This document shows positions 1 to 64,000 of a stretch of 64,000 nt of DNA, piece by piece (the first letter of the stretch is position 1; every line of letters begins with the position of its first letter). The position numbers and the translations under genes are program-made. This stretch comes from Candidatus Levyibacteriota bacterium (GTDB lineage: Bacteria > Patescibacteriota > Microgenomatia > Levybacterales > UBA12049): contig OY970292.1 in assembly GCA_963716145.1 (NCBI GenBank), positions 533,171-597,170 on the forward strand, written 5' to 3'. The notes under the pieces are model-generated. The model had not been told where the DNA came from, made no database searches, and saw only the letters and a list, made by a program, of their open reading frames with translations.

Positions 1-754
1 GAACTTGGGTATAATATGCAAATATGCCAACCGGAGAATTTCTAAGACAACTTCCAGCTGACCTAGCTGGAGGATTGGGAACTTGTACAGCAGTCACAGG
101 TGTATTAATTGGAGGCCAAATGTATCTTGAACGTGTAGCTTACGGTACGCGACCGCATAGGTCAACGCAAAATCCTGAATCAGCGCCCCAAGGTACTGCA
201 ACTCCTTCTCCCGCTAGACGAACCCGCCTCCGAAGGCGCTAAATCCCCACCTTGACTTTTCACAGGTATCTTCATATACTATCCTTGCTCTTTGATACTG
301 GATACTTGGTTGGATTTTTTTCTCTACAAGTTCACAAATCCTGAGGTATCCCGATGTAAATCGGGAGATGAGGCGAGTTCAGAGCACCGTGGTGCGATGA
401 GTAACCTTCCTAATTAATTTTAGCTCGGGAAAAAACCAATCAAACCCATATCATAGAGCAAAGAATTTATCTTTCTGAATTAGAGGTGTAAATCCGTTTA
501 TTTTATATATGCCTGAAGCAGAATCAGAGCAAGATCCAACAACTAATATATCTGAATCTGTTGAGCCTGTGGGAAAATTTAGAAATATTATTCTTCCTCC
601 AGATTTCGATATTAACCCAACAAGTAGAGTTACAGTTATTAGACATAAAGCAGCAAAAAGACCTAGGGGCAGAACTTCTCCAATCTACCACGAACACTAT
701 AAACCACCAAAAGAATAGCTTCCACTAATTTTCCAAAAGTAATATAATGCACTC

Positions 755-1394
755 ATGCATTTTGTGATTTTCACCGGCGGTACTCTGCAAAAAGGGCGGG
801 CTGTTGAGAACTCTTTGAAAAACTTTGACAAAATAATTGCTGTTGATAGCGGCGCTTCACACTGTACCCAACTCAAGCTAATCCCCGATTTTGTAGTTGG
901 CGACTTTGATTCTGTGGATAAAAGGATCCTTAAAAACTTTGAACAAAAAGGCTCCAAAATACTTAAATTCTCGCAGGAAAAAGACGCAACGGATACTGAA
1001 ATTGGAATTCAAACTGCCATTGAGCATGGCGCAACCAAAGTAAGCGTTCTTGGAGGACGCAGGAGATAGAATAGATCACATTCTCTCCAACATCCTGCTT
1101 CTTTTGAAAGAAAAATTCGCAAAAACGCGAATAAACTTCGTTAATGAAAATCAGCGAATTTTTATTGCAAGAAAAACCGTAAGCATTTCCGGCAAAAAGG
1201 GAGACACAGTATCTTTTATTCCAATTACGGGGAATGTGCCCGGCGTTGTCTCAACCGGCCTGAAATATAACCTTGCCAACTATCATCTCTCAATCCAAGG
1301 AAACCACGGAATAAGTAATGTGTTAACGCAGGATACAGCCACCGTAACCTGGAAAAAAGGCCCCTTCCTCATCGTCCACACTCAGCAAAGCTGA
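755..1394 (+). pseudogene. thiamine pyrophosphokinase (TPK/ThiN family), split by a +1 frameshift near 1055-1060
   Basis: ORF 755-1069 carries the TPK catalytic motifs (GDFDS, EKDATDTE). It ends in VLGGRRR*. ORF 1050-1394 in the next frame continues AGDRIDHILSNILLL and the thiamine-binding domain. Removing one base in ggaggaCgcagga restores the conserved LGGxGDRIDH motif. Confidence 0.6.
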
Positions 1395-1489
1395 CTTGTT
1401 ACTATTTGGTGAGGTTATTGTAGAGAAATTAGATAGCCGATAATATATACTGTTGTCAATATTGTGGAGATTATCTACAATAATTCTAT

Positions 1490-1993
1490 ATGGCAGAAAA
1501 CGATGGAGACAATCCAAAAGTAGTCCCGAAAGGGACTAACGAAGGACCCAAACTGGAGCAACCAAAGCATCTTGATCCTCCCGCGAGTAAAACAAGCGCA
1601 CTCCCCGGAGCTGATGCTCCAACTGTAAACCCTGCTGCTGATGCCGCAGAGATAAGAGAGCTAAGAGATGAACTCTTAGCGATGGCAAGATTCGGCAATG
1701 AAGAGGATGCACGAGTTATCAATGATGAACTTGACCGCTTCATAGGACAAAAACAAGCAGAAGGAGGAAACCCTATTGCCGAGGATACTTCGGCCGCCAA
1801 AGGTGAGGCCGCAGAAAATGGACTACACGATGACACAAGTTCTCCCCCTGAAAAAACAGACGATGTGCCTAATCCACCAGATCCAGACGCAGCTTCTACG
1901 CAGACACCTGCTTTGCTAACTGGCGATGCTGCTACAGCAAAAGGTCAACCCCGCAGCAGTGTAATAGTACATGCGGAAGCCACCCCGCGATGA
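1490..1993 (+). CDS. hypothetical acidic Ala/Asp/Pro-rich protein
   Basis: ORF with low-complexity acidic composition. It overlaps the next ORF out of frame. Confidence 0.3.
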   Translation: MAENDGDNPKVVPKGTNEGPKLEQPKHLDPPASKTSALPGADAPTVNPAADAAEIRELRDELLAMARFGNEEDARVINDELDRFIGQKQAEGGNPIAEDTSAAKGEAAENGLHDDTSSPPEKTDDVPNPPDPDAASTQTPALLTGDAATAKGQPRSSVIVHAEATPR

Positions 1994-2993
1994 ACCCACA
2001 AGGCCAACCGATGAAGGTATTTTACTTCCGCACACTGAGGTTTATCCGCATATTGAAATACCTAGTAATGCAACTATTCATATTCTTTTTGGCCGACACC
2101 ACACGGCAGCAGATATAGGTGATATTGATAGATTTACAGCTCTTGTTAGAGGAAGCGATATTGTTATTCCTGAGGTAGCAGGATGGGAAGAGTCGGGACA
2201 AAAACTATATAACAGAGTAGCGAAAGGAGACTATGATGCTCGACAAAGACTAATAGCTGCTTTTGAAGGCTTAGCTAGGCAGGGAATGCCTGGTGCTGAA
2301 TTTGAGATAGAAGTAGTTAAAGCTCTATATAGCAGCGGTGCTCAAATTGCTTACGTTGATCTGCCCAAATCACATCCTGATGCTACACTAGACCCTTATA
2401 AGTTTATTGGAAAATTCCCGATTATAGGAAGTTTTGAAGAAGGAATTACCCGTTTGGATTCCAATATGCGAAAAGGTGCAAAGCATCAAAGATCAAGAGA
2501 GATAACAATTATAAAAACCCTTGGCGAATTACTCCCTAAAGCTATATCAAAACATCCTAAGCTAAAAGATAAGCCGGATGCCAAGGTTTTAATGTGGCTT
2601 GGTAAAATTCATACTCCTGTATTTGATGCTTTGCACAGAGATCACGGAGCTCAAGTCAGTAGTGAGTTTTATAAAGAACCACAACCTGACAATATTAGGG
2701 AGTTAGTGCTTGATTATGCTACGGGAGAAATTGACAGCCTGCCGCAAGAGGAAAGAAGGCTTGCTCAAGGAAGAGTACTTGCTGAAGTTGCAGCATCCAC
2801 GGCATTTCGTGGACTAGGTATTGATCCCTCACGATATACACAGGATGAGGTTTCCGCCAGAACTGCCAGAGTGATTAAACCTCTCTCTCTTGAGCAACTA
2901 GCAGAACTTTATAATGCTATTGCAAATAATCAAAGAGATAATATGACAGCATTAGGTTTCCAGACCTCATTAATAAGAGAATTTGCCCGATAG
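1971..2993 (+). CDS. hypothetical protein
   Basis: 340-codon ORF with native-like codon usage. No recognisable motifs. Confidence 0.4.
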   Translation: MRKPPRDEPTRPTDEGILLPHTEVYPHIEIPSNATIHILFGRHHTAADIGDIDRFTALVRGSDIVIPEVAGWEESGQKLYNRVAKGDYDARQRLIAAFEGLARQGMPGAEFEIEVVKALYSSGAQIAYVDLPKSHPDATLDPYKFIGKFPIIGSFEEGITRLDSNMRKGAKHQRSREITIIKTLGELLPKAISKHPKLKDKPDAKVLMWLGKIHTPVFDALHRDHGAQVSSEFYKEPQPDNIRELVLDYATGEIDSLPQEERRLAQGRVLAEVAASTAFRGLGIDPSRYTQDEVSARTARVIKPLSLEQLAELYNAIANNQRDNMTALGFQTSLIREFAR

Positions 2994-3086
2994 CTTTTAT
3001 CTATCCCCATTGTCCCCATAGGTGCGATGTATTGGATAAATTTGTTCAGTATTGCCTAAATTCTCAAAGTATTGTATATTATTGTT

Positions 3087-3210
3087 CTGGGGAGCTCGTT
3101 GTTCGGGCTGAGAGTCCGCCGGTAGGCGGAGACCCATTGAACCTGACTTGCCCCGCGAAGTCCGCCAGTTGGCGGACGAAGTGGGTCCGGATAATGCCGG
3201 CGGAGGGAAA
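3087..3210 (+). promoter_or_regulatory. TPP (THI-box) riboswitch
   Basis: Conserved THI-box blocks are present: GGGGAGC...CUGAGA, a P3 hairpin, ACCCAUUGAACCUGA, then CGGAUAAUGCCGGCGGAGGGAA. These sit immediately 5' of the ThiY-like ATG at 3213. An extra hairpin (gtccgccagttggcggac) that nearly duplicates P3 is inserted before GGAUAAUGCC. Confidence 0.8.
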
Positions 3211-3212
3211 CT

Positions 3213-4226
3213 ATGAAAAAACTCATTCTTCTTTTTGTTATTCTAATAATTGTTCTTTTTGCCCTCTTTCCCTTTCAGAATCAATCTCCCAAGAACCAAG
3301 AACCAAAAACCAAGAACTTTACTATCGCTCTTGACTGGACCCCCAACACCAACCACACCGGTATATATGTAGCACTGCAAAAAGGTTGGTACAAAGAGCA
3401 AGGCCTTGATATAAAAATTCTCCCCTACTCGCAAGTATCAGCTGATACTCTGGTATCCACAGGTAAAGCTGACGCCGGTATCAGTTCAACCGAAAATATA
3501 GTAGCGGATGCAGCGACAGGAAATCCTGTCGTCTCAATTGCCGCGATAATTGCGCATAACACATCAGCACTTGTCGCCCTGTCTGACAGCGACATCAAAA
3601 GCCCCCGCGACTTGGACGGAAAAATCTATGGTGGATTCGGATTGCCTTATGAACAAGCTGTGGTTAGCGAAGTGATTAAGCATGATGGCGGAACAGGCGA
3701 ATTTAAAAATGTAACACTTACCACCTCTGCCATGCAGGCTTTGGAGAGTAAAAAAATTGATTTTGTCTGGATTTTTATGAGTTGGGAAGGAATTGAGGCA
3801 AACCGTGCCAAACTTGGTTTGAAAGTTTTCCCTATCCCGATGTTTGGTATCCCCGATTATTCAACACCAAATATAATAACTTCTAAAAAAACGCTTGAGG
3901 AGAAAAAATTGCTAATCAAAAAATTTATGAACGCAACAAAACGTGGATTTGAATATGCAAGGATTCATCCCAAAGAATCTGCTCAGATTCTTATTGATGC
4001 TACGCCAAAAGGCACTTTTCCTGACACTGGGCTGGTCACTGACAGTCAAATATTCCTAAGTCCGCTTTATGCTGACCCTGGGAAAGCTTGGGGACTGCAG
4101 GACAAAGCCATGTGGCATAATTATCCGAAGTTTATGCTCCAGGCAGGAGCTGTAACTGACGTAGAGGGTAAAAAAGTGACCAAGTTGGATTTAGAAAGTT
4201 TGTATACCAATGAATTTTTGCAATAA
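3213..4226 (+). CDS. ABC transporter substrate-binding protein, NMT1/THI5-like (ThiY-like HMP/thiamine-precursor binding)
   Basis: Signal/TM N-terminus. NMT1/THI5 domain pattern (ALDWTPNTNHTGIYVA...GKADAGISS...DLDGKIYGG). It is preceded by the TPP riboswitch. Confidence 0.8.
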   Translation: MKKLILLFVILIIVLFALFPFQNQSPKNQEPKTKNFTIALDWTPNTNHTGIYVALQKGWYKEQGLDIKILPYSQVSADTLVSTGKADAGISSTENIVADAATGNPVVSIAAIIAHNTSALVALSDSDIKSPRDLDGKIYGGFGLPYEQAVVSEVIKHDGGTGEFKNVTLTTSAMQALESKKIDFVWIFMSWEGIEANRAKLGLKVFPIPMFGIPDYSTPNIITSKKTLEEKKLLIKKFMNATKRGFEYARIHPKESAQILIDATPKGTFPDTGLVTDSQIFLSPLYADPGKAWGLQDKAMWHNYPKFMLQAGAVTDVEGKKVTKLDLESLYTNEFLQ

Positions 4227-4288
4227 ATTTTCATTTTTCAATTTAAAATTTGAAATGAAACTTAAATGTTTAAAAATTTAAATTTGAA

Positions 4289-4309
4289 CCTTGCCTGCCG
4301 GCAGGCAGG
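4289..4309. repeat. GC palindrome cctgcctgccggcaggcagg, copy 1
   Basis: Perfect 20-nt palindrome 60 nt after the thiY-like stop. A near-identical copy lies at 43253-43272. Confidence 0.6.
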
Positions 4310-4392
4310 AATTCATTGAAAATTGTCCATTCGACAAGCTCAGGATCCTGAGTGTATCGAAGGAAAAATTTCAAATTGAAAATTATATTAAT

Positions 4393-5154
4393 ATGTCGGA
4401 TGAAATTCTTCGTATCTCGCGCTTAAATAAAATATTCCCAAACAATCTACAAGCTCTCAGTGAGATCGCGTTTTCTGTCAAAAAGCAGGAATTTGTGAGC
4501 ATAATCGGCCCATCAGGATGCGGCAAAAGTACACTTTTTAATATCCTAGCGGGGGTTGAAAATCAAACAACCGGCGCGGTTGAATTAAATGGAAAAACTG
4601 TCGCAAAGCGAGCTGGATTATTTGGCTACATGCCCCAATCCCCTCTTCTTCTTCCCTGGAGAACAGTTCTTGAAAATGTAATACTGGGCCAGGATGTACT
4701 GCGCGTACCACGAAAAATCTCCAAACAAAAAGCAATGAAAATTCTGCAGCAATTTGGTCTGTCTGAATTTGCTGCTAACTATCCAAATACTCTATCAGGA
4801 GGAATGAAGCAGCGAATTGCGCTGATCCGTACAGTCCTTTTTCAAAAAGACTTCCTTTTGCTTGATGAACCTTTTGGGGCTCTGGACTCACTCACCCGAT
4901 TATCCTGCCAGCTGTGGCTACTGGAGCTACAGAAAAAGCTCAAACCGACAATTCTTTTCATAACTCACGACGTGCGGGAAGCCATCTTCTTATCAGACAC
5001 TATCTATGTACTAAGTCCACGACCCGGGAAAATTATTAAAAAATTTGAGGTAGGACTTCCCCGACCAAGACAAAAAGAACAACTAGCATCACAACTTGCT
5101 GTCAGGTTGGAGCAGAAAATTCTGTCGCACCTTTTTAACGAAAAAAGTCTATGA
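4393..5154 (+). CDS. ABC transporter ATP-binding protein (NitT/TauT family)
   Basis: Walker A GPSGCGKST, signature LSGGMKQR, Walker B LLLDEP. The start is moved to the ATG at 4393; the track start at 4291 lies inside a palindrome. Confidence 0.85.
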   Translation: MSDEILRISRLNKIFPNNLQALSEIAFSVKKQEFVSIIGPSGCGKSTLFNILAGVENQTTGAVELNGKTVAKRAGLFGYMPQSPLLLPWRTVLENVILGQDVLRVPRKISKQKAMKILQQFGLSEFAANYPNTLSGGMKQRIALIRTVLFQKDFLLLDEPFGALDSLTRLSCQLWLLELQKKLKPTILFITHDVREAIFLSDTIYVLSPRPGKIIKKFEVGLPRPRQKEQLASQLAVRLEQKILSHLFNEKSL

Positions 5155-5900
5155 AACTGAAAAAAATCGCGCAATTCGGACCAAGCATTATTTTTCTCTT
5201 CCTAATTTTTCTGGTATGGGAAATTTTTGCTGAGTCTAATCAAATAAATAGCCGCTTGCTTCCCGCCCCATCAAAAATTGTTGCTGCACTGGTTAATAAT
5301 TGGAGCATCATCGCTCCCCACGCTTTCCAAACAATTCTTGAAACTATTATCGGCTTTGTAATCGCAATAATTCTTGGCGTAATTGTAGCCCTACTTTTGG
5401 ATTTCTCCCCCTGGGTGAGACGGACACTCTATCCCCTTCTTGTCACTTCTCAAACAATTCCCATGATCGCGCTTGCTCCTCTGCTGCTTGTATGGTTCGG
5501 GTTTGACCTTTTACCCAAAGTGATTATGGTTATATTGTTTTGCTTTTTCCCGATCGCTATCGCGACAGCCGACGGACTTGCTTCAACTGATAGTGACCTT
5601 TTAAAACTTCTCAAAAGTATGAACGCATCCTATTTTCAAACATTAAGATACGTCAAATTTCCAGGAGCTCTTCCGCAATTTTTTGCAGGTACTAAAATCG
5701 CAGCGACATACAGCCTTACAGGCGCTATTGTTGGTGAATATGTGGGGGCCTACCGAGGACTTGGGATTTATATGCAAACGATGAGCAATTCCCAGGCAAC
5801 AGTTCTTGTCTTTGCCGCGATTGTGGTAACAACACTGCTTAGTTTGGCGTTATTTGGAGTTATTATGCTGATTGAAAAAATCTGCACACCTTGGAATTAA
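5151..5900 (+). CDS. ABC transporter permease (NitT/TauT family)
   Basis: Polytopic membrane protein. ATGA start/stop overlap with the ATPase gene. Confidence 0.8.
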   Translation: MKLKKIAQFGPSIIFLFLIFLVWEIFAESNQINSRLLPAPSKIVAALVNNWSIIAPHAFQTILETIIGFVIAIILGVIVALLLDFSPWVRRTLYPLLVTSQTIPMIALAPLLLVWFGFDLLPKVIMVILFCFFPIAIATADGLASTDSDLLKLLKSMNASYFQTLRYVKFPGALPQFFAGTKIAATYSLTGAIVGEYVGAYRGLGIYMQTMSNSQATVLVFAAIVVTTLLSLALFGVIMLIEKICTPWN

Positions 5901-6000
5901 ACCAGAAAACTATCATCAAATAATTTCTTGCTCCTTGCCCAAGCTCCCTTGGTTTGGTAAAATTGTGAATACCGTAATTTTTGGTTCTGCTTTGCAGAAT

Positions 6001-6072
6001 GCCGAGATAGCTCAGCGGTAGAGCAGCTGTTTTGTAAACAGCAGGTCCGGGGTCCGAATCCCCGTCTCGGCT
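6001..6072 (+). tRNA. tRNA-Thr (anticodon TGT)
   Basis: Cloverleaf folds by hand: acceptor gccgaga/tctcggc, D-stem gctc/gagc, anticodon stem gctgt/acagc with loop tttgtaa. T-loop reads tccgaat. Confidence 0.75.
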
Positions 6073-6170
6073 CTGTCTTCGTATAGCGAAGAACTTAGAA
6101 CAAAGAACTAAAAACAAAAAACGTTTTCTTAGTTCAAGGTTCATAGTTCTATGTTTTGCGTAGCAAACTA

Positions 6171-6254
6171 GCCAGATTCGCATAGCGGCAATTGCACCTC
6201 GCTGTAGACGAGGCGACCGTAAGGTCTACGGGGGTTCGAGTCCCTCATCTGGCA
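6171..6254 (+). tRNA. tRNA-Tyr (anticodon GTA), long variable arm
   Basis: Acceptor gccagat/atctggc, anticodon loop ctgtaga, 16-nt variable arm, T-loop ttcgagt. Confidence 0.75.
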
Positions 6255-6357
6255 CTCTATTCAGCTACGCTGAATACTAACGAACCAAGAACTGAAAACT
6301 CAGAAAGAAAATTTTCCTAGTCCTTGGTTTTTAGTTTTGAGTTCTGCTTTGCAGAAT

Positions 6358-6430
6358 GCCGAAGTGGCTCAGTGGTAGAGCAAGTCATTGGTAATGACTA
6401 GATCATGGGTTCCGATTCCCATCTTCGGCT
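6358..6430 (+). tRNA. tRNA-Thr (anticodon GGT)
   Basis: Acceptor gccgaag/cttcggc, anticodon stem agtca/tgact with loop ttggtaa. The T-loop appears to be 8 nt (ttccgatt). Confidence 0.7.
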
Positions 6431-6444
6431 CAATAATAATTCAT

Positions 6445-7650
6445 TTAACCTGCTATCTCAGCCCCATTAGGATGATTTCTCGTGTTTAGAATTAGAGTAA
6501 TGTAAAGAATGATTATCAAGCTAAAAGCTGCAATTTCAAAACTAATTTTAAAAATACTGACCAACAGTAACAACACTACGTATAATGGCGCGCGTAAAAG
6601 CATAGAGATTGTATTGCGGTGAGTCGAGGCAGCAAGTGAGCCTATCTTAAGACCTCTGGATGTTATATTTGTATCGATGGGAATTGCTACCAAAAGAGAA
6701 AATACTCCGACAATAAATACAGAGATATAGTATAGGAGCGTATCGGTAACTGTAAGACGAAGAATCCAAGTACAAGCAATTATCAGACTTCCTACGATTA
6801 TCATCCGCGTTCCGTATTTTTTTGTTAACTTGCCTGCTAAATAAGAAAAAGAGGCAGTGCTTAGGGAGACTATCACAGGAACTGCGGCAACCGAACCGAC
6901 AGTACCAATTACGGTAAATATAAAAAGCGGCCAGATAATCCCGTCGACCTCACTATGCAATCCCCATAAAGCAAGCGTCAGAAAATTTTTTCTTTCTTGC
7001 GGTGCCTCGAAAAATTCCCTGGAGGATAATTTTTTTTCATTTGGTAAATCGCGAACGTGACGCATTTTAAAAAGAGGAATGATAGACAATATGAAAATAA
7101 ATACGCTTGCAACAGACAAATAACCTTTACCCAATGTGATGAGTATAAGAGCGCCCACAATTGGCCCTGATATATTTGCCAACTGCCGAACTCCCTCCAG
7201 AGCACCGACTGTTTTTCCTGGATCAATCTCCTCCCTATTTATTTCAATAAAAAGGTATACATGAGATATCCAAAAAAGCGTATCATATACTGCGGCTAGA
7301 GTAGCTAAAAGCCATAAAAGAGGCCAGTTGTCAGAAGGTAACGCCCCAAGCAGTCCAAAAAATGCGATAGTCGCAACTGTCCCCCATATCATTACTTTTC
7401 GTGCTCCAATTTTCCGAACAACCCGCTCAACTACAAAATTCAGGGGAATATCAATTGCGTTGTATATAAGATAAAAAATAATTACCTCACTTAATGAATA
7501 TCCTGACTCAAGAAGGAGAATCGGCACAAAAATCGAGATAAGCGATCGGGCCAAGGTATGAAGCCATATAGCCAATTCAAAAAAGTGAAGGTCGGGGTGT
7601 TTGGAAAATCTATATAAATGGTGCCTGTTGTAAAAATGAGCAAGCTGCAT
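6445..7650 (-). CDS. MFS-type membrane transporter
   Basis: 401-aa polytopic hydrophobic protein with about 12 predicted helices. Confidence 0.55.
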   Translation of the reverse strand: MQLAHFYNRHHLYRFSKHPDLHFFELAIWLHTLARSLISIFVPILLLESGYSLSEVIIFYLIYNAIDIPLNFVVERVVRKIGARKVMIWGTVATIAFFGLLGALPSDNWPLLWLLATLAAVYDTLFWISHVYLFIEINREEIDPGKTVGALEGVRQLANISGPIVGALILITLGKGYLSVASVFIFILSIIPLFKMRHVRDLPNEKKLSSREFFEAPQERKNFLTLALWGLHSEVDGIIWPLFIFTVIGTVGSVAAVPVIVSLSTASFSYLAGKLTKKYGTRMIIVGSLIIACTWILRLTVTDTLLYYISVFIVGVFSLLVAIPIDTNITSRGLKIGSLAASTHRNTISMLLRAPLYVVLLLLVSIFKISFEIAAFSLIIILYITLILNTRNHPNGAEIAG

Positions 7651-7728
7651 TAATTTATGATATCACAACTTATGCCCCGCAATATCCTTGTGGCAGTTTA
7701 ATCAGAAATATTGTATAATACATAGATT

Positions 7729-7905
7729 ATGGCGAAAAAAGGAGAACACAGAATAAAAATTGGTCTGGTTTGTCAGATTTGCAAGAATAAAAACTATGTG
7801 TCACAGAAAAATAAGATGGAGACACCTGAAAAATTGGTGCTTCATAAATTTTGTAAGCATTGCAAAAAAGTGACAGACCACAAAGAAACTGAAAAACTTA
7901 AGTAA
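7729..7905 (+). CDS. rpmG: 50S ribosomal protein L33
   Basis: 58-aa ORF, not in the track because it is under 60 aa: MAKKGEHRIKIGLVCQICKNKNYVSQKNKMETPEKLVLHKFCKHCKKVTDHKETEKLK. It has the CxxC...CxxC zinc ribbon and length typical of L33. Confidence 0.8.
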   Translation: MAKKGEHRIKIGLVCQICKNKNYVSQKNKMETPEKLVLHKFCKHCKKVTDHKETEKLK

Positions 7906-7937
7906 GATTGCGTATAGCAAATAGCTTATGGCGTATG

Positions 7938-7968
7938 GTAAGAATCCTTTCTTACTCTACGCTTTTTT
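7938..7968 (+). terminator. rho-independent terminator after rpmG
   Basis: Hairpin gtaagaa-tcctt-ttcttac followed by a T6 run. Confidence 0.5.
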
Positions 7969-8025
7969 AGTATAATGGGCTAACTATTTGCTATTAGCTA
8001 TTAGCTATGCGCTGTTAGCCAATAT

Positions 8026-8097
8026 AGGGACGTGGTGAAATGGTTATCACAGCAGTCTCCAAAACTGCTTTTCCCAGTTCGAGTCTGGGCGTCCCTG
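8026..8097 (+). tRNA. tRNA-Trp (anticodon CCA)
   Basis: Acceptor agggacg/cgtccct, D-stem gtga/tcac, anticodon loop ctccaaa, T-loop ttcgagt. Confidence 0.85.
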
Positions 8098-8150
8098 CAC
8101 ATCACAAATTAATATCTTGCATTTTTTAAAAAAAGTATTAATATATTATT

Positions 8151-8531
8151 GTGGGACATGACGCGCATCACGAACATCTCATAAAAGAACTGACAGAACA
8201 GCTGGAGCCTGTTTTTTCAAACTCTCCTCAGGGCATTTATCTATAACTTGATGATGAGCACAAATCCTGCAATAAGAAATTTGCTGATCTTCTCGGATAC
8301 AAATCAACTCAGGAATGGGTAGATAATCAATTCCCCATCGAAGACGTCGCTGAAGAAGACCAGGAAAAAGGAATTGAGGCATATATAAATGCGTCAACAA
8401 AGCTAATCGCTTCAACGTTTACAGGAAGCTTAGTGAGAAAAGACGGAAAGAAAATAAAAGCAGAAGTCACCATGGCCCCAATAACCTACAAAGGCGAAAT
8501 ATTTGTCCTCCACTTTATCTCCGAGAAGTAA
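8151..8531 (+). pseudogene. PAS-domain protein interrupted by an in-frame TAA at 8244-8246
   Basis: The frame starting at GTG 8151 reads HHEHLIKELTEQLEPVFSNSPQGIYL*LDDEHKSCNKKFADLLGYKSTQEW...KGEIFVLHFISEK. This is the PAS sensory-box pattern (GIYLxD...N.aFadLlGY) with a stop at a conserved hydrophobic position. Confidence 0.5.
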
Positions 8532-8609
8532 TAAGTTCCAACATAATTATTTAACTCCTGCCACAATTTCCCCTCTTGCAATTCTGATTTTTTCAGATAT
8601 ATAATCAAG

Positions 8610-9218
8610 GTGGTGAAAAAATATATCGTTGAATTTATCGGCACATTTTTTCTGGTTCTGGTTATCGCACTTAGCGGAAATCCTCTGGCAATCGGTGTCG
8701 CACTGACCGCGCTTGTCTATATGGGAGGATATATCTCAGGAGCGCATTATAATCCGGCAGTGACTCTTGCTCTTTGGATGAGTAAAAAGGTCAAGTCGGA
8801 TACAGTCCTTCCCTACATGCTGACCCAACTTGTTGCCGCAATTGCCGCATCTAGTGTCTATTTTGTGGTTACCAATAAAATTTTTATTCCTCAACCAGGA
8901 GTAAACGTCAATATGCTTACAGCAGTAATAGTTGAAGTATTATTTACCTTTCTTTTGGCTTCAGTTGTTCTTCATACTGCTGCAACTGAAAAAACAAAAG
9001 GCAATGACTATTTTGGTCTCGCGATAGGTCTGACCGTGATGGCAGCTGCATTTGCAGGCGGGCCAATCTCAGGCGGAGCCTTTAATCCGGCAGTCGGTGT
9101 CGGACCGCTTCTTTTTGATATCGGAAACCTCAGCGCAAACACAACAAATATTATTCTCTACCTCGTCGGCCCGTTCCTCGGCGGAGCATTGGCAAGTGTT
9201 GTATATAAATTGAAATAA
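8610..9218 (+). CDS. aqpZ: aquaporin / MIP-family channel
   Basis: Two NPA motifs (HYNPAVT, AFNPAV) and six TM segments. Confidence 0.85.
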   Translation: MVKKYIVEFIGTFFLVLVIALSGNPLAIGVALTALVYMGGYISGAHYNPAVTLALWMSKKVKSDTVLPYMLTQLVAAIAASSVYFVVTNKIFIPQPGVNVNMLTAVIVEVLFTFLLASVVLHTAATEKTKGNDYFGLAIGLTVMAAAFAGGPISGGAFNPAVGVGPLLFDIGNLSANTTNIILYLVGPFLGGALASVVYKLK

Positions 9219-9266
9219 AGTAGTCTCCAAACATTTCCCCTGTTATAATTTGCTATAATACAATTT

Positions 9267-9644
9267 ATGAACGACTCAACCCACAAATTCGTCGCTGTGC
9301 TGAATAAAAAAGTGGAGACAGGACGCCTTATGAACGCGCTTGCTCACATGTCTGCCGGCTTTTCGGCAATGTACCCTGAAAAGGGAGAACTGAAGTTTGA
9401 TAACTATTTTGACAAAGACGGAGGTATGCACCCAAGCCTTTCTGACAATCCGTTTATTATTTTATCGGCTGATAACTCCAATCAAATCCGAACGTTTCGA
9501 AACGCGTTGAAGGAAAACAATATCTTATTTAATGACTTTACCAGCACCATGGTTGAGGAACCGCACAAGAACAAAAGGAACGGACGAGTAAAACACCTGA
9601 GCTGGAACTTGAATACTGGGGAATCTGTACTTTTGGAGAAATAG
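9267..9644 (+). CDS. DUF2000-like hypothetical protein
   Basis: The K.V.VLNK...NALAH pattern resembles the DUF2000 family. The match is weak. Confidence 0.35.
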   Translation: MNDSTHKFVAVLNKKVETGRLMNALAHMSAGFSAMYPEKGELKFDNYFDKDGGMHPSLSDNPFIILSADNSNQIRTFRNALKENNILFNDFTSTMVEEPHKNKRNGRVKHLSWNLNTGESVLLEK

Positions 9645-9763
9645 AAAAAATAAGCAATCTGACCAAAAAATTCTCTCTGTGGAGATAACGCCTAGTATAA
9701 GCTGTATATAGCATTCCCTTCTCCGTCAATCTAAACTGTTGACAACTCAGCTCGAAAGAGATT

Positions 9764-10510
9764 ATGATGTGCCCGATGACTAATACTGTAGAGGGTTCTA
9801 AGCCTAATTCTGGTGACACTGGGCAAAGATTTTTTGAAAGGTTAAGGAAAAAGAGACCCGAGCCCGAAGCGGTAGACTCTTGGTTTCATGCCTCACTGAG
9901 GGCAAATGCGTATTTACCTCAGACACATGCGGCAATAAGCATAGAACTCGGGAAAAAAGTAGTTGAATCTTTATCAGCAGGCAATGCTACATGGGATGAC
10001 TTCCGAGATACTCATTTAGGAGGCGAGAGGCTCCGAAAGACTCACGCAAAAGTAAAAGCTATCCATACAAACTTAGGCATCTCCAATAAATACGTTACTG
10101 AAGGAAGAATCAAGGGAATTTGGAATAAAGCAAAAAAGGATGTAACAGGTATGACAAAAGGGTACATGAAGATTATGAATCCAGATATCTATAAGGGGCG
10201 CATGGGATATGTAAATAGTGATCAGGTGAGCGATTTTTTTAGTGATCCTGAGCGCGAAGAAGAGGTTGCTATATTGGGTCGCTTATTTTCCGCATCGGTG
10301 CGGGGATTGCATACTCCGCTCAGTGTCGACATTATAGGGATTTACCGGGAAATGCTCAGGCAAGGCCATACATCGGTCAGAAGTATGCTCGGCGTGGTAA
10401 AAAAACAAATGGTAACTTCTATAACAAACGAACTGGAAGATATAAAACTTCAAACAGGAAGAGTTGTACCGCATGAGGTAGTAGGAATATTTACAAATTT
10501 CCAGACATAA
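9764..10510 (+). CDS. hypothetical protein
   Basis: 248-aa ORF with no recognisable motifs. Confidence 0.4.
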   Translation: MMCPMTNTVEGSKPNSGDTGQRFFERLRKKRPEPEAVDSWFHASLRANAYLPQTHAAISIELGKKVVESLSAGNATWDDFRDTHLGGERLRKTHAKVKAIHTNLGISNKYVTEGRIKGIWNKAKKDVTGMTKGYMKIMNPDIYKGRMGYVNSDQVSDFFSDPEREEEVAILGRLFSASVRGLHTPLSVDIIGIYREMLRQGHTSVRSMLGVVKKQMVTSITNELEDIKLQTGRVVPHEVVGIFTNFQT

Positions 10511-10567
10511 CTGCCTTATCCATTCTTAGATTTTGAATAGTTGCCTGATTTTTAGTAATATAAAACA

Positions 10568-11329
10568 GTGAAAATAATATTTTTAGGAACCAATGGCTGG
10601 TACTCATCCCCCACCGGAGACACACCTTGTATTTTAATTGACTCCGCCGACCACTATGTAATTCTCGATGCGGGAAATGGAATTTATAAAACAGATCAAT
10701 ATATAAAAGGGGGCAAACCTATTTCCTTGTTCATCTCCCATTTTCATCTTGATCACGTCTCAGGAATGCACATATTGAATAAATTTAGCTTTAAGCAAGG
10801 AATTGATGTCTATGTAGGAAAAGGACGAACTAAAGATTTTCAGACTCTTGTAAATCCCCCATTCACACTTGGATATCAGTCCAAACCCGGTAATAAACTC
10901 AACTTAAAAACAGAAATCAGGCTTCACGAACTGTCTGAGAAGGAAGAAAACATCCCATTTAAAGCACAAGCGCTCAAGCAAACCCATTTATTTGACGACC
11001 ATGGCTTCCGGATAGAGCTCGAAGGAAAAACTATCAGCTACACCGGAGACTGCGGGAGAACAGAGCAGGCAAGAAAACTTGCAAAAAACGCTGATCTTTT
11101 GATTTGCGACTGCACAAACAGGAAAAATTTAACTATTGATACCGGTCATATGGATCCTGTTGATGCGGCAACTCTGGCAAAAGAAGCTGGGGTTAAAAAA
11201 TTAATCCTCACCCATTTCCACCCTGTTACCTACTCAACTCTTGATGACCGTAAGTGGGCAGAGAATAAAGCAATGAAAATTTTCCCAGCGGCGACCGCCG
11301 CGACTGACGGGCTTGAAATAATTCTTTAG
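10568..11329 (+). CDS. MBL-fold metallo-hydrolase
   Basis: HxHxDH motif (HFHLDHVSG) with downstream His/Asp ligands. Short RNase Z / beta-lactamase fold. Confidence 0.7.
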   Translation: MKIIFLGTNGWYSSPTGDTPCILIDSADHYVILDAGNGIYKTDQYIKGGKPISLFISHFHLDHVSGMHILNKFSFKQGIDVYVGKGRTKDFQTLVNPPFTLGYQSKPGNKLNLKTEIRLHELSEKEENIPFKAQALKQTHLFDDHGFRIELEGKTISYTGDCGRTEQARKLAKNADLLICDCTNRKNLTIDTGHMDPVDAATLAKEAGVKKLILTHFHPVTYSTLDDRKWAENKAMKIFPAATAATDGLEIIL

Positions 11330-11369
11330 TCCTTGCAATTTATATAGCAAACATACTACAGTTATATTA

Positions 11370-12287
11370 ATGTCTATTCTAAATTGGATAAGAAACCACA
11401 AGCTTGCTACTATACTCCTTCTTATTGTCCTTTTTCTTCTCAGAAATTCTACCCCTGAACCACTGGGATCATCTTTAAGTTTTAGGGGAACACGGCAAAG
11501 CAGTTATGACGCAGTCTCCAATAATATGAGTGGCGCTACAACTGAAAAAGCTATGGCCCTTGAGATAGGAATGACTGCGCCATATCAACAGGTGAGTGAT
11601 AGCTCACAGCGCGTTGTTATAAAAGAATCAAGCCTCTCCCTTCTGGTCAAGAATGTCCGGGATACCGGTGACAAAATCATAAATACCGCAAAAGGAATGG
11701 GTGGGTATATGGTGAACGTGAGTTATAACAATCCCAGCGAGCAGGGCTTTGCAACTATAAGTGTCCGCGTACCGACTGACAAACTTGATGACGCGCTTAA
11801 TCAATTCCGCAGCTTTTCAGTAAAAGTTACAAATGAAAACTTGATAGGAACAGACGTTACGCAGGAATACCAGGATCTTGATCAGAGAACCGCTACTTTG
11901 AAGACAACCAAGGACAAATTTGATGAAATACTTAAAAAAGCAACAACTGTTAGTGAGATTCTTGAAGTTAACCGCGAGATCATAAGCCTTGAGCAGCAAA
12001 TTGACTCTGTAACCGGGCAAAAAATGGCAATAGCAGATAACGCCAAACTCACAAAAGTCACTCTCTATCTCTCAACCGATGAACTCGCTCTTCCCTACGC
12101 ACCGGACAAAGTCTTCCGGCCTGATGTAGTGCTCAAGCTCGCTGTACGCTCGCTTTTGGGAACAGTTCAATCGCTTGCGGAATTCTTGATCTGGTTTGGA
12201 GTCTACGCAATTATCTGGATACCACTTTTAATAATTATTATGATATTTAAAAACCGGAGAAAACGCTCAAAGGACCTAAGAAATTAA
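11370..12287 (+). CDS. membrane-anchored coiled-coil protein (DUF4349-like)
   Basis: N-terminal TM, central coiled-coil, C-terminal TM followed by a basic tail. Confidence 0.4.
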   Translation: MSILNWIRNHKLATILLLIVLFLLRNSTPEPLGSSLSFRGTRQSSYDAVSNNMSGATTEKAMALEIGMTAPYQQVSDSSQRVVIKESSLSLLVKNVRDTGDKIINTAKGMGGYMVNVSYNNPSEQGFATISVRVPTDKLDDALNQFRSFSVKVTNENLIGTDVTQEYQDLDQRTATLKTTKDKFDEILKKATTVSEILEVNREIISLEQQIDSVTGQKMAIADNAKLTKVTLYLSTDELALPYAPDKVFRPDVVLKLAVRSLLGTVQSLAEFLIWFGVYAIIWIPLLIIIMIFKNRRKRSKDLRN

Positions 12288-12355
12288 ATTTCCGCTCATC
12301 TCTCCTTTTGAAATTTATTTGCTAAACAAAAAGACATCTGCTATACCTAAGCTAT

Positions 12356-13150
12356 ATGCGCTTTCCTGAAAAAAACTTAATACTGGCATTCTCTGCTTGC
12401 ATATTGATTCTCGCACTCTGGTCCATTTTACTATTCATAGCAAATCAAAAAACTACGGATCTCAATTATATTTATAATGTAGCTGTCGGACTCATGTTTG
12501 CTTCGGGAGGCGGAATTGCGTTCTTAGGTATATGGGGTTTAGGTATAAAAAATGCTCTAAAAAAGGAACTTTTGACAGTTGGAATTGGAATGTCGTGCTT
12601 TGGCATGGGATACTTTGTATGGTCTTTTTACAACCTTGCATTAAGAATTGAGACTCCTTTCCCTTCTCTTGCGGATGCTTTTTTTGCTTTATACACTCCC
12701 TGCGTTACATATGGAGTTATAAATCTTTTGCGTGTTTTTGGCGTAATGATACCTAAAAAGATCTACCTACAATCTTTGGGCATTTATCTTGTTGCTGTGA
12801 TATTCATATTTTCAGTCGGAAATCCACCAGATCTCTCACCTAGCCTGCCAATCTTAACCAAAGCTGTTAATATGTACTATCTTTTAGGAGATTCCCTACT
12901 TATTACATTGAGTATTATGCTGATTCGGCTGACGAGAGGCAGAATTCATAACAGTTTTATATATTTCGTGTTTGCAATGCTCGCAATGGCCTCAGGAGAT
13001 TTTGTTTTTTCATACCGCACCGCAAGTGGAGCGTATTGGAATGGCGATATTTCCGATTTTCTTTTTGGATTAGGTGCATATCTTTTCTCAATAGGTATTA
13101 TTAAAATAATTGCAACCCAATACACAATCTCCAAATCCTTCTCAAGCTGA
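12356..13150 (+). CDS. hypothetical polytopic membrane protein
   Basis: Hydrophobic 264-aa ORF. Confidence 0.4.
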   Translation: MRFPEKNLILAFSACILILALWSILLFIANQKTTDLNYIYNVAVGLMFASGGGIAFLGIWGLGIKNALKKELLTVGIGMSCFGMGYFVWSFYNLALRIETPFPSLADAFFALYTPCVTYGVINLLRVFGVMIPKKIYLQSLGIYLVAVIFIFSVGNPPDLSPSLPILTKAVNMYYLLGDSLLITLSIMLIRLTRGRIHNSFIYFVFAMLAMASGDFVFSYRTASGAYWNGDISDFLFGLGAYLFSIGIIKIIATQYTISKSFSS

Positions 13151-13264
13151 TTTTAGAGGTTTGAAAATTTAATAAGTTGGGGTATTCCAACAATAGCTCG
13201 ACCAAATCTCTTCATATTAATCCCATAGTTGTTTTTACCTCAATTTTTATATAAAATACCCTTT

Positions 13265-13914
13265 ATGAATACAAACGTAGTTCTCATGCGCCACGGGCAC
13301 GTGAATCCAAAGTTTAACGAATTAAGACAACAAATTGTTTATGGTCCCTAACCAGACTTAGCGTGGAGGGCAGATTTGAGACCCGCCTCCTGGCTGCCAA
13401 TTTATACAACGTGAACTTTGATAAAATATACTCAAGTCCTACTTTACGAGCTCAGGAATCTATGGCTATATTATTTGGCGAATTAAATAGAAAAGGCAGA
13501 ACTCCTGCTCCGGCCTATAAAAGAGCTTTGCGTACTATTGATGCTCCCAGCAGAATCGGTTTGCCGGTCGCTGGATCTGTAAATGATAACGGATTTTATA
13601 AGACCTTTTATAGAACACAAGGAGATGAATCCCCGGAAGAGTATTTAAACCGTATATGGAGTGCATTTCAAGATATTGTAAAAAGAAACGAAGGAAAGAC
13701 AATTGGTATAATGGGCCACAGCGAAGGAATCGGACTGATTATGCATAGACTTCACCACCCGGAAGATCCAACCCCACGCATAGAAGGTGCAATTCCAACC
13801 GGTTCGGCAATAAAATTTGAGATTAATCCTGAAAGCCTTGAAATCAGAAACGAATCAAGAATACCTGAGAATGCTCATGATCCCGAAAGCTTTGATCGCA
13901 GTATGCGAAAATAA
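13265..13914 (+). pseudogene. histidine phosphatase (phosphoglycerate-mutase family), frameshifted
   Basis: ATG 13265 encodes MNTNVVLMRHGHVNPKFNELRQQIVYGP* in frame 2, with the catalytic RHG motif. The rest of the domain (EGRF...IYSSPTLRAQESM...GHSEG) continues in frame 1 from 13318-13363 onward. Confidence 0.5.
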
Positions 13915-13970
13915 TCCATATTTTATTCGTTTTGTGACCAAAAATTTAATTAAAATGCTACAATAACCAT

Positions 13971-15200
13971 ATGAAATCCTTTAATAAAACTGTTGTTCTC
14001 GGGATAACCAGCGGGATTGCTGCTTACAAGTCACTAGAGTTAATAAAATTGCTAAAACAGGAGGGACTTGAAGTTTTTGTAATCATGACCAAAAGCGCCG
14101 CCTTGATGGTATCCCCAGCTGAATTTAAAAAAGCCTCAGGAAATGATGTTGCCATTGAACTATTCAAGGATAAATTTGATTACAAAGATGTCTTAAAATC
14201 AAGAAAAGTTGATCATATCGAGCTAGCTGACAGAGCTGATGTCATGATTATTTGCCCGGCAACTGCCAACGTAATCGCGAAAATCGCTTACGGAATAGCT
14301 GATGATTTCCTGACTACCACAGCGCTTGCTATCACCTCCCCTCTTATTATTTGTCCCTCAATGAATGTAAATATGTGGAACAATCCTTCTGTTGTTGAGA
14401 ATCTGGCTAAACTGAAAACCCAAGGAATACAAATTATTGAACCCACAGAAGGCATGCTTGCATGTGGTTATGAGGGAAAAGGCAGACTTGAAAATATAGC
14501 TGTGATTAAACAGGAAGTAATGAAACAAATAAACCGTAGCAGTTCACTTGCGGGAAAAAAAGTGATTGTAACAGCAGGTGGAACTCAGGAAAAAATTGAT
14601 GAGGTAAGATTTATAACCAACAAAAGCTCAGGAAAAATGGGGGTCGCGATTGCTGAGGAATGCTATCTTCGCGGGGCTGATGTTTTACTTCTCCGGGCTG
14701 AAAGTTCGGTCAAGCCACGTTATTTGATTCCTGAAAAAACCTTTATTACGGCTGCTGAATTACAAACTTTGGTCAAAGAGTATACTCCAGAATATAATAT
14801 TCTTTTCCACGTCGCGGCGGTATCTGATTTTTTGCCTGAAAAAATAACTAAAGGAAAAATCTCAAGCAAAAATATTGTTGCTCTAAAACTTAAACCCGCT
14901 CCCAAAATAGCTGACCAAATCAAAAAAATCAACCCAAAGATTAAGCTAATTGCGTTCAAAGCCGAATATGCACTAAGCGAGAAAGAGCTAATACGAGCTG
15001 CGCAGCACAAATTAAAAGAATGTGATGCTGATGCAATTATTGCCAATGATATAAGTAAACCCGACCGCGGTTTTGAGGCTGACACAAACGAGCTACAGGT
15101 TATTATAAAAAATGGCAAACAGCAAAAAATCCCTCTTAACTCCAAAAGGCAAGTAGCATCAGTTGCAATGGATTTTATTACTGAAGAATTAAATATCTAA
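13971..15200 (+). CDS. coaBC: bifunctional phosphopantothenoylcysteine decarboxylase / phosphopantothenate-cysteine ligase
   Basis: N-terminal flavoprotein motifs (GITSGIAAYK, PATANVIAKIAYGIADD) and a C-terminal CoaB/DFP domain. Confidence 0.9.
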   Translation: MKSFNKTVVLGITSGIAAYKSLELIKLLKQEGLEVFVIMTKSAALMVSPAEFKKASGNDVAIELFKDKFDYKDVLKSRKVDHIELADRADVMIICPATANVIAKIAYGIADDFLTTTALAITSPLIICPSMNVNMWNNPSVVENLAKLKTQGIQIIEPTEGMLACGYEGKGRLENIAVIKQEVMKQINRSSSLAGKKVIVTAGGTQEKIDEVRFITNKSSGKMGVAIAEECYLRGADVLLLRAESSVKPRYLIPEKTFITAAELQTLVKEYTPEYNILFHVAAVSDFLPEKITKGKISSKNIVALKLKPAPKIADQIKKINPKIKLIAFKAEYALSEKELIRAAQHKLKECDADAIIANDISKPDRGFEADTNELQVIIKNGKQQKIPLNSKRQVASVAMDFITEELNI

Positions 15201-15201
15201 G

Positions 15202-16038
15202 ATGAGTAGTGCAAAAGCATTCGCGCCTGCAAATATCAGCTGCGCTTTTAAGATTTATGAGCACAAAAATCCACGCTGGGCAGGCTCACTCGGATTTGGA
15301 TTTACTCTTAAAGAAGGAATAACTGTGGAAGTTACCAAATCAAAAACAAGCAAAGTTTTTTTTAATAAAAAGCAGGTCGATTTCCCGACAATAAGACAAG
15401 TTATAAATTCTTTGACAAAAGAGAAAATAGTTGTGAATCTAACTTCTCCCCTGCCTCTTGGCTGTGGGTTTGGCTTGAGCGGAGCAAGCGCGCTGGCAGC
15501 GTCTTACGCCTTAAATAAATTGTTGAAACTTGGTAAATCCAAAAAGCAGCTGGCTATTATTGCACACGTCGCGGAGGTTGAAAATAAAACCGGTTTGGGC
15601 GATGTAACAAATCAATATTACGGAGGTTTTTTGGTGAAATTCAAGCCCAGCTCACATTTTGAAGTTATCAAAATTCCGCTTAAGGATGTTCCAATTTTCT
15701 GCCTGAGCTTTGATAAACTACCTAATAACTCCATCCTTAACAATACAAGATTAACAGCTGATATAAATAGAGAAGCAGCAGTTGCATTGGGTAAAATGCA
15801 GGACTTGCTAAAATCAGGAGAGAAAGTGGAACTTGGATATATTATCAAGCTTTCAAAAGAATTTGCAATAAAATCAGGACTGCTTACAGATAAAAAAGTA
15901 ATTGAAACTATAGAGGCTATCGAAAAAGATAGTGGTCAGGCTTCAATGATAATGCTCGGAGATGCTGTATTCAGCAATATCAATTTCCCCGGCGCAAAGA
16001 GATTAACAATATCAGACCAGGGAGCGTATGTAATATAA
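15202..16038 (+). CDS. GHMP-family small-molecule kinase (candidate pantoate kinase)
   Basis: GHMP motif II PLGCGFGLSGASALAASYA and an N-terminal APANISCAF motif. 278 aa, overlapping the coaBC stop. Confidence 0.5.
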   Translation: MSSAKAFAPANISCAFKIYEHKNPRWAGSLGFGFTLKEGITVEVTKSKTSKVFFNKKQVDFPTIRQVINSLTKEKIVVNLTSPLPLGCGFGLSGASALAASYALNKLLKLGKSKKQLAIIAHVAEVENKTGLGDVTNQYYGGFLVKFKPSSHFEVIKIPLKDVPIFCLSFDKLPNNSILNNTRLTADINREAAVALGKMQDLLKSGEKVELGYIIKLSKEFAIKSGLLTDKKVIETIEAIEKDSGQASMIMLGDAVFSNINFPGAKRLTISDQGAYVI

Positions 16039-16064
16039 AAGCTTATCTATTCGTAAATATAATT

Positions 16065-16263
16065 TTGTGTGAGCATTCAAACAAGCGCGTTTACCCCGCT
16101 AAGCGGGGTTAAGAAATTGTGAATGAATTGTCAGGGGGAATCCGGCTCGAAGCTGAAAGCTGAGTGGCCGAAGGGGGCGGACAATCCCCCGACAATGAAT
16201 GAAACAATTTTAGCGCGACTTTGCAGCTCACAAGCTTTTGGTTCTTTTGTCGACACAAAAGAA
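16065..16263 (+). repeat. copy A of a conserved structured element (candidate small RNA)
   Basis: About 80% identity to 53549-53711 with two indels, and a compensated terminal hairpin (gttcttttgt-cgac-acaaaagaac). A TATAAT box sits at 16056-16061 just upstream. A long-range helix pairs ttgtcaggggg with cccccgacaa. Confidence 0.55.
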
Positions 16264-16293
16264 CAACCACAATCTGCTATAATCCATCTATTC

Positions 16294-17802
16294 ATGAAAC
16301 GGCAAATTTCAGCAACCATGGCCACGCAGCATCCTGACCATGCAGGTGTACCTTACTGGCATGACCGGGAATTCATAAGAACCAGTTACGAGTCGCACGA
16401 AACATTTGAGGCATTTTCTGAGCTTGGAATTCGCGAGTATAAATGGGACTGGGAGGGCAAACTTGTTGATGAATCGGTGCTTGAAAGATTGTTTGGGGAG
16501 CATTTTGAATTCTTTAAAAAAAACCCCTTGGGACAAAAAACATTTTTGACATTCAGACTCCCAAATCCCAAAGTCGAGACCGAATTCCGAATAGGTCGTG
16601 CTTTTATGAACCTAGCAAGTGCCGCAAGTGTCGCAAAGCATTTCGGGCTCCCTACTCCCCCGCTTTTTGAAGTGATTCTCCCCATGACCACATCAGCTGA
16701 GGAGATCTTTGAGATTCAAGTTGCCTATCAGCAAATTCACGCACTCACCCATCCTTTGTATCGCTTGAATAGTATTCTGACCAATCCCCGCATCATCCCA
16801 TTGTTTGAAGATGTTGAGACAATAATTAACTCTGACAAAATAATCGAAAAGTACATAAATCTTTATAAAAAACGGTTTAAAAAGACACCTCCATATATCC
16901 GCCCGTACGTTGCACGGAGTGATCCGGCTTTGAATTTCGGAATGGTACCTACAGTCTTTGCCATAAAAATTGCGCTATCAAGGTACGCAAAGTTGTCTAA
17001 GAAACTCAGGATTCCTTTTTATCCGATCATCGGAGCAGCTGTTCTTCCCTTCCGTGGAGGGATAGATCCAACGCGTATTGAGAAATTCGCTGATGAATAC
17101 AGAGGAATCCGCACAACCACAATTCAAAGTGCTTTCAGGTATGATTTTCCCAAAAAAGACGTTATAAAAGCCATAAAATATCTTGAAAAGACCCTCCCAC
17201 AACAAAAAGCGGAAATCATCCCAGCTAGCGAAGAAAATGAAATGATCAAGCTCATACCTTACTTTGAAAGTTCGTATCGCGAAACAATCGAAAAAATTGC
17301 ACCAGTAATAAATACTATTTCGGGTTTTTTACCCAGGCGCCGCGAAAGAGTCCAGCACATCGGACTTTTTGGATATTCAAGAGGAGTTGGTAAAGTAAAG
17401 CTACCGCGAGCAATTGGATTCACCGCAGCCCTTTATTCAATCGGCGTGCCTCCTGAATTCATAGGGACAGGAAGAGGCATAAAGCAAGCTAAAAAACTAG
17501 GTAAATTGGCAATCGTAAAAAAATATTATAAATATGTTTCAGAAGATCTGGATCAAGCAGGCAGATATCTAAATACTGATAATTTGAATAAACTGAGCAA
17601 GAAATCAAACGCTTGGAAAAAAGTATTGGAAGACATAAAGGCGGTCGAAGAAACATTGGGGATAAAACTCAGACCCATAACAAAAGAGGAAAAAGAACAC
17701 AAAAAACTTACTGATAAAATTTATGCGCAGCTGGATTCAGGAGACGTAATGCTCACCGAGCTAATCACCAAAGCCGCAATTCTCCGGAAAAGTTTGGGAT
17801 AA
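16294..17802 (+). CDS. archaeal-type phosphoenolpyruvate carboxylase (PepcA family)
   Basis: N-terminal MATQHPDHAG motif, GYSRGVGK (analogue of the classical GYSDSGK), and a C-terminal Gly. The start is moved to an in-frame ATG downstream of the repeat element; the track start at 16123 lies inside that element. Confidence 0.7.
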   Translation: MKRQISATMATQHPDHAGVPYWHDREFIRTSYESHETFEAFSELGIREYKWDWEGKLVDESVLERLFGEHFEFFKKNPLGQKTFLTFRLPNPKVETEFRIGRAFMNLASAASVAKHFGLPTPPLFEVILPMTTSAEEIFEIQVAYQQIHALTHPLYRLNSILTNPRIIPLFEDVETIINSDKIIEKYINLYKKRFKKTPPYIRPYVARSDPALNFGMVPTVFAIKIALSRYAKLSKKLRIPFYPIIGAAVLPFRGGIDPTRIEKFADEYRGIRTTTIQSAFRYDFPKKDVIKAIKYLEKTLPQQKAEIIPASEENEMIKLIPYFESSYRETIEKIAPVINTISGFLPRRRERVQHIGLFGYSRGVGKVKLPRAIGFTAALYSIGVPPEFIGTGRGIKQAKKLGKLAIVKKYYKYVSEDLDQAGRYLNTDNLNKLSKKSNAWKKVLEDIKAVEETLGIKLRPITKEEKEHKKLTDKIYAQLDSGDVMLTELITKAAILRKSLG

Positions 17803-17803
17803 A

Positions 17804-18376
17804 TTATTTTGTTTTCTTTGACCTTCTAAGTAAAATTAAGCCCACAACTGAAGTATTGGCTGCAAAAACAAATAAAGGATAAGAAACTAATATTGGATCC
17901 AACTTTCCTACAGATAACGCTCCTAAAAGTCCGGCCATTGCAAAGCATACCCACGCGCTGATTGTTTCACTTTTTGGAGATTCAAAAACTTTAATGTAAA
18001 TCAGCTGATATCCAACCGCATCAATAAGAATTGTTATATAAAGCGATATGTACGCATGCTGAGTTAGATACCATAAGTACAGCCCAATTCCAGATGCCAC
18101 AAGAGCAATAATATCTCTCTTTCGGAATCCTCCAATTCCGTATTTGATTGATAAAGCAAAAATTATAAAGTCCCCTAAGATAAAAGCTACTGTAAGCCAA
18201 AGGGACCAAGTAGCTCCTTCTGCACTCTGCGCGAAAAAAGATATTATTCCAAGCATAGTCCATATGAACCAAGGTGCACATTCGGGTACTGTGGTTTTGC
18301 GAAAAATATCACGTACATATGGAGCACACCCCGCCAAAAATACAACTCCTGAGGCAATTCCCAAAAATTCCAGCAT
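17804..18376 (-). CDS. hypothetical membrane protein
   Basis: 190-aa ORF with about 6 TM segments. Confidence 0.4.
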   Translation of the reverse strand: MLEFLGIASGVVFLAGCAPYVRDIFRKTTVPECAPWFIWTMLGIISFFAQSAEGATWSLWLTVAFILGDFIIFALSIKYGIGGFRKRDIIALVASGIGLYLWYLTQHAYISLYITILIDAVGYQLIYIKVFESPKSETISAWVCFAMAGLLGALSVGKLDPILVSYPLFVFAANTSVVGLILLRRSKKTK

Positions 18377-18456
18377 AATTACATTATATCAGCTGGGCTT
18401 TGTCTCGTGAGTTTTAAGCTCTTGTAATTTCATTTTTTCTTTGCAATACTTGACTT

Positions 18457-19347
18457 ATGGACGCGCAAACGCCAACTACCCAACCGGTTAATCAGCCTAA
18501 TTCCGGTGCTTCTTCGAAAAAGACTAGTAACTTTTTTTCCTTATTTGGGAAAATCATGCTTGGACTACTGATTGTTGGACTAGTGCTTTTTGGAGGATAT
18601 TATCTAGGTGCAAATAAAGCAAAACCAGCGTCTGTCTCCCCCACTCCCTCCTTATCCTCAGCCAAACCTACCACAATTACACCCATAGGGACTACCTCTA
18701 CCCCCACTGATAGCGGCATTCCTATAAAAGCAAATACCGTGAGCTTCACAAGAGTTAATGGTGAAGTATTCATGCGCTACAAAGGAAAAGTTTACAACGA
18801 AGAGGCTGCAAGCAAAAATGATTCTTCGCTTACCAAACTAGCTGATCCCGACAGCCACACTTGGTACGGCCTGGTAGACGCACCGGCAATTGGCGAGCCG
18901 GCCGGATTTGATGAACTTTTTGATTTTAAAGTCTTCCCAAATAAGCAAAATTTTGTTTTTGTTATGCGCTGGCCAACAACAGGAAACGTAATTGATTATA
19001 AAGTATTTTACTATGATGTCTATGCCACAGAAACCAAAGTATCCAATATGCTATCCCTCCAAGACGGCGTGGATGGTAGTGACCAAAATGTTCCCCGCGT
19101 AAAACAAATAAACCCTGAAGGGAAATATGTCGCATTTAATATGTTCTCTTGTTGGAACTGCGGAGGACACGCGCCTGATACTCTTTTGTTAAAAATTGAT
19201 ACCAAAGCCACAAAACGGATCGGAAAAGTTTCCTATTTTAATTGGAAAGAAAACGGGAATTATGAATATAAAGCATATAAAGTAATCCCCTGCGAAGTTG
19301 ATGGACCTGGCGAATGCTCAGAAGACCCAAAAACCTGCCAATGCTAA
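18457..19347 (+). CDS. secreted or membrane-anchored hypothetical protein
   Basis: N-terminal TM or signal sequence, Ser/Thr/Pro-rich linker, Cys-rich C-terminus. Confidence 0.4.
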   Translation: MDAQTPTTQPVNQPNSGASSKKTSNFFSLFGKIMLGLLIVGLVLFGGYYLGANKAKPASVSPTPSLSSAKPTTITPIGTTSTPTDSGIPIKANTVSFTRVNGEVFMRYKGKVYNEEAASKNDSSLTKLADPDSHTWYGLVDAPAIGEPAGFDELFDFKVFPNKQNFVFVMRWPTTGNVIDYKVFYYDVYATETKVSNMLSLQDGVDGSDQNVPRVKQINPEGKYVAFNMFSCWNCGGHAPDTLLLKIDTKATKRIGKVSYFNWKENGNYEYKAYKVIPCEVDGPGECSEDPKTCQC

Positions 19348-19362
19348 CCGGCACCATGTAGC

Positions 19363-21162
19363 TTATCCCCACAAACCAGCCTTTGCCGGTTTGAGATTTT
19401 TGAAATTCAGTTTTGAAGCCTCTCTAATAGTTTTTGTATCAAACCTGTATTTAATCAGCTTCGCCGGTACTCCTCCGACAATTGAATAAGGCTCTACATC
19501 TTTTGTAACCACTGCTCCGGCCGCGACAACTGCGCCCCTGCCAATAGTTACGCCCCCCAGAACTGTTACTTTTGCACCAATCCAAACATCATCTTTTATG
19601 ATAATGCTGCGCACTTCAGGTTTTTGAAAAAACATCGGCAATTTGTAATCATCAAATTTATGGTGAACCGATGCAAACAGACAATAAGGCCCGATCATCA
19701 CATAGTTACCTATCTTCATACCATATGGTGTTGAAAAATTGGTGTGATGATTTATAAAAACCCATTTACCAATCTCCGTATTGCGATAATTTTCAAAAAT
19801 CACGTCTTTCATAACGAAAATATGTCTATTGAAATTCTGAAGCTTTAATCCAAACATGGTTGACCTTAATCTTGCTGTAAAGTATTTTAATTTAATGTAA
19901 AAAGTCAGCATTTTAGGCACAATTGTAAATAACGAATACAAAACATTTTTTATGATATGTCCGACCAGCCAGGCAAAACCTATTCCGACAAGCCCCATTG
20001 ATCGGAAATAATAACTTAAAAACAAAATTGCAACTGTTCCAAGTAAATTAATTACCAACAGAGCTTTAATTTTATGCTTGACGTTTAGAACGGTTAAGCC
20101 GAGATAGTTGAGTGAAACCGGAATACCGGAAACTGCCAGGATCTGGAGAAATATTATCCCTTCGGATGAATACTCAGTCCCAAAAAATGAAAGAATAAAA
20201 TTACCAAAAAACAAAACAACCACAATTGAGGGAACCAGTATCATCCATATAAATTTAATTGCTTTTTTTATATCTTTTGAGAAATTACGGATATCATTTG
20301 ATCCCTCGGCAAAAAGTGATTGAGTTGTGGCATATGGAATTGTGTAGAGAAGCTGGGCAATCATCATGGAGATATAAAAATACGCGGTAGTCTCTGGATT
20401 TATATAATTCGTGATAAGAATAGGCAGAATTAAAGCCGGTGCTATTCCCAAAAGCCCAACCAAATAATTAATAAACGAAAAAGAAATCATACCTTTTAGG
20501 GATTCTTTATTAAATTTTGAACTCAACTTAAAATTAAATTTTTTCCTGAGTACATAAAATGCAACTATCAACCCGCTTGATAAGGCGAGTGCCCAGGCAA
20601 TAAATATTCCTATTGCTCCGTATCCTACGAAAAATACAGGTAAAGATATTTTTAGCATTGAGACAAGTACATTTTTCAAAAAAATGTACTTTGCTGATCT
20701 CATAGCAATGAAGATACTTTCCATCAAAAAATCAATTGACGCTGTAATTGTAAAAAGGAGAAAGATAAAAGAAGTCAAATAATTTGTATTTACAAACGTC
20801 AGTTTTGGAGAAAATATAGGTAAAAATATTAGGAAAATCGCACCCGCTATTGCCGCAGCTGAGGCAACTACCGCAAAACTGCTTGTCAGGAGATTATTGC
20901 GCTTTTTTGAAGTTGGAAGAAAACGAACAATGCTGTAATTAAGACCAAGAATACTTAAGTTCATCAAAAAAAGAAGTACTGAAATTAGAGCGGTTGCCAA
21001 CCCTACTTCGGAACTTTTATAGAGATTGGTCGCTATCAGCCAAAATAAAAAGCCGCAACCTGAGACAATCAGAGTACTTGCCATCATGTAGATAGAATTC
21101 ATGTAAAGTGGGTCCCTGTGAACAGCCGGTGTATTTTTAATCAATGACTTAATTTTTTTCAT
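19363..21162 (-). CDS. polysaccharide flippase (Wzx/MOP-like) fused to a hexapeptide-repeat sugar O-acetyltransferase
   Basis: The N-terminal roughly 420 aa are polytopic and flippase-like. The C-terminal roughly 170 aa carry left-handed beta-helix hexapeptide repeats (IGAKVTVLGGVTIGRGAVVAAGAVVTKDV). Confidence 0.65.
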   Translation of the reverse strand: MKKIKSLIKNTPAVHRDPLYMNSIYMMASTLIVSGCGFLFWLIATNLYKSSEVGLATALISVLLFLMNLSILGLNYSIVRFLPTSKKRNNLLTSSFAVVASAAAIAGAIFLIFLPIFSPKLTFVNTNYLTSFIFLLFTITASIDFLMESIFIAMRSAKYIFLKNVLVSMLKISLPVFFVGYGAIGIFIAWALALSSGLIVAFYVLRKKFNFKLSSKFNKESLKGMISFSFINYLVGLLGIAPALILPILITNYINPETTAYFYISMMIAQLLYTIPYATTQSLFAEGSNDIRNFSKDIKKAIKFIWMILVPSIVVVLFFGNFILSFFGTEYSSEGIIFLQILAVSGIPVSLNYLGLTVLNVKHKIKALLVINLLGTVAILFLSYYFRSMGLVGIGFAWLVGHIIKNVLYSLFTIVPKMLTFYIKLKYFTARLRSTMFGLKLQNFNRHIFVMKDVIFENYRNTEIGKWVFINHHTNFSTPYGMKIGNYVMIGPYCLFASVHHKFDDYKLPMFFQKPEVRSIIIKDDVWIGAKVTVLGGVTIGRGAVVAAGAVVTKDVEPYSIVGGVPAKLIKYRFDTKTIREASKLNFKNLKPAKAGLWG

Positions 21163-21276
21163 TAATAAATTACAAACTATCCTATATTATAACATATACT
21201 GCTTAAATTGCAATTCCTTTCACTATAGTTTTGCCACTTGCAGAGTAAAAATTACGCGCTATAATATCTTTAACTT

Positions 21277-22440
21277 ATGGATCAGGCTGAAAAGACAATC
21301 AAAGATTTGCTAAAGCTCGCGGATATAAAAATTAACGGCAAAAGACCCTGGGATATTCAGATTCATGACAATAGGTTTTACAAACGTATTTTGAATGATG
21401 GCTCACTTGGGCTTGGTGAATCATACATGGATGGCTGGTGGGACAGTAAACAAATTGAGGAAGCAATTGCCAGAATGATAAGGGCGCAACTCGACCGCAA
21501 GATCAAAAAAAGCCTCTCCTTAATTCTTTTCCTTGCCCGTAACAAATTCTTCAACAATGCAACCATCAAAAGATCCTACAAAGTAGGAAAAATACATTAT
21601 GACGTCGGCAACGAACTGTATGAAAAAATGCTAGATAGCGAGATGAACTATACTTGCGGGTATTGGAAAGGACTTGGCGACCCGCTGACTGCCTGGAAAG
21701 ATCCCAAGAACTTAGATAAAGCGCAAACTGCCAAAATGGATTTAATTTGCCGAAAACTTGGTCTTAAGAAAGGAATGAATGTCCTTGATACCGGCTGCGG
21801 CTTTGGAAATTTCGCAAGATACGCCGCAGCCAACTATGGCGTAAGCGTTGTCGGTTGTACTGTGTCCAAAGAGCAGGCAATAAAAGCGCAGGAGAGATGT
21901 AAGGGTCTGCCGGTTAAAATTTATCACAAAGACTACCGCGAGCTGAAATTGGACAAAAGCTTTGACCGCGTTGCCTCAATCGGAATTATGGAGCATATCA
22001 CATACAAAAATTATGATAATTATCTCAGGATCACTTGCGGGGCCCTCAAGGACGACGGACTTATGCTTCTTCACACCATAGGTTATGAAATATCAGTAAC
22101 CGCAGGCGAACCATGGGAGGAAAAATATATTTTCCCAAATTCTCATCTGCCTTCAATTGCCCAGATGGCAAAAGCTGCCGAGAGTAAATTTATTATCGAA
22201 GACCTCCAAAATTTTGGGCTTTACTACTACCCTACCCTTATGAGCTGGTGGACCAATTTCGATAAATCCTGGAAGGAACTTTCCAAAAAATATCCTGAAA
22301 AATACGATGAACGGTTCTATAGAATGTGGAAATATTATCTCCTATCCTTTGCCGGTTCCTTTAAAGCAAAAAATCTTCAGCTTTTTCAAATTGTTCTTTC
22401 AAAAAACAAAAAGGCCGAAGTCTATGAGGCAGTACGCTAA
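21277..22440 (+). CDS. cyclopropane-fatty-acyl-phospholipid synthase family SAM-dependent methyltransferase
   Basis: SAM-binding motif LDTGCGFGNFARYAA and CFA-synthase-family length and pattern. Confidence 0.75.
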   Translation: MDQAEKTIKDLLKLADIKINGKRPWDIQIHDNRFYKRILNDGSLGLGESYMDGWWDSKQIEEAIARMIRAQLDRKIKKSLSLILFLARNKFFNNATIKRSYKVGKIHYDVGNELYEKMLDSEMNYTCGYWKGLGDPLTAWKDPKNLDKAQTAKMDLICRKLGLKKGMNVLDTGCGFGNFARYAAANYGVSVVGCTVSKEQAIKAQERCKGLPVKIYHKDYRELKLDKSFDRVASIGIMEHITYKNYDNYLRITCGALKDDGLMLLHTIGYEISVTAGEPWEEKYIFPNSHLPSIAQMAKAAESKFIIEDLQNFGLYYYPTLMSWWTNFDKSWKELSKKYPEKYDERFYRMWKYYLLSFAGSFKAKNLQLFQIVLSKNKKAEVYEAVR

Positions 22441-22442
22441 TA

Positions 22443-23819
22443 ATGGATTCAAAAAGTGATTACAATAAAAAACAGAGAGGTATTGTTCGTCAATTAAAAC
22501 TGATAAATAATATCAAAGGCGTAGATGGCCTTGGTCTATCCAAACAAAACTCAAATCTATTCCGCAACCGCAAAAAGGGCGCAAAACCAAAACTCGATGT
22601 AAGAAGCCTCAATAAGGTTATACATGTCGACAAGAAAAAACTGATTGCGGAAGTTGAAGGAATGACCACGTATCAGGATTTGGTAGATGCCACTCTTGCA
22701 TTTTCCCTTTTGCCCCCTGTCGTTCCCCAACTGGCCACTATCACAATCGGCGGTGCTATAAGCGGTGGAGGAATTGAGGCATCATCTTTTAAATTTGGGC
22801 TTGTTCATGAAACAGTTGAGGAAATGACAATACTACTAAGTAACGGAGAAGTAATAACCGCAACAGCTAAAAATAAACACCGCGATATTTTTGCAGGAAT
22901 TGTCAATTCTTACGGCACGCTTGGATATATTCTAAAACTAAAAGTAAAACTTGTAAAAGCCTCCCCTTTTGTTCAACTTAGACATTTCAGTTTTACCAAT
23001 TCAAAAGATTACTTTGCCGCGGTTGATGAAGTATTTAAATATAAAAAATACAAAGGAGAAAGAGTAGATTTCATGGACGGCATGGTTATTGATTCCAAAA
23101 AACTTTATCTTTTACTTGCAAGATTTACAGAAAAAGCCCCATATCTCAGTAATTATAAATATATGAATATTTACTTTCGGTCAATCGCAAAAAGATCTGA
23201 GGATTTTTTGACTGTCCGAGATTTTATCTGGAGATGGGATACAGACTGGTTCTGGTGCTCAAAGGGATTTGGCCTTCAAAACCCATTATTGCGCTTAATT
23301 GTGGGAAAGTTTTTGCTTAACTCCAAAGCTTATTGGAAAATTACAAAACTTGATGGGCGCTTTGGACTGGTCGAAAAGTGGGAAAGTCTTAAGGGAAAAA
23401 ATAAATCCAGAGAAAGGATTGTTCAGGATGTGGAAATTCCAATTGATAATTCAGGTAAATTTTTGGATTTTTTTATAAAACGGATAGGAATCTCCCCCAT
23501 TTGGATTTGTCCCTTAAAAACATATAAATCAAGCACCAACTTTCCTTTTTTTCCTTTTGATCCCAAAAAAGAATATATTAATTTTGGCTTTTGGGACAGC
23601 GTTCCCGCAAATAAAAATTCTCAAAGCTACTTCAACCGCTTAATAGAGCGCACGGTTATAGATCTTAAAGGACATAAAAGTCTATATTCTGACTCATTTC
23701 ATACTGAATCTCAATTTTGGAATATATACGATAAAAAACTCTACAATAAATTAAAAAGTATTTATGATCCGGACTCTAGATTAAAAAATTTATATCAAAA
23801 ATGCGTAACTGCTATTTAG
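22443..23819 (+). CDS. FAD-binding oxidoreductase (PCMH-type FAD domain)
   Basis: ATITIGGAISGGGIEASSFKFGLVHE pattern of the FAD-binding PCMH domain. Starts 3 nt after the methyltransferase stop. Confidence 0.65.
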   Translation: MDSKSDYNKKQRGIVRQLKLINNIKGVDGLGLSKQNSNLFRNRKKGAKPKLDVRSLNKVIHVDKKKLIAEVEGMTTYQDLVDATLAFSLLPPVVPQLATITIGGAISGGGIEASSFKFGLVHETVEEMTILLSNGEVITATAKNKHRDIFAGIVNSYGTLGYILKLKVKLVKASPFVQLRHFSFTNSKDYFAAVDEVFKYKKYKGERVDFMDGMVIDSKKLYLLLARFTEKAPYLSNYKYMNIYFRSIAKRSEDFLTVRDFIWRWDTDWFWCSKGFGLQNPLLRLIVGKFLLNSKAYWKITKLDGRFGLVEKWESLKGKNKSRERIVQDVEIPIDNSGKFLDFFIKRIGISPIWICPLKTYKSSTNFPFFPFDPKKEYINFGFWDSVPANKNSQSYFNRLIERTVIDLKGHKSLYSDSFHTESQFWNIYDKKLYNKLKSIYDPDSRLKNLYQKCVTAI

Positions 23820-23894
23820 CAAATATACTTAAACCCTTTCTCTGTTGTTGACAGATTGTACAAAATGTTGTACATTATAGATATGAGCAACTTT

Positions 23895-24134
23895 ATGTCC
23901 ATATCTGATGCCCGCTCTCAACTCCCCAAGCTTGTTAACAAGGTTAGCGAAGGCATGGAGAGTGTAACAATTACAGTAAACGGCCAGCCAAAAGTTACTT
24001 TAATAAACACCGAAGAGTTGGAGTCAATCAAGGAAACTGCCGGTATACTTTCTGTGCCTGGCGCGAAAAAAGAATTGAGGGAGGGCTTAAAACAAGCCAA
24101 AAAAGGCCTCGGCATTCCCCTTTCTGAACTTTAA
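23895..24134 (+). CDS. Phd/YefM-family antitoxin
   Basis: MSISDARSQLPKLV...VTITVNGQPKVTLIN pattern. The start is moved to an internal ATG. Confidence 0.7.
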   Translation: MSISDARSQLPKLVNKVSEGMESVTITVNGQPKVTLINTEELESIKETAGILSVPGAKKELREGLKQAKKGLGIPLSEL

Positions 24135-24135
24135 T

Positions 24136-24384
24136 ATGCAAATCATCGTCACTCCCAAGGCGCAAAAGCATTTCAAAAAATTACCAAAACCTGAGCAAGC
24201 AAAAGTTAAAAGAAAATTTAAGCTTTTAGAAGATGCTCCCCTGTCAGGTAAAAAACTGGACGGAGAATTTATAGAATTAAGATCAATACGAGCCTGGCCT
24301 TACAGAATATTTTATTATCTGAGTACAAAAGAAAACAAGATATTTATTACCTCAATCCTCCACCGCCAAGGAGCTTACAAATAA
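24136..24384 (+). CDS. RelE/ParE-family toxin
   Basis: 82 aa with ...AWPYRIFYY...ILHRQGAY motifs. Starts 2 nt after the antitoxin stop. Confidence 0.7.
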   Translation: MQIIVTPKAQKHFKKLPKPEQAKVKRKFKLLEDAPLSGKKLDGEFIELRSIRAWPYRIFYYLSTKENKIFITSILHRQGAYK

Positions 24385-24409
24385 ATATTTCCTGTGCTAA
24401 AATACATTT

Positions 24410-25960
24410 ATGATCCTCATCGTTGACTTCGGCTCACAGACTGCCCACCTAATCGGAAGACGATTAAGACAACTCGGCGTAGAAACAGAATACACGCACC
24501 CCGAAGAAGCTCTTTCAATAGTTGAGAAAACTAAACCAAAAGGAATTATTTTGTCAGGAGGACCATCGGATATTAGCCATGATGATTCCCTAACTATTCC
24601 TAAAAGTATTTTAGAAATGGGTATTCCTGTTCTTGGGATTTGTTACGGTTGGCAGCTGACTGCCCATCTTTTGGGAGGCATGATCAAGCACTCCAAAAAA
24701 GAATACGGACCAGAGACTTTAATAATGGCAGATGGTAAATGGCCAATAACAAATGGAATTTTTAAAAACCTCCCTCAAAAATTCTCAGTCATTATGTCCC
24801 ATGGCGATACCGTGACCAAGCTGCCTGAGGGATTTGAAGTCTTGGCCAAAACAAAACAAGTAGATTATGCTACTGTGAGTAATGATGGTAGCAAAATTTA
24901 CGGAGTACAGTTCCATCCTGAAGCTGCGCACACAGAACATGGGCAGAAAATACTTGAGAATTTCGTTGAGATTTGTGATGAAAAATTAAACCCGATTATT
25001 CTTGACCCGCAAAAAATAATTGCTGATATTAAAAAGACGGTTGGAAATAATAAAGTAATTTGTGCAGTTTCGGGAGGGGTTGATTCCACCGTTGCCGCTT
25101 TCCTGATAGGAAAAGCAATTGGTCTAAATCTGATCCCTGTTTATGTTGATTCAGGACTTATGAGAGTCGGTACCGACAAACTTGTAGCATACATATTCAA
25201 AGATCTAATACATGCTAATTTAGTGATCATTGATGCTCGAAAACGCTTTCTTGAGAGGCTAAACGGAATAACAGATCCTGAGACAAAAAGGAAAACAATC
25301 GGCAAACTTTACATTGATATTTTCCAAGAGGTTGCGGAGCAGCATGGTTCGGCAAGCTCACCACAAAGTAAGGTCGCATTCCTCGGACAGGGCACAATTT
25401 ATTCAGACGTCATAGAAAGTAAGGGCTCCAAACACGCCAGTCATATCAAATCTCATCACAACGTCGGAGGCCTTCCCGCAGATTTGAAGTTCAAATTAAT
25501 TGAACCGGTCAGAAATTTTTACAAAGACGAGGTGCGGGAAATTGGAAGAATTGTGGGTCTTCCTGAGGATGTTGTAATGCAGCAACCTTTCCCCGGACCT
25601 GGATATGCCGTCAGAATCCGGGGTGAGGTCACCGAAAAAAGACTTAAGCAGATAATAACTGCTGATAAAATAGTCGTTGAGGAAATAAAAAATGCCGGTA
25701 TTTACGAAAAGCTTTTTCAATGCTTTGCAATTATGACTGGTGCTTACAGCACAGCAGTTAAAGGCGATGGAAGAGTTTTTGCCGAAGTTGTAGCCATAAA
25801 AGCATATGAATCCGCAGACGTGATGACGCTCAAATGGGCCGATCTTCCTTATGAACTTTTGCAAAAAATCGCCTCCAGAATTGTAAATGAAGTACCTGAT
25901 ATTTCCCGGGTTGTGTATGATATTACCAACAAGCCCCCGGCCACAATGGAGTGGGAGTAA
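24410..25960 (+). CDS. guaA: GMP synthase (glutamine-hydrolysing)
   Basis: N-terminal class-I glutamine amidotransferase (GICYGWQL, HPE), ATP-PPase P-loop SGGVDSTV, and a C-terminal dimerisation domain. Confidence 0.9.
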   Translation: MILIVDFGSQTAHLIGRRLRQLGVETEYTHPEEALSIVEKTKPKGIILSGGPSDISHDDSLTIPKSILEMGIPVLGICYGWQLTAHLLGGMIKHSKKEYGPETLIMADGKWPITNGIFKNLPQKFSVIMSHGDTVTKLPEGFEVLAKTKQVDYATVSNDGSKIYGVQFHPEAAHTEHGQKILENFVEICDEKLNPIILDPQKIIADIKKTVGNNKVICAVSGGVDSTVAAFLIGKAIGLNLIPVYVDSGLMRVGTDKLVAYIFKDLIHANLVIIDARKRFLERLNGITDPETKRKTIGKLYIDIFQEVAEQHGSASSPQSKVAFLGQGTIYSDVIESKGSKHASHIKSHHNVGGLPADLKFKLIEPVRNFYKDEVREIGRIVGLPEDVVMQQPFPGPGYAVRIRGEVTEKRLKQIITADKIVVEEIKNAGIYEKLFQCFAIMTGAYSTAVKGDGRVFAEVVAIKAYESADVMTLKWADLPYELLQKIASRIVNEVPDISRVVYDITNKPPATMEWE

Positions 25961-25965
25961 GTATA

Positions 25966-26649
25966 ATGAAAAGAAGACTGATTCTTGCTCATTGGATAAT
26001 TGATTACGCCTACCGGGTAAGAGGTGAGGTACAAATGTACCGCTACCGCAAAGTTCCTACACACTTCCCTATAAGCAAACAACGTAAATCCCCCATTATA
26101 TTTCTCTCCGGTTTTACTCTAAGATGGGGATTTCTCAAACATCTTGCAGACCAGCTTTCACTTGACGATTATCCTGTTTACGTTGTTCAGGAACTTAAAA
26201 ATAACATTGGCGATATCCCAAAGTCCGCAGCAAAAGTCAAGACTATTATGGATATAAATAATCTTAAAAACGTGATAATTATTGGCCACAGTAAAGGAGG
26301 ATTAATTGGAAAATACCTACTTATTCACCACAATCAAGACAATCAAATCAAAACAGTAATTGCAATTGCGAGCCCATTCTCTGGTACTACTCTTGCCCGC
26401 AAAATTCCCTTCCCATCATTTAAAGAAGTGGCTGACAAAAGCAAAATGATAAAAGAAATGGCAACAAATAATAAAGTTAATTCAAAAATTATATCAGTTT
26501 TCCCTGCTTTCGATAACCATGTCTGGCCTCAGGGAAGCAGCTTTCTGCAAGGCGCAAAAAATGTAGAATTGAAAGTAAAGGGCCACCACCGAATTGTTTT
26601 TGATAAAGGTACTCAACAGGTAATAATAGATTGTATTAAAAATTTATGA
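25966..26649 (+). CDS. alpha/beta-hydrolase (lipase/esterase-like)
   Basis: GHSKGG nucleophile-elbow motif. The start is moved to an internal ATG. Confidence 0.5.
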   Translation: MKRRLILAHWIIDYAYRVRGEVQMYRYRKVPTHFPISKQRKSPIIFLSGFTLRWGFLKHLADQLSLDDYPVYVVQELKNNIGDIPKSAAKVKTIMDINNLKNVIIIGHSKGGLIGKYLLIHHNQDNQIKTVIAIASPFSGTTLARKIPFPSFKEVADKSKMIKEMATNNKVNSKIISVFPAFDNHVWPQGSSFLQGAKNVELKVKGHHRIVFDKGTQQVIIDCIKNL

Positions 26650-26972
26650 GTATGAAATGCGGAGTTGACATCATCTACATTCCGGGTATTGCCAAAATAC
26701 GAAATGATGCCAGTCTGCTGGAAAAGTTTTTCCATACAAACGAGATTGAGAATCCAACTCCTGAACATCTAGCAGGACTAATTGCCGCCAAAGAAGCCTT
26801 TTTTAAAGCACTTGGTAGGCCTCCGAAATTTCTGGAAATCCAAATCCGACACAAAGAGTCCGGCAAGCCTGAAATAATAGTCTCTCCTGAATTTAAAAAG
26901 TATAAATCAATTGATGTCTCAATAAGCCATGATGGAGATTACGCAATTGCTTTTGTTATACTTGAGGTATGA
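26646..26972 (+). CDS. acpS: holo-ACP synthase (4'-phosphopantetheinyl transferase)
   Basis: GVDIIYI...AAKEAFFKALG...SISHDGDYAIAFV, the AcpS-family pattern. 108 aa. Confidence 0.7.
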   Translation: MSMKCGVDIIYIPGIAKIRNDASLLEKFFHTNEIENPTPEHLAGLIAAKEAFFKALGRPPKFLEIQIRHKESGKPEIIVSPEFKKYKSIDVSISHDGDYAIAFVILEV

Positions 26973-29464
26973 TCAGAACCATCCCCGACCTAATTGAAAC
27001 CTTCAAAACTCGTGATAAAACCGCCATCATCCAAAAAACCGGCGTTCGTACTTTTACCTATACATACAAGCAATTTTATAAAAATATTCTAAAAACCCAG
27101 ACTATGCTTGACAGACTTGGCCTCAAAAAAGGAGATAAGATTCTTCTCTGGGGATTCAACGGCCCATCATGGGGCACTCTTTTTCTTGCAGCTGCCCGAT
27201 CCGGAATCATCATAGTTCCTGTTGATTTTTTGAGCCTGCCTGAATTTGTTAAAAGTCTAAAGGAGATTGTCGGCGCAAAAGCGATCTTTCACTCTGAATT
27301 TAAAATCCCGCCTGAAATGGGAATCAAAAAAGTAATTATTGAGAATCTGGATTTTTATATTAAAGACCTTCCCCAAAAAACGGAAAAGACAGAAATCTCA
27401 GAAAATGATTTACTGGAAATCGTCTTCACATCAGGAACAACGGGTGACCCCAAAGGCGTGATGCTGACTCATAAAAATCTTGTTTCAAATATAGAAGGTG
27501 TCTTAAAAGTTATAAAAATAAATCCCGAGCAAACCTTTTTGTCTCTTCTTCCGATGAGCCACTTATTTGAGCAAAACCCCGGTTTTTTGGCTCCGTTAAG
27601 CGCGGGCTGTACTATCGTTTACATGAAGGGGCTCAGGCCAAATCTCATTTTCAAGACACTCTCGGAAGTCAAAATAACCAATATCGCGCTTGTCCCCAGG
27701 CTCTTAAAATTGTTTTATGACGGCATTATGCGCGAAGTTGAAGCAACAGGAAAGACAAAAACATTTAATAAATTGCTCAACTTAGATCTCCCAAAACCAG
27801 TCCGGAAAATTTTATTTTCAAAAGTTCATAAAAAATTCGGGACTCATTTTCAGTATTTTATCTCAGGCGGCGCGCCGCTTAGCGAGGAACTCGATACCTT
27901 CTGGAAAAAGTTAGGATTTACAATTGTTGAGGGTTACGGCCTGTCGGAATGCTCCCCCATACTTACTGCCAATACTCCTCAGAAACAAGTTCCCAGATCA
28001 GTGGGTAAACCTATCCCGGGCGTAACTCTTAAGATCAATAATAGCGGTGAAGTTCTGGTCAAGGGCGACAACATAACTCAGGGTTATTTTCAGAAAAAGG
28101 AACAAACAAAAGCACTGTTTGATGGCAAATGGATGAAGACAGGCGACATCGGATCATTGGACAAAGACAACTATCTTTTCCTAAAAGGAAGGGCAAAAGA
28201 TATAATTGTGACAGGGGCTGGTGTCAATGTTTATCCTGAGGATATTGAAAAGGTCCTCATGAAAAATAACGATGTCAAAGATGTCTGTGTCTTGGGAGTT
28301 CCAACTGACGCGGGCGAAGAGGTGCATGCAGAAATAATTTTGAAGGATCCCAAAACAAACCTCAAATCAATCATCGATTCTACCAATAAAGAATTAAATG
28401 AAGCCCAGCAAATTCTCTCTTTTGCCCTCTGGAATACAGACGATTTCCCCCGGACGACCACAATGAAGATCAAAAAGCGCTTTGTTTTGAGCGAGATTAA
28501 CGAGCGCGAGAAGAAAGACACCACACTAAAAGCTGAGAATAAATCCAAACTTCACGAAATAATTGCCAAGATAAATGACATTGATCCGCGGACAATCAAA
28601 CCATCATCCAACCTTTCACTTGATCTGAAACTCACTTCAGTAAATAAAATTGAATTAATTTCAATAATAGAGCAAGAATTCAATCTTGATATTGATGAAG
28701 ATGAAATTAACAACAAAACAACAGTCGTAGATCTTGAGAAGATAATTAAAGACCGCCGCCGTTTCAGCAAAAAAGATGTATTCAGGCGATGGACGCTTGC
28801 GATGCCAATCAGGATACTTAGATTTGTTTGGAATCTTATAATTGGTGACAATCTGATTTATCTCTTTTGCAGACGCGAGGTTGTGGGGCTTGAGAACTTA
28901 AAAGATCTAAATCAACCGGCTATCTTCATCGCGAACCACATCGGGTATTTTGACGCGCCAAATGTGCTGATGTCGCTTCCATTCGGCATCCGCAATAAAA
29001 TAGCAACCGCTGCCTGGAAGGAGTATTTCACAACTGATGGAGATCCCCTCTTTAAAAATAAAGTTCTTGATCATCTTCTCTGGAAATTCTACTACCAATA
29101 CACAACTATTTTTGTAAACGTCTATATGTTCCCCAAAAAAACCGGTTTTAAGGAAAGTCTTGAGTACACGGGAGAGCTCTTGGATAAAAATTGGAATATT
29201 TTATTTTTTCCTGAAGGCGAACACTCGCCCGATGGAACTCTTCAGCCTTTCCGCTCGGGAATCGGCTGGATTGCCAAGGAAATGAGAGTACCAATTGTCC
29301 CCATTAAGCATTTTGGTCTTTCGAAAATCATGGCAGGTGATCCGCACCAATTCCCCAGATTTGGAAAAGTTACGATCAAAATCGGCAAACCGGTGATGCT
29401 TGATTACACCAAATCAATTCCGGAAATAACTAATCAACTCCACGATATAATTGCGAAGATGTAA
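26969..29464 (+). CDS. tri-domain acyl-ACP synthetase - ACP - 1-acylglycerol-3-phosphate acyltransferase fusion (Aas-like, reversed domain order)
   Basis: N-terminal AMP-binding enzyme (TSGTTGDPKGV, GYGLSE). Central ACP-like segment (LSLDLKLTSVNKIELISIIEQEFNLDIDEDE). C-terminal PlsC motifs (NHIGYFDAP, FPEGEHSPDG). Confidence 0.7.
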   Translation: MIRTIPDLIETFKTRDKTAIIQKTGVRTFTYTYKQFYKNILKTQTMLDRLGLKKGDKILLWGFNGPSWGTLFLAAARSGIIIVPVDFLSLPEFVKSLKEIVGAKAIFHSEFKIPPEMGIKKVIIENLDFYIKDLPQKTEKTEISENDLLEIVFTSGTTGDPKGVMLTHKNLVSNIEGVLKVIKINPEQTFLSLLPMSHLFEQNPGFLAPLSAGCTIVYMKGLRPNLIFKTLSEVKITNIALVPRLLKLFYDGIMREVEATGKTKTFNKLLNLDLPKPVRKILFSKVHKKFGTHFQYFISGGAPLSEELDTFWKKLGFTIVEGYGLSECSPILTANTPQKQVPRSVGKPIPGVTLKINNSGEVLVKGDNITQGYFQKKEQTKALFDGKWMKTGDIGSLDKDNYLFLKGRAKDIIVTGAGVNVYPEDIEKVLMKNNDVKDVCVLGVPTDAGEEVHAEIILKDPKTNLKSIIDSTNKELNEAQQILSFALWNTDDFPRTTTMKIKKRFVLSEINEREKKDTTLKAENKSKLHEIIAKINDIDPRTIKPSSNLSLDLKLTSVNKIELISIIEQEFNLDIDEDEINNKTTVVDLEKIIKDRRRFSKKDVFRRWTLAMPIRILRFVWNLIIGDNLIYLFCRREVVGLENLKDLNQPAIFIANHIGYFDAPNVLMSLPFGIRNKIATAAWKEYFTTDGDPLFKNKVLDHLLWKFYYQYTTIFVNVYMFPKKTGFKESLEYTGELLDKNWNILFFPEGEHSPDGTLQPFRSGIGWIAKEMRVPIVPIKHFGLSKIMAGDPHQFPRFGKVTIKIGKPVMLDYTKSIPEITNQLHDIIAKM

Positions 29465-29526
29465 TCAGAAACTAAGTTCTGTATACTGCTTGTCTTCACT
29501 TGGTTCATACAGTATAATCTTGCTCT

Positions 29527-30198
29527 ATGTTCGGTAGATTTGAAAGAGCTGCTGTCTTAGCTGGAGCACCGTATGCTCCGGGATTGGCTCCGCACGTTGC
29601 TGAGGCCATGGATAGAAGATCTGAATTAGAAAGATTTAACCCAGCGATGTTTCAAGCAGGAGTTGAGTTAAGAGGCTTACTTGGAGAATGGGATGGAGTA
29701 TCACCAAGAGAAAAGGGAAACAATCTTTCTTTCCTGGACAGTGTAGGCAATATTTTCTTAGAAACTATATCAAAACAACCCTTCCTGCATGAAACAAAGC
29801 CAATAAGGAGAAAAACCAGGAAGAGACAACCTTGGCAGGTATTTAAAGCTGTAATTCTAAGAGGAAGTGCTCCCGAAGACCAAAATGCGTATCGCATATA
29901 TGACCACCTACATTTCCGTATGCGAGCAGGTGCATTAGTGCTAGAGCATAAACAAAAATCACCTGAAATATCCAACCTTCCTGGAGGAGTAAGTCAGAGG
30001 ATTGAATTCAGACCTTCTGAAATTAAAGATCGGTTTGGAAGATATTCGGGCGAATTCATTACAAATCCAACTTACACTACCCAAGGTAGTACTAATGGAT
30101 ATTCGTTTGGGAGACACTCTGTAAGTGGTCAAGAAGCGCAAAGAGCTGCTGGGCTTGCATATAGACTTGTCGAATCAGTTGCAGAAATTATCAAATAA
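29527..30198 (+). CDS. hypothetical protein
   Basis: 223-aa ORF with slightly elevated GC. Confidence 0.35.
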   Translation: MFGRFERAAVLAGAPYAPGLAPHVAEAMDRRSELERFNPAMFQAGVELRGLLGEWDGVSPREKGNNLSFLDSVGNIFLETISKQPFLHETKPIRRKTRKRQPWQVFKAVILRGSAPEDQNAYRIYDHLHFRMRAGALVLEHKQKSPEISNLPGGVSQRIEFRPSEIKDRFGRYSGEFITNPTYTTQGSTNGYSFGRHSVSGQEAQRAAGLAYRLVESVAEIIK

Positions 30199-30204
30199 TT
30201 TATT

Positions 30205-30771
30205 TTAGTGATAAATTCCTTTCAAATTCTCCCTTCCCCACTTCAGTGCTTTGGCCATCCAGATCAGTTCAGTATATGCTCTTTCAATCCGCTTAACATA
30301 AGCTTCGTCCAATAATTTTCCTTTCTCATCAAAAGTATTCTGAACTTGCGGAAAATAAACATCAGAAAAAGTAGATACTAGACCCATCTCCCTTACCGTT
30401 CTGACAAGCGCCTCAATCGCCCGGGCCCCTCCGAAAATCCCGTCCGATACTCCGGCGAAAGCAACCGGCTTATGGATGTAGTTTTTCAATTCCGAGTCAA
30501 GCATCCGTTTCAAAGTCCCCGGAAAACTGTGGTTGTATTCGGGCGTTACGATAAAAAATGCGTCAGCTTTTGCGGTAATGTCTGTGTAGCGGGGATCCTT
30601 GTTCTCAGGGTCATTGCCGTCAAAAGGGAATTTGTAATCCAGCGGATCAACTAATTGTACCTCAATCTCATCAATAGTTTTTCCCACTTTTTCAACAAGC
30701 TTTGCAGCATTAAAAGATCGGCGCTTGGGACGGGTCGTTCCAAGAAGAATCGGGATAAATAGCTTCTGCAT
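30205..30771 (-). CDS. NADPH-dependent FMN reductase family flavoprotein
   Basis: Flavodoxin-like fold pattern (LLGTTRP...FFIVTPEYNHSFPGTLKRMLD). Confidence 0.65.
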   Translation of the reverse strand: MQKLFIPILLGTTRPKRRSFNAAKLVEKVGKTIDEIEVQLVDPLDYKFPFDGNDPENKDPRYTDITAKADAFFIVTPEYNHSFPGTLKRMLDSELKNYIHKPVAFAGVSDGIFGGARAIEALVRTVREMGLVSTFSDVYFPQVQNTFDEKGKLLDEAYVKRIERAYTELIWMAKALKWGRENLKGIYH

Positions 30772-31019
30772 TATTTTTTGCGCTTCTTATTTCTTGCTTT
30801 TGAGGCTCCTGCTATAAAAGAAGACGCTATGTCAAAAACTTTTCTTGCGGGTCTGATCGCTACATCATTAATATCATCAAGCTTTGCCTGAATGTCATCG
30901 TGAATACTGGTGACCTTTTTCTTTATATAAAAAACGAGAACAATGAGACCTATCAAAAGAAGTAGGCTAAGCGACATAAAAATTATACCCAACAGATAAT
31001 ATGTGTCCTGCAAATTCAT
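30771..31019 (-). CDS. small membrane protein
   Basis: 82 aa with a single TM and a basic C-terminus. Confidence 0.3.
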   Translation of the reverse strand: MNLQDTYYLLGIIFMSLSLLLLIGLIVLVFYIKKKVTSIHDDIQAKLDDINDVAIRPARKVFDIASSFIAGASKARNKKRKK

Positions 31020-31058
31020 ATCGTTAGATTAACATAAAATTTAGCATTTGTCACCACT

Positions 31059-31733
31059 TTATTTAGACCGTACTTGAGATTTGAAATTTGAAATTGGTAA
31101 TTTCAGTATCAATCCCCCGCTTATCAGGCCCAATCCCGCCCCCAAAATTGCACCCCCTACCACATCCGTTGTCCAATGTTCACCCAGGTAAACACGGGAG
31201 ACAAACATCACAATGTTATAACATGTTATAACGCCGATGAATGTAAATTTTAAGATTGTGCTTAATTTTTTACTCTGAAATATTAACACAACCAAGATTA
31301 TTGAAATAAAAGCTGTCCTTCCAGCATGTCCTGAGGGATAAGAATTCTCAAGTCGCACATGAAATTGGGGGAAATCAATAATATGCTTTGTTCTTAACAT
31401 AAATTGTGGAGGGGGCGCATGATCGACAAAAAATTTTCCGTATATTTCAATCAAATGAAAACCAACGTATAATCCCAAACTAACAAATCCTGCCACTATT
31501 TTCCTTGCAAAAATCAATATCACAAGTAACGCAATCGTCATCACCTCAATTTTCCCAACATCGCTAAATGTTGAAAATATATTGTCCAGCCGCCTTGGAG
31601 TTTTGTCCTGAAGACGCACTGTTGTATTGAAATCAATCGCTGTAAAGTGATTTTTGTGGACTAAGTAAGAGAATAAAATAAAGAGGAAAAAAAGGGCAAC
31701 TCCTGCCAAAATCAAAATATACTTCCTGGACAT
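31059..31733 (-). CDS. PAP2-family phosphatase
   Basis: PSGH and SRVYLGEHWTTDVVGG motifs in a polytopic protein. Confidence 0.7.
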   Translation of the reverse strand: MSRKYILILAGVALFFLFILFSYLVHKNHFTAIDFNTTVRLQDKTPRRLDNIFSTFSDVGKIEVMTIALLVILIFARKIVAGFVSLGLYVGFHLIEIYGKFFVDHAPPPQFMLRTKHIIDFPQFHVRLENSYPSGHAGRTAFISIILVVLIFQSKKLSTILKFTFIGVITCYNIVMFVSRVYLGEHWTTDVVGGAILGAGLGLISGGLILKLPISNFKSQVRSK

Positions 31734-31803
31734 TTAATTAGTATAACAAAAATTCTTTAATTTAATTGTTCTTTGTGCGCACACAGAACGGAGAAAATAA
31801 ATA

Positions 31804-32685
31804 CTAGATCTTTAACTCTTTGAGGAATTTGCGAAAATCCGTACTGATATCTTCATGCTCCAGAGCAAACTGAACAACAGTCTTCATGTATTCCAATTTA
31901 TTCCCCGTATCATAATACTGACCATTTTCAATCTCACACGCATAGACCGGATAGCCTGTTTTGATAAGCTGATCAATTGCCTCAGGTAAATAAATTTCTC
32001 CACCTGTCCCCGGCTTTTGATTCTTCAGGATTCCAAAAATATCAGGAGGAAGAATGTATGCTCCGTGTGTCGCTAGATTGGACGGCGCCTTGTCAGGATG
32101 CGGTTTCTCAACTATTTTTTTGATTTTAAAAACATTCCCCTCGACCTCCTCAACCTCAGCAATTCCGTATCTTTTTAGATCCTCTTTATTCTCAATCCGA
32201 ACGCCGGATATCACAGCGCCGCCGAATTTTTCATGAACTTCCATCATCTGGGCAAGCCTGGGAGGAGTACTGTATATAAACTCATCTCCCCAAAGTACCG
32301 CAAAAAACTCATTATCAATAACGGGCTCTGCTGAAAGAACCGGAGTGCCGTTACCATACATTCCCTTTTGACGGATATAGATAAAATTGGCCATTTCGGA
32401 AATGGCTCTAGTATGAGCAAGAAGTTTGTCTTTGCCTCCGGCTTGCAGATTTTTGATAAGATCAGCATTGGGCGCGTCAAAATGATCTTCAATCGCCCGC
32501 TTAAGAGATCCGGTCACGATAATAATGTCTTCTACCCCTGAAGCAACTGCCTCTTCAACCACATATTGGATGACAGGCTTATCAACAATCGGGAGCATTT
32601 CCTTGGGCATCGCCTTTGTCTGAGGCAGGAACCGTGTCCCAAACCCGGCAGCGGGAATAACAGCTTTGCGGATCTTTTTTCGCAT
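31804..32685 (-). CDS. galU: UTP--glucose-1-phosphate uridylyltransferase
   Basis: AVIPAAGFGTRFLP.TKAMPKEMLPIVDKP motif. 293 aa. Confidence 0.85.
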   Translation of the reverse strand: MRKKIRKAVIPAAGFGTRFLPQTKAMPKEMLPIVDKPVIQYVVEEAVASGVEDIIIVTGSLKRAIEDHFDAPNADLIKNLQAGGKDKLLAHTRAISEMANFIYIRQKGMYGNGTPVLSAEPVIDNEFFAVLWGDEFIYSTPPRLAQMMEVHEKFGGAVISGVRIENKEDLKRYGIAEVEEVEGNVFKIKKIVEKPHPDKAPSNLATHGAYILPPDIFGILKNQKPGTGGEIYLPEAIDQLIKTGYPVYACEIENGQYYDTGNKLEYMKTVVQFALEHEDISTDFRKFLKELKI

Positions 32686-32731
32686 TATGCAGATATTATA
32701 ATATTAAATTTGGGGCTTTACAAGGACAATA

Positions 32732-33400
32732 TTATAGTATTGGTCTTCTTCTCTCTCTTTCCATTCTTCTTCGCACTTCTTCTCCTTCACCCCTACGTAA
32801 TCGTGTAACTGCTAGTCGTCCTCTCCGAACTGTGGGTATAACATCCGGTATTACAATGTCTGACAGTGTAATGGTGACTACTCTTGAATCTGACCCTCCG
32901 TTTCTTTCTGGTGAGATAGGCGATGTTTGCTCAGGAACTGCTGCTATTGCAGGTTTTACTTCCGATGGTTGGGTAACTCCTAAAGGCTTGTCTGCAATAG
33001 ATATAGTTGACATTTTTCCTCCCAAAACAACAGCTTCTGCAGGCCTCATATGCCTTTCTGCTGTAGGCTCTGGAACGGATAAATCAAGCTGTTTTGCTCG
33101 TGAAGAGGCGGCTCTTGCACGCCTTCTCCTTCTTTCCTCGCGGGCTGTTTCCCTAGCGGCGACTCTTGCACGCATTTCGGCACCCTCCATTGGGAGAACC
33201 ACTGCCGAGTTTGTTCGAACAGACGCAACGGTTTGTTTTGCGCGCCAAGCTGCTTCATCTCTAACTGAACGAGGCATAGGAGACGTAACAGTACCGCCTT
33301 CTACAGATAACCCTTGCCTTTTTCTAACCCGCGCCAGTGGCTCAATAGATGTTTCATCCGGAACGGGAACTCTTGATCTTCTTTCAACAAATAATGCCAT
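32732..33400 (-). CDS. Arg-rich low-complexity hypothetical protein
   Basis: 222-aa ORF (Arg/Ala/Glu-rich, RRRRRARAASSRAK) with AT-biased codons. The region is about 47% GC and open on both strands. Confidence 0.3.
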   Translation of the reverse strand: MALFVERRSRVPVPDETSIEPLARVRKRQGLSVEGGTVTSPMPRSVRDEAAWRAKQTVASVRTNSAVVLPMEGAEMRARVAARETAREERRRRRARAASSRAKQLDLSVPEPTAERHMRPAEAVVLGGKMSTISIADKPLGVTQPSEVKPAIAAVPEQTSPISPERNGGSDSRVVTITLSDIVIPDVIPTVRRGRLAVTRLRRGEGEEVRRRMERERRRPIL

Positions 33401-33815
33401 ATTTATTTTTAGTTACTTTTATTACCCTCTACCAGCATTTTAATACAAACTTTCATTTTGTCAAGAGATTAACGTGCCAACCACAACTATCGTGTAAGAA
33501 TTACAAATTAATTTCCTACCCTTATTCTAACTGCGGGACGACTTAAACGCCTTCTAACTTGATTTTCATACCTATTGTGATCCTGCTTTCCTCCCCTTTT
33601 CGTCCTCTCCGATTCCGCTGTTGGCGGAAGATAACCTCGATCTCTTATCCCTAAAGGTGTCCTTGCAAATCGTCTTTCTACCATACTTATTGTTACTTCT
33701 GATTTTGATTATATTTAAAAATTATTTTCAAATCAATATGCTTCTTTACACACTTGTGCAAGTTTGGTACAATTGCAATTAGTGTATCCGCTCGTTTGGG
33801 CGGATATTTGATAGA

Positions 33816-33998
33816 ATGAGTTCACCTGTTAAATTTTTACGAGAAACATATAGTGAGTTACGGCAGGTTATCTGGCCAACCAGAGATGAAGTTATAAGGC
33901 TTACTTTGGTCGTAATCACCATCAGCGTTCTTGTAGGACTATATATTGGAGCACTTGATTACGCATTTACTAGTTTGATGGGAATAATACTTAAGTAA
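33816..33998 (+). CDS. secE: preprotein translocase subunit SecE
   Basis: 60 aa with a single C-terminal TM and the ETYSELRQVIWPTRDEV motif. Directly upstream of nusG. Confidence 0.7.
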   Translation: MSSPVKFLRETYSELRQVIWPTRDEVIRLTLVVITISVLVGLYIGALDYAFTSLMGIILK

Positions 33999-34089
33999 TT
34001 TTCAATCAAATTACAATTACACAATTTTAAAATTGAAACATTGAAAATTCAATGAAAATTGAGAACTGAAAATTAAAAATTTAAAAACT

Positions 34090-34773
34090 ATGGATACAAC
34101 ACAAACAACCGATCCAAAAGAGAAAGAAGACAAGAAAGTTGAAGAAAAAGCAGAAGACGCAAAACCTGATGTTATTGATACATCCGGTATTGCAGGCGAT
34201 GCTTCGGCAGGCTCAGCACAAGGTGACAAAAAAATTGTAACTGTTCCTGATAACGCCAAGTGGTACATTCTACACACTTATGCAGGACATGAAAATAAAG
34301 TCGCGCGTTCCCTGAAGCAGAGAGCCGAGGCGATGAAGTTTGATGACAGGATTTTTGATATCATTGTCCCGACAAGAAATACCATCAAAGTCTCACAAGG
34401 CAAAAAAGAGACTATTCAGGAAAAGATCTTCCCTGGATATGTTCTGGTCCGTATGATTCTGGATGATGAATCATGGTTCATGGTAAGAAGCACTCAGGGA
34501 GTAACCAGTTTTATAGGAGCAGGAAATAAACCAACTCCTATTTCAGAAAAGGAAGTTGAGGCGATTCAGAAATTTATGAACCTTGATGAGCCTCTTTACA
34601 AAGTAGCCTTCGTGGTCGGTGAAGCAGTCAAAATCACAGACGGACCATTCGCGGAATTCCTGGGAACAATTGACAATATAGATGAAACAAGGGGAAAGTT
34701 GAAGGTGCTGGTAAGTATCTTTGGACGCGAAACACCGGTTGAATTAGACTTTTTACAGGTGAAGAAAATATAG
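34090..34773 (+). CDS. nusG: transcription termination/antitermination factor NusG (acidic N-terminal extension)
   Basis: NGN domain ([15 protein letters not shown]) and a C-terminal KOW. About 55 extra acidic residues at the N-terminus. Confidence 0.85.
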
Positions 34774-34775
34774 CT

Positions 34776-35060
34776 ATGAATTATACAAAAGAAATGCCTT
34801 CAAGAGCAGGTTCTAAGCAAGGAGTAATTAGAGCGTCTAGAGATAACCCTGGAAGCAAGGTTATTATAGAATGGAGTGTGGCCTTTGGAGGGGTTAGAAA
34901 AGCAGTAGGAGCAACAACTTTTAACCCTCGAGTATACACCGCAACAAGATCTTTGGATGGGACAATACCGGAAATAAGGGTAGTTGCTATTAACCCTGAT
35001 CACGCGCTTAAAAGGATTTCTTCTAAAAAATCAGCAGCAAGAAAAGTGGCATACGCATAG
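34776..35060 (+). CDS. small basic hypothetical protein inserted between nusG and rplK
   Basis: 94 aa with native codon usage. Starts 2 nt after the nusG stop. Confidence 0.45.
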
Positions 35061-35065
35061 AAGAT

Positions 35066-35488
35066 ATGGCTAAGAAAATAAAAACACTTATAAAAATCGC
35101 ACTACCAGCAGGAGGGGCAACACCAGCGCCACCTGTCGGAACGGCATTGGGTCCGCACGGACTCAATATCATGGAATTTGTTAAAGCTTACAATGACAAA
35201 ACAGCCGAGCTTAAAGGCAATGTCATTCCGGTTGTGATAACAGTATATGAAGACAGGACATTTTCCTTCATCACCAAAAAACCCCCTGTTGCTGAGATGA
35301 TCAAAAAAGCAATGAGCGTTGAAAAAGGATCCCAGAAGCCGGGACGTGAAAAAATCGGCAAACTTACTATGGATCAGGCAAGGAAAATCGCAGAGGACAA
35401 AATGGAAGATCTCAACACAACAGATGTCGAAATGGGAGCAAGAATAGTCGCCGGAACAGCAAGAAGTATGGGGATTGATGTTAATTAA
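35066..35488 (+). CDS. rplK: 50S ribosomal protein L11
   Basis: [34 protein letters not shown], the canonical L11 sequence. Confidence 0.9.
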
Positions 35489-35557
35489 AAATGAAAACTA
35501 ATAACTTATTACTTATAACTTATAACTTGTCACTGTCGCGACTGAAGGGAGCGAACC

Positions 35558-36481
35558 GTGGGTAAAATAAGAGTTAAAACAATCGGAATTGAAGAAGACG
35601 AAAAAGATCAGAAGAAAAAGGCCAAAGCCAAAGCTGAAGCCAAGCGAATTGAAGCTGCAAAAAAACTCGGGGCAGATACAAAGGCGCAAGAGAGCAAAAG
35701 CGAAGAGGCGCAAAAACTTGCAAACACTGATACCGCAGATAAGTCCGCAAAAACACACGAAAGCAGTGACAGCGTAGTTCCGCGTTCGGTTTCGCGTAGT
35801 TCCGCGGACGAGAGCGAGGCGAAGTCTGCAAAAAAGCAGAGCAAATATAAAGCCAAAACCTCCAAAAAATCAAAACCTCATTCTAGCAATTACTTAACAA
35901 TGTCCAAACTTGTAGATAAAAATAAAAAGTACACAATTGACGAGGCATTGAAAATCCTAAATTCCGCCAACAAACTTAAATTCGATGAGACAATTGAGCT
36001 ACATATAAATACCAACGAAAAAGGCGTATCAGGGAATCTCACACTCCCCCACGGCACCGGCAAAAAAGCCAAAATTGAGATAGCAGATCATGCAACTGAC
36101 CCCAAACATCTTGAAGAACTAATCAAAAAAATCGAGGGCGGAAGTATTGATTTTGACATTCTCATCGCGACCCCTGATACGATGAGTCACTTGGCAAGAG
36201 TCGCGAGATTCCTAGGACCCAAGGGCTTGATGCCAAATCCCAAAAACGGAACGATAAGTCCCAAGCCTAAAGAAGCAATTAAAAAGTTTGAAGGCGGACA
36301 GATAAATTTCAAAACAGAAGCAAAAGCTCCTATCATCCATTTGAGCGTAGGTAAGCTTTCTTTTGGTGAAAAAGATCTGAATGCCAATATCACAACTGTT
36401 CTTCAAGCAGTCCAGACAAAAAATATAAAAAATGTAACTCTTAAATCAACAATGTCACCAGGTATTAAAATTTCTATTTAA
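35558..36481 (+). CDS. rplA: 50S ribosomal protein L1 with an approximately 114-aa Lys/Ala/Glu-rich N-terminal extension
   Basis: The canonical L1 domain begins at the in-frame Met at 35900 (MSKLVDKNKKYTIDEALKIL...GLMPNPKNGT). No stop lies between 35558 and 35900. Confidence 0.8.
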   Translation: MGKIRVKTIGIEEDEKDQKKKAKAKAEAKRIEAAKKLGADTKAQESKSEEAQKLANTDTADKSAKTHESSDSVVPRSVSRSSADESEAKSAKKQSKYKAKTSKKSKPHSSNYLTMSKLVDKNKKYTIDEALKILNSANKLKFDETIELHINTNEKGVSGNLTLPHGTGKKAKIEIADHATDPKHLEELIKKIEGGSIDFDILIATPDTMSHLARVARFLGPKGLMPNPKNGTISPKPKEAIKKFEGGQINFKTEAKAPIIHLSVGKLSFGEKDLNANITTVLQAVQTKNIKNVTLKSTMSPGIKISI

Positions 36482-36540
36482 TCTCTCCAAAATCCTCCAA
36501 CTTATTGACAACTCTTAGCTTTCTACGATAGAGTATTAAT

Positions 36541-36945
36541 GTGACTAATGGTAAAAAAATTATAATTGGCGGAATTTCTATCATCGCGCTGGTTATGCTT
36601 TTTGTCATTTTCGCGCCTTCATCATGGAAATTGCAAAAAAACAAACCATCCCTCAGCCCAACCCCCAACAATTGGCAGACCAATCCTTCAATTATTCCTG
36701 AATCAATGCAAGGCAAGGTTACTGCGTCTCTTTCAGCTGAATTAAAGGAGGTAGATAATTCAAATATTACAGGCGTTACAACATTTAAAGAAATTAATGG
36801 CAAGGTTTTTGTGGGGGTCGTACTTAAAGACGCATCGGCTGATACTGAATATCCGGCATATATCCATTACGGAACCTGTACTGAGCAAAAAGGTCCAAAT
36901 ATTCCCTCAGCCCGGTTGTCAAAGGAAAAACAGACAATTATATAA
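36541..36945 (+). CDS. small secreted protein, function unknown
   Basis: N-terminal TM or signal sequence. Faint beta-sandwich, SOD-like pattern (weak, not relied on). Confidence 0.35.
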   Translation: MTNGKKIIIGGISIIALVMLFVIFAPSSWKLQKNKPSLSPTPNNWQTNPSIIPESMQGKVTASLSAELKEVDNSNITGVTTFKEINGKVFVGVVLKDASADTEYPAYIHYGTCTEQKGPNIPSARLSKEKQTII

Positions 36946-37169
36946 ATACGACAGTTGCAGAATTTAAAAAAGAATTCCCGCTCTCTGTTAAAATCCACAA
37001 ATCTTCAGATGAGCAAGACGGATTGCTCAGCTGCGCTGATCTTAAATAATTCTGCGAAACCGCGTAGGCGGAAAAGCAGAACATCATTCGTATAAATGCT
37101 TTTTTCATTGATTTCCCGCTTTTTAAAATTTTGCTATACACCTAGCCTCAACAATCTGCATTGTGATAC

Positions 37170-37198
37170 TTGACATCTTATAGGGTATTTAATATACT
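37170..37198 (+). promoter_or_regulatory. near-consensus sigma70 promoter
   Basis: TTGACA, 17 nt, TATACT. Confidence 0.4.
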
Positions 37199-37750
37199 GT
37201 GTGGGATTCTTTGGAAGGTAAAGCTGAGAGTGCTTTTTTCGCGCTTTCACCCCAACCTTTTCCTGAAGAACGAAATCGGTAACTGAGATATGAAGGTCCA
37301 AACGCTGGACCAAATCATAACTCTTTTGCACTTTAAAAAACTAGGGATGTATTTTTTGCGTCCCGTAAGGATCATGAAATACTATGGACATCATCTATTA
37401 GCAGTTAAATGCTTTCAAATTTTTGTTGCGACCCATGCTCGCTTCTTCTCTTGTCCCGCGAAGCCTTTTGGCGAAGCGGGAAATCTCTCCGGTTATTTTC
37501 CTAAACTTTAAGCACTACTGTAATTTTGCTTATTTTTATAGGATAATTTATCGGAGAATTACATTCGGGATTGACATCCTACATTGGAGATAAATTATTT
37601 GTCTCCAGCGTTGGATGTCACATCCACCTAATTAGGGCAATTCTCACGGCGACCGCCGGCCCTAGCTTCCCCTAAAGGAGAGACTCGTCCTTACGACAAG
37701 GAGAGACTTTTTCGCAGGGAAAGTATGAGAGACAGACAAGGAGCAACACC

Positions 37751-38385
37751 ATGCAACGTCCATCCATCCGCCGAGGATTCGTGGCCGCTTTGGTCGCAAT
37801 TGGGATCGGTCTTACCACCGCCCCCGCCCCGGCGCTCGCCGACAACACCGACGTCAACGCCATCGTCGCCCAGGCCCGTGCCGACGCCACCACCCGTGTG
37901 GAAGCCGCTCTCGCAGCAGCCAACGCTCGTGTCGCAACCGTCGCCGCCCCGGCCCAGGCCGCCGACAACAACATCACGGCCACCCCGGCCAGCACCACCT
38001 CGGAGGCAACCGCCACCGAGTCCACCTACCAGGCACCCGCCGACACCGGCAACGCCAACAGCGGCACCGTCGAGGTCGCACCTGACCCCGTCGTCGCTTC
38101 GGCACCCGTCGTCGTCGAGGCAGCAGCTGTCGCTGTGGAGGCGCCGCCCCCGCCCCGGCCCTTGCCGTTTCGGCGCCTGTCGCACCCCTGGACTTCAACA
38201 TCCAGAACCCTGCCCAACCGGGGCAGAGGGTGCGCTTCGTGCGTTCCGAGGACGGGTCGTTCAGCGTGATCGCCACCAACAGGACCGGTTCGAACCAGTC
38301 CGCCCGCGTGTTCGCAGACCCCGTCTCGATCGGGATCGGCGTCCGCAACGGGAGCAAGAACTTCACCGGCGTCTTCAGCAGGTAG
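37751..38385 (+). pseudogene. high-GC (about 70%) Actinobacteria-like Ala/Pro-rich secreted protein gene, frameshifted
   Basis: AAGGAG ribosome-binding site 7 nt before the ATG. Signal peptide MQRPSIRRGFVAALVAIGIGLTTAPAPALA. GCC/GAC/ACC/GTC codon usage. The frame breaks in a C-run at about 38140-38165 and continues in another frame (DFNIQNPAQPGQRVRFVRSEDGSFSVIATN...) to the TAG at 38383-38385. Confidence 0.5.
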
Positions 38386-38958
38386 TCGCTTCACCAGGTG
38401 ATGCATCAAGGAAGGTTGACGGAATTTCTGTCTCAGGCCTCGGCTTGACTCAAGAGCTCGTCAGCTCCCCGCGATGCATCGCCTTTAGCTTTTAGCTTGC
38501 AAGGATGATCGTCCTCCTCCCTAGTTGGGAACTTTTTATGTGCCTAAAAAGCGCTAGTTCCCAACAGGGAGGGTGGATTCACTGATGTGGATTTTTCCTC
38601 GTAGAGGAGACATTTTCACATTTGTGATATTTTATTTTTTACGCGTTGCGGCTAAGCTGTTTCTGAGCAATTCGCGCTCCTTTTCACCGCTTACCGCGTA
38701 CCGTTACCCTATCCACCCTCCCTACTTCTATTTTGAGCCCCAATCAGACTTGGCGAAGCCTCGTTTGACGCGGGACTTAGAATAAAAGTATTTCATTATC
38801 TCAAAAATTACTCCTAAGCTCTGATTTATAACCACCATCTACTATCAGTACTTTGTTCCCGTTTGTAATTATTCTTATTTGCTTCTTAGCTGAAGATTTT
38901 TGACGTAGAAAAAACACCTTCATTGACATATAAGCTCCCCTATTTGTATAGTTAAATT

Positions 38959-39816
38959 GTGAGCAAAAAGTTTCTTCTAAACATTCTTACTGTTTCCATT
39001 TTATTTGTATCTGGTACCTTTTTGGTCTGGGCAGCAGCTAGCCCGAATGGGTGCGGAGGTAATGGCGGTACAGCCGGAGGCGTAGGCACCAAAGGATGCG
39101 ATAGCAGCTTCACAGGTTATAAAGGCGGCAACCCAGGCTCAGCAGGAGGAGGAAATGGGAATCCCGGTGGTAATGGATCTAATTTATCTGGGGATGCTGG
39201 TCAATATGGTGCTGGTGGGGGTGGGGGTGGAGGCGGAAGTGCTGGCGTTCGCGGTGGAAATGGAGGAATTGGTGGAAATTTTAATAACTTAGACGGTTTG
39301 GAGAGCGCTTCAGGCAACGGAGGACACGGAGGCTCGGGCGGTGCCTCTACTACCAATAGCGTCAGCGGTGGTGATGGTGGAACTGGAGGATTGGGAGGCA
39401 TTCTACAAAACGATAGCAACACCGGTAGCATAGGCGGAACGGGGGGTAATGGAGGGAAGGGAGGAGATACAGGCACAAGCGGGAGCGGAGCGGGTGTTGC
39501 CGGTGGTGCTGGAGGCGCCGGGGGAAATGGAGGAAATGTGTCAAAAGATACAGGGTTTGGTGTTACTACTTGGGGTAAGGGAGGAACTGGTGGCGTTGGG
39601 GGAAATGGAGGCGCTGGAGGCGATGCAAATGTGTCTGGGAACGGTGGTAATGGTGGTATAGGGGGAAAAGGAGGAAATGGTGGGAACGGAAAGACAAGTG
39701 GAGTTGGCTCCAACGGTGGGGTGGGGGGAAGTGGAGGAGATAGTTTTAGAGGGATTGGAGGAAACGGAGGAACCGGTGGAAATGGTGGCACTGGCTCAAC
39801 TGCAGGTACCCGGTAG
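38959..39816 (+). CDS. N-terminal segment of a giant surface protein: signal peptide plus Gly-rich (GGNGG/GGAGG) repeats
   Basis: TM or signal sequence MSKKFLLNILTVSILFVSGTFLVWA, then about 260 aa of GGxGG repeats. The Gly tract continues in other frames to about 40600. Confidence 0.5.
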   Translation: MSKKFLLNILTVSILFVSGTFLVWAAASPNGCGGNGGTAGGVGTKGCDSSFTGYKGGNPGSAGGGNGNPGGNGSNLSGDAGQYGAGGGGGGGGSAGVRGGNGGIGGNFNNLDGLESASGNGGHGGSGGASTTNSVSGGDGGTGGLGGILQNDSNTGSIGGTGGNGGKGGDTGTSGSGAGVAGGAGGAGGNGGNVSKDTGFGVTTWGKGGTGGVGGNGGAGGDANVSGNGGNGGIGGKGGNGGNGKTSGVGSNGGVGGSGGDSFRGIGGNGGTGGNGGTGSTAGTR

Positions 39817-40640
39817 CCCTGGCGGTGCCGGAGGAGAAGGTTGCGGTGGGCCCGGAGCAGTTGGTTCTCCCGCCTCAGGAAGTACCGGCGGTGCCGGAGG
39901 AGCTGGAGGACCAGTGTGTCTAAGCGGTGGTGCAGGTGGCACGGGTGGTATAAATGGCGGTGCCAGGAGGAGCTGGAGGACCAAAAAACGGCGCTGCCGG
40001 TGGCGCGGGTGGTACAGCCGGTGGAGGCGGTGGAGGCACGGGTCAACTTATAATTATGGGCGGAGGAGGTTCTACAAATTATGCTTATGGAGGAGGAGGT
40101 GGTGGAGGAGGCGCAGGGTACCAATGGTCTAGCTGGCGGTAAGGGTGGAAATGGTGGAGGTATGATAGTAGGTGGAGGAAGTTCTCTCAATTATATGGCA
40201 ACCGGGTCGGGTGGAGATGGAGGAGATGGAGGACATAATTCCAATGGTCCCGGTGGCAAAGGTGGAGACGGCGGGAGTGGTGGAGGTATAATAGGAGGTG
40301 GAGGAGGTTCTGTAAATCATGTATATCGTGGAGATGGGGGTAATGGCGGAAAAGGCGGGAACGGCACAGCCGGTCAGCCGGGTGGTGCTGGAGGAAATGG
40401 TGGATTTAGAAGTGGATACATTGTCGGCGGTGGAGGTAGCTCAAACTATTTTCATGTGGATGGAACTGATGGTGTAGGTGGTGCGGGAGGTGCTGGGTGC
40501 GGTGGCTTTGGTCAGCCTGCATCAGGCTCAACAGGTGGGGCTGGTGGCCCAGGATGCGAGGCGACCAACAGCAGCTTGCAGCAGCGGAAATGTCACCTGG
40601 AGTTGGACCGCCAGTACGAGTAGTCCCTCAACCCCAAATG
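39817..40640 (+). pseudogene. Gly-repeat region of the same gene, broken by at least 3 single-nt frameshifts
   Basis: Gly-rich translation hops between frames, for example ggtgccGgaggagct versus ggtgccAggaggagct at about 39965. The motif SPASGSTGGAGG(A)GGP(V)C recurs. Confidence 0.45.
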
Positions 40641-42265
40641 CACGACTTCAAGTTTTTGATAGCGCTGGAACAACTCTGTTATATGACAGTAACTCTGCTA
40701 TTGGTTCACCAAGAACCACCATTGGATTACCAGGAACTACCTTTAAAGGTCAAGTTAGCTACAACGGAACCAATCTTTACTCCGCACAAACCACTATTAC
40801 TTGCGCCGCAACACCAACATACTCCCTAACAGGCAGTATTTTTATCGATAGCAATGGAAATAATCTGAAAGATCCCGGAGAAAACCCTTACAATAGCTCC
40901 CAATTAAATGTCAGATTACGCAGTGGAGGCTCTACCTGGGATCAGGGCAACACTCCCGCTAACTATAATTATACCGGCCGTTCAGCCGGCGCGTATACCT
41001 TTGAGTTTTTATCGGCTATTCCGGCAGGATACACGCTGGGTCACCCCCCTGGTCCTCCATACCAGTATTCAGTTACTCTAGGTGCGGGATGCACGGCAAG
41101 CCCGCTGCCTCCCGGCAGTCCTGCCATCTGTGACGGATCAAATAACATAGTTGGTCTTAACTTTCCTCTTCAGGTTGTAGTCAGTCGTGTAACCACCACA
41201 ACTCTTTCTTCCTCACTCAATCCATCAACTGTCGGGCAAAATGTCACATTTACTTCAAATGTCAGTGGGGCTTGCGGGCCTACAGGAAATGTAGAATTTC
41301 TTGATGGGGCAGCAGTTATGGCAACAAGAGCATTGGCCGGAGCAACAGCCACATACTCAACTACCACCTTAACTGTCGGAAGTCACAATATTACGGCACG
41401 ATATACTGGCAATGCAGCTTGTGATCCAAGCACTTCCCCGGTTGTGGTCCAAACAATAAATCCCCCACCAAATCAAGCACCTACCATAAGCAACGCGACT
41501 ATTTCGCCCAAACCAATAACCGCAAATGGTTCAACACAATACGCAATAACCCTCACAGCAACCGACCCGAATGGCGGAAATGATATTGGAGCAGAATACA
41601 CAATCATCAACTATCAGGGCCCAAACGCAGGAGCTGGAAACTACCGAGGATATCTTGGATGGTCCACTCTGGGAGCTTCTCCGCCTCCTTATTCTTATCC
41701 CTACTGGACCTCTTCCATTTCTCCAAAACCCTGCGCGCCAGGTGGTGGCCAAGCGGCTGTCAATACCAGCGATGGCGCCACATGGGGACATCAATACATT
41801 AATTTGATAAGCTGTTCTACCGCAGTCGCGGGCAACATCAGGACAGTAACTTTTATTGTGACATTTAATAGTAACTTTACTGCGCCTACTAACAACAATA
41901 CTCTTTCCGGATATGTCCGGGATTGGGGAGGATTGGAAGATACTCCTATTATGAAACCATTTGACACGTTCAATTTGGCGCCGCCTGCAACTTACACAAT
42001 TTCAGGCAGTGTTTTTACTGATATAAGCGGAAATAAGATTAAAGATGGCAGTGAAATAGACTATCCAAGCTCTCCGGGCATAACAAAAAGCCCTGCCGGC
42101 GGAACTGTTACCAATAATGCAAACGGAACTTATAGCATTACTGGATTGTCTGCCGGAACTTACACTGTCTCCTATGGATCTGTCCCCGCAGGATACAATA
42201 TTGTTCATCCCCAAACAGGTCCGCCTCCCCAATTCTCAGTTACGGTTGGCCCGGATGCAGCGTGA
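40560..42265 (+). CDS. central part of the giant surface protein: SdrD-B / Cna-B-like and bacterial Ig-like (Big_3-like) domains
   Basis: Two SGS(I/V)F(I/T)D.NGN.IKD.GE motifs. Ig-like pattern TTTLSSSLNPSTVGQNVTFTSNVSG...GSHNITARYTGNAACDPSTS. The frame ends at the TGA at 42263. Confidence 0.55.
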
Positions 42266-43215
42266 ACCCCACTCCCCCAACAGCGGCCATAGCCTGTGAT
42301 GCTTCGCAAAACATTTCCGGCCTTAACTTCGCGATCAGTAATTCGTCTCCTTGGATACAGGGCTATGACTTGGATATGCGCTTTGATTATGGCTTTAATG
42401 ATGCTATCCCAGGCGGGACTCCATATACTCCCTACGCCTCAGTATTTGACACTTTTAGCAATACTCCTGGAGTTATTTTTTCAGGAGATAGCTCTTACAG
42501 CTTTGGATCGGGCCAAGCATCAATTACTAGGAGTGTTGTTGGGGGCACAACCTATCCTGAAGTTTTTAACTTCCCATCAGGCAACCCTCTGCACACAAGT
42601 TATGGATACTTATCAGGCAATGCCGCGAGTGCCGGAATAACTCCCAGAGATATGGCAGGAAATGATACTTCGGGAAATTCGGTCTGCAGCGGCGGCGGCA
42701 TTGGTAATTGCACTATCCATCCGAATTTACTAAAAGGTGTTTACGGCGCAAATGGAAATGTAAAAATAAACACATCTTCTCTAAAGGCTGCCAGCAATTA
42801 TATTTTCCTCATAAACGGAACTCTAACTATAAATGGAAATATAACTATTCCTACAACCTCAACAGCTCTTTTTACATCAAGCAGCAACATCATAATTGAC
42901 AAGTCCGTTGGAGCAGCAAGTAATTCATTCCCCCGTCCCACGGGACAATTGCAGGGATTCTATAGCGCTGACAATTCTTTTACTATCCAGGGAAACAATA
43001 ATTGCTCTCTCGGAATTGATAAAATGTTAAACATTGAAGGTTCTGTAGTTGTGAATGCCAACGGCACGGGAGGATCTGTTGTGAATCAGCGCAATCTTTG
43101 CGGTGATAATGCCACTATTCCTTCTCTTACGATCGCTCCCCGTCTTGATTTTATTCTCAATGCTCCATCATTTCTGATGGTACCTGATGTTATCTCCAAT
43201 GAAGTCGCACCATAG
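42262..43215 (+). CDS. C-terminal part of the giant surface protein (beta-helix-like repeats)
   Basis: Starts by repeating the PxxPxAAIACDxSxNIxGLNF motif seen upstream. Separated from the previous segment by a -1 frame shift. Confidence 0.45.
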   Translation: MNPTPPTAAIACDASQNISGLNFAISNSSPWIQGYDLDMRFDYGFNDAIPGGTPYTPYASVFDTFSNTPGVIFSGDSSYSFGSGQASITRSVVGGTTYPEVFNFPSGNPLHTSYGYLSGNAASAGITPRDMAGNDTSGNSVCSGGGIGNCTIHPNLLKGVYGANGNVKINTSSLKAASNYIFLINGTLTINGNITIPTTSTALFTSSSNIIIDKSVGAASNSFPRPTGQLQGFYSADNSFTIQGNNNCSLGIDKMLNIEGSVVVNANGTGGSVVNQRNLCGDNATIPSLTIAPRLDFILNAPSFLMVPDVISNEVAP

Positions 43216-43252
43216 TTCAGGATTAAAGATATACGATTAAAGATTAAAGAAT

Positions 43253-43272
43253 CCTGCCTGCCGGCAGGCAAG
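43253..43272. repeat. GC palindrome, copy 2
   Basis: cctgcctgccggcaggcaag, 38 nt after the giant surface-protein gene stop. Confidence 0.6.
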
Positions 43273-43446
43273 TCTTAAATCTTAAATCCCCCAACGTTCC
43301 TCTTTACAATACCTAACTCCCCTGTTATAATCTTCTTATCCTAAGAAATGGTCCTGCAAAGCAGAATTCGAAAGAATCTAGCAGCAGATAAAACATCAAA
43401 GCAGAATCATAAAGTATTCTTCTTTGAAGAACCCATGGAGGATCAT

Positions 43447-43992
43447 ATGCAAGACACATCAACTAAAGTCAGTTCAAACCGCCTCAAAAAAGAAGCTGTT
43501 GTTACAGAACTTTTGCAAAAGGTTGAAAAGGCGCAAGGATTGGTTTTTACAAACTACCAGGGCCTCACACATCAGCAAATCGAATCGCTCAAAAAAGCGC
43601 TAAAGTCGCTTGATGCTGAATATGTAAATACCAAGAACACTCTACTGCTCAGAGCCCTCAAAGATAAGCTTGACACTGAGGCGGAAAAAGATAAATTTCA
43701 GCAGCCTACAGCTACTCTTTTTATGTACAATGACATAGTTGAGCCTCTTAAGCAGCTTGCCAAAACACTTAAAGAGCTAGGTCTTCCAACAATCAAGTTC
43801 GGATTCCTGGAAGGAAAAGTTATGACTGATCAGGAAGTTGTAAAAATCTCCACTCTCCCTCCCCTTCCCGTACTTCGCGCTCAATTACTTGGCAATATGA
43901 AAGGGCCTATTTCAGGGCTGCACATAGCACTGTCGTGGAATATCAATAAACTTGTACTTACATTGAGGGCAATCGAAACTAAAAGGGGATAA
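43447..43992 (+). CDS. rplJ: 50S ribosomal protein L10
   Basis: L10 pattern (KAQGLVFTNYQGLT...LKDKL...). The start is moved to an internal ATG; the track ORF starts at 43348. Confidence 0.8.
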   Translation: MQDTSTKVSSNRLKKEAVVTELLQKVEKAQGLVFTNYQGLTHQQIESLKKALKSLDAEYVNTKNTLLLRALKDKLDTEAEKDKFQQPTATLFMYNDIVEPLKQLAKTLKELGLPTIKFGFLEGKVMTDQEVVKISTLPPLPVLRAQLLGNMKGPISGLHIALSWNINKLVLTLRAIETKRG

Positions 43993-44112
43993 TTGTCCAT
44001 TTTCCAGGCTTCATTTTCCATTGATTGATCAATTTACAAATTTTTTCAATCGAAAATAAATGGACAATGGCAAATGATAAATGGAAGATTACCTACTGGA
44101 AGGAGGTGTATT

Positions 44113-44505
44113 ATGGCAAAAATGAATAAAGACGATTTAATGAAATCAATCGAAGAGATGACGGTTCTTGAACTTTCAGATCTGGTTAAAGCACTTGAAG
44201 AAAAATTCGGAGTTTCAGCAGCAGCAATGGCTGTAGCAGCACCGGCCGCAGGAGCCGCTCCAGCAGGAGACAGCGCACCAGCTGAGGAGCAAACAGTCTT
44301 CAACGTTGTAATTGCGCAGTCAGGAGCACAAAAAATCGCTGTTATTAAAGCACTTCGTGAATTAGTCCCAACTCTTGGGCTTAAAGATGCGAAAGATTTA
44401 GTTGACGCAGCTCCAAAAGAAATAATGAACGGCGTAAACAAAAAAACAGCTGATGAGGCAAAAGAAAAGTTAACAGCAGCAGGCGCTACTGTTGAGTTAA
44501 AATAA
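44113..44505 (+). CDS. rplL: 50S ribosomal protein L7/L12
   Basis: [34 protein letters not shown]...AAGATVELK. Perfect AGGAGGTG ribosome-binding site. Confidence 0.9.
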
Positions 44506-44509
44506 CACT

Positions 44510-44563
44510 AAATAGTATCTAGTATCTGCACTTTTTGAAGTCTCATGCTAGATACTATTTTTG
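44510..44563 (+). terminator. rho-independent terminator after rplL
   Basis: 13-bp inverted repeat aaatagtatctag/ctagatactattt followed by TTTTT. Confidence 0.55.
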
Positions 44564-44580
44564 CGAATGCTTGTTTTATT

Positions 44581-45660
44581 ATGAAAAGACCTAAAAACCT
44601 AAGAATCCCAGGGCCCACAACGCTTTATCCTCAAGTCAGGAAAAAGATGGGCGAACCGGCGTTTAACCACCGTGGTCCGGAGTTTGAAGAAATAATTATT
44701 CAAGCCACCAAAAAACTGCAGGAAGTCTTTCATACCAAAGAAGATGTACTTATTCTGACTACTTCGGGAACCGGCGGACTTGAAGCTGCTATCGTAAACA
44801 CTCTCTCCCCCGGAGACAAAGTGATTGCTGTTTCTATCGGCACATTTGGAGACCGTTTCTCACAAATTGCTGCGTCTTATGGCGCAAATCTTATCGACCT
44901 TGCTTACGCATACGGTACAGCTGCAAATCCGGATGATATCCAAAAAATATTAAAAGCAAACCCTGACGCAAAAGCAATCCTCATAACTCATAACGAAACA
45001 TCAACCGGCGTGACAAATGATCTGAAAACAATCGCAAAAATTGTCAAGGATAATTCCAAAGCTCTTCTTATTGTTGACGGCGTCAGTAGTGTCGCGGCAA
45101 TACCTCTGCGGACTGATGATTGGGGATGTGATATTGTAATTACAGCTTCACAAAAAGGCTTCGGCACGCCGCCCGGAATTGCGATGATCAGCATGAATAA
45201 AAGAGCGTGGATTGCTTATGAAACATCAAAGATGCCAAAATTTTACCTTGATTTAGGTAAGGCCAAAAAATCGCTTGCCAATAAGCAAACCCCCTTCACT
45301 CCGGCAACTCATCAAATTGACGCACTCAATACCGGCCTTACTATTATGCTCAAAGAGACTCTTCCCGTAATTATCAAAAGGCATTCCAATGCAACCAAAA
45401 AAATAAGAAAAGCAGTCAGAGAAATGGGGCTCGAGCTTCTGGCAGACGATAAACATGCCTCAACTGTCCTGACCTCCGTAAAAACAGACCGAGCTTCAGA
45501 AATTGTAAAAGCTATGCGTACAAAAGGAATAGAAATTGCAGGCGGTTATGGTCCTTTAAGCGGAAAAGTTTTCCGCATCGGCCACCTCGGCTTTTTCACC
45601 GAAGCGGAAATTGATGAAACCTTGAAAGCTCTAAAAGTGTGTATAGCGGGCCTCAAATAA
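44581..45660 (+). CDS. class-V PLP-dependent aminotransferase (serine-pyruvate / alanine-glyoxylate family)
   Basis: TTSGTGGLEAAIVN...DGVSSVAAIP...SQKGFGTPPG with the PLP lysine. The start is moved past the terminator hairpin. Confidence 0.7.
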   Translation: MKRPKNLRIPGPTTLYPQVRKKMGEPAFNHRGPEFEEIIIQATKKLQEVFHTKEDVLILTTSGTGGLEAAIVNTLSPGDKVIAVSIGTFGDRFSQIAASYGANLIDLAYAYGTAANPDDIQKILKANPDAKAILITHNETSTGVTNDLKTIAKIVKDNSKALLIVDGVSSVAAIPLRTDDWGCDIVITASQKGFGTPPGIAMISMNKRAWIAYETSKMPKFYLDLGKAKKSLANKQTPFTPATHQIDALNTGLTIMLKETLPVIIKRHSNATKKIRKAVREMGLELLADDKHASTVLTSVKTDRASEIVKAMRTKGIEIAGGYGPLSGKVFRIGHLGFFTEAEIDETLKALKVCIAGLK

Positions 45661-45665
45661 AATCT

Positions 45666-46379
45666 TTATGCAGCCGCAGGCATAGGCACAAGATAATCTG
45701 TATTAAATGTTGTCCAATACCATCCCCCATCATAACCGCCCAAACCGCTCCTGAGCACTTGTTCATCAAGTTCGGCAGCTTCTCTACGATTTAAGCCCCG
45801 GACATTTCTATATACTCTTTGTGCATCTCTCCTCCACCCATCTGGAGGATTAATTGGAAAAACAACGCGGAATTGAGTATCGGGCGGATTAGTATATTTA
45901 AGCGTATTAAGAGATGCTAAGTCATCGGGCATATATCCGGAAAATGAAAGCCAAAATTTAGGACCATTTTCATCACCAGGTAGTTTTAACTCTAGATATT
46001 TTTGTCCCACAGCTGCCTCTCCATCTATATTAGTTTCTCCAGGATAACTACTAACAACTCTATTGACAACCAAAGGACCAACAAGCGCAAATGATGGCTC
46101 TTTCCTCTTTTTGTCATTTGGAGGGTAATCAAAAGTGACATTCAATTCTGGTGGCAAAACAGCTTCAATCTCCGCAGCTGTTCTCATTTTTAGAGGATTA
46201 ACAGGAGCAAGAATATCTCTTAGGTTTTGTCGTGGTTGTGATGCTCCCGCATTTCCTTCAGCGCTCAATCCGGAACCACCTATAGCTCTCCTATTCGAAA
46301 GCGCAATGGCACCACCAATTGTAACTGCGCCACGTATTAATAACTCTCTTCGACTTAAGTCCCCCTCTTGACCACGCAT
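45666..46379 (-). CDS. Tat-signal hypothetical secreted protein
   Basis: Twin-arginine N-terminus MRGQEGDLSRRELLIRGAVTIGGAIAL. Slightly elevated GC. Confidence 0.45.
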   Translation of the reverse strand: MRGQEGDLSRRELLIRGAVTIGGAIALSNRRAIGGSGLSAEGNAGASQPRQNLRDILAPVNPLKMRTAAEIEAVLPPELNVTFDYPPNDKKRKEPSFALVGPLVVNRVVSSYPGETNIDGEAAVGQKYLELKLPGDENGPKFWLSFSGYMPDDLASLNTLKYTNPPDTQFRVVFPINPPDGWRRDAQRVYRNVRGLNRREAAELDEQVLRSGLGGYDGGWYWTTFNTDYLVPMPAAA

Positions 46380-46516
46380 ACTAAATGATTATGAAAAAAA
46401 TCGTTTAAGATGTCAAGATTTAATAATCTTCCCTCTTGACAAAAGGTGTACTAGTTTGTTACTTTAGAGATAGCTCTGAATCATAAGAATAGTACATTAG
46501 TATAGTTAACACTAGT

Positions 46517-46726
46517 ATGAATAATCAAAAGCTATCAATAGATAACCTTCCAGATCTACTTACAGTCCGTGAAGTTGCTGAAGTTCTCCGTGTCTCCCCT
46601 CTTACTATCAAAAGATGGGGTAAAAGAGGAAAGCTTCCGGCAATAAGAATAAACTCACGAGGAGATAGAAGATACAAAAAAGAAGCAGTCCTCTGGCTCC
46701 TCGGCATCCAACCAAAAACTGAATAA
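46517..46726 (+). CDS. excisionase-family / MerR-like helix-turn-helix DNA-binding protein
   Basis: LLTVREVAEVLRVSPLTIKRWGKRGKLPAIRI..GDRRYKKEAV. Confidence 0.6.
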   Translation: MNNQKLSIDNLPDLLTVREVAEVLRVSPLTIKRWGKRGKLPAIRINSRGDRRYKKEAVLWLLGIQPKTE

Positions 46727-46741
46727 AGTCCTCCTATTTAC

Positions 46742-48196
46742 ATGATGACTCATGAATTTGCCAGAAGACATGCCCCTCAAGAACCTCACGACTCGGAGAC
46801 ACTGAGGAAAAAAACCTTCCATATCGAGTCAGGAAATCGACTGCGTGGAGAAGTTAATCCCGGAGGATCAAAAAATGGAGCTATTCCTATCATGTGGGCA
46901 GCTACGCTCTGCAATACTCCTTCAACTATTAGAGGATTGCCTGCGCTTGGAGATACCACAATAAACATGAAGTTGCTCAGGGCATTTGGCGTAAATGTAA
47001 TCCCAGACGGAGATGTTACAACCATCGACCCGCAAAATGTCACAACCGGAACTGCCATAAGAAAAAATATCGAATCTTCAAGAAATAGTATTCTGACAGT
47101 TGGAGCTATGTTAGGGCGTCTCGGGCATGTTACCATCCCTCACCCAGGCGGTGATGCACTGGGACCCAGACCAATTGATTATCACATAAAAGTAATGGAG
47201 GCCCTAGGAGCAAAATTCAAAGAAGATGCTGACGGCATGCAGTTTGAAGCGCTTGATGGATTAAAAGGAGGCTATTATAAATTCCCCCAACCTAGCCATT
47301 TGGGAACAATAAACGGCTTGCTTGCGGCAGTAAATGCAGACGGCTCAACCACGCTTAAAAACTGCGCATTAGAACCTGAAGTTGAAGAATTTATCGATTT
47401 TTTGACAAAGGCAGGAGCAAGAATTAAAAGAGATGGTTTGGACCCCCGAACTATCTTGATTGAGGGAGTACGCGAATTGAATGGTGTTGAGGATTTTGAA
47501 ATATTGCCCGATAGAAATGCGATAGTTACCTACGCAGTTGCTGCTATAGCTACCGAATCTGAGGAAGGAGTCACTGTAAAAGGAGCGAAAAAGGTGCATT
47601 TGAAATCATTTCTATCTTTGCTTGATGAAATGGGAGGCGGATACAAAATTCCAGATGACGAGAACGAGGACTGGATAAGATTTTTCTATAAAGGAGAATT
47701 GACTGCACCAAAACGCACTATAGTAACTTGCCCGTATCCCAATGACCAATTTGGTAATGAAAATTACCTTGGCATAATGACTGACTGGCAGCCGCTTGTA
47801 AGCTTATTACTCTTAAAAGCAAAAGGTACTTCAAGAATTATCGAAGCAGTACATCCTGATCGGTTCCAACACTTAAATAGTGCTTCTTCTGCAGGAGCAA
47901 ATATAGAATTTTTTGATCCAAAAATAGAAGATCCTGAATTGGGGTACTTTTTTAGAGATGAATTCGACAAAAAAAATCACGGAGCGGTCATTACCGGTGG
48001 AACGCTTTTCAGTAAGGAAATTCCAACCTCTGAAAGTGATGATGTAAGGCTAAGCGCGTTTAATATGATTGCGGGACTTTCGCTGACCCAACCGGGAGTA
48101 ACCACTATCATGCACAGCCCGCTGCACCTGGAAAGAGGCTATGAAGATCTTACTGGAAAACTCCAATCTCTCGGCGCTAATATTTTAGCGGCTTAA
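46742..48196 (+). CDS. murA: UDP-N-acetylglucosamine 1-carboxyvinyltransferase-like enzyme (MurA/EPT family) with Asp at the fosfomycin-target position
   Basis: Aligns with E. coli MurA end to end (KNGAIPIMWAATL... HLERGYEDLTGKLQSLGANI). The active-site loop reads PGGDALGPRPIDYH where E. coli has PGGCTIGARPVDLH. Confidence 0.8.
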   Translation: MMTHEFARRHAPQEPHDSETLRKKTFHIESGNRLRGEVNPGGSKNGAIPIMWAATLCNTPSTIRGLPALGDTTINMKLLRAFGVNVIPDGDVTTIDPQNVTTGTAIRKNIESSRNSILTVGAMLGRLGHVTIPHPGGDALGPRPIDYHIKVMEALGAKFKEDADGMQFEALDGLKGGYYKFPQPSHLGTINGLLAAVNADGSTTLKNCALEPEVEEFIDFLTKAGARIKRDGLDPRTILIEGVRELNGVEDFEILPDRNAIVTYAVAAIATESEEGVTVKGAKKVHLKSFLSLLDEMGGGYKIPDDENEDWIRFFYKGELTAPKRTIVTCPYPNDQFGNENYLGIMTDWQPLVSLLLLKAKGTSRIIEAVHPDRFQHLNSASSAGANIEFFDPKIEDPELGYFFRDEFDKKNHGAVITGGTLFSKEIPTSESDDVRLSAFNMIAGLSLTQPGVTTIMHSPLHLERGYEDLTGKLQSLGANILAA

Positions 48197-48318
48197 ATAT
48201 ATAACGCCACGAAGAAAATAAAACATTAAATTACTACGTTGGGTTAAATTCGTCTTTGAAAGCTAAGGTAGGTGTACCACATTATTGAAAATGATTGCAG
48301 AGTGGTATAATTAGATTC

Positions 48319-48579
48319 ATGAATAGCGACTACATTTCTCTGATAGGTTTTGCGGCGGCGACTTTGACTACTGCCTCTTTTTTACCACAGGTGGTTCAAA
48401 CTCTGAAAACCCGTAAAACAAAAGACATTTCACTGGGTATGTATATCGCTTTCACGATTGGGATTACTCTCTGGGGAATTTACGGTTTTCTTATCGGGTC
48501 CCCACCTATTATCATCGCCAACATCATAACTTTTGTTCTGACTTGCATTATTCTATATCTCAAAATCAAACATGGCTGA
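48319..48579 (+). CDS. SemiSWEET (MtN3/PQ-loop) sugar transporter
   Basis: 86 aa, three TM segments, PQ motif (SFLPQVVQTLKTRKTKDISLGMY). TATAAT at 48305-48310 suggests a near-leaderless transcript. Confidence 0.6.
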   Translation: MNSDYISLIGFAAATLTTASFLPQVVQTLKTRKTKDISLGMYIAFTIGITLWGIYGFLIGSPPIIIANIITFVLTCIILYLKIKHG

Positions 48580-49648
48580 TGACTATCAACAAGTAAAGCA
48601 AAACTTTTTTTCAGAGCTCAAAGCCGCCTCAAACAATAAAAAAAGCAGTCTCTCATACATAAAAAATGACCTTTCTCAAAAACCTCTTGTAGAAAATGGT
48701 ATTGTTCAGGTGATAGTAGTGGGCGGGACAAATTATATTTCCTCATTAGTCAAAGTGGTAAACGGAAAAAATCAGAGTCTGAGTATTGAAAAAGGTAAGT
48801 TGCCTATCTTCAAAACACGTAAAGATTTTTCTCTATTTCTGGATAAAACTCTAAGCAAAGATGCTGAGGCTTTAGGAATCAATTTCGCCTTTCCGCTCTT
48901 GCCCACTACCGGACTTCTGGGAGCGCTTGACGGGATACTTATAAAAGTCACCAAGGAGCACAAATTTATTGGACTTATCGGAAAGCGTGTCGGGGAATTT
49001 GCCGGAAAACAGTATTTTAAAAAATATAAAAACTTTATACCCGTTACAGTTGCCAACGATACAGTCTGCCTCACTCTTTCGGACCAAGGAGAAGCGGATG
49101 GCGGAATGGTCTTGGGGACTGGATTTAACATGAGTTTGAAAACAAGCGGAAAAGCCAAAAAAACGATAATCAATTTAGAAGCCGGCAATTTTAATGGTTT
49201 TGAGATATCCGATACTCTTAAAAAAATTGATGAGATATCTGAAAAACCGGGAAATATGCTGTTTGAAAAAGCTGTTGCCGGTAAATACCTTGTGGAGGAT
49301 TTTAATGAGCAGGCAAAAGCGTTAGGGACAAACTTCGCTTTAAAAACAACCGAAGATTTGTCCCATCTTGCGAAAACAAACCATAAGGCTGAGGGTGATT
49401 TGGCGCAATCAGTTCTGAAAAGGTCAGCATTTTTTATCGCAGGGGCCCTTGCCGGAGTTTATGAATTCAGAAACCGTCCCACCAAACTTGAATTCGTTAC
49501 AGAAGGTAGTTTGTTCTGGAAAGGATATAAATATCAAGAAAATGTACAGAAACAATTAATCGGGCTAGGAGTGCCCAAAAACGCAATAAGATTTAAATAC
49601 GTAGAAGACAGCAGCCTAAAAGGCGCGGTAGGTTTATTGATTAAATAA
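48572..49648 (+). CDS. hexokinase-family sugar kinase
   Basis: VIVVGGTNYISSLV (matches LDLGGTNFRV), LGINFAFPLLPT, VTVANDTV. These follow the order of the hexokinase signature motifs. Confidence 0.55.
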   Translation: MADDYQQVKQNFFSELKAASNNKKSSLSYIKNDLSQKPLVENGIVQVIVVGGTNYISSLVKVVNGKNQSLSIEKGKLPIFKTRKDFSLFLDKTLSKDAEALGINFAFPLLPTTGLLGALDGILIKVTKEHKFIGLIGKRVGEFAGKQYFKKYKNFIPVTVANDTVCLTLSDQGEADGGMVLGTGFNMSLKTSGKAKKTIINLEAGNFNGFEISDTLKKIDEISEKPGNMLFEKAVAGKYLVEDFNEQAKALGTNFALKTTEDLSHLAKTNHKAEGDLAQSVLKRSAFFIAGALAGVYEFRNRPTKLEFVTEGSLFWKGYKYQENVQKQLIGLGVPKNAIRFKYVEDSSLKGAVGLLIK

Positions 49649-49683
49649 TTTCCAATTTTAAATTTCAAATTACAAATTTCTAA

Positions 49684-50058
49684 TTATTTTCTTTCTTTGC
49701 CGTTTATGCCTGCGTTTTTGATAATTGTGCTGACAATCGCAACGATCTCGCTTCCCTCTTTAACTAACAATTTAACCTCAGGCATATAAATTTCCGCATT
49801 TGTGCTTTCTATCAAACGCAGCCAAAAAATTGTTTCTTTTCCTTCTTTTCTTACTATTGTAAAGCCATGAATAAAATCCTTCCTGGTTAATGCACCATCG
49901 GCTTCTTGATCATTTGCGCCCATTGAGGTTACTGAGCGAGTCAATTGATTAATAAATACTAAATTGGTTGCTGTTTTTGGAAGTTTATTTAAAAACTTAA
50001 TAACCGATACTATAAATTTAAAAATCCGTTCGTGAATATCGTAGTTTTTTGCAATCAT
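49684..50058 (-). CDS. four-helix-bundle protein (23S-rRNA-IVS-protein family)
   Basis: SVTSMGANDQEADGALTRKDFIHGFTIVRKEGKETIFWLRLI matches the family pattern S.GAN..EA.G..S.KDFI...IA.KEA.ET.YWL.L. Confidence 0.6.
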   Translation of the reverse strand: MIAKNYDIHERIFKFIVSVIKFLNKLPKTATNLVFINQLTRSVTSMGANDQEADGALTRKDFIHGFTIVRKEGKETIFWLRLIESTNAEIYMPEVKLLVKEGSEIVAIVSTIIKNAGINGKERK

Positions 50059-50133
50059 TGGGTATTTGAAATTTGAAATTATAAATTTGAAATTCCTATG
50101 CTCTCTTCCGGTACTCTGCCTGGTGTTCTTTTT

Positions 50134-51165
50134 TTATCTTCTCATGATCCGGCTCCAGAAATGTTCCTTGATAAACCCAAACGTTTCCGCAGGGTCTTGC
50201 GTATTAACAATAATATTTGTACCCAATTCAAATCCGCCGATGATTTTAACTCTTGGAATCAAGCGCAAATACCAGTTTTTGCCGGGATAAATATAGAAAT
50301 TAAATGGAAATTCATGACCGTGACGCAGATCAAAAATTTGTATCAATCGAGACAAAACAAAGCTCAAATCGGTAATTTCTTCATCTTTGATGAATCCAAA
50401 CCCTCCACCGTTCTGCTTTGGTGCTATCCATGCTTCGTCCGGCCAATCACTCGTTGCGGGGCAGAAGATCAGGAAATGCTCCGTTTCCAATTTTCCATCG
50501 TCCATGTTCCACTTTCCATTTATTTCTTTATTGGACAATTTGGAAATTGAAGATTGCAAATCATTGGAAAATGGTAAATGGGAAATGGAAGATCTATTTG
50601 CTGAATCTTTTTCATAAATAGCCTGATCCAACGGAGTTATATCCAACTTAATATTGTGCGGAATCACCACCAGTTGCGTATGCGGATGTCCAAGGCTTGC
50701 GCCCGCGGATGAGCCCGAATTGTGAAAAATATAAACCCGCCCGCCCTTTTTGTGAGTATTAAACCTCTGCTTGTAAGTTTGCAGTATCAACTCAACAGCT
50801 GATAAAGGCAATTCATCAAAGCTCTTGTGATGATCCGGGGAATGAATTACAACCTCATGATTCGGAGCAAAAGGAAATTTGTTGGCTACTACTCTAACAA
50901 GCCAATTTGAGTCTTTCGGAAAACTCTGAACACTCGGTTCGCCGGATGTATCTGACGGTCTGACAATCTGAACGTCTGACCCTCCGGCTTTCTGAGGATT
51001 CTGAGTATTCTGAATTCTATAAAGTTCTTCCTCGGCAATTTCATTTCCCGGACAAAAAGGGCAAATATCCACGGCTTTTTCAACATTTGTACGATGCGAG
51101 CGCCTGGGAGCAGAAACCACCCATTTGCCGTTAATTTTATTCTGTAAAAATTTGAAATCAGCCAT
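50134..51165 (-). CDS. galT: galactose-1-phosphate uridylyltransferase (HIT family)
   Basis: Zn-binding CPFCPGNE and HPH motif (GHPHTQLVVIPH). Confidence 0.75.
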   Translation of the reverse strand: MADFKFLQNKINGKWVVSAPRRSHRTNVEKAVDICPFCPGNEIAEEELYRIQNTQNPQKAGGSDVQIVRPSDTSGEPSVQSFPKDSNWLVRVVANKFPFAPNHEVVIHSPDHHKSFDELPLSAVELILQTYKQRFNTHKKGGRVYIFHNSGSSAGASLGHPHTQLVVIPHNIKLDITPLDQAIYEKDSANRSSISHLPFSNDLQSSISKLSNKEINGKWNMDDGKLETEHFLIFCPATSDWPDEAWIAPKQNGGGFGFIKDEEITDLSFVLSRLIQIFDLRHGHEFPFNFYIYPGKNWYLRLIPRVKIIGGFELGTNIIVNTQDPAETFGFIKEHFWSRIMRR

Positions 51166-51251
51166 ATTCGAAATTAAAAACTTTATCTTTTTACAGTATA
51201 ACGCAACTATCTGAACTTGACAAAAATGTCTGTTTATAAGAAGATAATTGT

Positions 51252-53525
51252 ATGCCTGACTTGCCCACAGACAAAGACAATAAGGCAGTAGATACTGCTT
51301 TCTCCTATCCTTTTCTGAAAAGGTTTTCCAAAAAAACTCTTATTCTTATTGCGGGCTTCTTAATTCTAATTGTTATGGTAATACTTGGAGTTCTTTTATC
51401 AAAGGATTCATCTGACCAAGCCAAGCAAGCGCAAATTGATGAGCAAAACGCCAAGCTTGAAAATATAAAAAAACAAACAAATCTGCCCTCCTCCAAAGAA
51501 TCAACCAGTACAATTGTCTATGGCGCATGGACCGGCCAACAATCAGTAATAAAATCTGTTGATCTGTTATCCGGAAAATCGGTATCGATTGCTGCACTCC
51601 CGATAAATATTAAAAAAGTAAGTATCCTTTCACCAAAACAATTTGTCTATATTGACCAAACCAACGCCCAGGATCATGGAAAACAGATTGTACGCTTTGG
51701 GATAAAAGAAAAAACCTCAGAAGTTATAATTGTCTCAGATGAAGGATATGGAATTGATGATTATGTTATTTCTCCCAATAAAAGGTACATGGCTGTGTGG
51801 GAAATAGCGCTTGCACCATCATCACAAATACTTTTTGGCGGACGATCACGCGTATACGCAGTGGATCTTTTAAATCCCACCAGTAAACACCTCATATATA
51901 ATGAACTTGCCACAAGCCCGATTCACTATCCAAGAGCAATTCTCAACAATGGAAGACTCTTTACCGATAAATTTCTACCCAATGACCCAAATGGTGGAGC
52001 GGGCTGGTCATACGGAATGGGCGTTTCTGATTTTGAAGGGAAGGATAAGAAAGATCTTTCTCAAATGGAAAACGGTACATATGGTACCCAGCCTTCTATT
52101 TCCTCAAATGGAAAATTCCTTGTATTTGCAGGTTACGATGGAACTCTGGGAGATGGAAAAGCCGCAAAAGACGGTTACCGCCAAGCGATATTAAAGCCAA
52201 ACACAGTTGAACTGCTTGATACGGATACTCTCGAAAGGACAAAATTGCCAAATCTTCCCAATACCAGTACATATATCAGCGCGGACTGGGACAACATCAC
52301 AGGAAATATTCTCCTGACAATTATTCCGACAGACCCTGAAAAAACAGGTCTTTACTTTTATGACCTAACATCTCACAACACAAAGCAGATTAATATCCCT
52401 GGAAACGATCAAGCCACATACTCTTACGTTTCCACGCTATCAAACGGCAAATTTCTTATTGGAAAAGCGGATGAATCTGCCTCCAGCCTGGGAAACTTGG
52501 GAGACGGATATGCTCCATCTCTGAGTCAGCTTTTCAGCTTTGATCCCTCCGCCAATACCGCCGGAGAAATACCGATTGATAATATCTTTGTGCAGTACAT
52601 AACCACTCTTCCCCAAAACTATTTTGCAAATGTTCTAGGATTTACAGCCTACGCGGCGGCAACAACGCCGATTCCCCAACCAACATTTATTGATTTGTAT
52701 TCAGACAAAAACGCAACCAAGCAAAACCTCCAGCTTTACACTTTCCTCTTCAAACAGGATCTTACTCAAACAAGAGAAACTCAGCAGAGTACTCCTGTAG
52801 CCACGCCCACACCTACATCTGCGCCCACAATCCCTCCTCGCGGGGATGCTCCAACACGAGAGCCTTTTAAATTTCCCGAAACAATAAATTGCTGGGATCT
52901 AGCCCAGGCGCAGTGCCACACCACCAAACGCAACACCTGCGTAAAGAATGCTAGAATAAAGCTAAAAGAGCAGGGGAAATGCAACCAGTCCCCTCTTTAT
53001 CTTTACGGACAAGCCGGACAACAGGTGAAAGTTGTGATTCAAACTCCGGTACAAAATGCTATCCCCTCCTACGGAAATGGCTACGATGTGACTATTCAAG
53101 ATGCAGGTAAAATGGAAATAAAAGGACAAATTTACAATGCCATAACTTATGATTATAAATCAAACTTAAGGAGAGTCGCGGCGCCTAGGACAGGAACTAT
53201 TTCCAAATTATCAGAGGTGAGTAAAGTGCTTCAGGAGTATGCGAAAAAGCTGGGATTAAACGAGAAAGAAACAGCTGATCTAGTAAATTCCGCTAAACAA
53301 AAACTGGCCAGCCCATATATACTTATCTCCTTTTACGATCAGGCAACATCTGAGCAAATCCTTCCCTTATCGTTCTATCCGGAACCTGATAATTATCTAA
53401 ATGTTGTCTTTTACTTCAAAGAGCTTGATGAAAAACCAAACTACACCCCTATTCCGCCGGTTTTCCCGGCTCTGCTAAACCGCACCGGCCTCACAGCCGT
53501 TGAGGTGAGTGAGATTGTGGAATAA
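51252..53525 (+). CDS. large membrane-anchored / secreted hypothetical protein with beta-propeller-like repeats
   Basis: N-terminal TM anchor and TolB-like repeat patterns. 757 aa. Confidence 0.4.
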   Translation: MPDLPTDKDNKAVDTAFSYPFLKRFSKKTLILIAGFLILIVMVILGVLLSKDSSDQAKQAQIDEQNAKLENIKKQTNLPSSKESTSTIVYGAWTGQQSVIKSVDLLSGKSVSIAALPINIKKVSILSPKQFVYIDQTNAQDHGKQIVRFGIKEKTSEVIIVSDEGYGIDDYVISPNKRYMAVWEIALAPSSQILFGGRSRVYAVDLLNPTSKHLIYNELATSPIHYPRAILNNGRLFTDKFLPNDPNGGAGWSYGMGVSDFEGKDKKDLSQMENGTYGTQPSISSNGKFLVFAGYDGTLGDGKAAKDGYRQAILKPNTVELLDTDTLERTKLPNLPNTSTYISADWDNITGNILLTIIPTDPEKTGLYFYDLTSHNTKQINIPGNDQATYSYVSTLSNGKFLIGKADESASSLGNLGDGYAPSLSQLFSFDPSANTAGEIPIDNIFVQYITTLPQNYFANVLGFTAYAAATTPIPQPTFIDLYSDKNATKQNLQLYTFLFKQDLTQTRETQQSTPVATPTPTSAPTIPPRGDAPTREPFKFPETINCWDLAQAQCHTTKRNTCVKNARIKLKEQGKCNQSPLYLYGQAGQQVKVVIQTPVQNAIPSYGNGYDVTIQDAGKMEIKGQIYNAITYDYKSNLRRVAAPRTGTISKLSEVSKVLQEYAKKLGLNEKETADLVNSAKQKLASPYILISFYDQATSEQILPLSFYPEPDNYLNVVFYFKELDEKPNYTPIPPVFPALLNRTGLTAVEVSEIVE

Positions 53526-53548
53526 AAATATTTCTCTTCTTACGTTCT

Positions 53549-53711
53549 ATTGTGAGCATTCAAACAAAGCGCGTAAAGAAATTGTGAAATGAGTTGTCAG
53601 GGGGAAACTGGCCGAATGAGCCGAGGGGGTGTTATCACCCGACAACGAATGAACAATTTTAGCGTGACTTTGCGCGAACGAGTTTTTGGTTCTTTTGTCG
53701 GCACAAAAGAA
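53549..53711 (+). repeat. copy B of the conserved structured element
   Basis: Aligns to 16065-16263 with two deletions, the same long-range helix and terminal hairpin (ttcttttgt-cggc-acaaaagaa). Sits at the left boundary of a GC-richer segment. Confidence 0.55.
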
Positions 53712-54046
53712 TGAAGAAAAGTATTTTCCCCAATCTATCAATTAAAATTGGTAAATTAAAGAAAACAGGCATACAAGGACAAAAGGGTCTCCAACGGGAG
53801 GACAAACGGCGTAAAAACGCAGAAAAGTACTCGATCCGGGGGAGGATCACTCAATTGTAAAAAGACGGGAGACCGCCAAGTCCTTGTTTCCCACCGCTTG
53901 TGGTGAGTAAGTTTCCATGATGGAACGCCCTTCTTTCAAAGCTTAGAAAGCTATATCCACCTTGGGAGTCAGAAGTTCACTACACTTCCATATGAGCGTC
54001 CGATCGACACTCGACTCCCACCTCACTACTTCATTCTCAGAAGTAG

Positions 54047-54355
54047 CTATTCAGTTTTGGGCTTCGGCCTCCTCCAGAATGTCATGCTCTCGTCAAACGG
54101 CCGAGTGAGACCGTCAGAAGCTGTGGTGACGTGAGCGCGAGCGGGATCGTGCGCAAACTCCACCTTGGAGACCTGCAGGAGGTCTTCCCCGACTTTGACG
54201 TAGTCTTCTGCCTGGGCATCTTTAAGATCAACCTGGACCATTCCATACATCTGAATCATTCCTCTCGTAGTCTGGTATGCGTAGTACCCTACCTGGGAGT
54301 CCGAGAACTCATGTCTCGACAGATATGGCGACTCCCGCCGCGAATGTAACTGCAC
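54047..54355 (-). CDS. hypothetical protein (GC-rich island)
   Basis: 102-aa ORF, co-directional with and contiguous to two other small minus-strand ORFs. Confidence 0.3.
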   Translation of the reverse strand: MQLHSRRESPYLSRHEFSDSQVGYYAYQTTRGMIQMYGMVQVDLKDAQAEDYVKVGEDLLQVSKVEFAHDPARAHVTTASDGLTRPFDESMTFWRRPKPKTE

Positions 54356-54381
54356 CAGGAACCCACGATGGGGCTACCTAG

Positions 54382-54609
54382 TTAAAGCCAGGGCGGATAT
54401 ACTTCCACTATTAAGATGAAGCTTGTGGAGTCGTCTCGCCTGTAGCAGGACGTTTTCTCCGACAGTGTGAGTTGCCCGGAACAGGTGGTGACGATGGTTT
54501 CTCCACCGCTTCGATCTATCGATGTGACCTTTTCGAGCCAGCCACCGCCGACTGCGATGTAGTCACCCTTCTGGCACTCGGTCCAGGGAATAGGTTGTAG
54601 AACCAACAT
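54382..54609 (-). CDS. hypothetical protein (GC-rich island)
   Basis: 75-aa ORF. Confidence 0.3.
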   Translation of the reverse strand: MLVLQPIPWTECQKGDYIAVGGGWLEKVTSIDRSGGETIVTTCSGQLTLSEKTSCYRRDDSTSFILIVEVYPPWL

Positions 54610-54636
54610 TGCTGCTTCTCCTCTCTCAGCGCGGAT

Positions 54637-54852
54637 CTACCGCTTCGGGTGGCACTGCGGGCATCGCCCGTCATGCCATATTTTGTGTTGACGACACTTG
54701 TACAGAGGGTTCTTCTTCGTTACCACTTTGGCCGTGCGCGTCCTTTCAGACGACGGCGTTGTAGAAACAGAGGCTTGCCGAGCCTTTTCTGCGGCTGCTT
54801 TTAGAGCTGCCGCTGATGGCCTCTGGTTTTTACGAGCATTCCTGTCAGGCAT
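54637..54852 (-). CDS. small basic protein with C-terminal zinc ribbon (CRQH...CPQC)
   Basis: 71-aa ORF. GGAGG ribosome-binding site upstream. Confidence 0.35.
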   Translation of the reverse strand: MPDRNARKNQRPSAAALKAAAEKARQASVSTTPSSERTRTAKVVTKKNPLYKCRQHKIWHDGRCPQCHPKR

Positions 54853-54873
54853 CTGTACGTTTCCTCCGTTTCG

Positions 54874-54999
54874 TTATGCAAGGACAAAGACGACCAGCAC
54901 CACGACCACTACGATCGCAGCGATTATGAGCAAGATGGCCCGCATGAGCCACTTGGGCACCTCTGCAAAACCCATCTCGTCAGGATCAGAAATGAACAT
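54874..54999 (-). CDS. 41-aa single-TM peptide (holin-like)
   Basis: Not in the track (under 60 aa). MFISDPDEMGFAEVPKWLMRAILLIIAAIVVVVVLVVFVLA. AAGGGGG ribosome-binding site. Directly precedes the zinc-ribbon gene on the minus strand. Confidence 0.3.
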   Translation of the reverse strand: MFISDPDEMGFAEVPKWLMRAILLIIAAIVVVVVLVVFVLA

Positions 55000-55555
55000 T
55001 TTCACCCCCTTTCCGAGGCTAGTAGATTGCCGAACTACATCCGGCTCCTACCTTCACTTGTTTTCCCCGCAGCCTACGAATAGGTACACAAAGTATCCAA
55101 AGCCGAGGCATAGAAGGACCACGATGGTTACCGCGATCCCTTGCATTACTGCTGTTCCAATCACTGTGCTCACCTCCTCTCTTTCCCAATCTGGGATTCC
55201 AGGGGGCAAATTTTGCCCGCTCGAAACCCAAATTGGGAATTTGAAGAGAATAAATTTCTAAGCTAAAATCTTGTATGCCTTGTTAAAGAACATCTGCTTA
55301 CTAAATTACGGTATAGCAAAACAGATTTTGCAGCAAAAGATAAAATTCAGACCGCATTTGGCCTCAATTTTTCCTGTTTGCAAGAGTGGAGTCTAGCAGA
55401 AAAAGCAGTTTTTATCAATACTATGAGGCGCAAATTGACCTAACTATTTGAGCTTTGTGAGCGTAGTATAAAAAGCAGTTGAGGTAAGTAAGATTGTTGA
55501 GTAAAGCTTTCCTGGCGTCTTAGCTATTTTTGAGACTGGGGAATTAATGGTCTGC

Positions 55556-55942
55556 CTAAGCTCTTCTGCGTACTTGCAATCGCGGTGTCTCCACGACCTC
55601 AATTCCTGCTTCTGCAAGAGCACGCCGAAGTGGATCGTCAGGATCACTTCCCAAAATTCGGGCAAAACCGGGACGTAGCTCAACGACTTTTGGTGTAGGC
55701 CGACGAGGATCATAACGGGTGGGGTCGGTTGAACCCGCCACTACAAATTCAGGTCCTATGAGGCCATTTCTTCCCCGAGAAACATACGTGGTAACACTTA
55801 CCACAACCTTGGGATCGTCAAGTGTAGTTGGTTCTGCTGTATATGGATAATTAGTTACTACTTTCTCAACATCTACTGCTCTCACCTCTGTTCCAACAGG
55901 CACCACTCCGTCTGGACCAATGAAACTCTCTAGCCTTGCCAT
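55556..55942 (-). CDS. hypothetical protein (GC-rich island)
   Basis: 128-aa ORF. Confidence 0.3.
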   Translation of the reverse strand: MARLESFIGPDGVVPVGTEVRAVDVEKVVTNYPYTAEPTTLDDPKVVVSVTTYVSRGRNGLIGPEFVVAGSTDPTRYDPRRPTPKVVELRPGFARILGSDPDDPLRRALAEAGIEVVETPRLQVRRRA

Positions 55943-56133
55943 ATGAATCAGATAATATTCGAATTTCCCTTACTTATCAACAATTAAAAGTATTAAATCG
56001 CGCTGCGCTAATTTTTGCATACTCAAATCTTTACTTAACCACTAATTTCACAAAATCAGTCAAGGATAAAGAAAATTTATTTATTACTTTCTGCTTGCGA
56101 AAATATATCAAAACAACTATAATCCCAATTATT

Positions 56134-57453
56134 ATGGGGCGAAGAGGTAATGAAGGAGATTTGATTAGTCCAATAAATCCAGGGGGTGGTTTCTCGCGCA
56201 GGCGATTCTTGGAGGGTGCTGGAGCATTGGTGGCTTCTGCTGCCGGTCTCGGGGCTTTGGGTTCTCAGGATTCGGGCCGGCAAGACACCCAATGGGCATT
56301 AGAAAGAATGTTCCAGGTGGATCCAAAGGAATGGCGTGTGACTTTAAACCCACCTCTCAAAAGACCATCAACCTTTGTACTTGCTGCTGGAGAGGGAAAC
56401 CAATTAACCTCCGCTCCCCTTGCGCATACACGATTGACCAGCTCTTTTAATCAGCCCGATGATACTTACCCCGGGGCACCTGTTATTACTGAGAGGGATG
56501 TTGAGATACTGGCACCTCTTTATCCGGCTAACAAACCAACAATTACTGTCAAAACTGATGGACCGCCTATTGTGAAAGAAATCGCATTAGAAGCATACAG
56601 ATATGATGAGTATGGGAGACGGCTTATGGGAGAAGACATTGGAGTTAATGTGTATGGCTCAAGGCCTGTCCTCGTTAGTCCTGTGGAACTGGAGAGAGAA
56701 TCTGGCATGGTTTTAAGACAAGTTCTTAATACAACGCAGGAAGTATTCCGACCATTTAAGGGTTTATGGAATTCTGGACGTGGGGCTTTTGATACATATG
56801 TAGTTCCGGGATCTAATCAAGTTCACACGGGAGCCGACGGCGATGTAATATTTTTGGGTCTTAAGACTATCACGGAACCAGCGTACGAACAGCAAGCTGA
56901 GATTGAAACATTTGCAGCAACTTCAGAGGCAGTTTTTTCTTCACAATTTGAGGCTATGAATCTAAAACCTGCTACCGCTGAACTTGTGACAAAAGTAACC
57001 TCACAGTGGAAGGGAGTAAGGGCGGATAGTGTCGGCAAAAGAGATTTGTCAGCTATAGAGAAGCTATTTGCAAAAGGAACTTATACAGGGGGAGCAGTTT
57101 TAGGAGGTGACTCCGCCCACTTTGCTGATAGTTATAACTATAATGCCTCTAATACAAGACTCTTTGCTGACGCACTGACAATAATGCGTTTTTTTCCTTC
57201 TCAATTAGCACGCGGTGTAGAAGCTCTACCAACGGAGTTGGATAAAAGCATAGCGCGGGACAGACTTAATGCGACCCTCTTGGTATTAGCCGATGGCTAT
57301 AATTACCCGGATAAACATATTTTGTTGGGTCATTTGAAATCTCTAATTTATAATATACAACCCCTGGAAGAAAGACTCGGACTGATACCAGTAAGTAAAA
57401 GCAATCAAGATAATCTAAGCCTTAATCAAACTAGACACCATCCTACAGCTTAG
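56134..57453 (+). CDS. Tat-signal hypothetical secreted protein
   Basis: MGRRGNEGDLISPINPGGGFSRRRFLEGAGALVASAAGLGAL twin-arginine signal. TATAAT at 56118-56123. The start is moved to an internal ATG. Confidence 0.45.
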   Translation: MGRRGNEGDLISPINPGGGFSRRRFLEGAGALVASAAGLGALGSQDSGRQDTQWALERMFQVDPKEWRVTLNPPLKRPSTFVLAAGEGNQLTSAPLAHTRLTSSFNQPDDTYPGAPVITERDVEILAPLYPANKPTITVKTDGPPIVKEIALEAYRYDEYGRRLMGEDIGVNVYGSRPVLVSPVELERESGMVLRQVLNTTQEVFRPFKGLWNSGRGAFDTYVVPGSNQVHTGADGDVIFLGLKTITEPAYEQQAEIETFAATSEAVFSSQFEAMNLKPATAELVTKVTSQWKGVRADSVGKRDLSAIEKLFAKGTYTGGAVLGGDSAHFADSYNYNASNTRLFADALTIMRFFPSQLARGVEALPTELDKSIARDRLNATLLVLADGYNYPDKHILLGHLKSLIYNIQPLEERLGLIPVSKSNQDNLSLNQTRHHPTA

Positions 57454-57459
57454 GCTTAC

Positions 57460-58257
57460 TCAGTGAGGCTTTTGAAAACGTTCCCTGAATACTAATCTAA
57501 CAAACTCAATCAAGGCTAGTTGGCGTTTCCAGCGCCATGGTTCCTTTACTAGGCGGAACAGCCATTCAAATCCAATTGCTCTTATTATAAATGGTGCACG
57601 CGTAGCTTCACCGCTGATATAATCAAACGCCCCACCGACCCCCATTGCCGCTTTCACCGGCAGCTTTTCCAGATTTTTGTAAATCCACTCCTCTTGCTTT
57701 GGATGACCAAAGGCAACGAAAAGCAAATCAATAGATTTATGATTTAAGAAATAAGATTTAGGATCTCTAGAAATGCTATTATTCTTTAATCTTAAATCTT
57801 TAATCTTATCTCTCTCATTTAAATTAGCTGAGTCTTCCCCCCACTCCTCGGCAACATACACAATATTCAAGTTGGGATACTTCCGCAGCAAGCGCTCGGC
57901 TGTTTTATCTGCCACTCCTCTTCTTCCTCCGAGAATGCCTATGGATGCGCCCATTCTTACACTTTTCTTACAAAGAATTTCCATAAAATCTATACCCGGA
58001 ATACGCTCTTTAAAGGGTGTTAGCATCAAAATACTGGCCAAAAATAGCCCAGTTCCGTCAGGAATCGCGATTTCAGCCTCATTCAAAATCTTTTTATACG
58101 CGGGATTTTTTGCGGAATATACCAGAATTTCGGGGTTTGGTGTAGCAATAAAAAGCTTTTTTTTGCTATTTTTTAGGGATTGCAGTATGTACTCTGAGAT
58201 TTCCTCTTCCGTTTCGTTGGTAATTCCAACTCCAAGAATATTACTTTTTTTTAACAT
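57460..58257 (-). CDS. WecB/TagA/CpsF-family glycosyltransferase
   Basis: Family pattern (ILGVGITN...KKKLFIATPNPEILVYS...IPDGTGL). Confidence 0.65.
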   Translation of the reverse strand: MLKKSNILGVGITNETEEEISEYILQSLKNSKKKLFIATPNPEILVYSAKNPAYKKILNEAEIAIPDGTGLFLASILMLTPFKERIPGIDFMEILCKKSVRMGASIGILGGRRGVADKTAERLLRKYPNLNIVYVAEEWGEDSANLNERDKIKDLRLKNNSISRDPKSYFLNHKSIDLLFVAFGHPKQEEWIYKNLEKLPVKAAMGVGGAFDYISGEATRAPFIIRAIGFEWLFRLVKEPWRWKRQLALIEFVRLVFRERFQKPH

Positions 58258-58589
58258 ATTTCACAAATGACTATAAACATAAAATTTAAAATGTAAAACT
58301 CAAAAAATGATTCATTTGTATACAAATCATATGCAAAAATTAGCTACAAAATTTGCGCTCTAGCTTGAAAAATATGTAAAAAATTGTGATAATTCATTTT
58401 TAGTATTATATCACCTTATAACTTGTGAAATCTACTTTATATTTTTGATTACAAACAATTTAATAGTCAACTCTTGCTCCAACTACAAGCCTTATTTTCC
58501 ATTTACCACTTTCCATCTGTCATTAATTGTCAATTTTAAAATTTCCCGATCGATAAATAAATGGAAAATGATAAATGGTCAATGGAAAA

Positions 58590-59615
58590 TTATTTCTTAT
58601 TTATCGACCGTTTGTACAGTTCTATATTTTCCATAGCTACGCCAGTCCCCCGCGCTACGCACAACAAGGCATCCTCAGCCACATGGCACGGGACTCCTGT
58701 TAGCTCAGTCATGAGCTTATCAAGGTTGGTTAAAAGCGAACTTCCTCCTGACATCACAATTCCTTTATCAATTATGTCACTTGCCAATTCCGGCGGGCAT
58801 TGCTCAAGAACTTCTTTGACCCCTTTTACCACTTCAAGAAGCGTCGGCTTAATGGCTTCATTTATTTGCGTCTCATCCAGAATAATCGTCCTTGGCAATC
58901 CGGTAATATTATCCCGTCCCCGGACCTCCATTGACTTGGGCTTATGAGCAGTAGACACAACAGCATTTCCTATTTCTATCTTTATGGTTTCAGCTGTTGT
59001 CTCCCCAATCAGCAAATTAAATTTCTTTTTTGTATATCCTGCAATAGCTTCATCAATCTTGTTGCCTGCGACTCGTACTGAGCTATGCACGACCACTCCG
59101 CCAAGTGAAATAACAGCTGACTCGGTAGAACCGCCTCCTATATTGACAATCATGTGTCCCGCAGCCTGAGCGATTGGTATCTTGGCTCCAATCGCAGCTG
59201 CCAGAGGCTCATCAATCAGATAAGCGATCTTGGCTCCTGCCGACATAGTCGCGTCCAACACAGCACGCCGCTCAACCTGAGTAACGCCTGAGGGTATGCA
59301 GACCATAACTTCAGGCTTGAAAAAGCGGGCTCTGCCGCAAACTTTGTCTATAAAGTAGGAAAGCATTGCCTCTGTTATCGTATAATCAGCAATCACACCG
59401 TCTCTTAACGGACGCAAGGCCGTTACATTGCCGGGGGTCCTGCCCAGCATTTCTTTGGCCTCATGCCCCACAGCAACCACCCTATTTTCCTCAGCTGTGA
59501 CAGCAACCACAGTCGGCTCATTCAAGATAATCCCTTCGCCAACTACATAAACTAATGTATTAGCTGTACCGAGATCTATTCCTATTCTTTTTGTTGTTGG
59601 TAGCTTAAACTGCAT
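58590..59615 (-). CDS. mreB: rod-shape-determining protein MreB
   Basis: IGIDLGTANTLVYV actin-fold motifs. 341 aa. Confidence 0.9.
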   Translation of the reverse strand: MQFKLPTTKRIGIDLGTANTLVYVVGEGIILNEPTVVAVTAEENRVVAVGHEAKEMLGRTPGNVTALRPLRDGVIADYTITEAMLSYFIDKVCGRARFFKPEVMVCIPSGVTQVERRAVLDATMSAGAKIAYLIDEPLAAAIGAKIPIAQAAGHMIVNIGGGSTESAVISLGGVVVHSSVRVAGNKIDEAIAGYTKKKFNLLIGETTAETIKIEIGNAVVSTAHKPKSMEVRGRDNITGLPRTIILDETQINEAIKPTLLEVVKGVKEVLEQCPPELASDIIDKGIVMSGGSSLLTNLDKLMTELTGVPCHVAEDALLCVARGTGVAMENIELYKRSINKK

Positions 59616-59642
59616 AAAAAATTCAGAAAACTCAGATTAAAC

Positions 59643-59987
59643 TCAGTAAACCAGATATTCAGACGGTCTGACTATCTGACATTTCAGAAACTCTGGTAAA
59701 CTGAGTGTTCCGAGAGTTCTGAAATCTATATCAAACCACTGTATTTCTATATCATTTCTGACTACAGGCGTATCTAGCTTTATTATACCAATACCCGAAT
59801 TAGTTGCAAGGGTTAGTTTGAAAGGGTATGCCACTCCGCTATTCAATATCTGTTTGGCATACCTCCGAAGCTTTAGGTAATAAATTCGACCCAAAGTATT
59901 ACTTAAAATCAAAGCTACGTAGGCATTACCCCTTTTAATTTTGTAAGCGTAGGGGTATAATTGCAAAACAGCCAAATGAAAAAACAA
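59643..59987 (-). CDS. hypothetical protein
   Basis: 114-aa ORF upstream of mreB. Confidence 0.2.
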   Translation of the reverse strand: MFFHLAVLQLYPYAYKIKRGNAYVALILSNTLGRIYYLKLRRYAKQILNSGVAYPFKLTLATNSGIGIIKLDTPVVRNDIEIQWFDIDFRTLGTLSLPEFLKCQIVRPSEYLVY

Positions 59988-61364
59988 ACTAAATCACCCA
60001 AGGCGCAATCCAAGCGACTTAAATCGAATAAAAACCAGGATACTAATTCAACCTCTTCTTCAGCTAAAAGACAATTATTTGTTTCCTCAGCGATTTTACT
60101 TTTTTTGATCCTTGGAACTATTCTTACTGTATTCTATGCTCGCGGATATAGATTTGTTTTTGGCGGGGGTGAGCCCAAACTTTCAAAAACAGGCATTCTG
60201 AACGTCACAAGTGTGCCCCAAGGAGCTCAGGTTTCCCTGGATAATCACCCAACCACGGCCACAGATAACTCAATTAATCTTGCTCCCAATAAATACACCG
60301 TAAGGATTAGCAAAGACGGCTACAATGATTGGCAAAAAGATGTTGATATAAGACAGGAAGAAGTTACCAATATAGATGCGCGGCTCTTTCCAAAAGCCCC
60401 AACGCTTCAAAGTATCTCAACTTTTGGAGTTGAACAGGCACTGGTAGATCCAACAGGCACTAAGTTGGCCTTCAAAATCGCCTCTCAATCCGCAAAGAAA
60501 AACGATGGGATATATATTTTTGATATGACCCAACGCCCCCTACCCATTCTTCAAGGCCAAAGCAGCTCCAATCAGCTAGCTGATGACAGCATTGATAGAT
60601 TCTCGAAGGCTTCGCTTTCCTTTTCGCCTGATGGTAAACAGCTTCTCGCCAGTATTTCAGCAGTTACGGAAGCTGCCAATCCTGAAGATCCCCTAGCTGA
60701 ACCTATCTTACAGCCTGAACTCTCCACTTACTACCTTCTTAAAACTGACGGATTTAATGATGTTCCGCAGGATACAACTGCGATAATTGATACGGTTTTT
60801 GAAACGTGGAAGGCCCAGCGCGCAGCCAAGGAAAAAGCAAGACTAAAGTCACTCAAACCAAAGATTGCCGAATTTAGTAAAAAGAATTTCAATATTCTTT
60901 CCTGGTCACCTGACGAAAAAAAGATCCTCTACCAGGCATCCTCCTCGGCCCAGATGCCGGTATTTATCAACCCCCGAAGAATCGGAAATAATTGGCGATA
61001 CGAGAGGCGTGACCTTAAAAAAGGAGCAATTTATGTCTATAATATTACGGAAGATCTCAATACAAGAATTGTTGACAGCATTGATGCAATTTGTACTGAT
61101 GAAGAATCAAGTTGCATTGGCGAAAATTCTACTCTGGGAAAGAATCCTTTTAGCTGGTTTCCTGATTCAGAGCACCTTATATATGTGCGGGATCGCAAGA
61201 TTAACCTTGTTGAGATAGATGGTTCCAATATGACGACTGTTTACGCCGGACCGTTTGTTGATCCTTATGTTTTTCCCTGGCCTGATGAATCTAAAATCGT
61301 AATACTTACAAATCTCGGAAACCCAACGGTGTCTCCTACCCTATACACAATAGGACTAAAATAG
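59961..61364 (+). CDS. PEGA-domain membrane-anchored protein with beta-propeller-like C-terminus
   Basis: TM anchor. PEGA pattern (ILNVTSVPQGAQVSLDN...YTVRISKDGYNDWQKDV). Confidence 0.5.
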   Translation: MQNSQMKKQTKSPKAQSKRLKSNKNQDTNSTSSSAKRQLFVSSAILLFLILGTILTVFYARGYRFVFGGGEPKLSKTGILNVTSVPQGAQVSLDNHPTTATDNSINLAPNKYTVRISKDGYNDWQKDVDIRQEEVTNIDARLFPKAPTLQSISTFGVEQALVDPTGTKLAFKIASQSAKKNDGIYIFDMTQRPLPILQGQSSSNQLADDSIDRFSKASLSFSPDGKQLLASISAVTEAANPEDPLAEPILQPELSTYYLLKTDGFNDVPQDTTAIIDTVFETWKAQRAAKEKARLKSLKPKIAEFSKKNFNILSWSPDEKKILYQASSSAQMPVFINPRRIGNNWRYERRDLKKGAIYVYNITEDLNTRIVDSIDAICTDEESSCIGENSTLGKNPFSWFPDSEHLIYVRDRKINLVEIDGSNMTTVYAGPFVDPYVFPWPDESKIVILTNLGNPTVSPTLYTIGLK

Positions 61365-61894
61365 ATCAAAAGGTAAATAAAGATATCAACAAATCTTATT
61401 CTATAAACCAGAAATATAAAAGATTAAATCCGCAAATAATCCGCTTTTAATTCTCCTCATCTGTCTTATTGATTTTTACAGTAAAGGTTCTTTGTTTGAT
61501 AATATAAAATTTTAATTTTAATAAAAATTAAATTCCTCAAATTTACAATCTTTTGTGAAAAAACGGTTGTGAAAAATAGAAAAAACACGGCATTTTTTCA
61601 TCAAAAATCCCAAACGTATTTGCCTGATTCTTATTATTAATTACTTCACAGGGGCAAAATTTGAATAATTGAGGCTAAAATACGTGAAAATAATTGAAAA
61701 CATAATGTGAACAAAAAATCAATTTATGTCTTGACAAACTTATTAATATATGTAGTAATTAATATATAGACAAAGTTGGACATCAAAGTTGGACTAGTAC
61801 AACTTTACAAAGAGCTAAGAACAGTGAACAAATAATTAAGATTTTCTCAGCTTTAAGTTCAAAATTTTAAGTATTTTAAAAATTCCTGCCCATT

Positions 61895-64000
61895 ATGACT
61901 ACCGATAAAAAGAAAGTAAAAAATTCTAAAGAGATAGTTGAGAAAGAGACGATGCCACTTGCGAGTAAATCATCTGATTCCTCTTTCAAAAAAAAGACTG
62001 ATAAAAATAAACAACGAGAGACTTCCCAAAAGGAAAACGCACAAGAGGCAGTTACGTTTACTATCCAGCAGGCCGCAGATCAATTGGGACTTTCCACCAA
62101 AACCCTCAGGCGCTGGGAAGAAAAAGGGATCATAAAAGCTCAAAGAACAGCGGGAAATCAGAGACGCTATACCTTATTGGACGTTGAAAGATTACAACCA
62201 AGAGTAAAAAAACTCTCTTCTCAACAATTTTCAAACATAGCTGAAATCCGAAACCCAAATAGCCAATTGTATCTAGAAAGCTCTTTTTCAAATGAATCTA
62301 ATCCAATAAACTCTAATGTAGAAAGAGTTAATTCACCTCCATTCAGTAAAAACACGACACGGCGTACTTTTGGTGCTGACCCAAAGGTTGGTACTAATAA
62401 TAGTTATGTCCAAGTTTCAAGAGTTGGACAAGATGATAATGTCCAAGATTTGAAAATTTCGCATAAGAGTAAGTTCAAACAAAGTACGGCACTTCTTGGG
62501 GTATTCGCAATCGTAATAATCAGCATGATTTTTTTATCCTCCCCCCACATCGCGGGAGAAACGAACAGGAGAATATTTTCTGTCCTGATTGGCAGTCTCA
62601 ATAAAGAACAGGGCGATTACCAATCAAATGTGCTATCTCCTGGAGTTCTCTCGGATACTATAAAGCTCAAAGGAATGAAGGGAGAGATAAGTTTTAACAT
62701 CCCCGCGATCTTCAATAGCAACTTAAGAGTAAACGGAGACACACTTCTCAATGGCAATGCAACAGTCTCAGGAACATTGACTGCTCCAAATATAGTTTAT
62801 AGTGTCATACCAGGTCAAAATATATCAATTTCCGGTGATCCCCAGAATCCGACAATCTCTACAGGCCCAATTGTCACCTCCTTTGCCGGCAAAACAGGAG
62901 ATCTTAAGCTGTCTGCGGGAACCGGAATAAATGTAAGTGATCTTGAAATAAGTATGAAAAATACTTCTCTGACTGTCGAGGCGGGAAGTGGCCTTTCCGG
63001 CGGAGGAAAAGTTGAGCTTGGCGGCTCAATATCGCTTGAGAATGCTGGTGTTATTTCATTGGCAGGGACGGCAAATCAAGTTCTTGTTTCGGTATCAACA
63101 GGAGACGTAACTCTTTCGCTTCCACAGGATATTGATTTGAGCTCATCCCCTACTTTTTCCAGTATTAATCTGACCAGCAATACTAATCAACTGGTTCTGG
63201 GAAGTGGCAATACCGGGACACTTACTCTCGGCACACTTACAGCAGATCGGACTTATACTTTACCAGATCTTAATGCATCAAATGACACTATTTGTTTGGC
63301 TGCTCTAGCCAATTGTTCAGGCGGGTCAGGAGGTATTGGAGGCGCGGGCACAATCAATCGGGTAGCAAAGTTCACTGCTTCCAATTTGATTGGCAACTCA
63401 AGCATAAACGACCTTGGCTCAGCAGTCGCAATGACTATAGATGCATCAGGCAACGTGGGGATTGGCACCACTACACCAACATCCTTTAAACTCGAAGTCG
63501 CAGGCAATGTAGGTCCTGAAGCTGATAACACCAGGGACTTGGGATCAGCAAGCAAAAGATGGGCAAATATTTATGGTACAAATGTCATCGCAAGCAATCT
63601 AAGTGGTGCAATCACTCCAACCGGCTTTACTCCAGGTTCCGTAGTGTTCGCAGGCTCAGGTGGTACTCTGACGCAGGACAATGCCAACTTCTTCTGGGAT
63701 GATACTAATAACAGGCTTGGGATAGGAATAACCACTCCGACCTCATCGCTGGTTGTCCAGGGTATTACTGGTAATTCCACAGCTGAATTTATAACAACTG
63801 AAAATGCCAATAGAAGACTTGTTGAGATCAGAAATTATAGCAATGGTACGGCGGGGGCGACCCGGCTGGGCATAATTAACGATGCTGGGACCGGCATGGA
63901 CATTACAGCATATGGAAGTGGCAATACCGGAACTTTTGCAGGCCTTTCTCTTGCCAACACGGTTCGTGTCAGTTCTAGTACTGCCCTTGTTCTTTATGCC
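61895..64000 (+). CDS. membrane-anchored MerR-type HTH protein with extracellular tail-fibre-like repeats (3' partial, runs off the window)
   Basis: Not in the track because there is no stop in the window. The frame is open for more than 700 codons. N-terminal MerR HTH (FTIQQAADQLGLSTKTLRRWEEKGIIKAQRTAGNQRRYTLLDVERL). TM ALLGVFAIVIISMIFL. Then repeated GNVGIGTTTPTS...L.V.G motifs. Confidence 0.55.
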   Translation, partial: MTTDKKKVKNSKEIVEKETMPLASKSSDSSFKKKTDKNKQRETSQKENAQEAVTFTIQQAADQLGLSTKTLRRWEEKGIIKAQRTAGNQRRYTLLDVERLQPRVKKLSSQQFSNIAEIRNPNSQLYLESSFSNESNPINSNVERVNSPPFSKNTTRRTFGADPKVGTNNSYVQVSRVGQDDNVQDLKISHKSKFKQSTALLGVFAIVIISMIFLSSPHIAGETNRRIFSVLIGSLNKEQGDYQSNVLSPGVLSDTIKLKGMKGEISFNIPAIFNSNLRVNGDTLLNGNATVSGTLTAPNIVYSVIPGQNISISGDPQNPTISTGPIVTSFAGKTGDLKLSAGTGINVSDLEISMKNTSLTVEAGSGLSGGGKVELGGSISLENAGVISLAGTANQVLVSVSTGDVTLSLPQDIDLSSSPTFSSINLTSNTNQLVLGSGNTGTLTLGTLTADRTYTLPDLNASNDTICLAALANCSGGSGGIGGAGTINRVAKFTASNLIGNSSINDLGSAVAMTIDASGNVGIGTTTPTSFKLEVAGNVGPEADNTRDLGSASKRWANIYGTNVIASNLSGAITPTGFTPGSVVFAGSGGTLTQDNANFFWDDTNNRLGIGITTPTSSLVVQGITGNSTAEFITTENANRRLVEIRNYSNGTAGATRLGIINDAGTGMDITAYGSGNTGTFAGLSLANTVRVSSSTALVLYA

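What the first reader, a model, noticed from the sequence alone, without database searches (positions are those of the whole stretch)
37640..38560. About 0.9 kb island of about 70% GC with a frameshifted Actinobacteria-like secreted-protein gene
GC rises from about 38% to about 70% between roughly 37.7 and 38.4 kb. Its own AAGGAG ribosome-binding site, a signal peptide, an Ala/Pro/Thr-rich sequence and GCC/GAC/ACC codons point to a high-GC donor. The ORF is broken in a C-homopolymer. Hairpins bound the island: palindromes at 37560-37640 and a 15-bp inverted repeat ctccctagttgggaac/gttcccaacagggag at 38515-38570. It is either a recent horizontal fragment in a ribosomal operon or a contaminating chimeric read.
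Basis: seen in the sequence. Interest (0 to 1): 0.75.

Follow-up and report, generated by a model that had tools for sequence, protein, structure and literature searches.

The report
Foreign high-GC secreted-protein gene islet
A real 0.84-kb stretch of about 66-74% GC DNA, carrying one small secreted-protein gene with foreign codon usage and no detectable relatives, sits between ribosomal-protein genes of a roughly 41% GC ultra-small (CPR/Microgenomates) bacterium; it is most likely an ordinary, fairly recent horizontal acquisition, and its frameshift may be only a sequencing error.

Summary
GC jumps from 0.39 to 0.66 (peak 0.745, about 6 SD above background) at 37647-38483. The segment carries AAGGAG plus ATG at 37751, a signal peptide, an Ala/Pro/Thr-rich linker and a small beta-rich C-terminus. 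Three strong hairpins flank it.

The composition is foreign. GC3 is 0.78-0.89 against 0.27-0.43 in native genes. The neighbouring Gly-rich gene is GC-rich only through its amino acids (GC3 0.35-0.39).

A separately assembled contig (Logan, run ERR11593400) spans both junctions at 99.9% identity, so a chimera is unlikely. The syntenic relative L003 has a 179-nt spacer at this site and no island.

No homologue was found in any protein, DNA, family or structure library searched. "Actinobacteria-like" therefore remains an untested guess.

The frame break lies between GAG 38138-38140 and GCC 38143. The two assemblies differ there by one base and both are out of frame. Each assembly also carries indels that break conserved genes elsewhere, so the frameshift may be technical.

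Verdict: a horizontally acquired orphan secreted-protein gene cassette, a new member of a known kind, of modest interest.

The parts
37048..38917 (.). Lineage-specific spacer between orf169 (stop codon 37045-37047) and the conserved promoter of the Gly-rich surface-protein gene. The relative L003 has only 179 nt here.
   Evidence: window 38918-38958 aligns to L003 11571-11611 at 83%; nothing else in the spacer aligns to L003
37568..37625 (.). Near-perfect palindrome or hairpin of native (AT-rich) composition, about 20 nt before the GC jump. It overlaps a promoter-like TTGACA-16-AATTAT at 37571-37598.
   Evidence: arms 24 nt, -32.6 kcal/mol, z -7.3
37647..38483 (+). The GC-rich foreign segment itself: 5' leader, ORF and first downstream hairpin.
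   Evidence: change-point (GC 0.661 against 0.39)
37738..37743 (+). Shine-Dalgarno AAGGAG, 7 nt upstream of the ATG. Two more AAGGAG copies lie in the leader, within the 11-nt direct repeat AAGGAGAGACT.
   Evidence: sequence; one search shows that most of the native genes sampled lack such a site
37751..37837 (+). Predicted signal peptide (29 codons): MQRPSIRRGFVAALVAIGIGLTTAPAPALA, with A-L-A before the predicted cleavage site. The RR-G-F-V stretch resembles a Tat motif by eye only.
   Evidence: AlphaFold2 places a helix at residues 7-22. No SignalP-type tool was available, and the TAT_signal_seq model did not hit at E<=1.
37751..38140 (+). ORF part 1 (130 codons): signal peptide, a predicted long helix (residues 33-73) and an Ala/Pro/Thr/Val-rich linker predicted as disordered.
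   Evidence: (GC1/2/3 0.72/0.62/0.78)
38141..38142 (+). Frame-break site. The window has 2 extra bases (GC) between GAG and GCC, and Logan contig L001 has 1 (G). Zero or three bases would be in frame.
38143..38385 (+). ORF part 2 (80 codons plus TAG), one base behind the first frame: AAPAPALAVSAPVAPLDFNIQNPAQPGQRVRFVRSEDGSFSVIATNRTGSNQSARVFADPVSIGIGVRNGSKNFTGVFSR. Predicted as a small five-strand beta domain.
   Evidence: (GC3 0.89)
38396..38484 (+). GC-rich hairpin 10 nt after the stop codon, ending exactly at the GC change-point. Inferred to be a terminator carried in with the gene; it has no T-tract.
   Evidence: -47.6 kcal/mol, z -5.4
38506..38581 (.). Its right arm can also pair with a 13-nt perfect complement at 38711-38723.
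   Evidence: I3, I9; -38.4 kcal/mol, z -5.6

Best explanation
The segment 37647-38483 is a genuine part of this CPR (Microgenomates, Levyibacteriota-like) chromosome. It entered by horizontal transfer from an unidentified high-GC bacterium recently enough that its codon usage has not drifted towards that of the host.

It is a self-contained single-gene cassette. It has a roughly 100-nt leader with a strong Shine-Dalgarno site. It encodes an exported protein of about 210 aa, made of a signal peptide, a helix, a disordered Ala/Pro/Thr linker and a small beta domain. A GC-rich hairpin immediately downstream probably terminates its transcript.

It landed in a spacer between orf169 and a large Gly-rich surface-protein gene. 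In this lineage that spacer already separates rplK-rplA from rplJ-rplL, and it may be tolerant to insertions because the neighbouring genes have their own promoters.

If expressed, the product would be a secreted or cell-surface protein of unknown activity. As assembled, the reading frame is broken at 38141-38142. This is either a sequencing error at a GC-rich tract, leaving the gene intact, or a real inactivating indel, making it a decaying pseudogene.

Shown: foreign composition, presence in two assemblies, absence from relatives, anatomy of the ORF, the hairpins.
Inferred: transfer, donor type, export, terminator function, expression.
For: - Composition: GC 0.661 against 0.39 with sharp boundaries; the peak is about 6 SD above background.
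- Synonymous codon choice is foreign. GC3 is 0.78/0.89 against 0.27-0.43 in seven native genes. ACC is 94% of Thr codons, GTC 68% of Val and GCC 58% of Ala, whereas native genes prefer ACA, GTT and GCA. The adjacent Gly-rich gene reaches 55-68% GC with a native GC3 of 0.35-0.39.
- Coding strand and frame: GC3 > GC1 > GC2 on the + strand, SD plus ATG, signal-peptide anatomy, and a 24-nt in-phase repeat that fixes the second frame.
- Real in the genome: Logan contig L001 spans both junctions at 99.88% identity and carries its own variants.
- Lineage-specific: L003 keeps rplA - orf164 - 179 nt - surface gene - rplJ with no island. No related locus has a 300-nt window above 0.61 GC or a tblastn match to the island protein.
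- Architecture differs from native genes, several of which start a few bases after a -10 box without an SD.
- Not an RNA: folding z-scores inside the ORF are -0.44 and -0.93, and there are no Rfam matches.
Against: - No donor homologue was found: nothing in 1.84 billion cluster representatives except a spurious tandem-repeat match, and nothing in the word-indexed 5.8-billion search. DNA-level scans of metagenome and viral contigs and of phages and plasmids also found nothing. A very recent transfer predicts a near-identical donor gene somewhere, so either the donor is unsampled or the protein is too short and low-complexity to be detected.
- No mobility signature was seen: no tRNA near the island (the four tRNAs found lie at 6.0-8.1 kb), no direct repeats and no further copy of the flanks in the window. 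No integrase-like ORF was seen among those listed for 30-46 kb, but only some of them were scanned against family models.
- The roughly 600-nt and 430-nt AT-rich flanks inside the lineage-specific spacer are unexplained.
- The ORF is out of frame in both available assemblies.
- Both assemblies may come from the same sample, so support for the junctions is independent at the assembler level only.
Confidence: 0.75

Rival explanations
1. Assembly chimera or contaminant: a fragment of a co-occurring high-GC organism was wrongly joined into the CPR contig.
For: The boundaries are abrupt. There is no homologue and no mobility signature. The window's assembly has other local errors.
Against: A different assembler (Logan, run ERR11593400) gives one 4200-bp contig with 2.5 kb of native sequence to the left and 0.86 kb to the right of the island, and with the same junctions. 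A chimera would need two wrong junctions 0.84 kb apart to be reproduced.
Confidence: 0.04
2. A contingency or recoded gene: the GC-rich tract at 38141-38160 is a phase-variable (slipped-strand) or programmed-frameshift site that switches production of the full-length secreted protein on and off.
For: The two assemblies differ by exactly one base at the break, and both are out of frame in different ways. The site lies next to GCC GCC CCC GCC CCG.
Against: The runs are short (C5 and C4), and the length difference lies in a GG/GC junction, not in a long repeat. No slippery heptamer with a downstream structure was identified. Both assemblies show similar one-base discrepancies in ordinary genes (36894, 44252, 47862), so error is the simpler reading.
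Confidence: 0.05
3. A native gene whose GC content is driven by an Ala/Pro/Thr/Gly-rich protein composition, like the neighbouring Gly-rich surface protein.
For: The neighbouring gene reaches 0.55-0.68 GC from GGN codons alone. L002 also carries Ala/Pro/Thr-rich secreted ORFs at about 50% GC.
Against: Third-position GC is 0.78-0.89 and synonymous codon choice is the opposite of native. The gene is absent from the syntenic relative.
Confidence: 0.03
4. A mobile gene cassette (integron-like or another hairpin-bounded element) inserted by site-specific recombination at the flanking palindromes.
For: The unit is one ORF followed by imperfect palindromes. The second hairpin contains GGGAAC...GTTCCC, which loosely recalls the AAC/GTT cores of attC sites.
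Against: By inspection of the sequence, the cores do not fit RYYYAAC/GTTRRRY. There is no integrase gene in the spacer, no direct repeats and no second copy of either hairpin in 64 kb. The cassette also has a long leader with its own SD.
Confidence: 0.05
5. A structured non-coding RNA that stands out by its GC content in an AT-rich genome.
For: GC islands in AT-rich genomes often mark RNA genes.
Against: There is clear three-base periodicity with GC3 highest. Folding energy is no better than for shuffled sequence (z -0.44 and -0.93). Rfam gives no match even at E<=1.
Confidence: 0.02

Closest known systems
Compositionally atypical, horizontally acquired genes or 'genomic islets' (the alien-gene and amelioration concept of Lawrence and Ochman; cited from general knowledge)
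   Same: Sharp GC discontinuity, foreign synonymous codon usage, absence from the syntenic site of a relative, a single accessory gene encoding an exported protein.
   Different: No donor homologue, no tRNA, integrase or direct-repeat signature, and an extreme contrast (GC3 about 0.85 against about 0.36) in a reduced CPR genome.
Ala/Pro-rich secreted proteins of high-GC Gram-positive bacteria, for example the mycobacterial Apa/ModD type (general knowledge, a lead only)
   Same: Signal peptide ending in AxA, long Ala/Pro/Thr low-complexity region, NNC codon bias, strong AAGGAG ribosome-binding site.
   Different: No sequence, family or structure match to any of them. GCG and ACG codons are rare (6% each), which is not typical of Streptomyces or Mycobacterium. 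Membership is not shown.
Gene exchange between CPR episymbionts and their hosts, for example Saccharibacteria living on Actinomycetota (general knowledge)
   Same: A CPR genome that carries a gene whose composition suggests a high-GC bacterial source.
   Different: The host of this Levyibacteriota-like organism is unknown, and no donor sequence links the island to any taxon.
Integron gene cassettes (ORF plus attC hairpin)
   Same: One promoter-poor ORF followed by imperfect palindromes.
   Different: The attC core motifs are not met, no integron integrase is nearby, and there is a long 5' leader with its own SD.

Membership tests
Horizontally acquired genomic islet | Base composition significantly different from the host genome, with discrete boundaries | tested here: met
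   GC 0.661 against 0.39, peak about 6 SD above background, boundaries 37647 and 38483
Horizontally acquired genomic islet | Synonymous codon usage different from host genes and not explained by amino-acid content | tested here: met
   GC3 0.78-0.89 against 0.27-0.43; the Gly-rich neighbour serves as an internal control (GC3 0.35-0.39)
Horizontally acquired genomic islet | Absent from the orthologous site of related genomes | tested here: met
   L003 has a 179-nt spacer and the other relatives have no island. The nearest relatives share only 66-77% rplA identity, so timing is coarse.
Horizontally acquired genomic islet | Identifiable homologue in a plausible donor lineage | tested here: not met
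   no homologue anywhere
Horizontally acquired genomic islet | Mobility signature (tRNA target, integrase or transposase, flanking direct repeats) | tested here: not met
   no tRNA near the island (the four found lie at 6.0-8.1 kb), no convincing direct repeats at the boundaries, no other copy of the flanks. No mobility gene lies in the spacer, and other ORFs of the window were not scanned systematically.
Sec/Tat-exported protein | N-terminal signal peptide (positive n-region, hydrophobic h-region, AxA cleavage site) | tested here: inconclusive
   Seen by inspection, and a helix is predicted at residues 7-22. No signal-peptide predictor was available. The TAT_signal_seq model gave no hit at E<=1.
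   There are no homologues at all, so the label rests on composition only.
Assembly chimera | Junctions unsupported outside the one assembly | tested here: not met
   Logan contig L001 spans both junctions. Read-level support is not testable with these tools.
Pseudogene (real frameshift) | Frame-disrupting indel confirmed by accurate sequence | tested here: inconclusive
   both assemblies are out of frame but disagree by 1 nt at the site; each assembly has indels that break conserved genes which are intact in the other.
Integron gene cassette | attC site with RYYYAAC ... GTTRRRY cores, and an integron integrase with attI nearby | tested here: not met
   The hairpin arms read GTTGGGAAC ... GTTCCCAAC, which do not fit the cores. 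No integrase-like ORF was seen in 30-46 kb.
Structured non-coding RNA | Folding stability or covariation above background, or a match to a known family | tested here: not met

The most novel reading that the evidence does not exclude
The islet is a gene captured from the still-unknown high-GC host or neighbour of this episymbiotic Levyibacteriota-like bacterium. It would encode a previously unseen family of secreted proteins, with production toggled between strains by length changes at the GC-rich tract at 38141-38160. If so, it would give both a clue to the host's identity and an example of a contingency locus in a CPR genome.
Probability: 0.07. Interest if true: 0.6.

Novelty: new member of a known kind. 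Interest (0 to 1): 0.3.

Why it matters
CPR bacteria have small, streamlined genomes, and for most lineages, including Levyibacteriota, the partners are unknown. An unameliorated gene of about 85% GC3 in a genome of about 36% GC3 is a clean marker of recent DNA uptake from a very different organism. If a donor were ever identified, it could point to the physical partner of this bacterium.

The case is also a practical caution. Gene callers picked the antisense ORF in this island. As a result the real product is missing from protein databases, so such islets are easy to overlook or to dismiss as contamination.

Beyond that it is an ordinary accessory gene of unknown function.

Tried and rejected
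- Homology of the reconstituted 210-aa protein. Nothing was found in Pfam, NCBIfam or PHROGs, in the word-indexed search of 5.8 billion proteins, or in PDB sequences (P-II proteins at E 0.13, treated as noise). tblastn against phages and plasmids and blastn against plasmids also gave nothing. The exhaustive phmmer search of 1.84 billion representatives gave only a 16-fold tandem-repeat artefact, P0001.
- The join I used for the query (…VEAPPPPALAV…) differs by about 4 linker residues from the phase-exact join (…VE-AAPAPALAV…). This should not affect the searches.
- Antisense proxy search. Because the gene caller picked the minus-strand ORF on L001, I searched that product in case relatives were stored as antisense translations. 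None were found.
- DNA-level search for relatives regardless of gene calls in metagenome and viral contigs: none.
- Structure. Single-sequence AlphaFold2 gave pLDDT 55. Foldseek against the PDB gave nothing below E 0.3. Neither is informative.
- ncRNA reading: rejected.
- Amino-acid-driven GC: rejected on GC3.
- Integron attC reading of the hairpins: the cores do not fit.
- Exact look-ups of the island ORF, rplJ and rplK found no further contigs.
- Literature searches for the run accession and for Levyibacteria gave nothing usable.
- Alignment of the AT-rich flanks (37048-37646 and 38484-38917) to the window and to all fetched loci: only the last 41 nt, the promoter of the surface gene, is conserved with L003.

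Full report
**1. Context**

The window is about 41% GC. Around the finding it carries these features:
- secE (33816-33998), nusG (34090-34773), rplK (35066-35488)
- rplA (35558-36481, with a Lys/Glu-rich N-terminal extension)
- a small membrane-anchored ORF, here called orf169 (from 36541)
- the GC island
- a large Gly-rich, Ig-domain surface-protein gene (38959-43215)
- rplJ (43348-43992) and rplL (to 44505)

The closest species representatives of rplA are MAGs labelled Candidatus Levyibacteriota or Saccharimonadales, at 66-69% identity. The organism is therefore a CPR/Microgenomates-type bacterium.

**2.

- GC in 200-nt windows rises to 0.725-0.745. Background is 0.408 with SD 0.055, so the peak is about 6 SD above it.
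- A two-state change-point fit gives 37647-38483, with GC 0.661 against 0.39.
- AAGGAG (37738-37743) lies 7 nt before ATG 37751. The product begins MQRPSIRRGFVAALVAIGIGLTTAPAPALA|DNT, which has the anatomy of a signal peptide, and continues Ala/Pro/Thr/Val-rich.

**3. Coding strand and frame**

- On the + strand, GC1/GC2/GC3 is 0.72/0.62/0.78 for 37751-38149 and 0.59/0.54/0.89 for 38143-38385, one base behind the first frame. This is the usual pattern of a high-GC coding sequence.
- A 24-nt repeat (37818-37841 and 38144-38167, 22/24 identical) encodes TAPAPALA and AAPAPALA in the same codon phase. The second frame is therefore already in force at 38143.
- The first frame is in force through GAG 38138-38140. 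The break is the two bases 38141-38142.
- Automatic gene calling on the Logan contig chose the antisense ORF instead. That ORF has neither an SD, a signal peptide nor the expected GC3 pattern.

**4. The composition is foreign, not driven by amino acids**

- Seven native genes have GC3 of 0.27-0.43.
- The neighbouring Gly-rich gene reaches up to 0.68 GC yet has GC3 of 0.35-0.39.
- The island has GC3 of 0.78-0.89. It uses ACC for 94% of Thr, GTC for 68% of Val and GCC for 58% of Ala. Native genes prefer ACA/ACT, GTT and GCA.
- The native genes sampled mostly lack an SD, and several start a few bases after a -10 box. The island's leader-plus-SD architecture is therefore also atypical for this genome.

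**5. Not a chimera**

- An exact-product look-up of rplA returned Logan contig L001 (run ERR11593400, 4200 bp). It aligns to window 35144-39344 at 99.88% identity, across both junctions.
- It differs from the window at five positions: indels at 36894, 37359 and 38142, and substitutions at 37364-37365. It is therefore not the same consensus sequence.
- Two assemblers reproducing two wrong junctions 0.84 kb apart is very unlikely.

**6. Lineage-specific insertion**

- L003 (Levyibacteriota, 66% rplA identity) keeps the order rplA - orf164 - surface gene - rplJ - rplL. It has only 179 nt between orf164 and the surface gene, which there is a single 963-aa ORF.
- Only the last 41 nt before the surface gene align between the two genomes.
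- Window 37048-38917 is therefore lineage-specific, and the GC-rich part is its core.
- No related locus from genomes or metagenomes has a comparable GC peak or a tblastn match to the island protein.

**7. No relatives anywhere**

- Family libraries gave nothing: Pfam, NCBIfam and PHROGs.
- Protein searches gave nothing real. The 5.8-billion word-indexed search found none. The exhaustive search of 1.84 billion representatives found only a tandem-repeat artefact. The antisense-proxy search found none.
- DNA-level scans of metagenome and viral contigs gave nothing. Neither did phage and plasmid searches by blastn or tblastn.
- PDB sequences gave nothing usable.
- A single-sequence AlphaFold2 model is weak (pLDDT 55). 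It shows a helix at residues 33-73, disorder at about 74-150 and five strands at 159-209. It has no meaningful structural neighbour.
- The Actinobacteria label therefore rests on composition alone. The rarity of GCG and ACG codons (6% each) is not typical of Streptomyces or Mycobacterium (general knowledge).

**8. The frameshift cannot be trusted**

- At the break the window reads GAG-GC-GCC and L001 reads GAG-G-GCC. Both are out of frame and they differ by one base.
- The window breaks orf169 at 36894. L001 has a full-length ORF there that aligns end to end with the L003 homologue.
- Another Logan contig from the same run (L023, window 43354-50142, 99.91% identity) has an extra base that truncates rplL, and lacks a base so that aroA is truncated. 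Both genes are intact in the window.
- The window's surface gene changes frame five times relative to the intact L003 homologue.
- Both assemblies therefore carry roughly 0.5 one-base indel discrepancies per kb. A GC-rich tract on which they disagree is a likely site of systematic error.
- I rate an intact gene with an artefactual break and a real pseudogene as about equally likely. Phase variation or recoding is a small remainder.

**9. Alternatives rejected**

- Structured RNA: folding z-scores of -0.44 and -0.93, and no Rfam match.
- Amino-acid-driven GC: rejected by the GC3 result.
- Integron-like cassette: the hairpin cores do not fit attC, there is no integrase nearby and no other copies of the hairpins.

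**10. Mechanistic reading**

- The segment looks like a single-gene cassette taken up from a high-GC bacterium into an insertion-tolerant spacer.
- It could be transcribed from a promoter-like site in the upstream palindrome (TTGACA-16-AATTAT, 37571-37598) or from a stronger one at 37170-37198.
- It would be translated from its own SD and exported through its signal peptide.
- Transcription would probably end at the GC-rich hairpin at 38396-38484.
- All of these functional steps are inferred, not shown.

**11. Verdict**

This is a genuine, lineage-specific, horizontally acquired orphan gene for a secreted protein in a CPR genome. The chimera alternative is disfavoured. Donor identity and frameshift status remain open. 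It is a new member of a known kind, of modest interest.

Noticed in passing
window 38959-43215: The Gly-rich (GGxGG repeats), Ig-like-domain surface-protein gene changes reading frame five times in the window, near 39810, 39961, 40118, 40570 and 42262. Its homologue in L003 (11612-14503) is a single 963-aa ORF. This is either a burst of assembly indels in GC-rich repeats or a decaying gene. The window's version is also about 1.4 kb longer.
   Followed up: partly
window 36894 (orf169, 36541-37047): A one-base deletion (CCC to CC) relative to Logan contig L001 truncates a conserved small membrane-anchored protein. The L001 version aligns end to end with the L003 homologue (44% identity).
   Followed up: yes
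L023 (window 43354-50142), differences at window 44252 and 47862: The Logan contig from run ERR11593400 has one-base indels that truncate rplL (called as 70 aa) and the EPSP synthase gene (377 aa). Both are intact in the window. The two assemblies therefore each carry about 0.5 indel discrepancies per kb, and neither can serve as the reference.
   Followed up: partly
window 35558-36481 (rplA): Ribosomal protein L1 carries an N-terminal extension of about 130 aa rich in Lys, Glu and Ala. The extension is conserved in the related MAGs L002 and L003.
   Followed up: no
window 36505-36541, 38923-38959, and upstream of 31733 and 32685 (minus strand): Several native genes start 6-10 nt after a good -10 box and have no Shine-Dalgarno site. 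This suggests widespread leaderless mRNAs in this genome. Only rplA, rplL and the foreign island gene show a clear SD among those inspected.
   Followed up: partly
window 53900-55250: A second, milder GC-rich patch (0.54-0.59) holds only small ORFs, mostly on the minus strand: 54047-54355, 54382-54609, 54637-54852 (with a CxxC...CxxC tail) and short hydrophobic peptides. One has GC3 of 0.64. It may be another foreign or mobile remnant. No Rfam match.
   Followed up: partly
window 45666-46379 (minus strand) and 55936-57453 (plus strand): Two proteins with native codon usage have twin-arginine-like signal sequences (SRRELLIRGAV..., SRRRFLEGAGALVA...; TAT_signal_seq E 0.0097 for the second). This is unexpected for a reduced CPR genome. 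Presence of tatA and tatC was not checked.
   Followed up: no
L002 17962-20278 (minus strand): The related MAG carries three adjacent Ala/Pro/Thr/Arg-rich ORFs that look secreted or lipoprotein-like, at about 45-52% GC in a 39% GC genome. Moderately GC-rich accessory secreted proteins may recur in this lineage.
   Followed up: no
window 38566-38578 and 38711-38723: A perfect 13-nt inverted repeat (AGGGAGGGTGGAT / ATCCACCCTCCCT) overlaps the right arm of the second hairpin. This allows two mutually exclusive pairings upstream of the surface-protein gene. Its function is unknown.
   Followed up: no
window 32732-33400: Long overlapping ORFs lie on both strands (222 aa on the minus strand, 203 aa on the plus strand) in a stretch of about 0.55 GC just upstream of secE. 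They have low GC3 (0.28) and no family match. What this stretch encodes is unclear.
   Followed up: no

What the first reader, a model, noticed from the sequence alone, without database searches (positions are those of the whole stretch)
38959..43215. Giant adhesin-like gene with a PGRS-like glycine-repeat region riddled with frameshifts
A signal peptide is followed by about 550 aa of GGNGG/GGAGG repeats whose reading frame changes at least four times (single-nt indels in short G/A runs). The Gly repeats use GGA/GGT codons, so they look native. The remainder has SdrD-B/Cna-B-like and Ig-like domains and a C-terminal beta-helix-like part, with one more -1 shift at 42262 (a TGA in the upstream frame). 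Repetitive contingency-locus-like sequence could give slipped-strand phase variation of a surface protein. Alternatively this is homopolymer sequencing error.
Basis: partly seen in the sequence, partly recalled or inferred. Interest (0 to 1): 0.65.

Follow-up and report, generated by a model that had tools for sequence, protein, structure and literature searches.

The report
Surface-protein gene broken by probable assembly errors
A large glycine-rich surface-protein gene of a Candidatus Levyibacteriota bacterium really is split by five single-base frame shifts in this assembly, but they are most likely consensus errors, not phase variation or a dead gene.

Summary
Window 38959-43215 (+) reads in frames 1>2>0>1>2>1, with four 1-nt surpluses (~39810, ~39965, ~40116, ~40564) and one 1-nt deficit (~42251). 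Five 1-nt corrections give a 1417-aa protein. It is colinear and 64% identical with an intact, syntenic 1236-aa orthologue (P0001), and at least four more Gly-rich relatives are intact. Every frame segment shows purifying selection (overall dN/dS about 0.15), and the corrected frame has no stop codon.

The gene has no homopolymer longer than 6 nt, no microsatellite and no DNA repeat, so slipped-strand phase variation has no substrate.

An independent Logan assembly of run ERR11593400 matches the window 100% over 24.5 kb. In the 11 kb flanking this gene it differs by six 1-nt indels. It restores the neighbouring small gene that is frameshifted in the window (36894), and itself breaks rplL and EPSP synthase where the window is intact. 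These disagreement sites and the gene's shifts share a GGNNCC context.

Best reading (about 0.7): an intact gene with residual consensus errors. Rivals: a very recent pseudogene (about 0.17) and true heterogeneity (about 0.06). The protein is an ordinary multi-domain surface protein with an unannotated, widespread C-terminal domain.

The parts
38959..43215 (+). Whole surface-protein gene in six frame segments. The conceptual product is 1417 aa after five 1-nt corrections.
   Evidence: the repaired translation has no internal stop and is colinear with intact P0001 (64% identity over 1222 aligned residues).
38959..39039 (+). N-terminal hydrophobic signal peptide or signal anchor (aa 1-27, ...VWAAAS).
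   Evidence: This is the only strongly hydrophobic 19-mer in the protein. AF2 models a helix at aa 3-26. The segment is conserved in P0001.
39046..40557 (+). Gly-rich region (aa 30-532, 48% Gly) with GGxGG-type motifs, four hhhGGGGSxNY units and three Cys pairs. It contains shifts 1-3; shift 4 lies at its 3' edge (40558-40576).
   Evidence: No Pfam or NCBIfam model matches it. The AF2 model has pLDDT below 50.
39809..39811 (+). Shift 1 (frame 1 to 2): one surplus C directly after GGTACC.
39962..39965 (+). Shift 2 (frame 2 to 0): one surplus base in gcc-a, at the 3' end of GGTGCC.
40113..40118 (+). Shift 3 (frame 0 to 1): one surplus G directly before GGTACC. This is the reverse-complement equivalent of shift 1.
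40558..40576 (+). Shift 4 (frame 1 to 2): one surplus base whose position is ambiguous within C-E-A|P-T-A-A-C. Removing a40564 gives GGCGCC and keeps the C-x6-C spacing of P0001.
42250..42252 (+). Shift 5 (frame 2 to 1): one base missing (ccc where the orthologue has gga ccc ggt = G-P-G). The TGA at 42263-42265 terminates the upstream frame.
40817..41173 (+). First SdrD_B / prealbumin-like domain (TYSLTGSIFID ... GLNFPLQ).
   Evidence: Pfam reports two SdrD_B stretches. The boundaries are inferred from the internal repeat and from the alignment with P0001.
41207..41458 (+). Bacterial Ig-like domain, group 3 (Big_3_5).
   Evidence: E = 1.2e-18, residues 220-303 of the translation that starts at 40550.
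41465..41980 (+). Insert of about 170 aa that P0001 lacks, of unknown fold (weak Invasin_D3 hit).
41990..42336 (+). Second SdrD_B / prealbumin-like domain, interrupted by shift 5.
   Evidence: best stretch corresponds to 42101-42220.
42337..43212 (+). Conserved C-terminal domain with no Pfam or NCBIfam model, ending E-V-A-P. The confident beta-solenoid core is at about 42589-43131.
   Evidence: AF2 pLDDT is 80-96 for residues 110-220 of the 317-aa ORF and about 70-83 for 221-280. Foldseek gives only weak hits to DUF3494-type ice-binding beta-helices. The family has 751 representative clusters, and in nearly all of the 150 listed proteins the domain is C-terminal.
36541..37049 (+). Neighbouring small secreted-protein gene, frameshifted in the window at 36894 (CC instead of CCC). 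It serves as an internal control for assembly error.
   Evidence: It is split relative to L001. It is intact at 169 aa in Logan contig L005 and in L002.

Best explanation
The organism, a Candidatus Levyibacteriota (CPR) bacterium, most likely carries an intact gene of about 1417 codons for a secreted or cell-surface protein. The five frame shifts are most likely single-base consensus errors left in a long-read-type metagenome assembly. What is shown: the gene has intact orthologues, the corrected frame is colinear with them and under purifying selection, the neighbourhood carries single-base indels that a second assembly of the same population contradicts, and those indels share the sequence context of the gene's shifts. 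What is inferred: the reads are indel-prone at GGNNCC-type G/C contexts, either through a basecalling problem (perhaps at a methylated motif) or through a consensus built from mixed strains, and the G-rich coding strand of this gene concentrates such sites. Also inferred is the protein's role. An N-terminal signal or anchor is followed by a flexible Gly-rich stalk, then prealbumin-like and Ig-like spacer domains, then a C-terminal beta-solenoid domain that probably mediates binding or anchoring.
For: (1) Intact relatives. P0001 (1236 aa) lies between rplA and rplJ exactly as here. L002 has a syntenic 963-aa ORF and L003 a 771-aa ORF. P0154 and P0174 are also Gly-rich and intact. (2) Five 1-nt edits give an ORF with no stop that is colinear with P0001 across all five junctions, without gaps at shifts 1, 3 and 5. 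(3) pN is far below pS in each of the six segments, and dN/dS is about 0.15 overall. (4) Logan contigs of run ERR11593400 are 100.000% identical to the window over 14,669 + 3,756 + 6,126 bp. Next to the gene they differ by six 1-nt indels and five substitutions in 11 kb. (5) Logan restores the small gene that is broken in the window at 36894. Conversely, Logan carries +1 nt in rplL relative to the window, L001 and L002, and breaks EPSP synthase. Both assemblies therefore contain false indels. (6) Three of 7 disagreement sites and 3 of 5 gene shifts lie within GGNNCC plus or minus 1 nt, against backgrounds of 1.3-2.4% and 3.4-6.3% of positions. Most of the others gain the motif in the other version or after repair. 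(7) Logan contig L005 ends at 39344 inside GGTGCC, and none of the Logan contigs retrieved spans 39345-43353. (8) All five lesions are 1-nt events. There are no larger deletions and no nonsense codons.
Against: No reads could be inspected, so the error is inferred and not seen. The sequencing technology of the assembly and of ERR11593400 is unknown. The assembly is otherwise very accurate: 24.5 kb is concordant and A/T runs of 7-8 nt cause no apparent frameshifts. Five errors in 4.2 kb is therefore a strong local excess. The motif was found post hoc and widened during the analysis (GGTNCC, then GGYRCC, then GGNNCC). Twenty-four GGNNCC sites in the concordant regions show no disagreement, so the motif alone does not predict errors. 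No second assembly covers the gene's shift sites themselves. Surface-protein genes are a class that does decay or switch in nature.
Confidence: 0.7

Rival explanations
1. The gene is a real, fixed, very recent pseudogene. This strain's copy has been inactivated by five genuine single-base indels, and the neighbouring small gene is decaying as well.
For: The frame shifts are in the deposited consensus. Elsewhere the assembly is highly concordant with a second assembly. The region between rplA and rplJ also holds another broken gene and a frame-broken high-GC ORF, which could be read as local gene decay. Accessory surface proteins are often lost.
Against: The neighbouring frame shift at 36894 is absent from the Logan assembly of the same population. 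The gene has no nonsense codon and no multi-base deletion, which is unexpected for a gene old enough to collect five indels. Four 1-nt insertions against one 1-nt deletion runs against the usual bacterial deletion bias (general knowledge). Purifying selection is visible in every segment. The sites share their context with demonstrable assembly errors.
Confidence: 0.17
2. The population is truly heterogeneous, showing phase variation. Cells differ in indel state at these sites, switching the surface protein on and off, and the consensus captured an off mixture.
For: Two assemblies of one population disagree by 1-nt indels around this locus. Logan contigs break across the gene. The gene encodes an exposed protein.
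Against: There is no simple-sequence tract: the longest homopolymer is 6 nt and lies away from the shifts, and there are no microsatellites. There is no repetitive DNA, no DGR-like template/variable repeat pair and no matching inverted repeat in the window. Restoring expression would need five independent switches to be 'on' at once. The same kind of disagreement hits rplL and EPSP synthase, where an off state cannot be biological. Relatives carry no shifts.
Confidence: 0.06
3. Recoding is programmed: four +1 shifts and one -1 shift by the ribosome, or transcriptional slippage, produce the full-length protein.
For: All four shifts in the Gly-rich part go in the same direction, and the net shift is zero modulo 3. 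At shift 1 a TAG follows two codons after the shift.
Against: The sites share no slippery motif. At shifts 2-4 the old frame stays open for another 24-165 nt, so no stop or hungry codon sits at the shift. No orthologue has a shift at any of the five positions, whereas programmed sites are conserved.
Confidence: 0.02

Closest known systems
Residual indel errors in long-read (metagenome) assemblies, including errors linked to sequence context or methylation motifs and haplotype-mixing consensus errors
   Same: All events are single-base indels at short G/C runs. They cluster locally. Two assemblies of the same population disagree reciprocally, including false frame shifts in essential genes. They share a short palindromic context, GGNNCC. 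The related Flye-style contig L001 has its own T5-versus-T4 frame shift in a galU-like gene. Background literature: indels in ONT assemblies inflate CDS counts through frameshifts (PMC11649196), and long-read metagenome assemblies carry diverse errors, including haplotyping errors (bioRxiv 10.1101/2025.04.22.649783).
   Different: The platform is not known here. Long A/T homopolymers look fine. The motif does not predict errors everywhere (0 of 24 sites in concordant regions). Methylation at GGNNCC was not tested.
PE_PGRS proteins of Mycobacterium
   Same: Long Gly-rich stretches with GGxGG-type motifs in an exported protein.
   Different: There is no PE domain. The phylum is unrelated. Gly is encoded by GGA/GGT in a 40% GC genome. 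The region carries conserved Cys pairs and hhhGGGGSxNY units and is followed by Ig-like and prealbumin-like domains.
MSCRAMM / Sdr-type and Ig-like-repeat surface adhesins of Gram-positive bacteria
   Same: SdrD_B (CnaB/prealbumin-like) and bacterial Ig-like (Big_3_5) domains follow a signal peptide, in a modular stalk-like architecture.
   Different: There is no LPXTG sorting signal and no C-terminal membrane segment. There are no Ser-Asp repeats and no ligand-binding A region. The NCBIfam SdrC score is 17.6 against a cutoff of 1700. The protein ends in a different, unannotated domain.
Contingency loci (simple-sequence-repeat phase-variable surface genes, e.g. in Neisseria, Haemophilus, Mycoplasma)
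   Same: A surface-protein gene whose reading frame is interrupted by small indels.
   Different: There is no homopolymer longer than 6 nt and no tandem short repeat at the shift sites. There are five separate lesions rather than one switch tract.
DUF3494-type ice-binding-protein beta-helix domains
   Same: The confident core of the C-terminal domain is a beta-solenoid with a flanking helix. The best Foldseek hits are IBP beta-helices (probability up to 0.93, TM 0.36-0.48 normalised by target length).
   Different: E-values are only 0.2-1. There is no Pfam match. The first 108 and last 23 residues are unmodelled.

Membership tests
Contingency locus (slipped-strand phase variation) | A simple-sequence tract (a homopolymer of roughly 7 nt or more, or tandem 2-7-nt units) in the ORF or promoter at the switch point | tested here: not met
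   The longest runs in the gene are G6, C6, A6 and T6, and none is at a shift. There is no microsatellite with 4 or more copies. TRF finds only short imperfect 9-18-nt periodicities.
Contingency locus (slipped-strand phase variation) | Length heterogeneity of the tract among reads or cells | not testable with these tools
   No reads are available. Two assemblies do differ by indels near the gene, but essential genes are affected as well.
PE_PGRS | N-terminal PE domain (PF00934) followed by PGRS repeats | tested here: not met
   Pfam gives no hit on the N-terminal 285 aa or on P0001.
MSCRAMM / Sdr adhesins | SdrD_B (CnaB-type) repeat domains | tested here: met
   PF17210 matches at E = 5e-9 in two stretches, above the gathering score.
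MSCRAMM / Sdr adhesins | C-terminal LPXTG sortase signal with a hydrophobic segment | tested here: not met
   There is no LPxTG-like motif. The only hydrophobic segment is N-terminal, and the protein ends ...ISNEVAP.
Programmed ribosomal frameshift genes (prfB-type +1, dnaX-type -1) | A conserved slippery site with a stimulator, with the shift conserved in orthologues | tested here: not met
   All orthologues are single ORFs at these positions, and the five sites share no motif.
Bacterial Ig-like domain (Big_3_5) repeat proteins | A PF16640 domain above the gathering score | tested here: met
   E = 1.2e-18, 67.9 bits against a cutoff of 35.5. There is one copy only.
DUF3494 / ice-binding-like beta-helix | Sequence match to the family model, or a strong structural match | tested here: inconclusive
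Long-read consensus error | The indel is contradicted by an independent assembly or by reads of the same population | tested here: inconclusive
   This is met for the neighbouring gene (36894) and, in the reverse direction, for rplL and EPSP synthase. None of the second-assembly contigs retrieved covers the five sites in the gene itself.

The most novel reading that the evidence does not exclude
The indels are real and heterogeneous in the population. They arise preferentially at GGNNCC sites, for example through motif-targeted nicking or modification followed by error-prone repair. That would give a surface-protein on/off or decay mechanism that does not depend on simple-sequence repeats.
Probability: 0.04. 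Interest if true: 0.7.

Novelty: not a real feature. Interest (0 to 1): 0.15.

Why it matters
If the shifts were real, this would be either an unusual multi-site switch or a freshly dead surface protein in a CPR bacterium. The evidence points to an artefact instead, so the practical value is as a caution. Single-base frame shifts in G-rich coding DNA of long-read MAGs should not be read as pseudogenes or phase variation without read support, and GGNNCC sites in this genome deserve a methylation and error check. Two real points of modest interest remain. First, a Gly-rich surface protein is conserved inside the rplKA-rplJL ribosomal-protein cluster of Levyibacteriota. Second, its C-terminal domain (about 300 aa, ending E-x-A-P) has no Pfam or NCBIfam model yet occurs in about 750 protein clusters.

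Tried and rejected
1. Exact look-ups of the 317-aa ORF, L11, rplL and the 484-aa ORF in the gene-position index found nothing. Only proteins also present in Logan gave contigs.

2. I found no Logan or other contig across 39345-43353. The third homologue search, with the repaired Gly-rich region, was swamped by low-complexity candidates and returned only P0153. The first search missed the self-hit P0141, so absences in that tool are weak evidence.

3. The AF2 model of the Gly-rich N-terminus is unusable (pLDDT 39.6), so a polyglycine-II-type fold could not be tested.

5. A literature search for the run accession gave no hit, so the sequencing platform was not identified.

6. The narrower motifs GGTNCC and GGYRCC (BanI-like) were considered. 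GGYRCC fits the five gene shifts but only one of the seven disagreement sites. At shift 5 the orthologue favours a CCCC-to-CCC undercall over GGCGCC. GGNNCC is the simplest common context, but it was chosen post hoc.

7. A DGR or repeat-mediated mechanism was considered. No part of the gene is repeated elsewhere in the window.

8. Alternative genetic code (UGA read as Gly, as in Gracilibacteria and SR1) was considered and dropped. The breaks are frame changes, not in-frame TGAs, and the neighbouring genes read normally under table 11.

9. The metagenome scan returned only three short contigs, which add nothing on the shift sites.

10. The Rfam and tRNA scans found nothing relevant to the gene.
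Full report
**1. What is in the sequence**

Between 38959 and 43215 the + strand carries six overlapping or abutting ORFs, in frames 1, 2, 0, 1, 2 and 1.

Reading the DNA against an intact orthologue locates five single-base lesions:
- a surplus C in ccc 39809-39811, directly after GGTACC;
- a surplus base in gcc-a 39962-39965, at the end of GGTGCC;
- a surplus G at 40113-40118, directly before GGTACC;
- a surplus base somewhere in 40558-40576;
- a missing base in ccc 42250-42252, after which the old frame ends at TGA 42263-42265.

Removing or adding those five bases gives a 4,254-nt ORF of 1417 codons with no internal stop.

**2. What the gene encodes**

The product has these parts, in order:
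- one N-terminal hydrophobic helix (aa 3-26);
- a 503-aa region with 48% Gly, using the genome's usual GGA/GGT codons;
- two SdrD_B/prealbumin-like domains and one Big_3_5 Ig-like domain;
- a 170-aa insert that the closest orthologue lacks;
- a C-terminal domain of about 300 aa with no Pfam or NCBIfam model.

AlphaFold models the core of that last domain confidently as a beta-solenoid: block-mean pLDDT is 80-96 for residues 110-220 and about 70-83 for 221-280. Foldseek gives only weak similarity to DUF3494-type ice-binding beta-helices.

An exhaustive HMMER search finds the domain in 751 representative clusters, 386 of them at E <= 1e-30. In nearly all of the 150 listed proteins it sits at the very C-terminus and ends in E-x-A-P. 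There is no LPXTG motif. Twenty cysteines form ten apparent pairs, which fits an extracellular protein.

The Gly-rich part could not be modelled and matches no family. 'PGRS-like' is a compositional likeness only.

**3. Relatives and context**

The window belongs to a 1,142,061-bp contig. The closest relatives are Candidatus Levyibacteriota MAGs.

An intact 1236-aa orthologue, P0001, lies between rplA (plus a small secreted-protein gene) and rplJ, exactly as in the window. L002 has a syntenic intact 963-aa gene. L003 has an intact 771-aa paralogue-like gene in a different context. P0154 and P0174 are further intact Gly-rich members.

The repaired window protein is colinear with P0001 through all five junctions, at 64% identity. 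Non-synonymous divergence is far below synonymous divergence in each of the six frame segments, and dN/dS is about 0.15 overall. The gene was therefore functional in the corrected frame for essentially all of its history.

**4. Is there a substrate for phase variation or recoding?**

There is not. The gene has no homopolymer longer than 6 nt, and the 6-nt runs are not at the shifts. It has no microsatellite, and its only internal DNA similarity is 71% over about 110 nt.

No part of the gene is repeated elsewhere in the window, so there is no DGR-like template.

The five sites share no slippery motif. At shifts 2-4 the old frame stays open for another 24-165 nt. No orthologue has a shift at any of the five positions.

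**5. Evidence on assembly accuracy**

Logan contigs assembled independently from public run ERR11593400 overlap the window. L004, L007 and L008 match it 100.000% over 24,551 bp. The two contigs that flank the gene behave differently. L005 (window 35144-39344) and L006 (window 43354-50142) differ from the window by six 1-nt indels and five substitutions in 11 kb.

The direction of the errors is informative:
- At 36894 Logan has CCC where the window has CC. That restores the 169-aa small gene, which is also intact in L001 and L002, so the window is wrong there.
- At 44252 Logan has an extra base in rplL that the window, L001 and L002 all lack. At 47862 Logan breaks EPSP synthase. Logan is wrong at both.
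- At 38142 the two versions differ and neither gives a continuous frame.

The underlying data therefore produce false single-base indels in this neighbourhood, in either assembly.

L005 stops at 39344, inside a GGTGCC. None of the Logan contigs I retrieved crosses the gene, so the five sites themselves are not independently checked.

**6. A shared sequence context**

Shifts 1-3 sit directly at GGTACC or GGTGCC. Shift 4 becomes GGCGCC if a40564 is removed. Shift 5 is a CCC that is CCCC (GGCCCC) in the corrected frame, as in the orthologue's G-P-G.

The disagreement sites show the same context:
- GGCGCC at 38142;
- GGAGCC at 44252;
- GGTTCC at 47862;
- GGCTCC 2 nt from 46693;
- in the Logan versions, GGTCCC at 36894 and GGTTCC at 44010.

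Counting the window sequence only, 3 of 7 disagreement sites and 3 of 5 shifts lie within GGNNCC plus or minus 1 nt. Only 1.3-2.4% and 3.4-6.3% of positions, respectively, do so by chance. My binomial estimates from those figures are roughly 2e-4 and 1e-3.

Three caveats apply. The motif was found post hoc and widened during the analysis. The 24 GGNNCC sites in the concordant regions show no disagreement. Methylation was not tested. I therefore treat the motif as a link between the gene's shifts and demonstrable errors, not as a proven cause.

**7. Verdict**

The most likely reading (about 0.7) is that the gene is intact in the organism and the five shifts are residual consensus errors. They would come from indel-prone reads at short G/C runs, possibly aggravated by base modification or by mixed strains.

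A very recent real pseudogene is the main rival (about 0.17). It is disfavoured by the contradicted neighbouring shift, by the absence of nonsense codons or larger deletions, and by the shared error context.

True heterogeneity (about 0.06) and programmed recoding (about 0.02) have no supporting anatomy.

The protein itself is an ordinary modular surface protein. Its conserved position inside the ribosomal-protein cluster and its unannotated C-terminal domain family are the only mildly notable real features.

Noticed in passing
window 37650-38500: This is an island of about 65% GC in a 40% GC genome. An ORF starting at 37751 has an actinobacterial-style signal peptide (MQRPSIRRGFVAALVAIGIGLTTAPAPALA) and an Ala/Pro-rich linker, and its last ~50 aa read in another frame (38230-38385). 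The island is absent from the syntenic loci L001 and L002. It is present in Logan contig L005, which differs by 1 nt at 38142 yet is also out of frame. It could be a horizontal acquisition from a high-GC organism, or a decayed gene.
   Followed up: partly
window 36541-37049: A small secreted-protein gene, conserved in L001 and L002, is frameshifted in the window at 36894 (CC for CCC). It is an intact 169-aa ORF in the Logan assembly of run ERR11593400.
   Followed up: yes
window 34090-44505; L001 6407-15003; L002 4978-12095: The small secreted-protein gene and the giant surface-protein gene are inserted between rplA and rplJ, inside the otherwise conserved nusG-rplK-rplA-rplJ-rplL cluster. This arrangement is seen in three Levyibacteriota genomes.
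   Followed up: partly
window 42337-43212: The C-terminal domain of about 300 aa has no Pfam or NCBIfam model. It is found in 751 representative protein clusters. In nearly all of the 150 listed proteins it is at the extreme C-terminus and ends E-x-A-P. The N-terminal architectures vary, and only 4 of the top 150 are Gly-rich.
   Followed up: partly
window 44009-44011, 44252-44256, 46693, 47862: These are further single-base indel or substitution disagreements between the window and Logan contig L006. Here the window version keeps rplL, an HTH gene and EPSP synthase intact, and the Logan version breaks them.
   Followed up: yes
L001 4616-5498 (minus strand): The related Flye-style contig carries its own frame shift, T5 versus T4, in a galU-like NTP-transferase gene. 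That gene is intact in the window (31804-32685) and in L002.
   Followed up: yes
window 41465-41980: An insert of about 170 aa in the window protein is absent from the closest orthologue P0001. It has only a weak Invasin_D3 hit.
   Followed up: no
window 53900-55300: This stretch has GC 0.54 and no convincing long ORF, only small minus-strand ORFs and a dubious 187-aa TTG ORF. Logan contig L007 ends at 53907. It has no Rfam hit.
   Followed up: no

What the first reader, a model, noticed from the sequence alone, without database searches (positions are those of the whole stretch)
48295..49648. SemiSWEET transporter paired with a eukaryote-type hexokinase-family kinase
An 86-aa three-TM PQ-loop SemiSWEET sits immediately upstream of, and 8 nt overlapping, a 358-aa hexokinase-family kinase. 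Both families are uncommon in bacteria. Together they form a minimal uptake-and-phosphorylation unit for a hexose. galT and galU are nearby.
Basis: partly seen in the sequence, partly recalled or inferred. Interest (0 to 1): 0.55.

Follow-up and report, generated by a model that had tools for sequence, protein, structure and literature searches.

The report
SemiSWEET sugar channel plus compact hexokinase operon
An ultrasmall (CPR/Microgenomates-type) bacterium carries a two-gene unit, a tiny SemiSWEET sugar channel whose stop codon overlaps the start of a compact hexokinase-family gene, which most likely lets a hexose diffuse in and traps it by phosphorylation; the kinase belongs to a large subfamily that lacks a normally conserved magnesium-site aspartate.

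Summary
An 86-aa SemiSWEET (48319..48579) overlaps by 8 nt a 358-aa hexokinase-family gene (48572..49648). The HMM assignments hold. SemiSWEET_2 scores 110 bits against a cutoff of 80, and Hexokinase_1 and Hexokinase_2 both pass Pfam gathering. There is no ROK or BadF hit. The AlphaFold model (pLDDT 96.9) matches only eukaryotic hexokinases and glucokinases.

The pair recurs with a 4- or 8-nt overlap in eight loci of one Microgenomates sublineage. In the seven with DNA it has its own promoter-like box 6-7 nt before the ATG, which implies a leaderless bicistronic mRNA.

Three qualifications apply:
- The pairing is lineage-restricted. 22 other related loci lack the SemiSWEET. There the hexokinase follows a hyper-conserved BldC-like HTH gene and, in most of them, two DUF5671 membrane genes.
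- The kinase belongs to a compact subfamily of at least 563 clusters. This subfamily keeps the sugar site, the catalytic base, PHOSPHATE 2 and ADENOSINE. It lacks the PHOSPHATE-1 Asp (V49) and the canonical Arg and Ser.
- The "galU" gene is 15.6 kb away, and the "galT" resembles ADP-glucose phosphorylase.

Best reading: facilitated hexose uptake with metabolic trapping. I rate it a new variant of a known kind, of moderate interest.

The parts
48285..48311 (+). Promoter-like element. TTGAAA, a 15-nt spacer, then TGgTATAAT (extended -10). The -10 ends 7 nt before the SemiSWEET ATG, which implies a leaderless transcript.
   Evidence: Read from the sequence. A -10-like hexamer (TATAAT, GATAAT, AATAAT or CATAAT) ends 6-7 nt upstream of the ATG in 7 of 7 SemiSWEET-hexokinase loci. 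In the six related loci a TTGnnn lies 17 nt further up. Background: 3 of 50 long ORFs in the window have such a hexamer at that position. The generic promoter scan did not list it because it requires a 16-18 nt spacer. No transcript data.
48319..48579 (+). SemiSWEET gene: 86 aa, a 3-TM PQ-loop uniporter protomer.
   Evidence: NCBIfam SemiSWEET_2 110 bits against cutoff 80. Pfam PQ-loop and MtN3_slv above gathering. Aligns end to end with solved SemiSWEETs 9kax, 4qnc, 4rng and 4x5m at E 1.6e-22 to 5.8e-13. The PQ motif (P22-Q23), W51 and N67 are present.
48572..48579 (+). 8-nt stop/start overlap (ATGGCTGA), a sign of translational coupling.
   Evidence: The junction is ATGGGTGA in L036, ATGGCTGA in L001, and a 4-nt ATGA in L012, L015, L039 and L040.
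48572..49648 (+). Compact hexokinase-family gene, 358 aa, from the subfamily that lacks the PHOSPHATE-1 Asp.
   Evidence: Pfam Hexokinase_2 62 bits and Hexokinase_1 27.8 bits. AF2 model pLDDT 96.9, pTM 0.93. The top 50 Foldseek PDB hits are all hexokinases or glucokinases, TMq 0.70-0.82. Residue mapping to human HK1 comes from the alignment.
50134..51165 (-). GalT-like HIT-family nucleotidyltransferase or phosphorylase. It is a convergent neighbour conserved with the hexokinase in this sublineage. This is context; a functional link is not shown.
   Evidence: Pfam GalP_UDP_transf 37.6 bits. The best solved relative is 1z84, an Arabidopsis GalT-like protein, at E 1.2e-20. It is syntenic in L001, L010, L012, L015 and L036-L040. 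The HPHTQ motif is visible in the translation.
46517..46726 (+). 69-aa excisionase/BldC-like HTH gene. It is the most constant upstream neighbour of the hexokinase across the wider family. This is context; it may be a regulator.
   Evidence: Pfam HTH_17 and MerR_1. NCBIfam excise domain 36.3 bits against cutoff 28.8, and BldC 45 bits, below its cutoff of 77. It is 88-98% identical in 24 of 30 related loci, always upstream on the same strand. Its 90%-identity cluster has 938 members.

Best explanation
The two genes form a self-contained bicistronic unit for hexose capture.

**Proposed mechanism.**
- A promoter directly abuts the SemiSWEET ATG, so the mRNA is leaderless.
- The hexokinase start codon overlaps the SemiSWEET stop codon, so the two proteins are made together.
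- The SemiSWEET would dimerise into a small uniporter. It would let a hexose, most likely glucose or a close analogue such as mannose, fructose or glucosamine, equilibrate across the membrane.
- The compact hexokinase-fold enzyme would phosphorylate the sugar at O6. That keeps the inward gradient and traps the sugar for glycolysis, the pentose-phosphate shunt or cell-envelope precursor synthesis.

**Shown.**
- Family membership of both proteins.
- Intact sugar pockets in both.
- The catalytic base, PHOSPHATE-2 and ADENOSINE motifs in the kinase.
- Conserved adjacency, conserved overlap and a conserved promoter-like box.

**Inferred.**
- The substrate.
- The direction of transport.
- That the kinase is catalytically active with ATP despite lacking the PHOSPHATE-1 aspartate.
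- Leaderless transcription.

**Evolutionary reading.**
- The hexokinase is an old, syntenic gene of this Microgenomates lineage.
- The SemiSWEET was placed in front of it in one sublineage and then inherited vertically.
For: **SemiSWEET.**
- HMM hits are above curated cutoffs.
- It matches the Leptospira, Bradyrhizobium-like, Thermodesulfovibrio and E. coli SemiSWEET structures at E 1e-22 to 6e-13, with the PQ motif, pocket Trp and pocket Asn aligned.

**Kinase.**
- Pfam Hexokinase_1 and Hexokinase_2 pass gathering, and the fold match is to hexokinases only.
- By the HK1 alignment:

| This protein | Human HK1 | Conservation in 78 family members |
|---|---|---|
| T127 / K128 | T620 / K621 | K128 97% |
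| N162 / D163 | N656 / D657 | 99% / 100% |
| G182-T183-G184 | G679-T680-G681 | 100% / 92% / 100% |
| N186 | N683 | 99% |
| E203 | E708 | 100% |
| E232 | E742 | 99% |
| G312 (ADENOSINE) | not mapped | 100% |

**Pairing.**
- The pair occurs in the window, L001, L012, L015, L036, L039, L040 and the contig of P0125.
- Upstream genes differ between these loci: murA, PAS, PA14, Big_7, DUF5671.
- The overlap is 4 or 8 nt in all seven loci with DNA.
- In each pair the SemiSWEET is more conserved than the kinase. For example, L036 has 87% against 63% identity.
- The -10 box lies 6-7 nt before the ATG in 7 of 7 loci, against 3 of 50 background ORFs.

**Composition and literature.**
- GC content of both genes matches the genome: 0.40 and 0.39 against 0.415.
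- Hexokinase and glucokinase are rare in CPR bacteria. [quoted passage not shown]
Against: - The whole subfamily lacks the PHOSPHATE-1 Asp. HK1 D532 corresponds to V49, and no Asp occurs there in 78 aligned members. A regex survey of 132 further cluster representatives also found no Asp, and one Glu that may be a mis-hit.
- The subfamily also lacks the canonical Arg (HK1 R539 corresponds to I56, a variable position) and Ser (HK1 S603 corresponds to A106, Ala or Gly in all members).
- PHOSPHATE 1 normally holds Mg2+ through water molecules (PMC1079889). ATP-dependent activity is therefore not assured.
- Most relatives of the kinase have no SemiSWEET next to them.
- Three close SemiSWEET homologues elsewhere have no kinase neighbour.
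- Some characterised SemiSWEETs carry sucrose rather than hexose. This is from my own knowledge (Xuan et al. 2013) and is quoted in PMC5972207.
- There are no expression or biochemical data.
- The rest of the genome could not be inspected for pgi, pgm, PTS or other sugar transporters.
Confidence: 0.62

Rival explanations
1. The hexokinase-fold protein still binds hexose but is not a conventional ATP/Mg2+ hexokinase. It may use a different phosphoryl donor or a rebuilt metal site, with the family-specific invariant residues Q46, N104 and C166 taking over. Alternatively it may be a weakly active or inactive sugar sensor. In this reading the SemiSWEET supplies its ligand.
For: - The PHOSPHATE-1 Asp, the Arg of GGTNxR and the Ser of FSFP are replaced across the whole family.
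- New invariant residues appear next to these positions: Q46 94%, N104 97%, C166 97%.
- Canonical bacterial hexokinases in the same alignment keep DLGGTNYR.
- PHOSPHATE 1 is the Mg2+-water motif of ASKHA kinases (PMC1079889).
Against: - The catalytic base D163, the GTG PHOSPHATE-2 loop (T183 is 92% Thr, the rest Ser) and the ADENOSINE glycine G312 are essentially invariant. A pure binding protein would not obviously need to keep them.
- The family is single-copy and syntenic in genomes where hexokinase/glucokinase is otherwise rare (PMC7304191).
- No coordinates were available, so it could not be tested whether Q46 or N104 reach the phosphate site.
Confidence: 0.2
2. The adjacency is inherited gene order without a shared pathway. 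The SemiSWEET carries another solute, for example sucrose or another small metabolite, or it exports sugar. The kinase acts on internally generated hexose, for example from glycan or glycogen turnover.
For: - The pair is confined to one sublineage that also shares downstream synteny (the galT-like gene and a 757-aa protein), so vertical inheritance alone could explain its recurrence.
- SemiSWEET gene contexts across prokaryotes are very diverse, and their physiological substrates are unknown (PMC5972207).
- SemiSWEETs are bidirectional uniporters (my own knowledge).
Against: - The stop/start overlap and the promoter box placed directly before the SemiSWEET ATG persist across hexokinase divergence down to 47% identity, while the upstream genes are shuffled.
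- The SemiSWEET is under stronger constraint than the kinase.
- Its closest solved relative with measured transport, the Leptospira SemiSWEET 4qnc, is a glucose carrier (my own knowledge, Xu et al. 2014).
Confidence: 0.13
3. The unit salvages an amino sugar or other hexose for cell-envelope synthesis rather than for energy metabolism. For example, glucosamine would be converted to GlcN-6-P and then to UDP-GlcNAc.
For: - The neighbourhood is rich in envelope genes: murA-like directly upstream, a WecG/TagA glycosyltransferase, MreB and a PEGA protein downstream, and a galT-like nucleotidyltransferase.
- Hexokinases commonly accept glucosamine (my own knowledge).
Against: - murA is upstream only in this genome. 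The other loci have unrelated genes there.
- All canonical glucose-contacting residues are kept, which does not discriminate between glucose and glucosamine.
Confidence: 0.05

Closest known systems
SemiSWEET transporters with solved structures: Leptospira biflexa 4QNC, Thermodesulfovibrio yellowstonii 4RNG, E. coli 4X5M, and 9KAX
   Same: - 86 aa with three TM helices.
- PQ motif, pocket Trp (W51) and pocket Asn (N67) all align.
- The match is end to end at E 1.6e-22 to 5.8e-13.
- NCBIfam SemiSWEET_2 scores above its cutoff.
   Different: - Nothing structural differs.
- The genomic context is new. It sits in a CPR-type genome, is translationally coupled to a hexokinase-family gene, and appears to be on a leaderless mRNA.
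- Published SemiSWEET context surveys list glycosidases, sugar-synthesis genes and others, but no sugar kinase (PMC5972207).
Hexokinase family (Pfam PF00349 / PF03727): eukaryotic hexokinases and glucokinases, and Bacteroidetes-type bacterial hexokinases of about 400 aa
   Same: - The two-domain hexokinase fold, TMq 0.70-0.82.
- The sugar-binding residues: T/K, N/D, N, E, E.
- The catalytic Asp, the GTG PHOSPHATE-2 loop and the ADENOSINE glycine.
   Different: - About 90-100 residues shorter.
- 18-23% identical to eukaryotic and 26-27% to Bacteroidetes-type enzymes.
- The DLGGTNxR motif is replaced by (V/I)(V/I)GG(T/S)xx: no Asp, and the canonical Arg position is variable.
- The Ser of FSFP is Ala or Gly.
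- New invariant residues Q46, N104 and C166 appear.
Zymomonas mobilis glf-zwf-edd-glk operon: a facilitated-diffusion glucose carrier co-transcribed with a glucokinase (from my own knowledge, Barnell et al. 1990)
   Same: The logic is the same. An energy-independent uniporter is co-expressed with the kinase that traps the sugar.
   Different: - The protein families are unrelated: MFS Glf and a Glk-type glucokinase, against SemiSWEET and a hexokinase-family enzyme.
- Here there are only two genes, and they are translationally coupled.
Hexokinase/glucokinase of CPR bacteria as surveyed by Jaffe et al. 2020 (PMC7304191)
   Same: That paper reports hexokinase/glucokinase as rare and patchy in CPR. 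[quoted passage not shown] This gene fits that description.
   Different: That survey did not describe the linked SemiSWEET, the conserved synteny (rplJ-rplL-HTH-DUF5671-hexokinase) or the missing PHOSPHATE-1 Asp.

Membership tests
SemiSWEET (PQ-loop / MtN3_slv; NCBIfam NF037968 SemiSWEET_2) | Profile match above curated cutoffs | tested here: met
   NF037968 scores 110 bits against a cutoff of 80. PF04193 scores 40.8 bits (gathering 22) and PF03083 scores 36.2 bits (gathering 23.7).
SemiSWEET (PQ-loop / MtN3_slv; NCBIfam NF037968 SemiSWEET_2) | A single triple-helix bundle of about 80-100 aa, half of a SWEET | tested here: met
   The protein is 86 aa. Residues 5-86 align to residues 5-86 of 9kax, and residues 7-86 to residues 3-82 of 4qnc, without gaps.
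SemiSWEET (PQ-loop / MtN3_slv; NCBIfam NF037968 SemiSWEET_2) | PQ hinge motif in TM1, and the pocket Trp and Asn (roles known from the Leptospira and E. coli structures, my own knowledge) | tested here: met
   P22-Q23, W51 and N67 are identical in the alignments to 4qnc and 9kax. They are kept in the homologues from L012, L015 and L036.
SemiSWEET (PQ-loop / MtN3_slv; NCBIfam NF037968 SemiSWEET_2) | Homodimeric sugar uniport activity | not testable with these tools
   Needs a transport assay.
Hexokinase family (PF00349 + PF03727; EC 2.7.1.1-type ASKHA sugar kinases) | Profile match above Pfam gathering for both domains | tested here: met
   Hexokinase_2 scores 62.0 bits (gathering 24). Hexokinase_1 scores 27.8 bits (gathering 24.3) and covers only profile positions 114-198. 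No NCBIfam model matches.
Hexokinase family (PF00349 + PF03727; EC 2.7.1.1-type ASKHA sugar kinases) | Hexokinase two-domain fold | tested here: met
   The AF2 model has pLDDT 96.9. The top 50 Foldseek PDB matches are all hexokinases or glucokinases, at E 5e-23 to 9e-21.
Hexokinase family (PF00349 + PF03727; EC 2.7.1.1-type ASKHA sugar kinases) | Hexose-binding residues and the catalytic base (HK1 T620, K621, N656, D657, N683, E708, E742) | tested here: met
   The corresponding residues are T127, K128, N162, D163, N186, E203 and E232, by the alignment. The six of these tabulated (T127 was not) are 97-100% conserved in 78 family members.
Hexokinase family (PF00349 + PF03727; EC 2.7.1.1-type ASKHA sugar kinases) | PHOSPHATE 1 motif DxGG(T/S), whose Asp holds Mg2+ through water (PMC1079889) | tested here: not met
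   - The GGT is kept but the Asp is V49.
- Among the 78 aligned members this position is V 66, S 4, I 2, T 2, A 2 and others, never Asp or Glu.
- A regex survey of 132 further cluster representatives found no Asp there, and one Glu that may be a mis-hit.
- The 11 Bacteroidetes-type controls in the same alignment all have Asp.
Hexokinase family (PF00349 + PF03727; EC 2.7.1.1-type ASKHA sugar kinases) | PHOSPHATE 2 (GTG) and ADENOSINE (xDGS / xEGS) motifs | tested here: met
   G182-T183-G184 are conserved 100%, 92% and 100%. E311-G312-S313 are conserved 92%, 100% and 97%.
Hexokinase family (PF00349 + PF03727; EC 2.7.1.1-type ASKHA sugar kinases) | ATP:hexose 6-phosphotransferase activity | not testable with these tools
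   Needs an enzyme assay. Because PHOSPHATE 1 fails, I file the protein as a member of the hexokinase sequence and fold family, but not as a proven canonical hexokinase enzyme.
   No such hit appears at E <= 0.01. As a contrast, a true ROK-like gene lies just after the hexokinase in L002, L008, L014 and L026, with PF00480 at 44 bits.
Leloir-pathway cluster (galK-galT-galE/galU) | A galactokinase together with GalT in the locus | tested here: not met
   - The only GHMP kinase in the window (15202..16038) is pantoate-kinase-like.
- The galT-like gene is below the NCBIfam galT cutoffs and is closest to 1z84.
- The galU-like gene is 15.6 kb away.

The most novel reading that the evidence does not exclude
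The compact hexokinases of Microgenomates may be a mechanistically distinct branch of the hexokinase fold.

- They would have rebuilt the Mg2+/gamma-phosphate site: no PHOSPHATE-1 Asp, no Arg and no Ser, with new invariant Gln, Asn and Cys. They might then use a different donor or metal arrangement.
- The SemiSWEET-hexokinase operon would be the first case in which a prokaryotic SemiSWEET has a clear physiological role, as the sole hexose entry route of an ultrasmall bacterium.
- The DUF5671 membrane-protein pair sits immediately upstream of the hexokinase in most other lineages. It could be an as yet unrecognised alternative membrane partner.
Probability: 0.15. Interest if true: 0.7.

Novelty: new variant of a known kind. 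Interest (0 to 1): 0.45.

Why it matters
- **SemiSWEET physiology.** The physiological role of prokaryotic SemiSWEETs is essentially unknown (PMC5972207). A SemiSWEET that is translationally coupled to a hexose kinase and conserved over deep divergence gives a direct prediction that is cheap to test: hexose import with metabolic trapping.
- **CPR metabolism.** How sugars enter upper glycolysis in CPR bacteria is an open point, because hexokinase/glucokinase is rare there (PMC7304191). This locus names a candidate entry route in one Microgenomates lineage.
- **Enzymology.** A family of at least 563 clusters has the hexokinase fold, an intact sugar site and an intact catalytic base, but no PHOSPHATE-1 aspartate. 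It is a useful natural experiment on what that motif is needed for.
- **Limits.** None of this overturns current understanding. It is a solid functional lead of moderate interest.

Tried and rejected
- **Genome-collection scans.** The scan with the single protein found nothing. The 34-sequence alignment was too diverse to derive search patterns. A 13-sequence alignment worked.
- **AlphaFold-database fold search.** The library was not available.
- **Literature.** Searches for "Asp532" and for the Bacteroides HexA hexokinase returned nothing useful. The roles I give for HK1 D532, R539 and S603 therefore rest on my own recollection of the mutagenesis literature, plus the general ASKHA statement in PMC1079889.
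- **Promoter and terminator scan.** The generic scan did not exceed its shuffled expectation (16 found against 12.7 +/- 3.4) and missed the box before the SemiSWEET because of its spacer limits. I relied on cross-locus conservation instead. No terminator-like site follows the hexokinase.
- **ROK/BadF reassignment.** Rejected.
- **Leloir pathway or galactokinase link.** Rejected, because the GHMP kinase in the window is pantoate-kinase-like.
- **Recent horizontal transfer of the SemiSWEET.** GC content gives no signal: 0.40 against a window mean of 0.415. An 86-aa protein is too short for a reliable tree. Non-CPR homologues at 60-65% identity interleave with CPR ones, so the origin stays open.
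- **Rfam.** The window holds only four tRNAs, and there is no riboswitch near the locus.
Full report
**1. Observation**

The ORF table shows 48295..48579 (+) with a TTG start and 94 aa, and 48572..49648 (+) with an ATG start and 358 aa. All homologues are 84-86 aa and begin at this position. The two genes overlap by 8 nt, ATGGCTGA. The gene start should be moved from 48295 to 48319.

**2. Identity of the small protein**

- Pfam PQ-loop scores 40.8 bits and MtN3_slv scores 36.2 bits, both above gathering.
- NCBIfam SemiSWEET_2 scores 110 bits against a cutoff of 80.
- The protein aligns without gaps over its whole length to solved SemiSWEETs: 9kax at 1.6e-22, 4qnc at 4e-22, 4rng at 2e-19 and 4x5m at 6e-13.
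- The PQ motif, W51 and N67 are identical to the structures in these alignments.

It is an ordinary member of the family.

**3. Identity of the kinase**

- Pfam gives only Hexokinase_2 (62 bits) and Hexokinase_1 (27.8 bits).
- An AlphaFold2 model built from 89 homologues is very confident, with pLDDT 96.9 and pTM 0.93.
- Its 50 best PDB matches are all hexokinases or glucokinases. TMq is 0.70-0.82 and sequence identity is 18-23%.
- The HMMER alignment to human hexokinase I lets residues be mapped:

| This protein | Human HK1 |
|---|---|
| T127 / K128 | T620 / K621 |
| N162 / D163 | N656 / D657 (D657 is the catalytic base) |
| G182-T183-G184 | G679-T680-G681 |
| N186 | N683 |
| E203 | E708 |
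| E232 | E742 |

Of these, every residue that tabulates (T127 is not among them) is 92-100% conserved in 78 family members, as is the ADENOSINE glycine G312.

**4. An unexpected feature of the kinase**

The PHOSPHATE-1 motif, DLGGTNFR in canonical enzymes, reads VVGGTNYI here.

- The Asp (HK1 D532) is V49.
- The Arg (HK1 R539) is I56.
- The Ser of FSFP (HK1 S603) is A106.

This is not a peculiarity of one sequence:

- Among 78 aligned relatives, position 49 is V, S, I, T or A and never Asp or Glu. Position 106 is always Ala or Gly.
- The 11 Bacteroidetes-type hexokinases in the same alignment all read DLGGTNYR and keep the Ser.
- A regex survey of 132 further representatives from the exhaustive search found no Asp at that position, and one Glu that may be a mis-hit.
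- Family-specific invariant residues appear nearby: Q46 at 94%, N104 at 97% and C166 at 97%.

PHOSPHATE 1 is the ASKHA motif that contacts Mg2+ through water (PMC1079889). DxGxT is described as conserved in related sugar kinases (PMC10465942). The protein is therefore a member of the hexokinase sequence and fold family, but it fails one defining catalytic motif. Its chemistry has to be treated as inferred.

The family is large. At least 563 clusters at 50% identity score E <= 1e-30, and almost all are 350-375 aa.

**5. Organism**

- Related contigs are labelled Candidatus Levyibacteriota, Curtissbacteria, Patescibacteria group and Saccharimonadales.
- The identical protein sits on a 1.14-Mb contig.
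- The window also has typical CPR traits, such as a 23S-rRNA-IVP four-helix-bundle gene.
- Jaffe et al. report that hexokinase/glucokinase is rare and patchy in CPR bacteria and probably anciently acquired. They predict that genomes with it could use glucose precursors taken up from outside (PMC7304191).

**6. Neighbourhood survey**

I collected 12 genome loci and 22 metagenome loci with a family alignment. I added further loci by exact protein look-ups.

The usual gene order around the hexokinase is:

rplJ, rplL, a 69-aa HTH gene, two DUF5671 membrane-protein genes, the hexokinase, a membrane protein on the other strand, a WecG/TagA glycosyltransferase, mreB, and a PEGA-domain gene.

The SemiSWEET lies directly upstream of the hexokinase in eight loci:

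- the window, L001, L012, L015, L036, L039 and L040;
- the JGI contig carrying P0125, for which no DNA was available.

Matching contig lengths suggest two more pairs, P0006/P0122 and P0017/P0124. I did not verify these.

Twenty-two other informative loci, about 18 of them distinct, lack the SemiSWEET. L039, L040 and the P0125 contig were found through the SemiSWEET search, so the ratio of loci with and without the SemiSWEET is not an unbiased frequency.

In a neighbour-joining tree, the SemiSWEET-bearing loci form two subclades. Both lie in the part of the tree that also shares a convergent galT-like gene downstream. L037 and L038 have that synteny but no SemiSWEET. The pairing is therefore a trait of one sublineage. 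It was inherited over hexokinase divergence down to 47% identity, with either two gains or some losses.

Three close SemiSWEET homologues outside the lineage have no kinase neighbour. They come from a Nitrospirota-type genome, another Patescibacteria genome and one further contig.

**7. Signs that the pair is one expression unit**

- The stop/start overlap is kept in all seven loci with DNA. It is 8 nt in the window, L036 and L001, once a single-base frameshift in the L001 SemiSWEET is allowed for. It is 4 nt (ATGA) in L012, L015, L039 and L040.
- The genes upstream of the pair differ between loci: murA here, and PAS, PA14, Big_7 or DUF5671 elsewhere.
- In all seven loci a -10-like hexamer ends 6-7 nt before the SemiSWEET ATG. 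The hexamers are TATAAT, GATAAT, AATAAT or CATAAT.
- In the six related loci a TTGnnn hexamer lies 17 nt upstream of the -10. The window instead has TTGAAA with a 15-nt spacer and a TG-extended -10.
- Only 3 of 50 long ORFs in the window have such a hexamer at that position.
- This geometry implies a leaderless mRNA that begins at or next to the AUG. That is an inference from sequence only.
- In each pair the SemiSWEET is more conserved than the kinase. In L036 it is 87% against 63%, and in L015 it is 63% against 48%.

**8. Mechanism**

The simplest reading is facilitated diffusion of a hexose through a SemiSWEET dimer, followed by phosphorylation that traps the sugar. This is the same logic as the glf-glk operon of Zymomonas mobilis or GLUT plus hexokinase in animals (my own knowledge).

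The intact hexose pocket of the kinase argues for glucose, mannose, fructose or glucosamine. It argues against a disaccharide.

The main uncertainty is the missing PHOSPHATE-1 Asp. Strict conservation of the catalytic base, PHOSPHATE 2 and ADENOSINE argues that the protein is still a phosphotransferase. I put about 0.6 on the conventional reading. I put about 0.2 on an altered donor or metal mechanism, or a sensor role.

**9.

- The galT-like gene (50134..51165, -) is real and syntenic. It is below the NCBIfam galT cutoffs.
- Its best solved relative is 1z84, the Arabidopsis GalT-like protein. From memory, that protein is an ADP-glucose phosphorylase.
- The galU-like gene is at 31804..32685 (-), 15.6 kb away.
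- The only GHMP kinase in the window is pantoate-kinase-like, not a galactokinase.
- No Leloir-pathway connection is supported.

**10. Novelty**

- SemiSWEET context surveys list many neighbours but no sugar kinase (PMC5972207).
- The top-ranked papers from a search combining SemiSWEET with CPR terms did not contain the word SemiSWEET.
- The CPR hexokinase itself is known at the annotation level. JGI labels its relatives "hexokinase".
- The window's SemiSWEET, in either its 86-aa or 94-aa form, is absent from the 15-billion-protein collection. The hexokinase, galT-like and HTH proteins of the same contig are present. It was also not among the called genes of the Logan copy. It appears to be unannotated.

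Overall this is a new variant of a known kind: a facilitator plus kinase unit built from an unusual pair of families, with an atypical kinase. Interest is 0.45.

Noticed in passing
window 46517..46726 (+): A 69-aa excisionase/BldC-like HTH protein is 88-98% identical across related loci in which the neighbouring hexokinase is only 43-65% identical. It nearly always lies upstream of the hexokinase on the same strand. Its 90%-identity cluster has 938 members, named from Levybacteria, Daviesbacteria and the Patescibacteria group. This is extreme conservation for a small regulator-like protein, and its target is unknown.
   Followed up: partly
L002 1920..3162; similar in L004-L007, L009, L011, L012, L014, L016, L019, L021, L023-L030, L033, L035: Two tandem genes for membrane proteins of about 200 aa sit immediately upstream of the hexokinase in most related loci. 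One matches DUF5671, and both fall in a single BLAST cluster. In L012 they precede the SemiSWEET. In the window and the other SemiSWEET-bearing loci they are absent from this position. Whether they are functional partners of the hexokinase is unknown.
   Followed up: partly
window 50134..51165 (-): The galT-like neighbour has the HPHTQ and CPFC motifs, but it scores below the NCBIfam galT cutoffs. Its best solved relative is 1z84, an Arabidopsis GalT-like protein at E 1.2e-20, which from memory is an ADP-glucose phosphorylase. It is a conserved convergent neighbour of the hexokinase in L001, L010, L012, L015 and L036-L040.
   Followed up: partly
L019 6155..7519; L032 495..1841; L020 1669..1974; and L002 4383..5723, L008 6769..8037, L014, L026: Some related loci carry a second, longer hexokinase paralogue of 448-454 aa directly after the first. 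It reads VYGGTGY at the PHOSPHATE-1 motif, so it too has no Asp. Other loci carry a ROK-family kinase of 420-446 aa in that position instead.
   Followed up: partly
window 48319..48579: The SemiSWEET ORF of this genome, in either its 86-aa or 94-aa form, is not in the 15-billion-protein collection. Its three neighbours from the same 1.14-Mb contig are present. It was also not called in the Logan copy, L013. It is probably an unannotated gene.
   Followed up: yes
L001 706..951: The SemiSWEET in this Levyibacteriota MAG has a single-base frameshift in an AT-rich run. The remaining C-terminus and the ATGGCTGA junction are intact in another frame. This is either an assembly error or a recent pseudogene.
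   Followed up: yes
window 13971..17802 (+): A CoaBC gene (DFP/Flavoprotein) is followed by a pantoate-kinase-like GHMP kinase (NF040725 at 152 bits, below its cutoff) and then an archaeal-type PEP carboxylase (TIGR02751 at 500 bits). These are archaeal-style enzymes in a CPR-type bacterium.
   Followed up: no
window 46742..48196 (+); L013 3391..4844: The murA-like gene is 484 aa. It passes the NF006873 subfamily cutoff but falls below the TIGR01072 equivalog cutoff. It is upstream of the pair only in this genome. The Logan copy of the same region carries a frameshift in it.
   Followed up: no
L002, L007, L008, L009 (record titles): Contigs with the same Microgenomates-type synteny and the near-identical HTH gene are deposited under the names Acidiferrales, Sulfotelmatobacter and 'uncultured Gammaproteobacteria'. 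They are probably mis-binned contigs.
   Followed up: no
window 38000..42300: G+C rises to 0.50-0.55 here against about 0.41 elsewhere. The region has many overlapping ORFs on both strands. It ends in a 595-aa protein with Big_3_5 and SdrD_B domains. I did not examine it further.
   Followed up: no
window 6001..8097 (+) and 6445..7650 (-): There are four tRNA genes, three of them clustered at 6001..6430. An MFS_1 transporter gene lies between that cluster and the fourth tRNA. Its substrate is unknown, and it could be another solute entry route.
   Followed up: no
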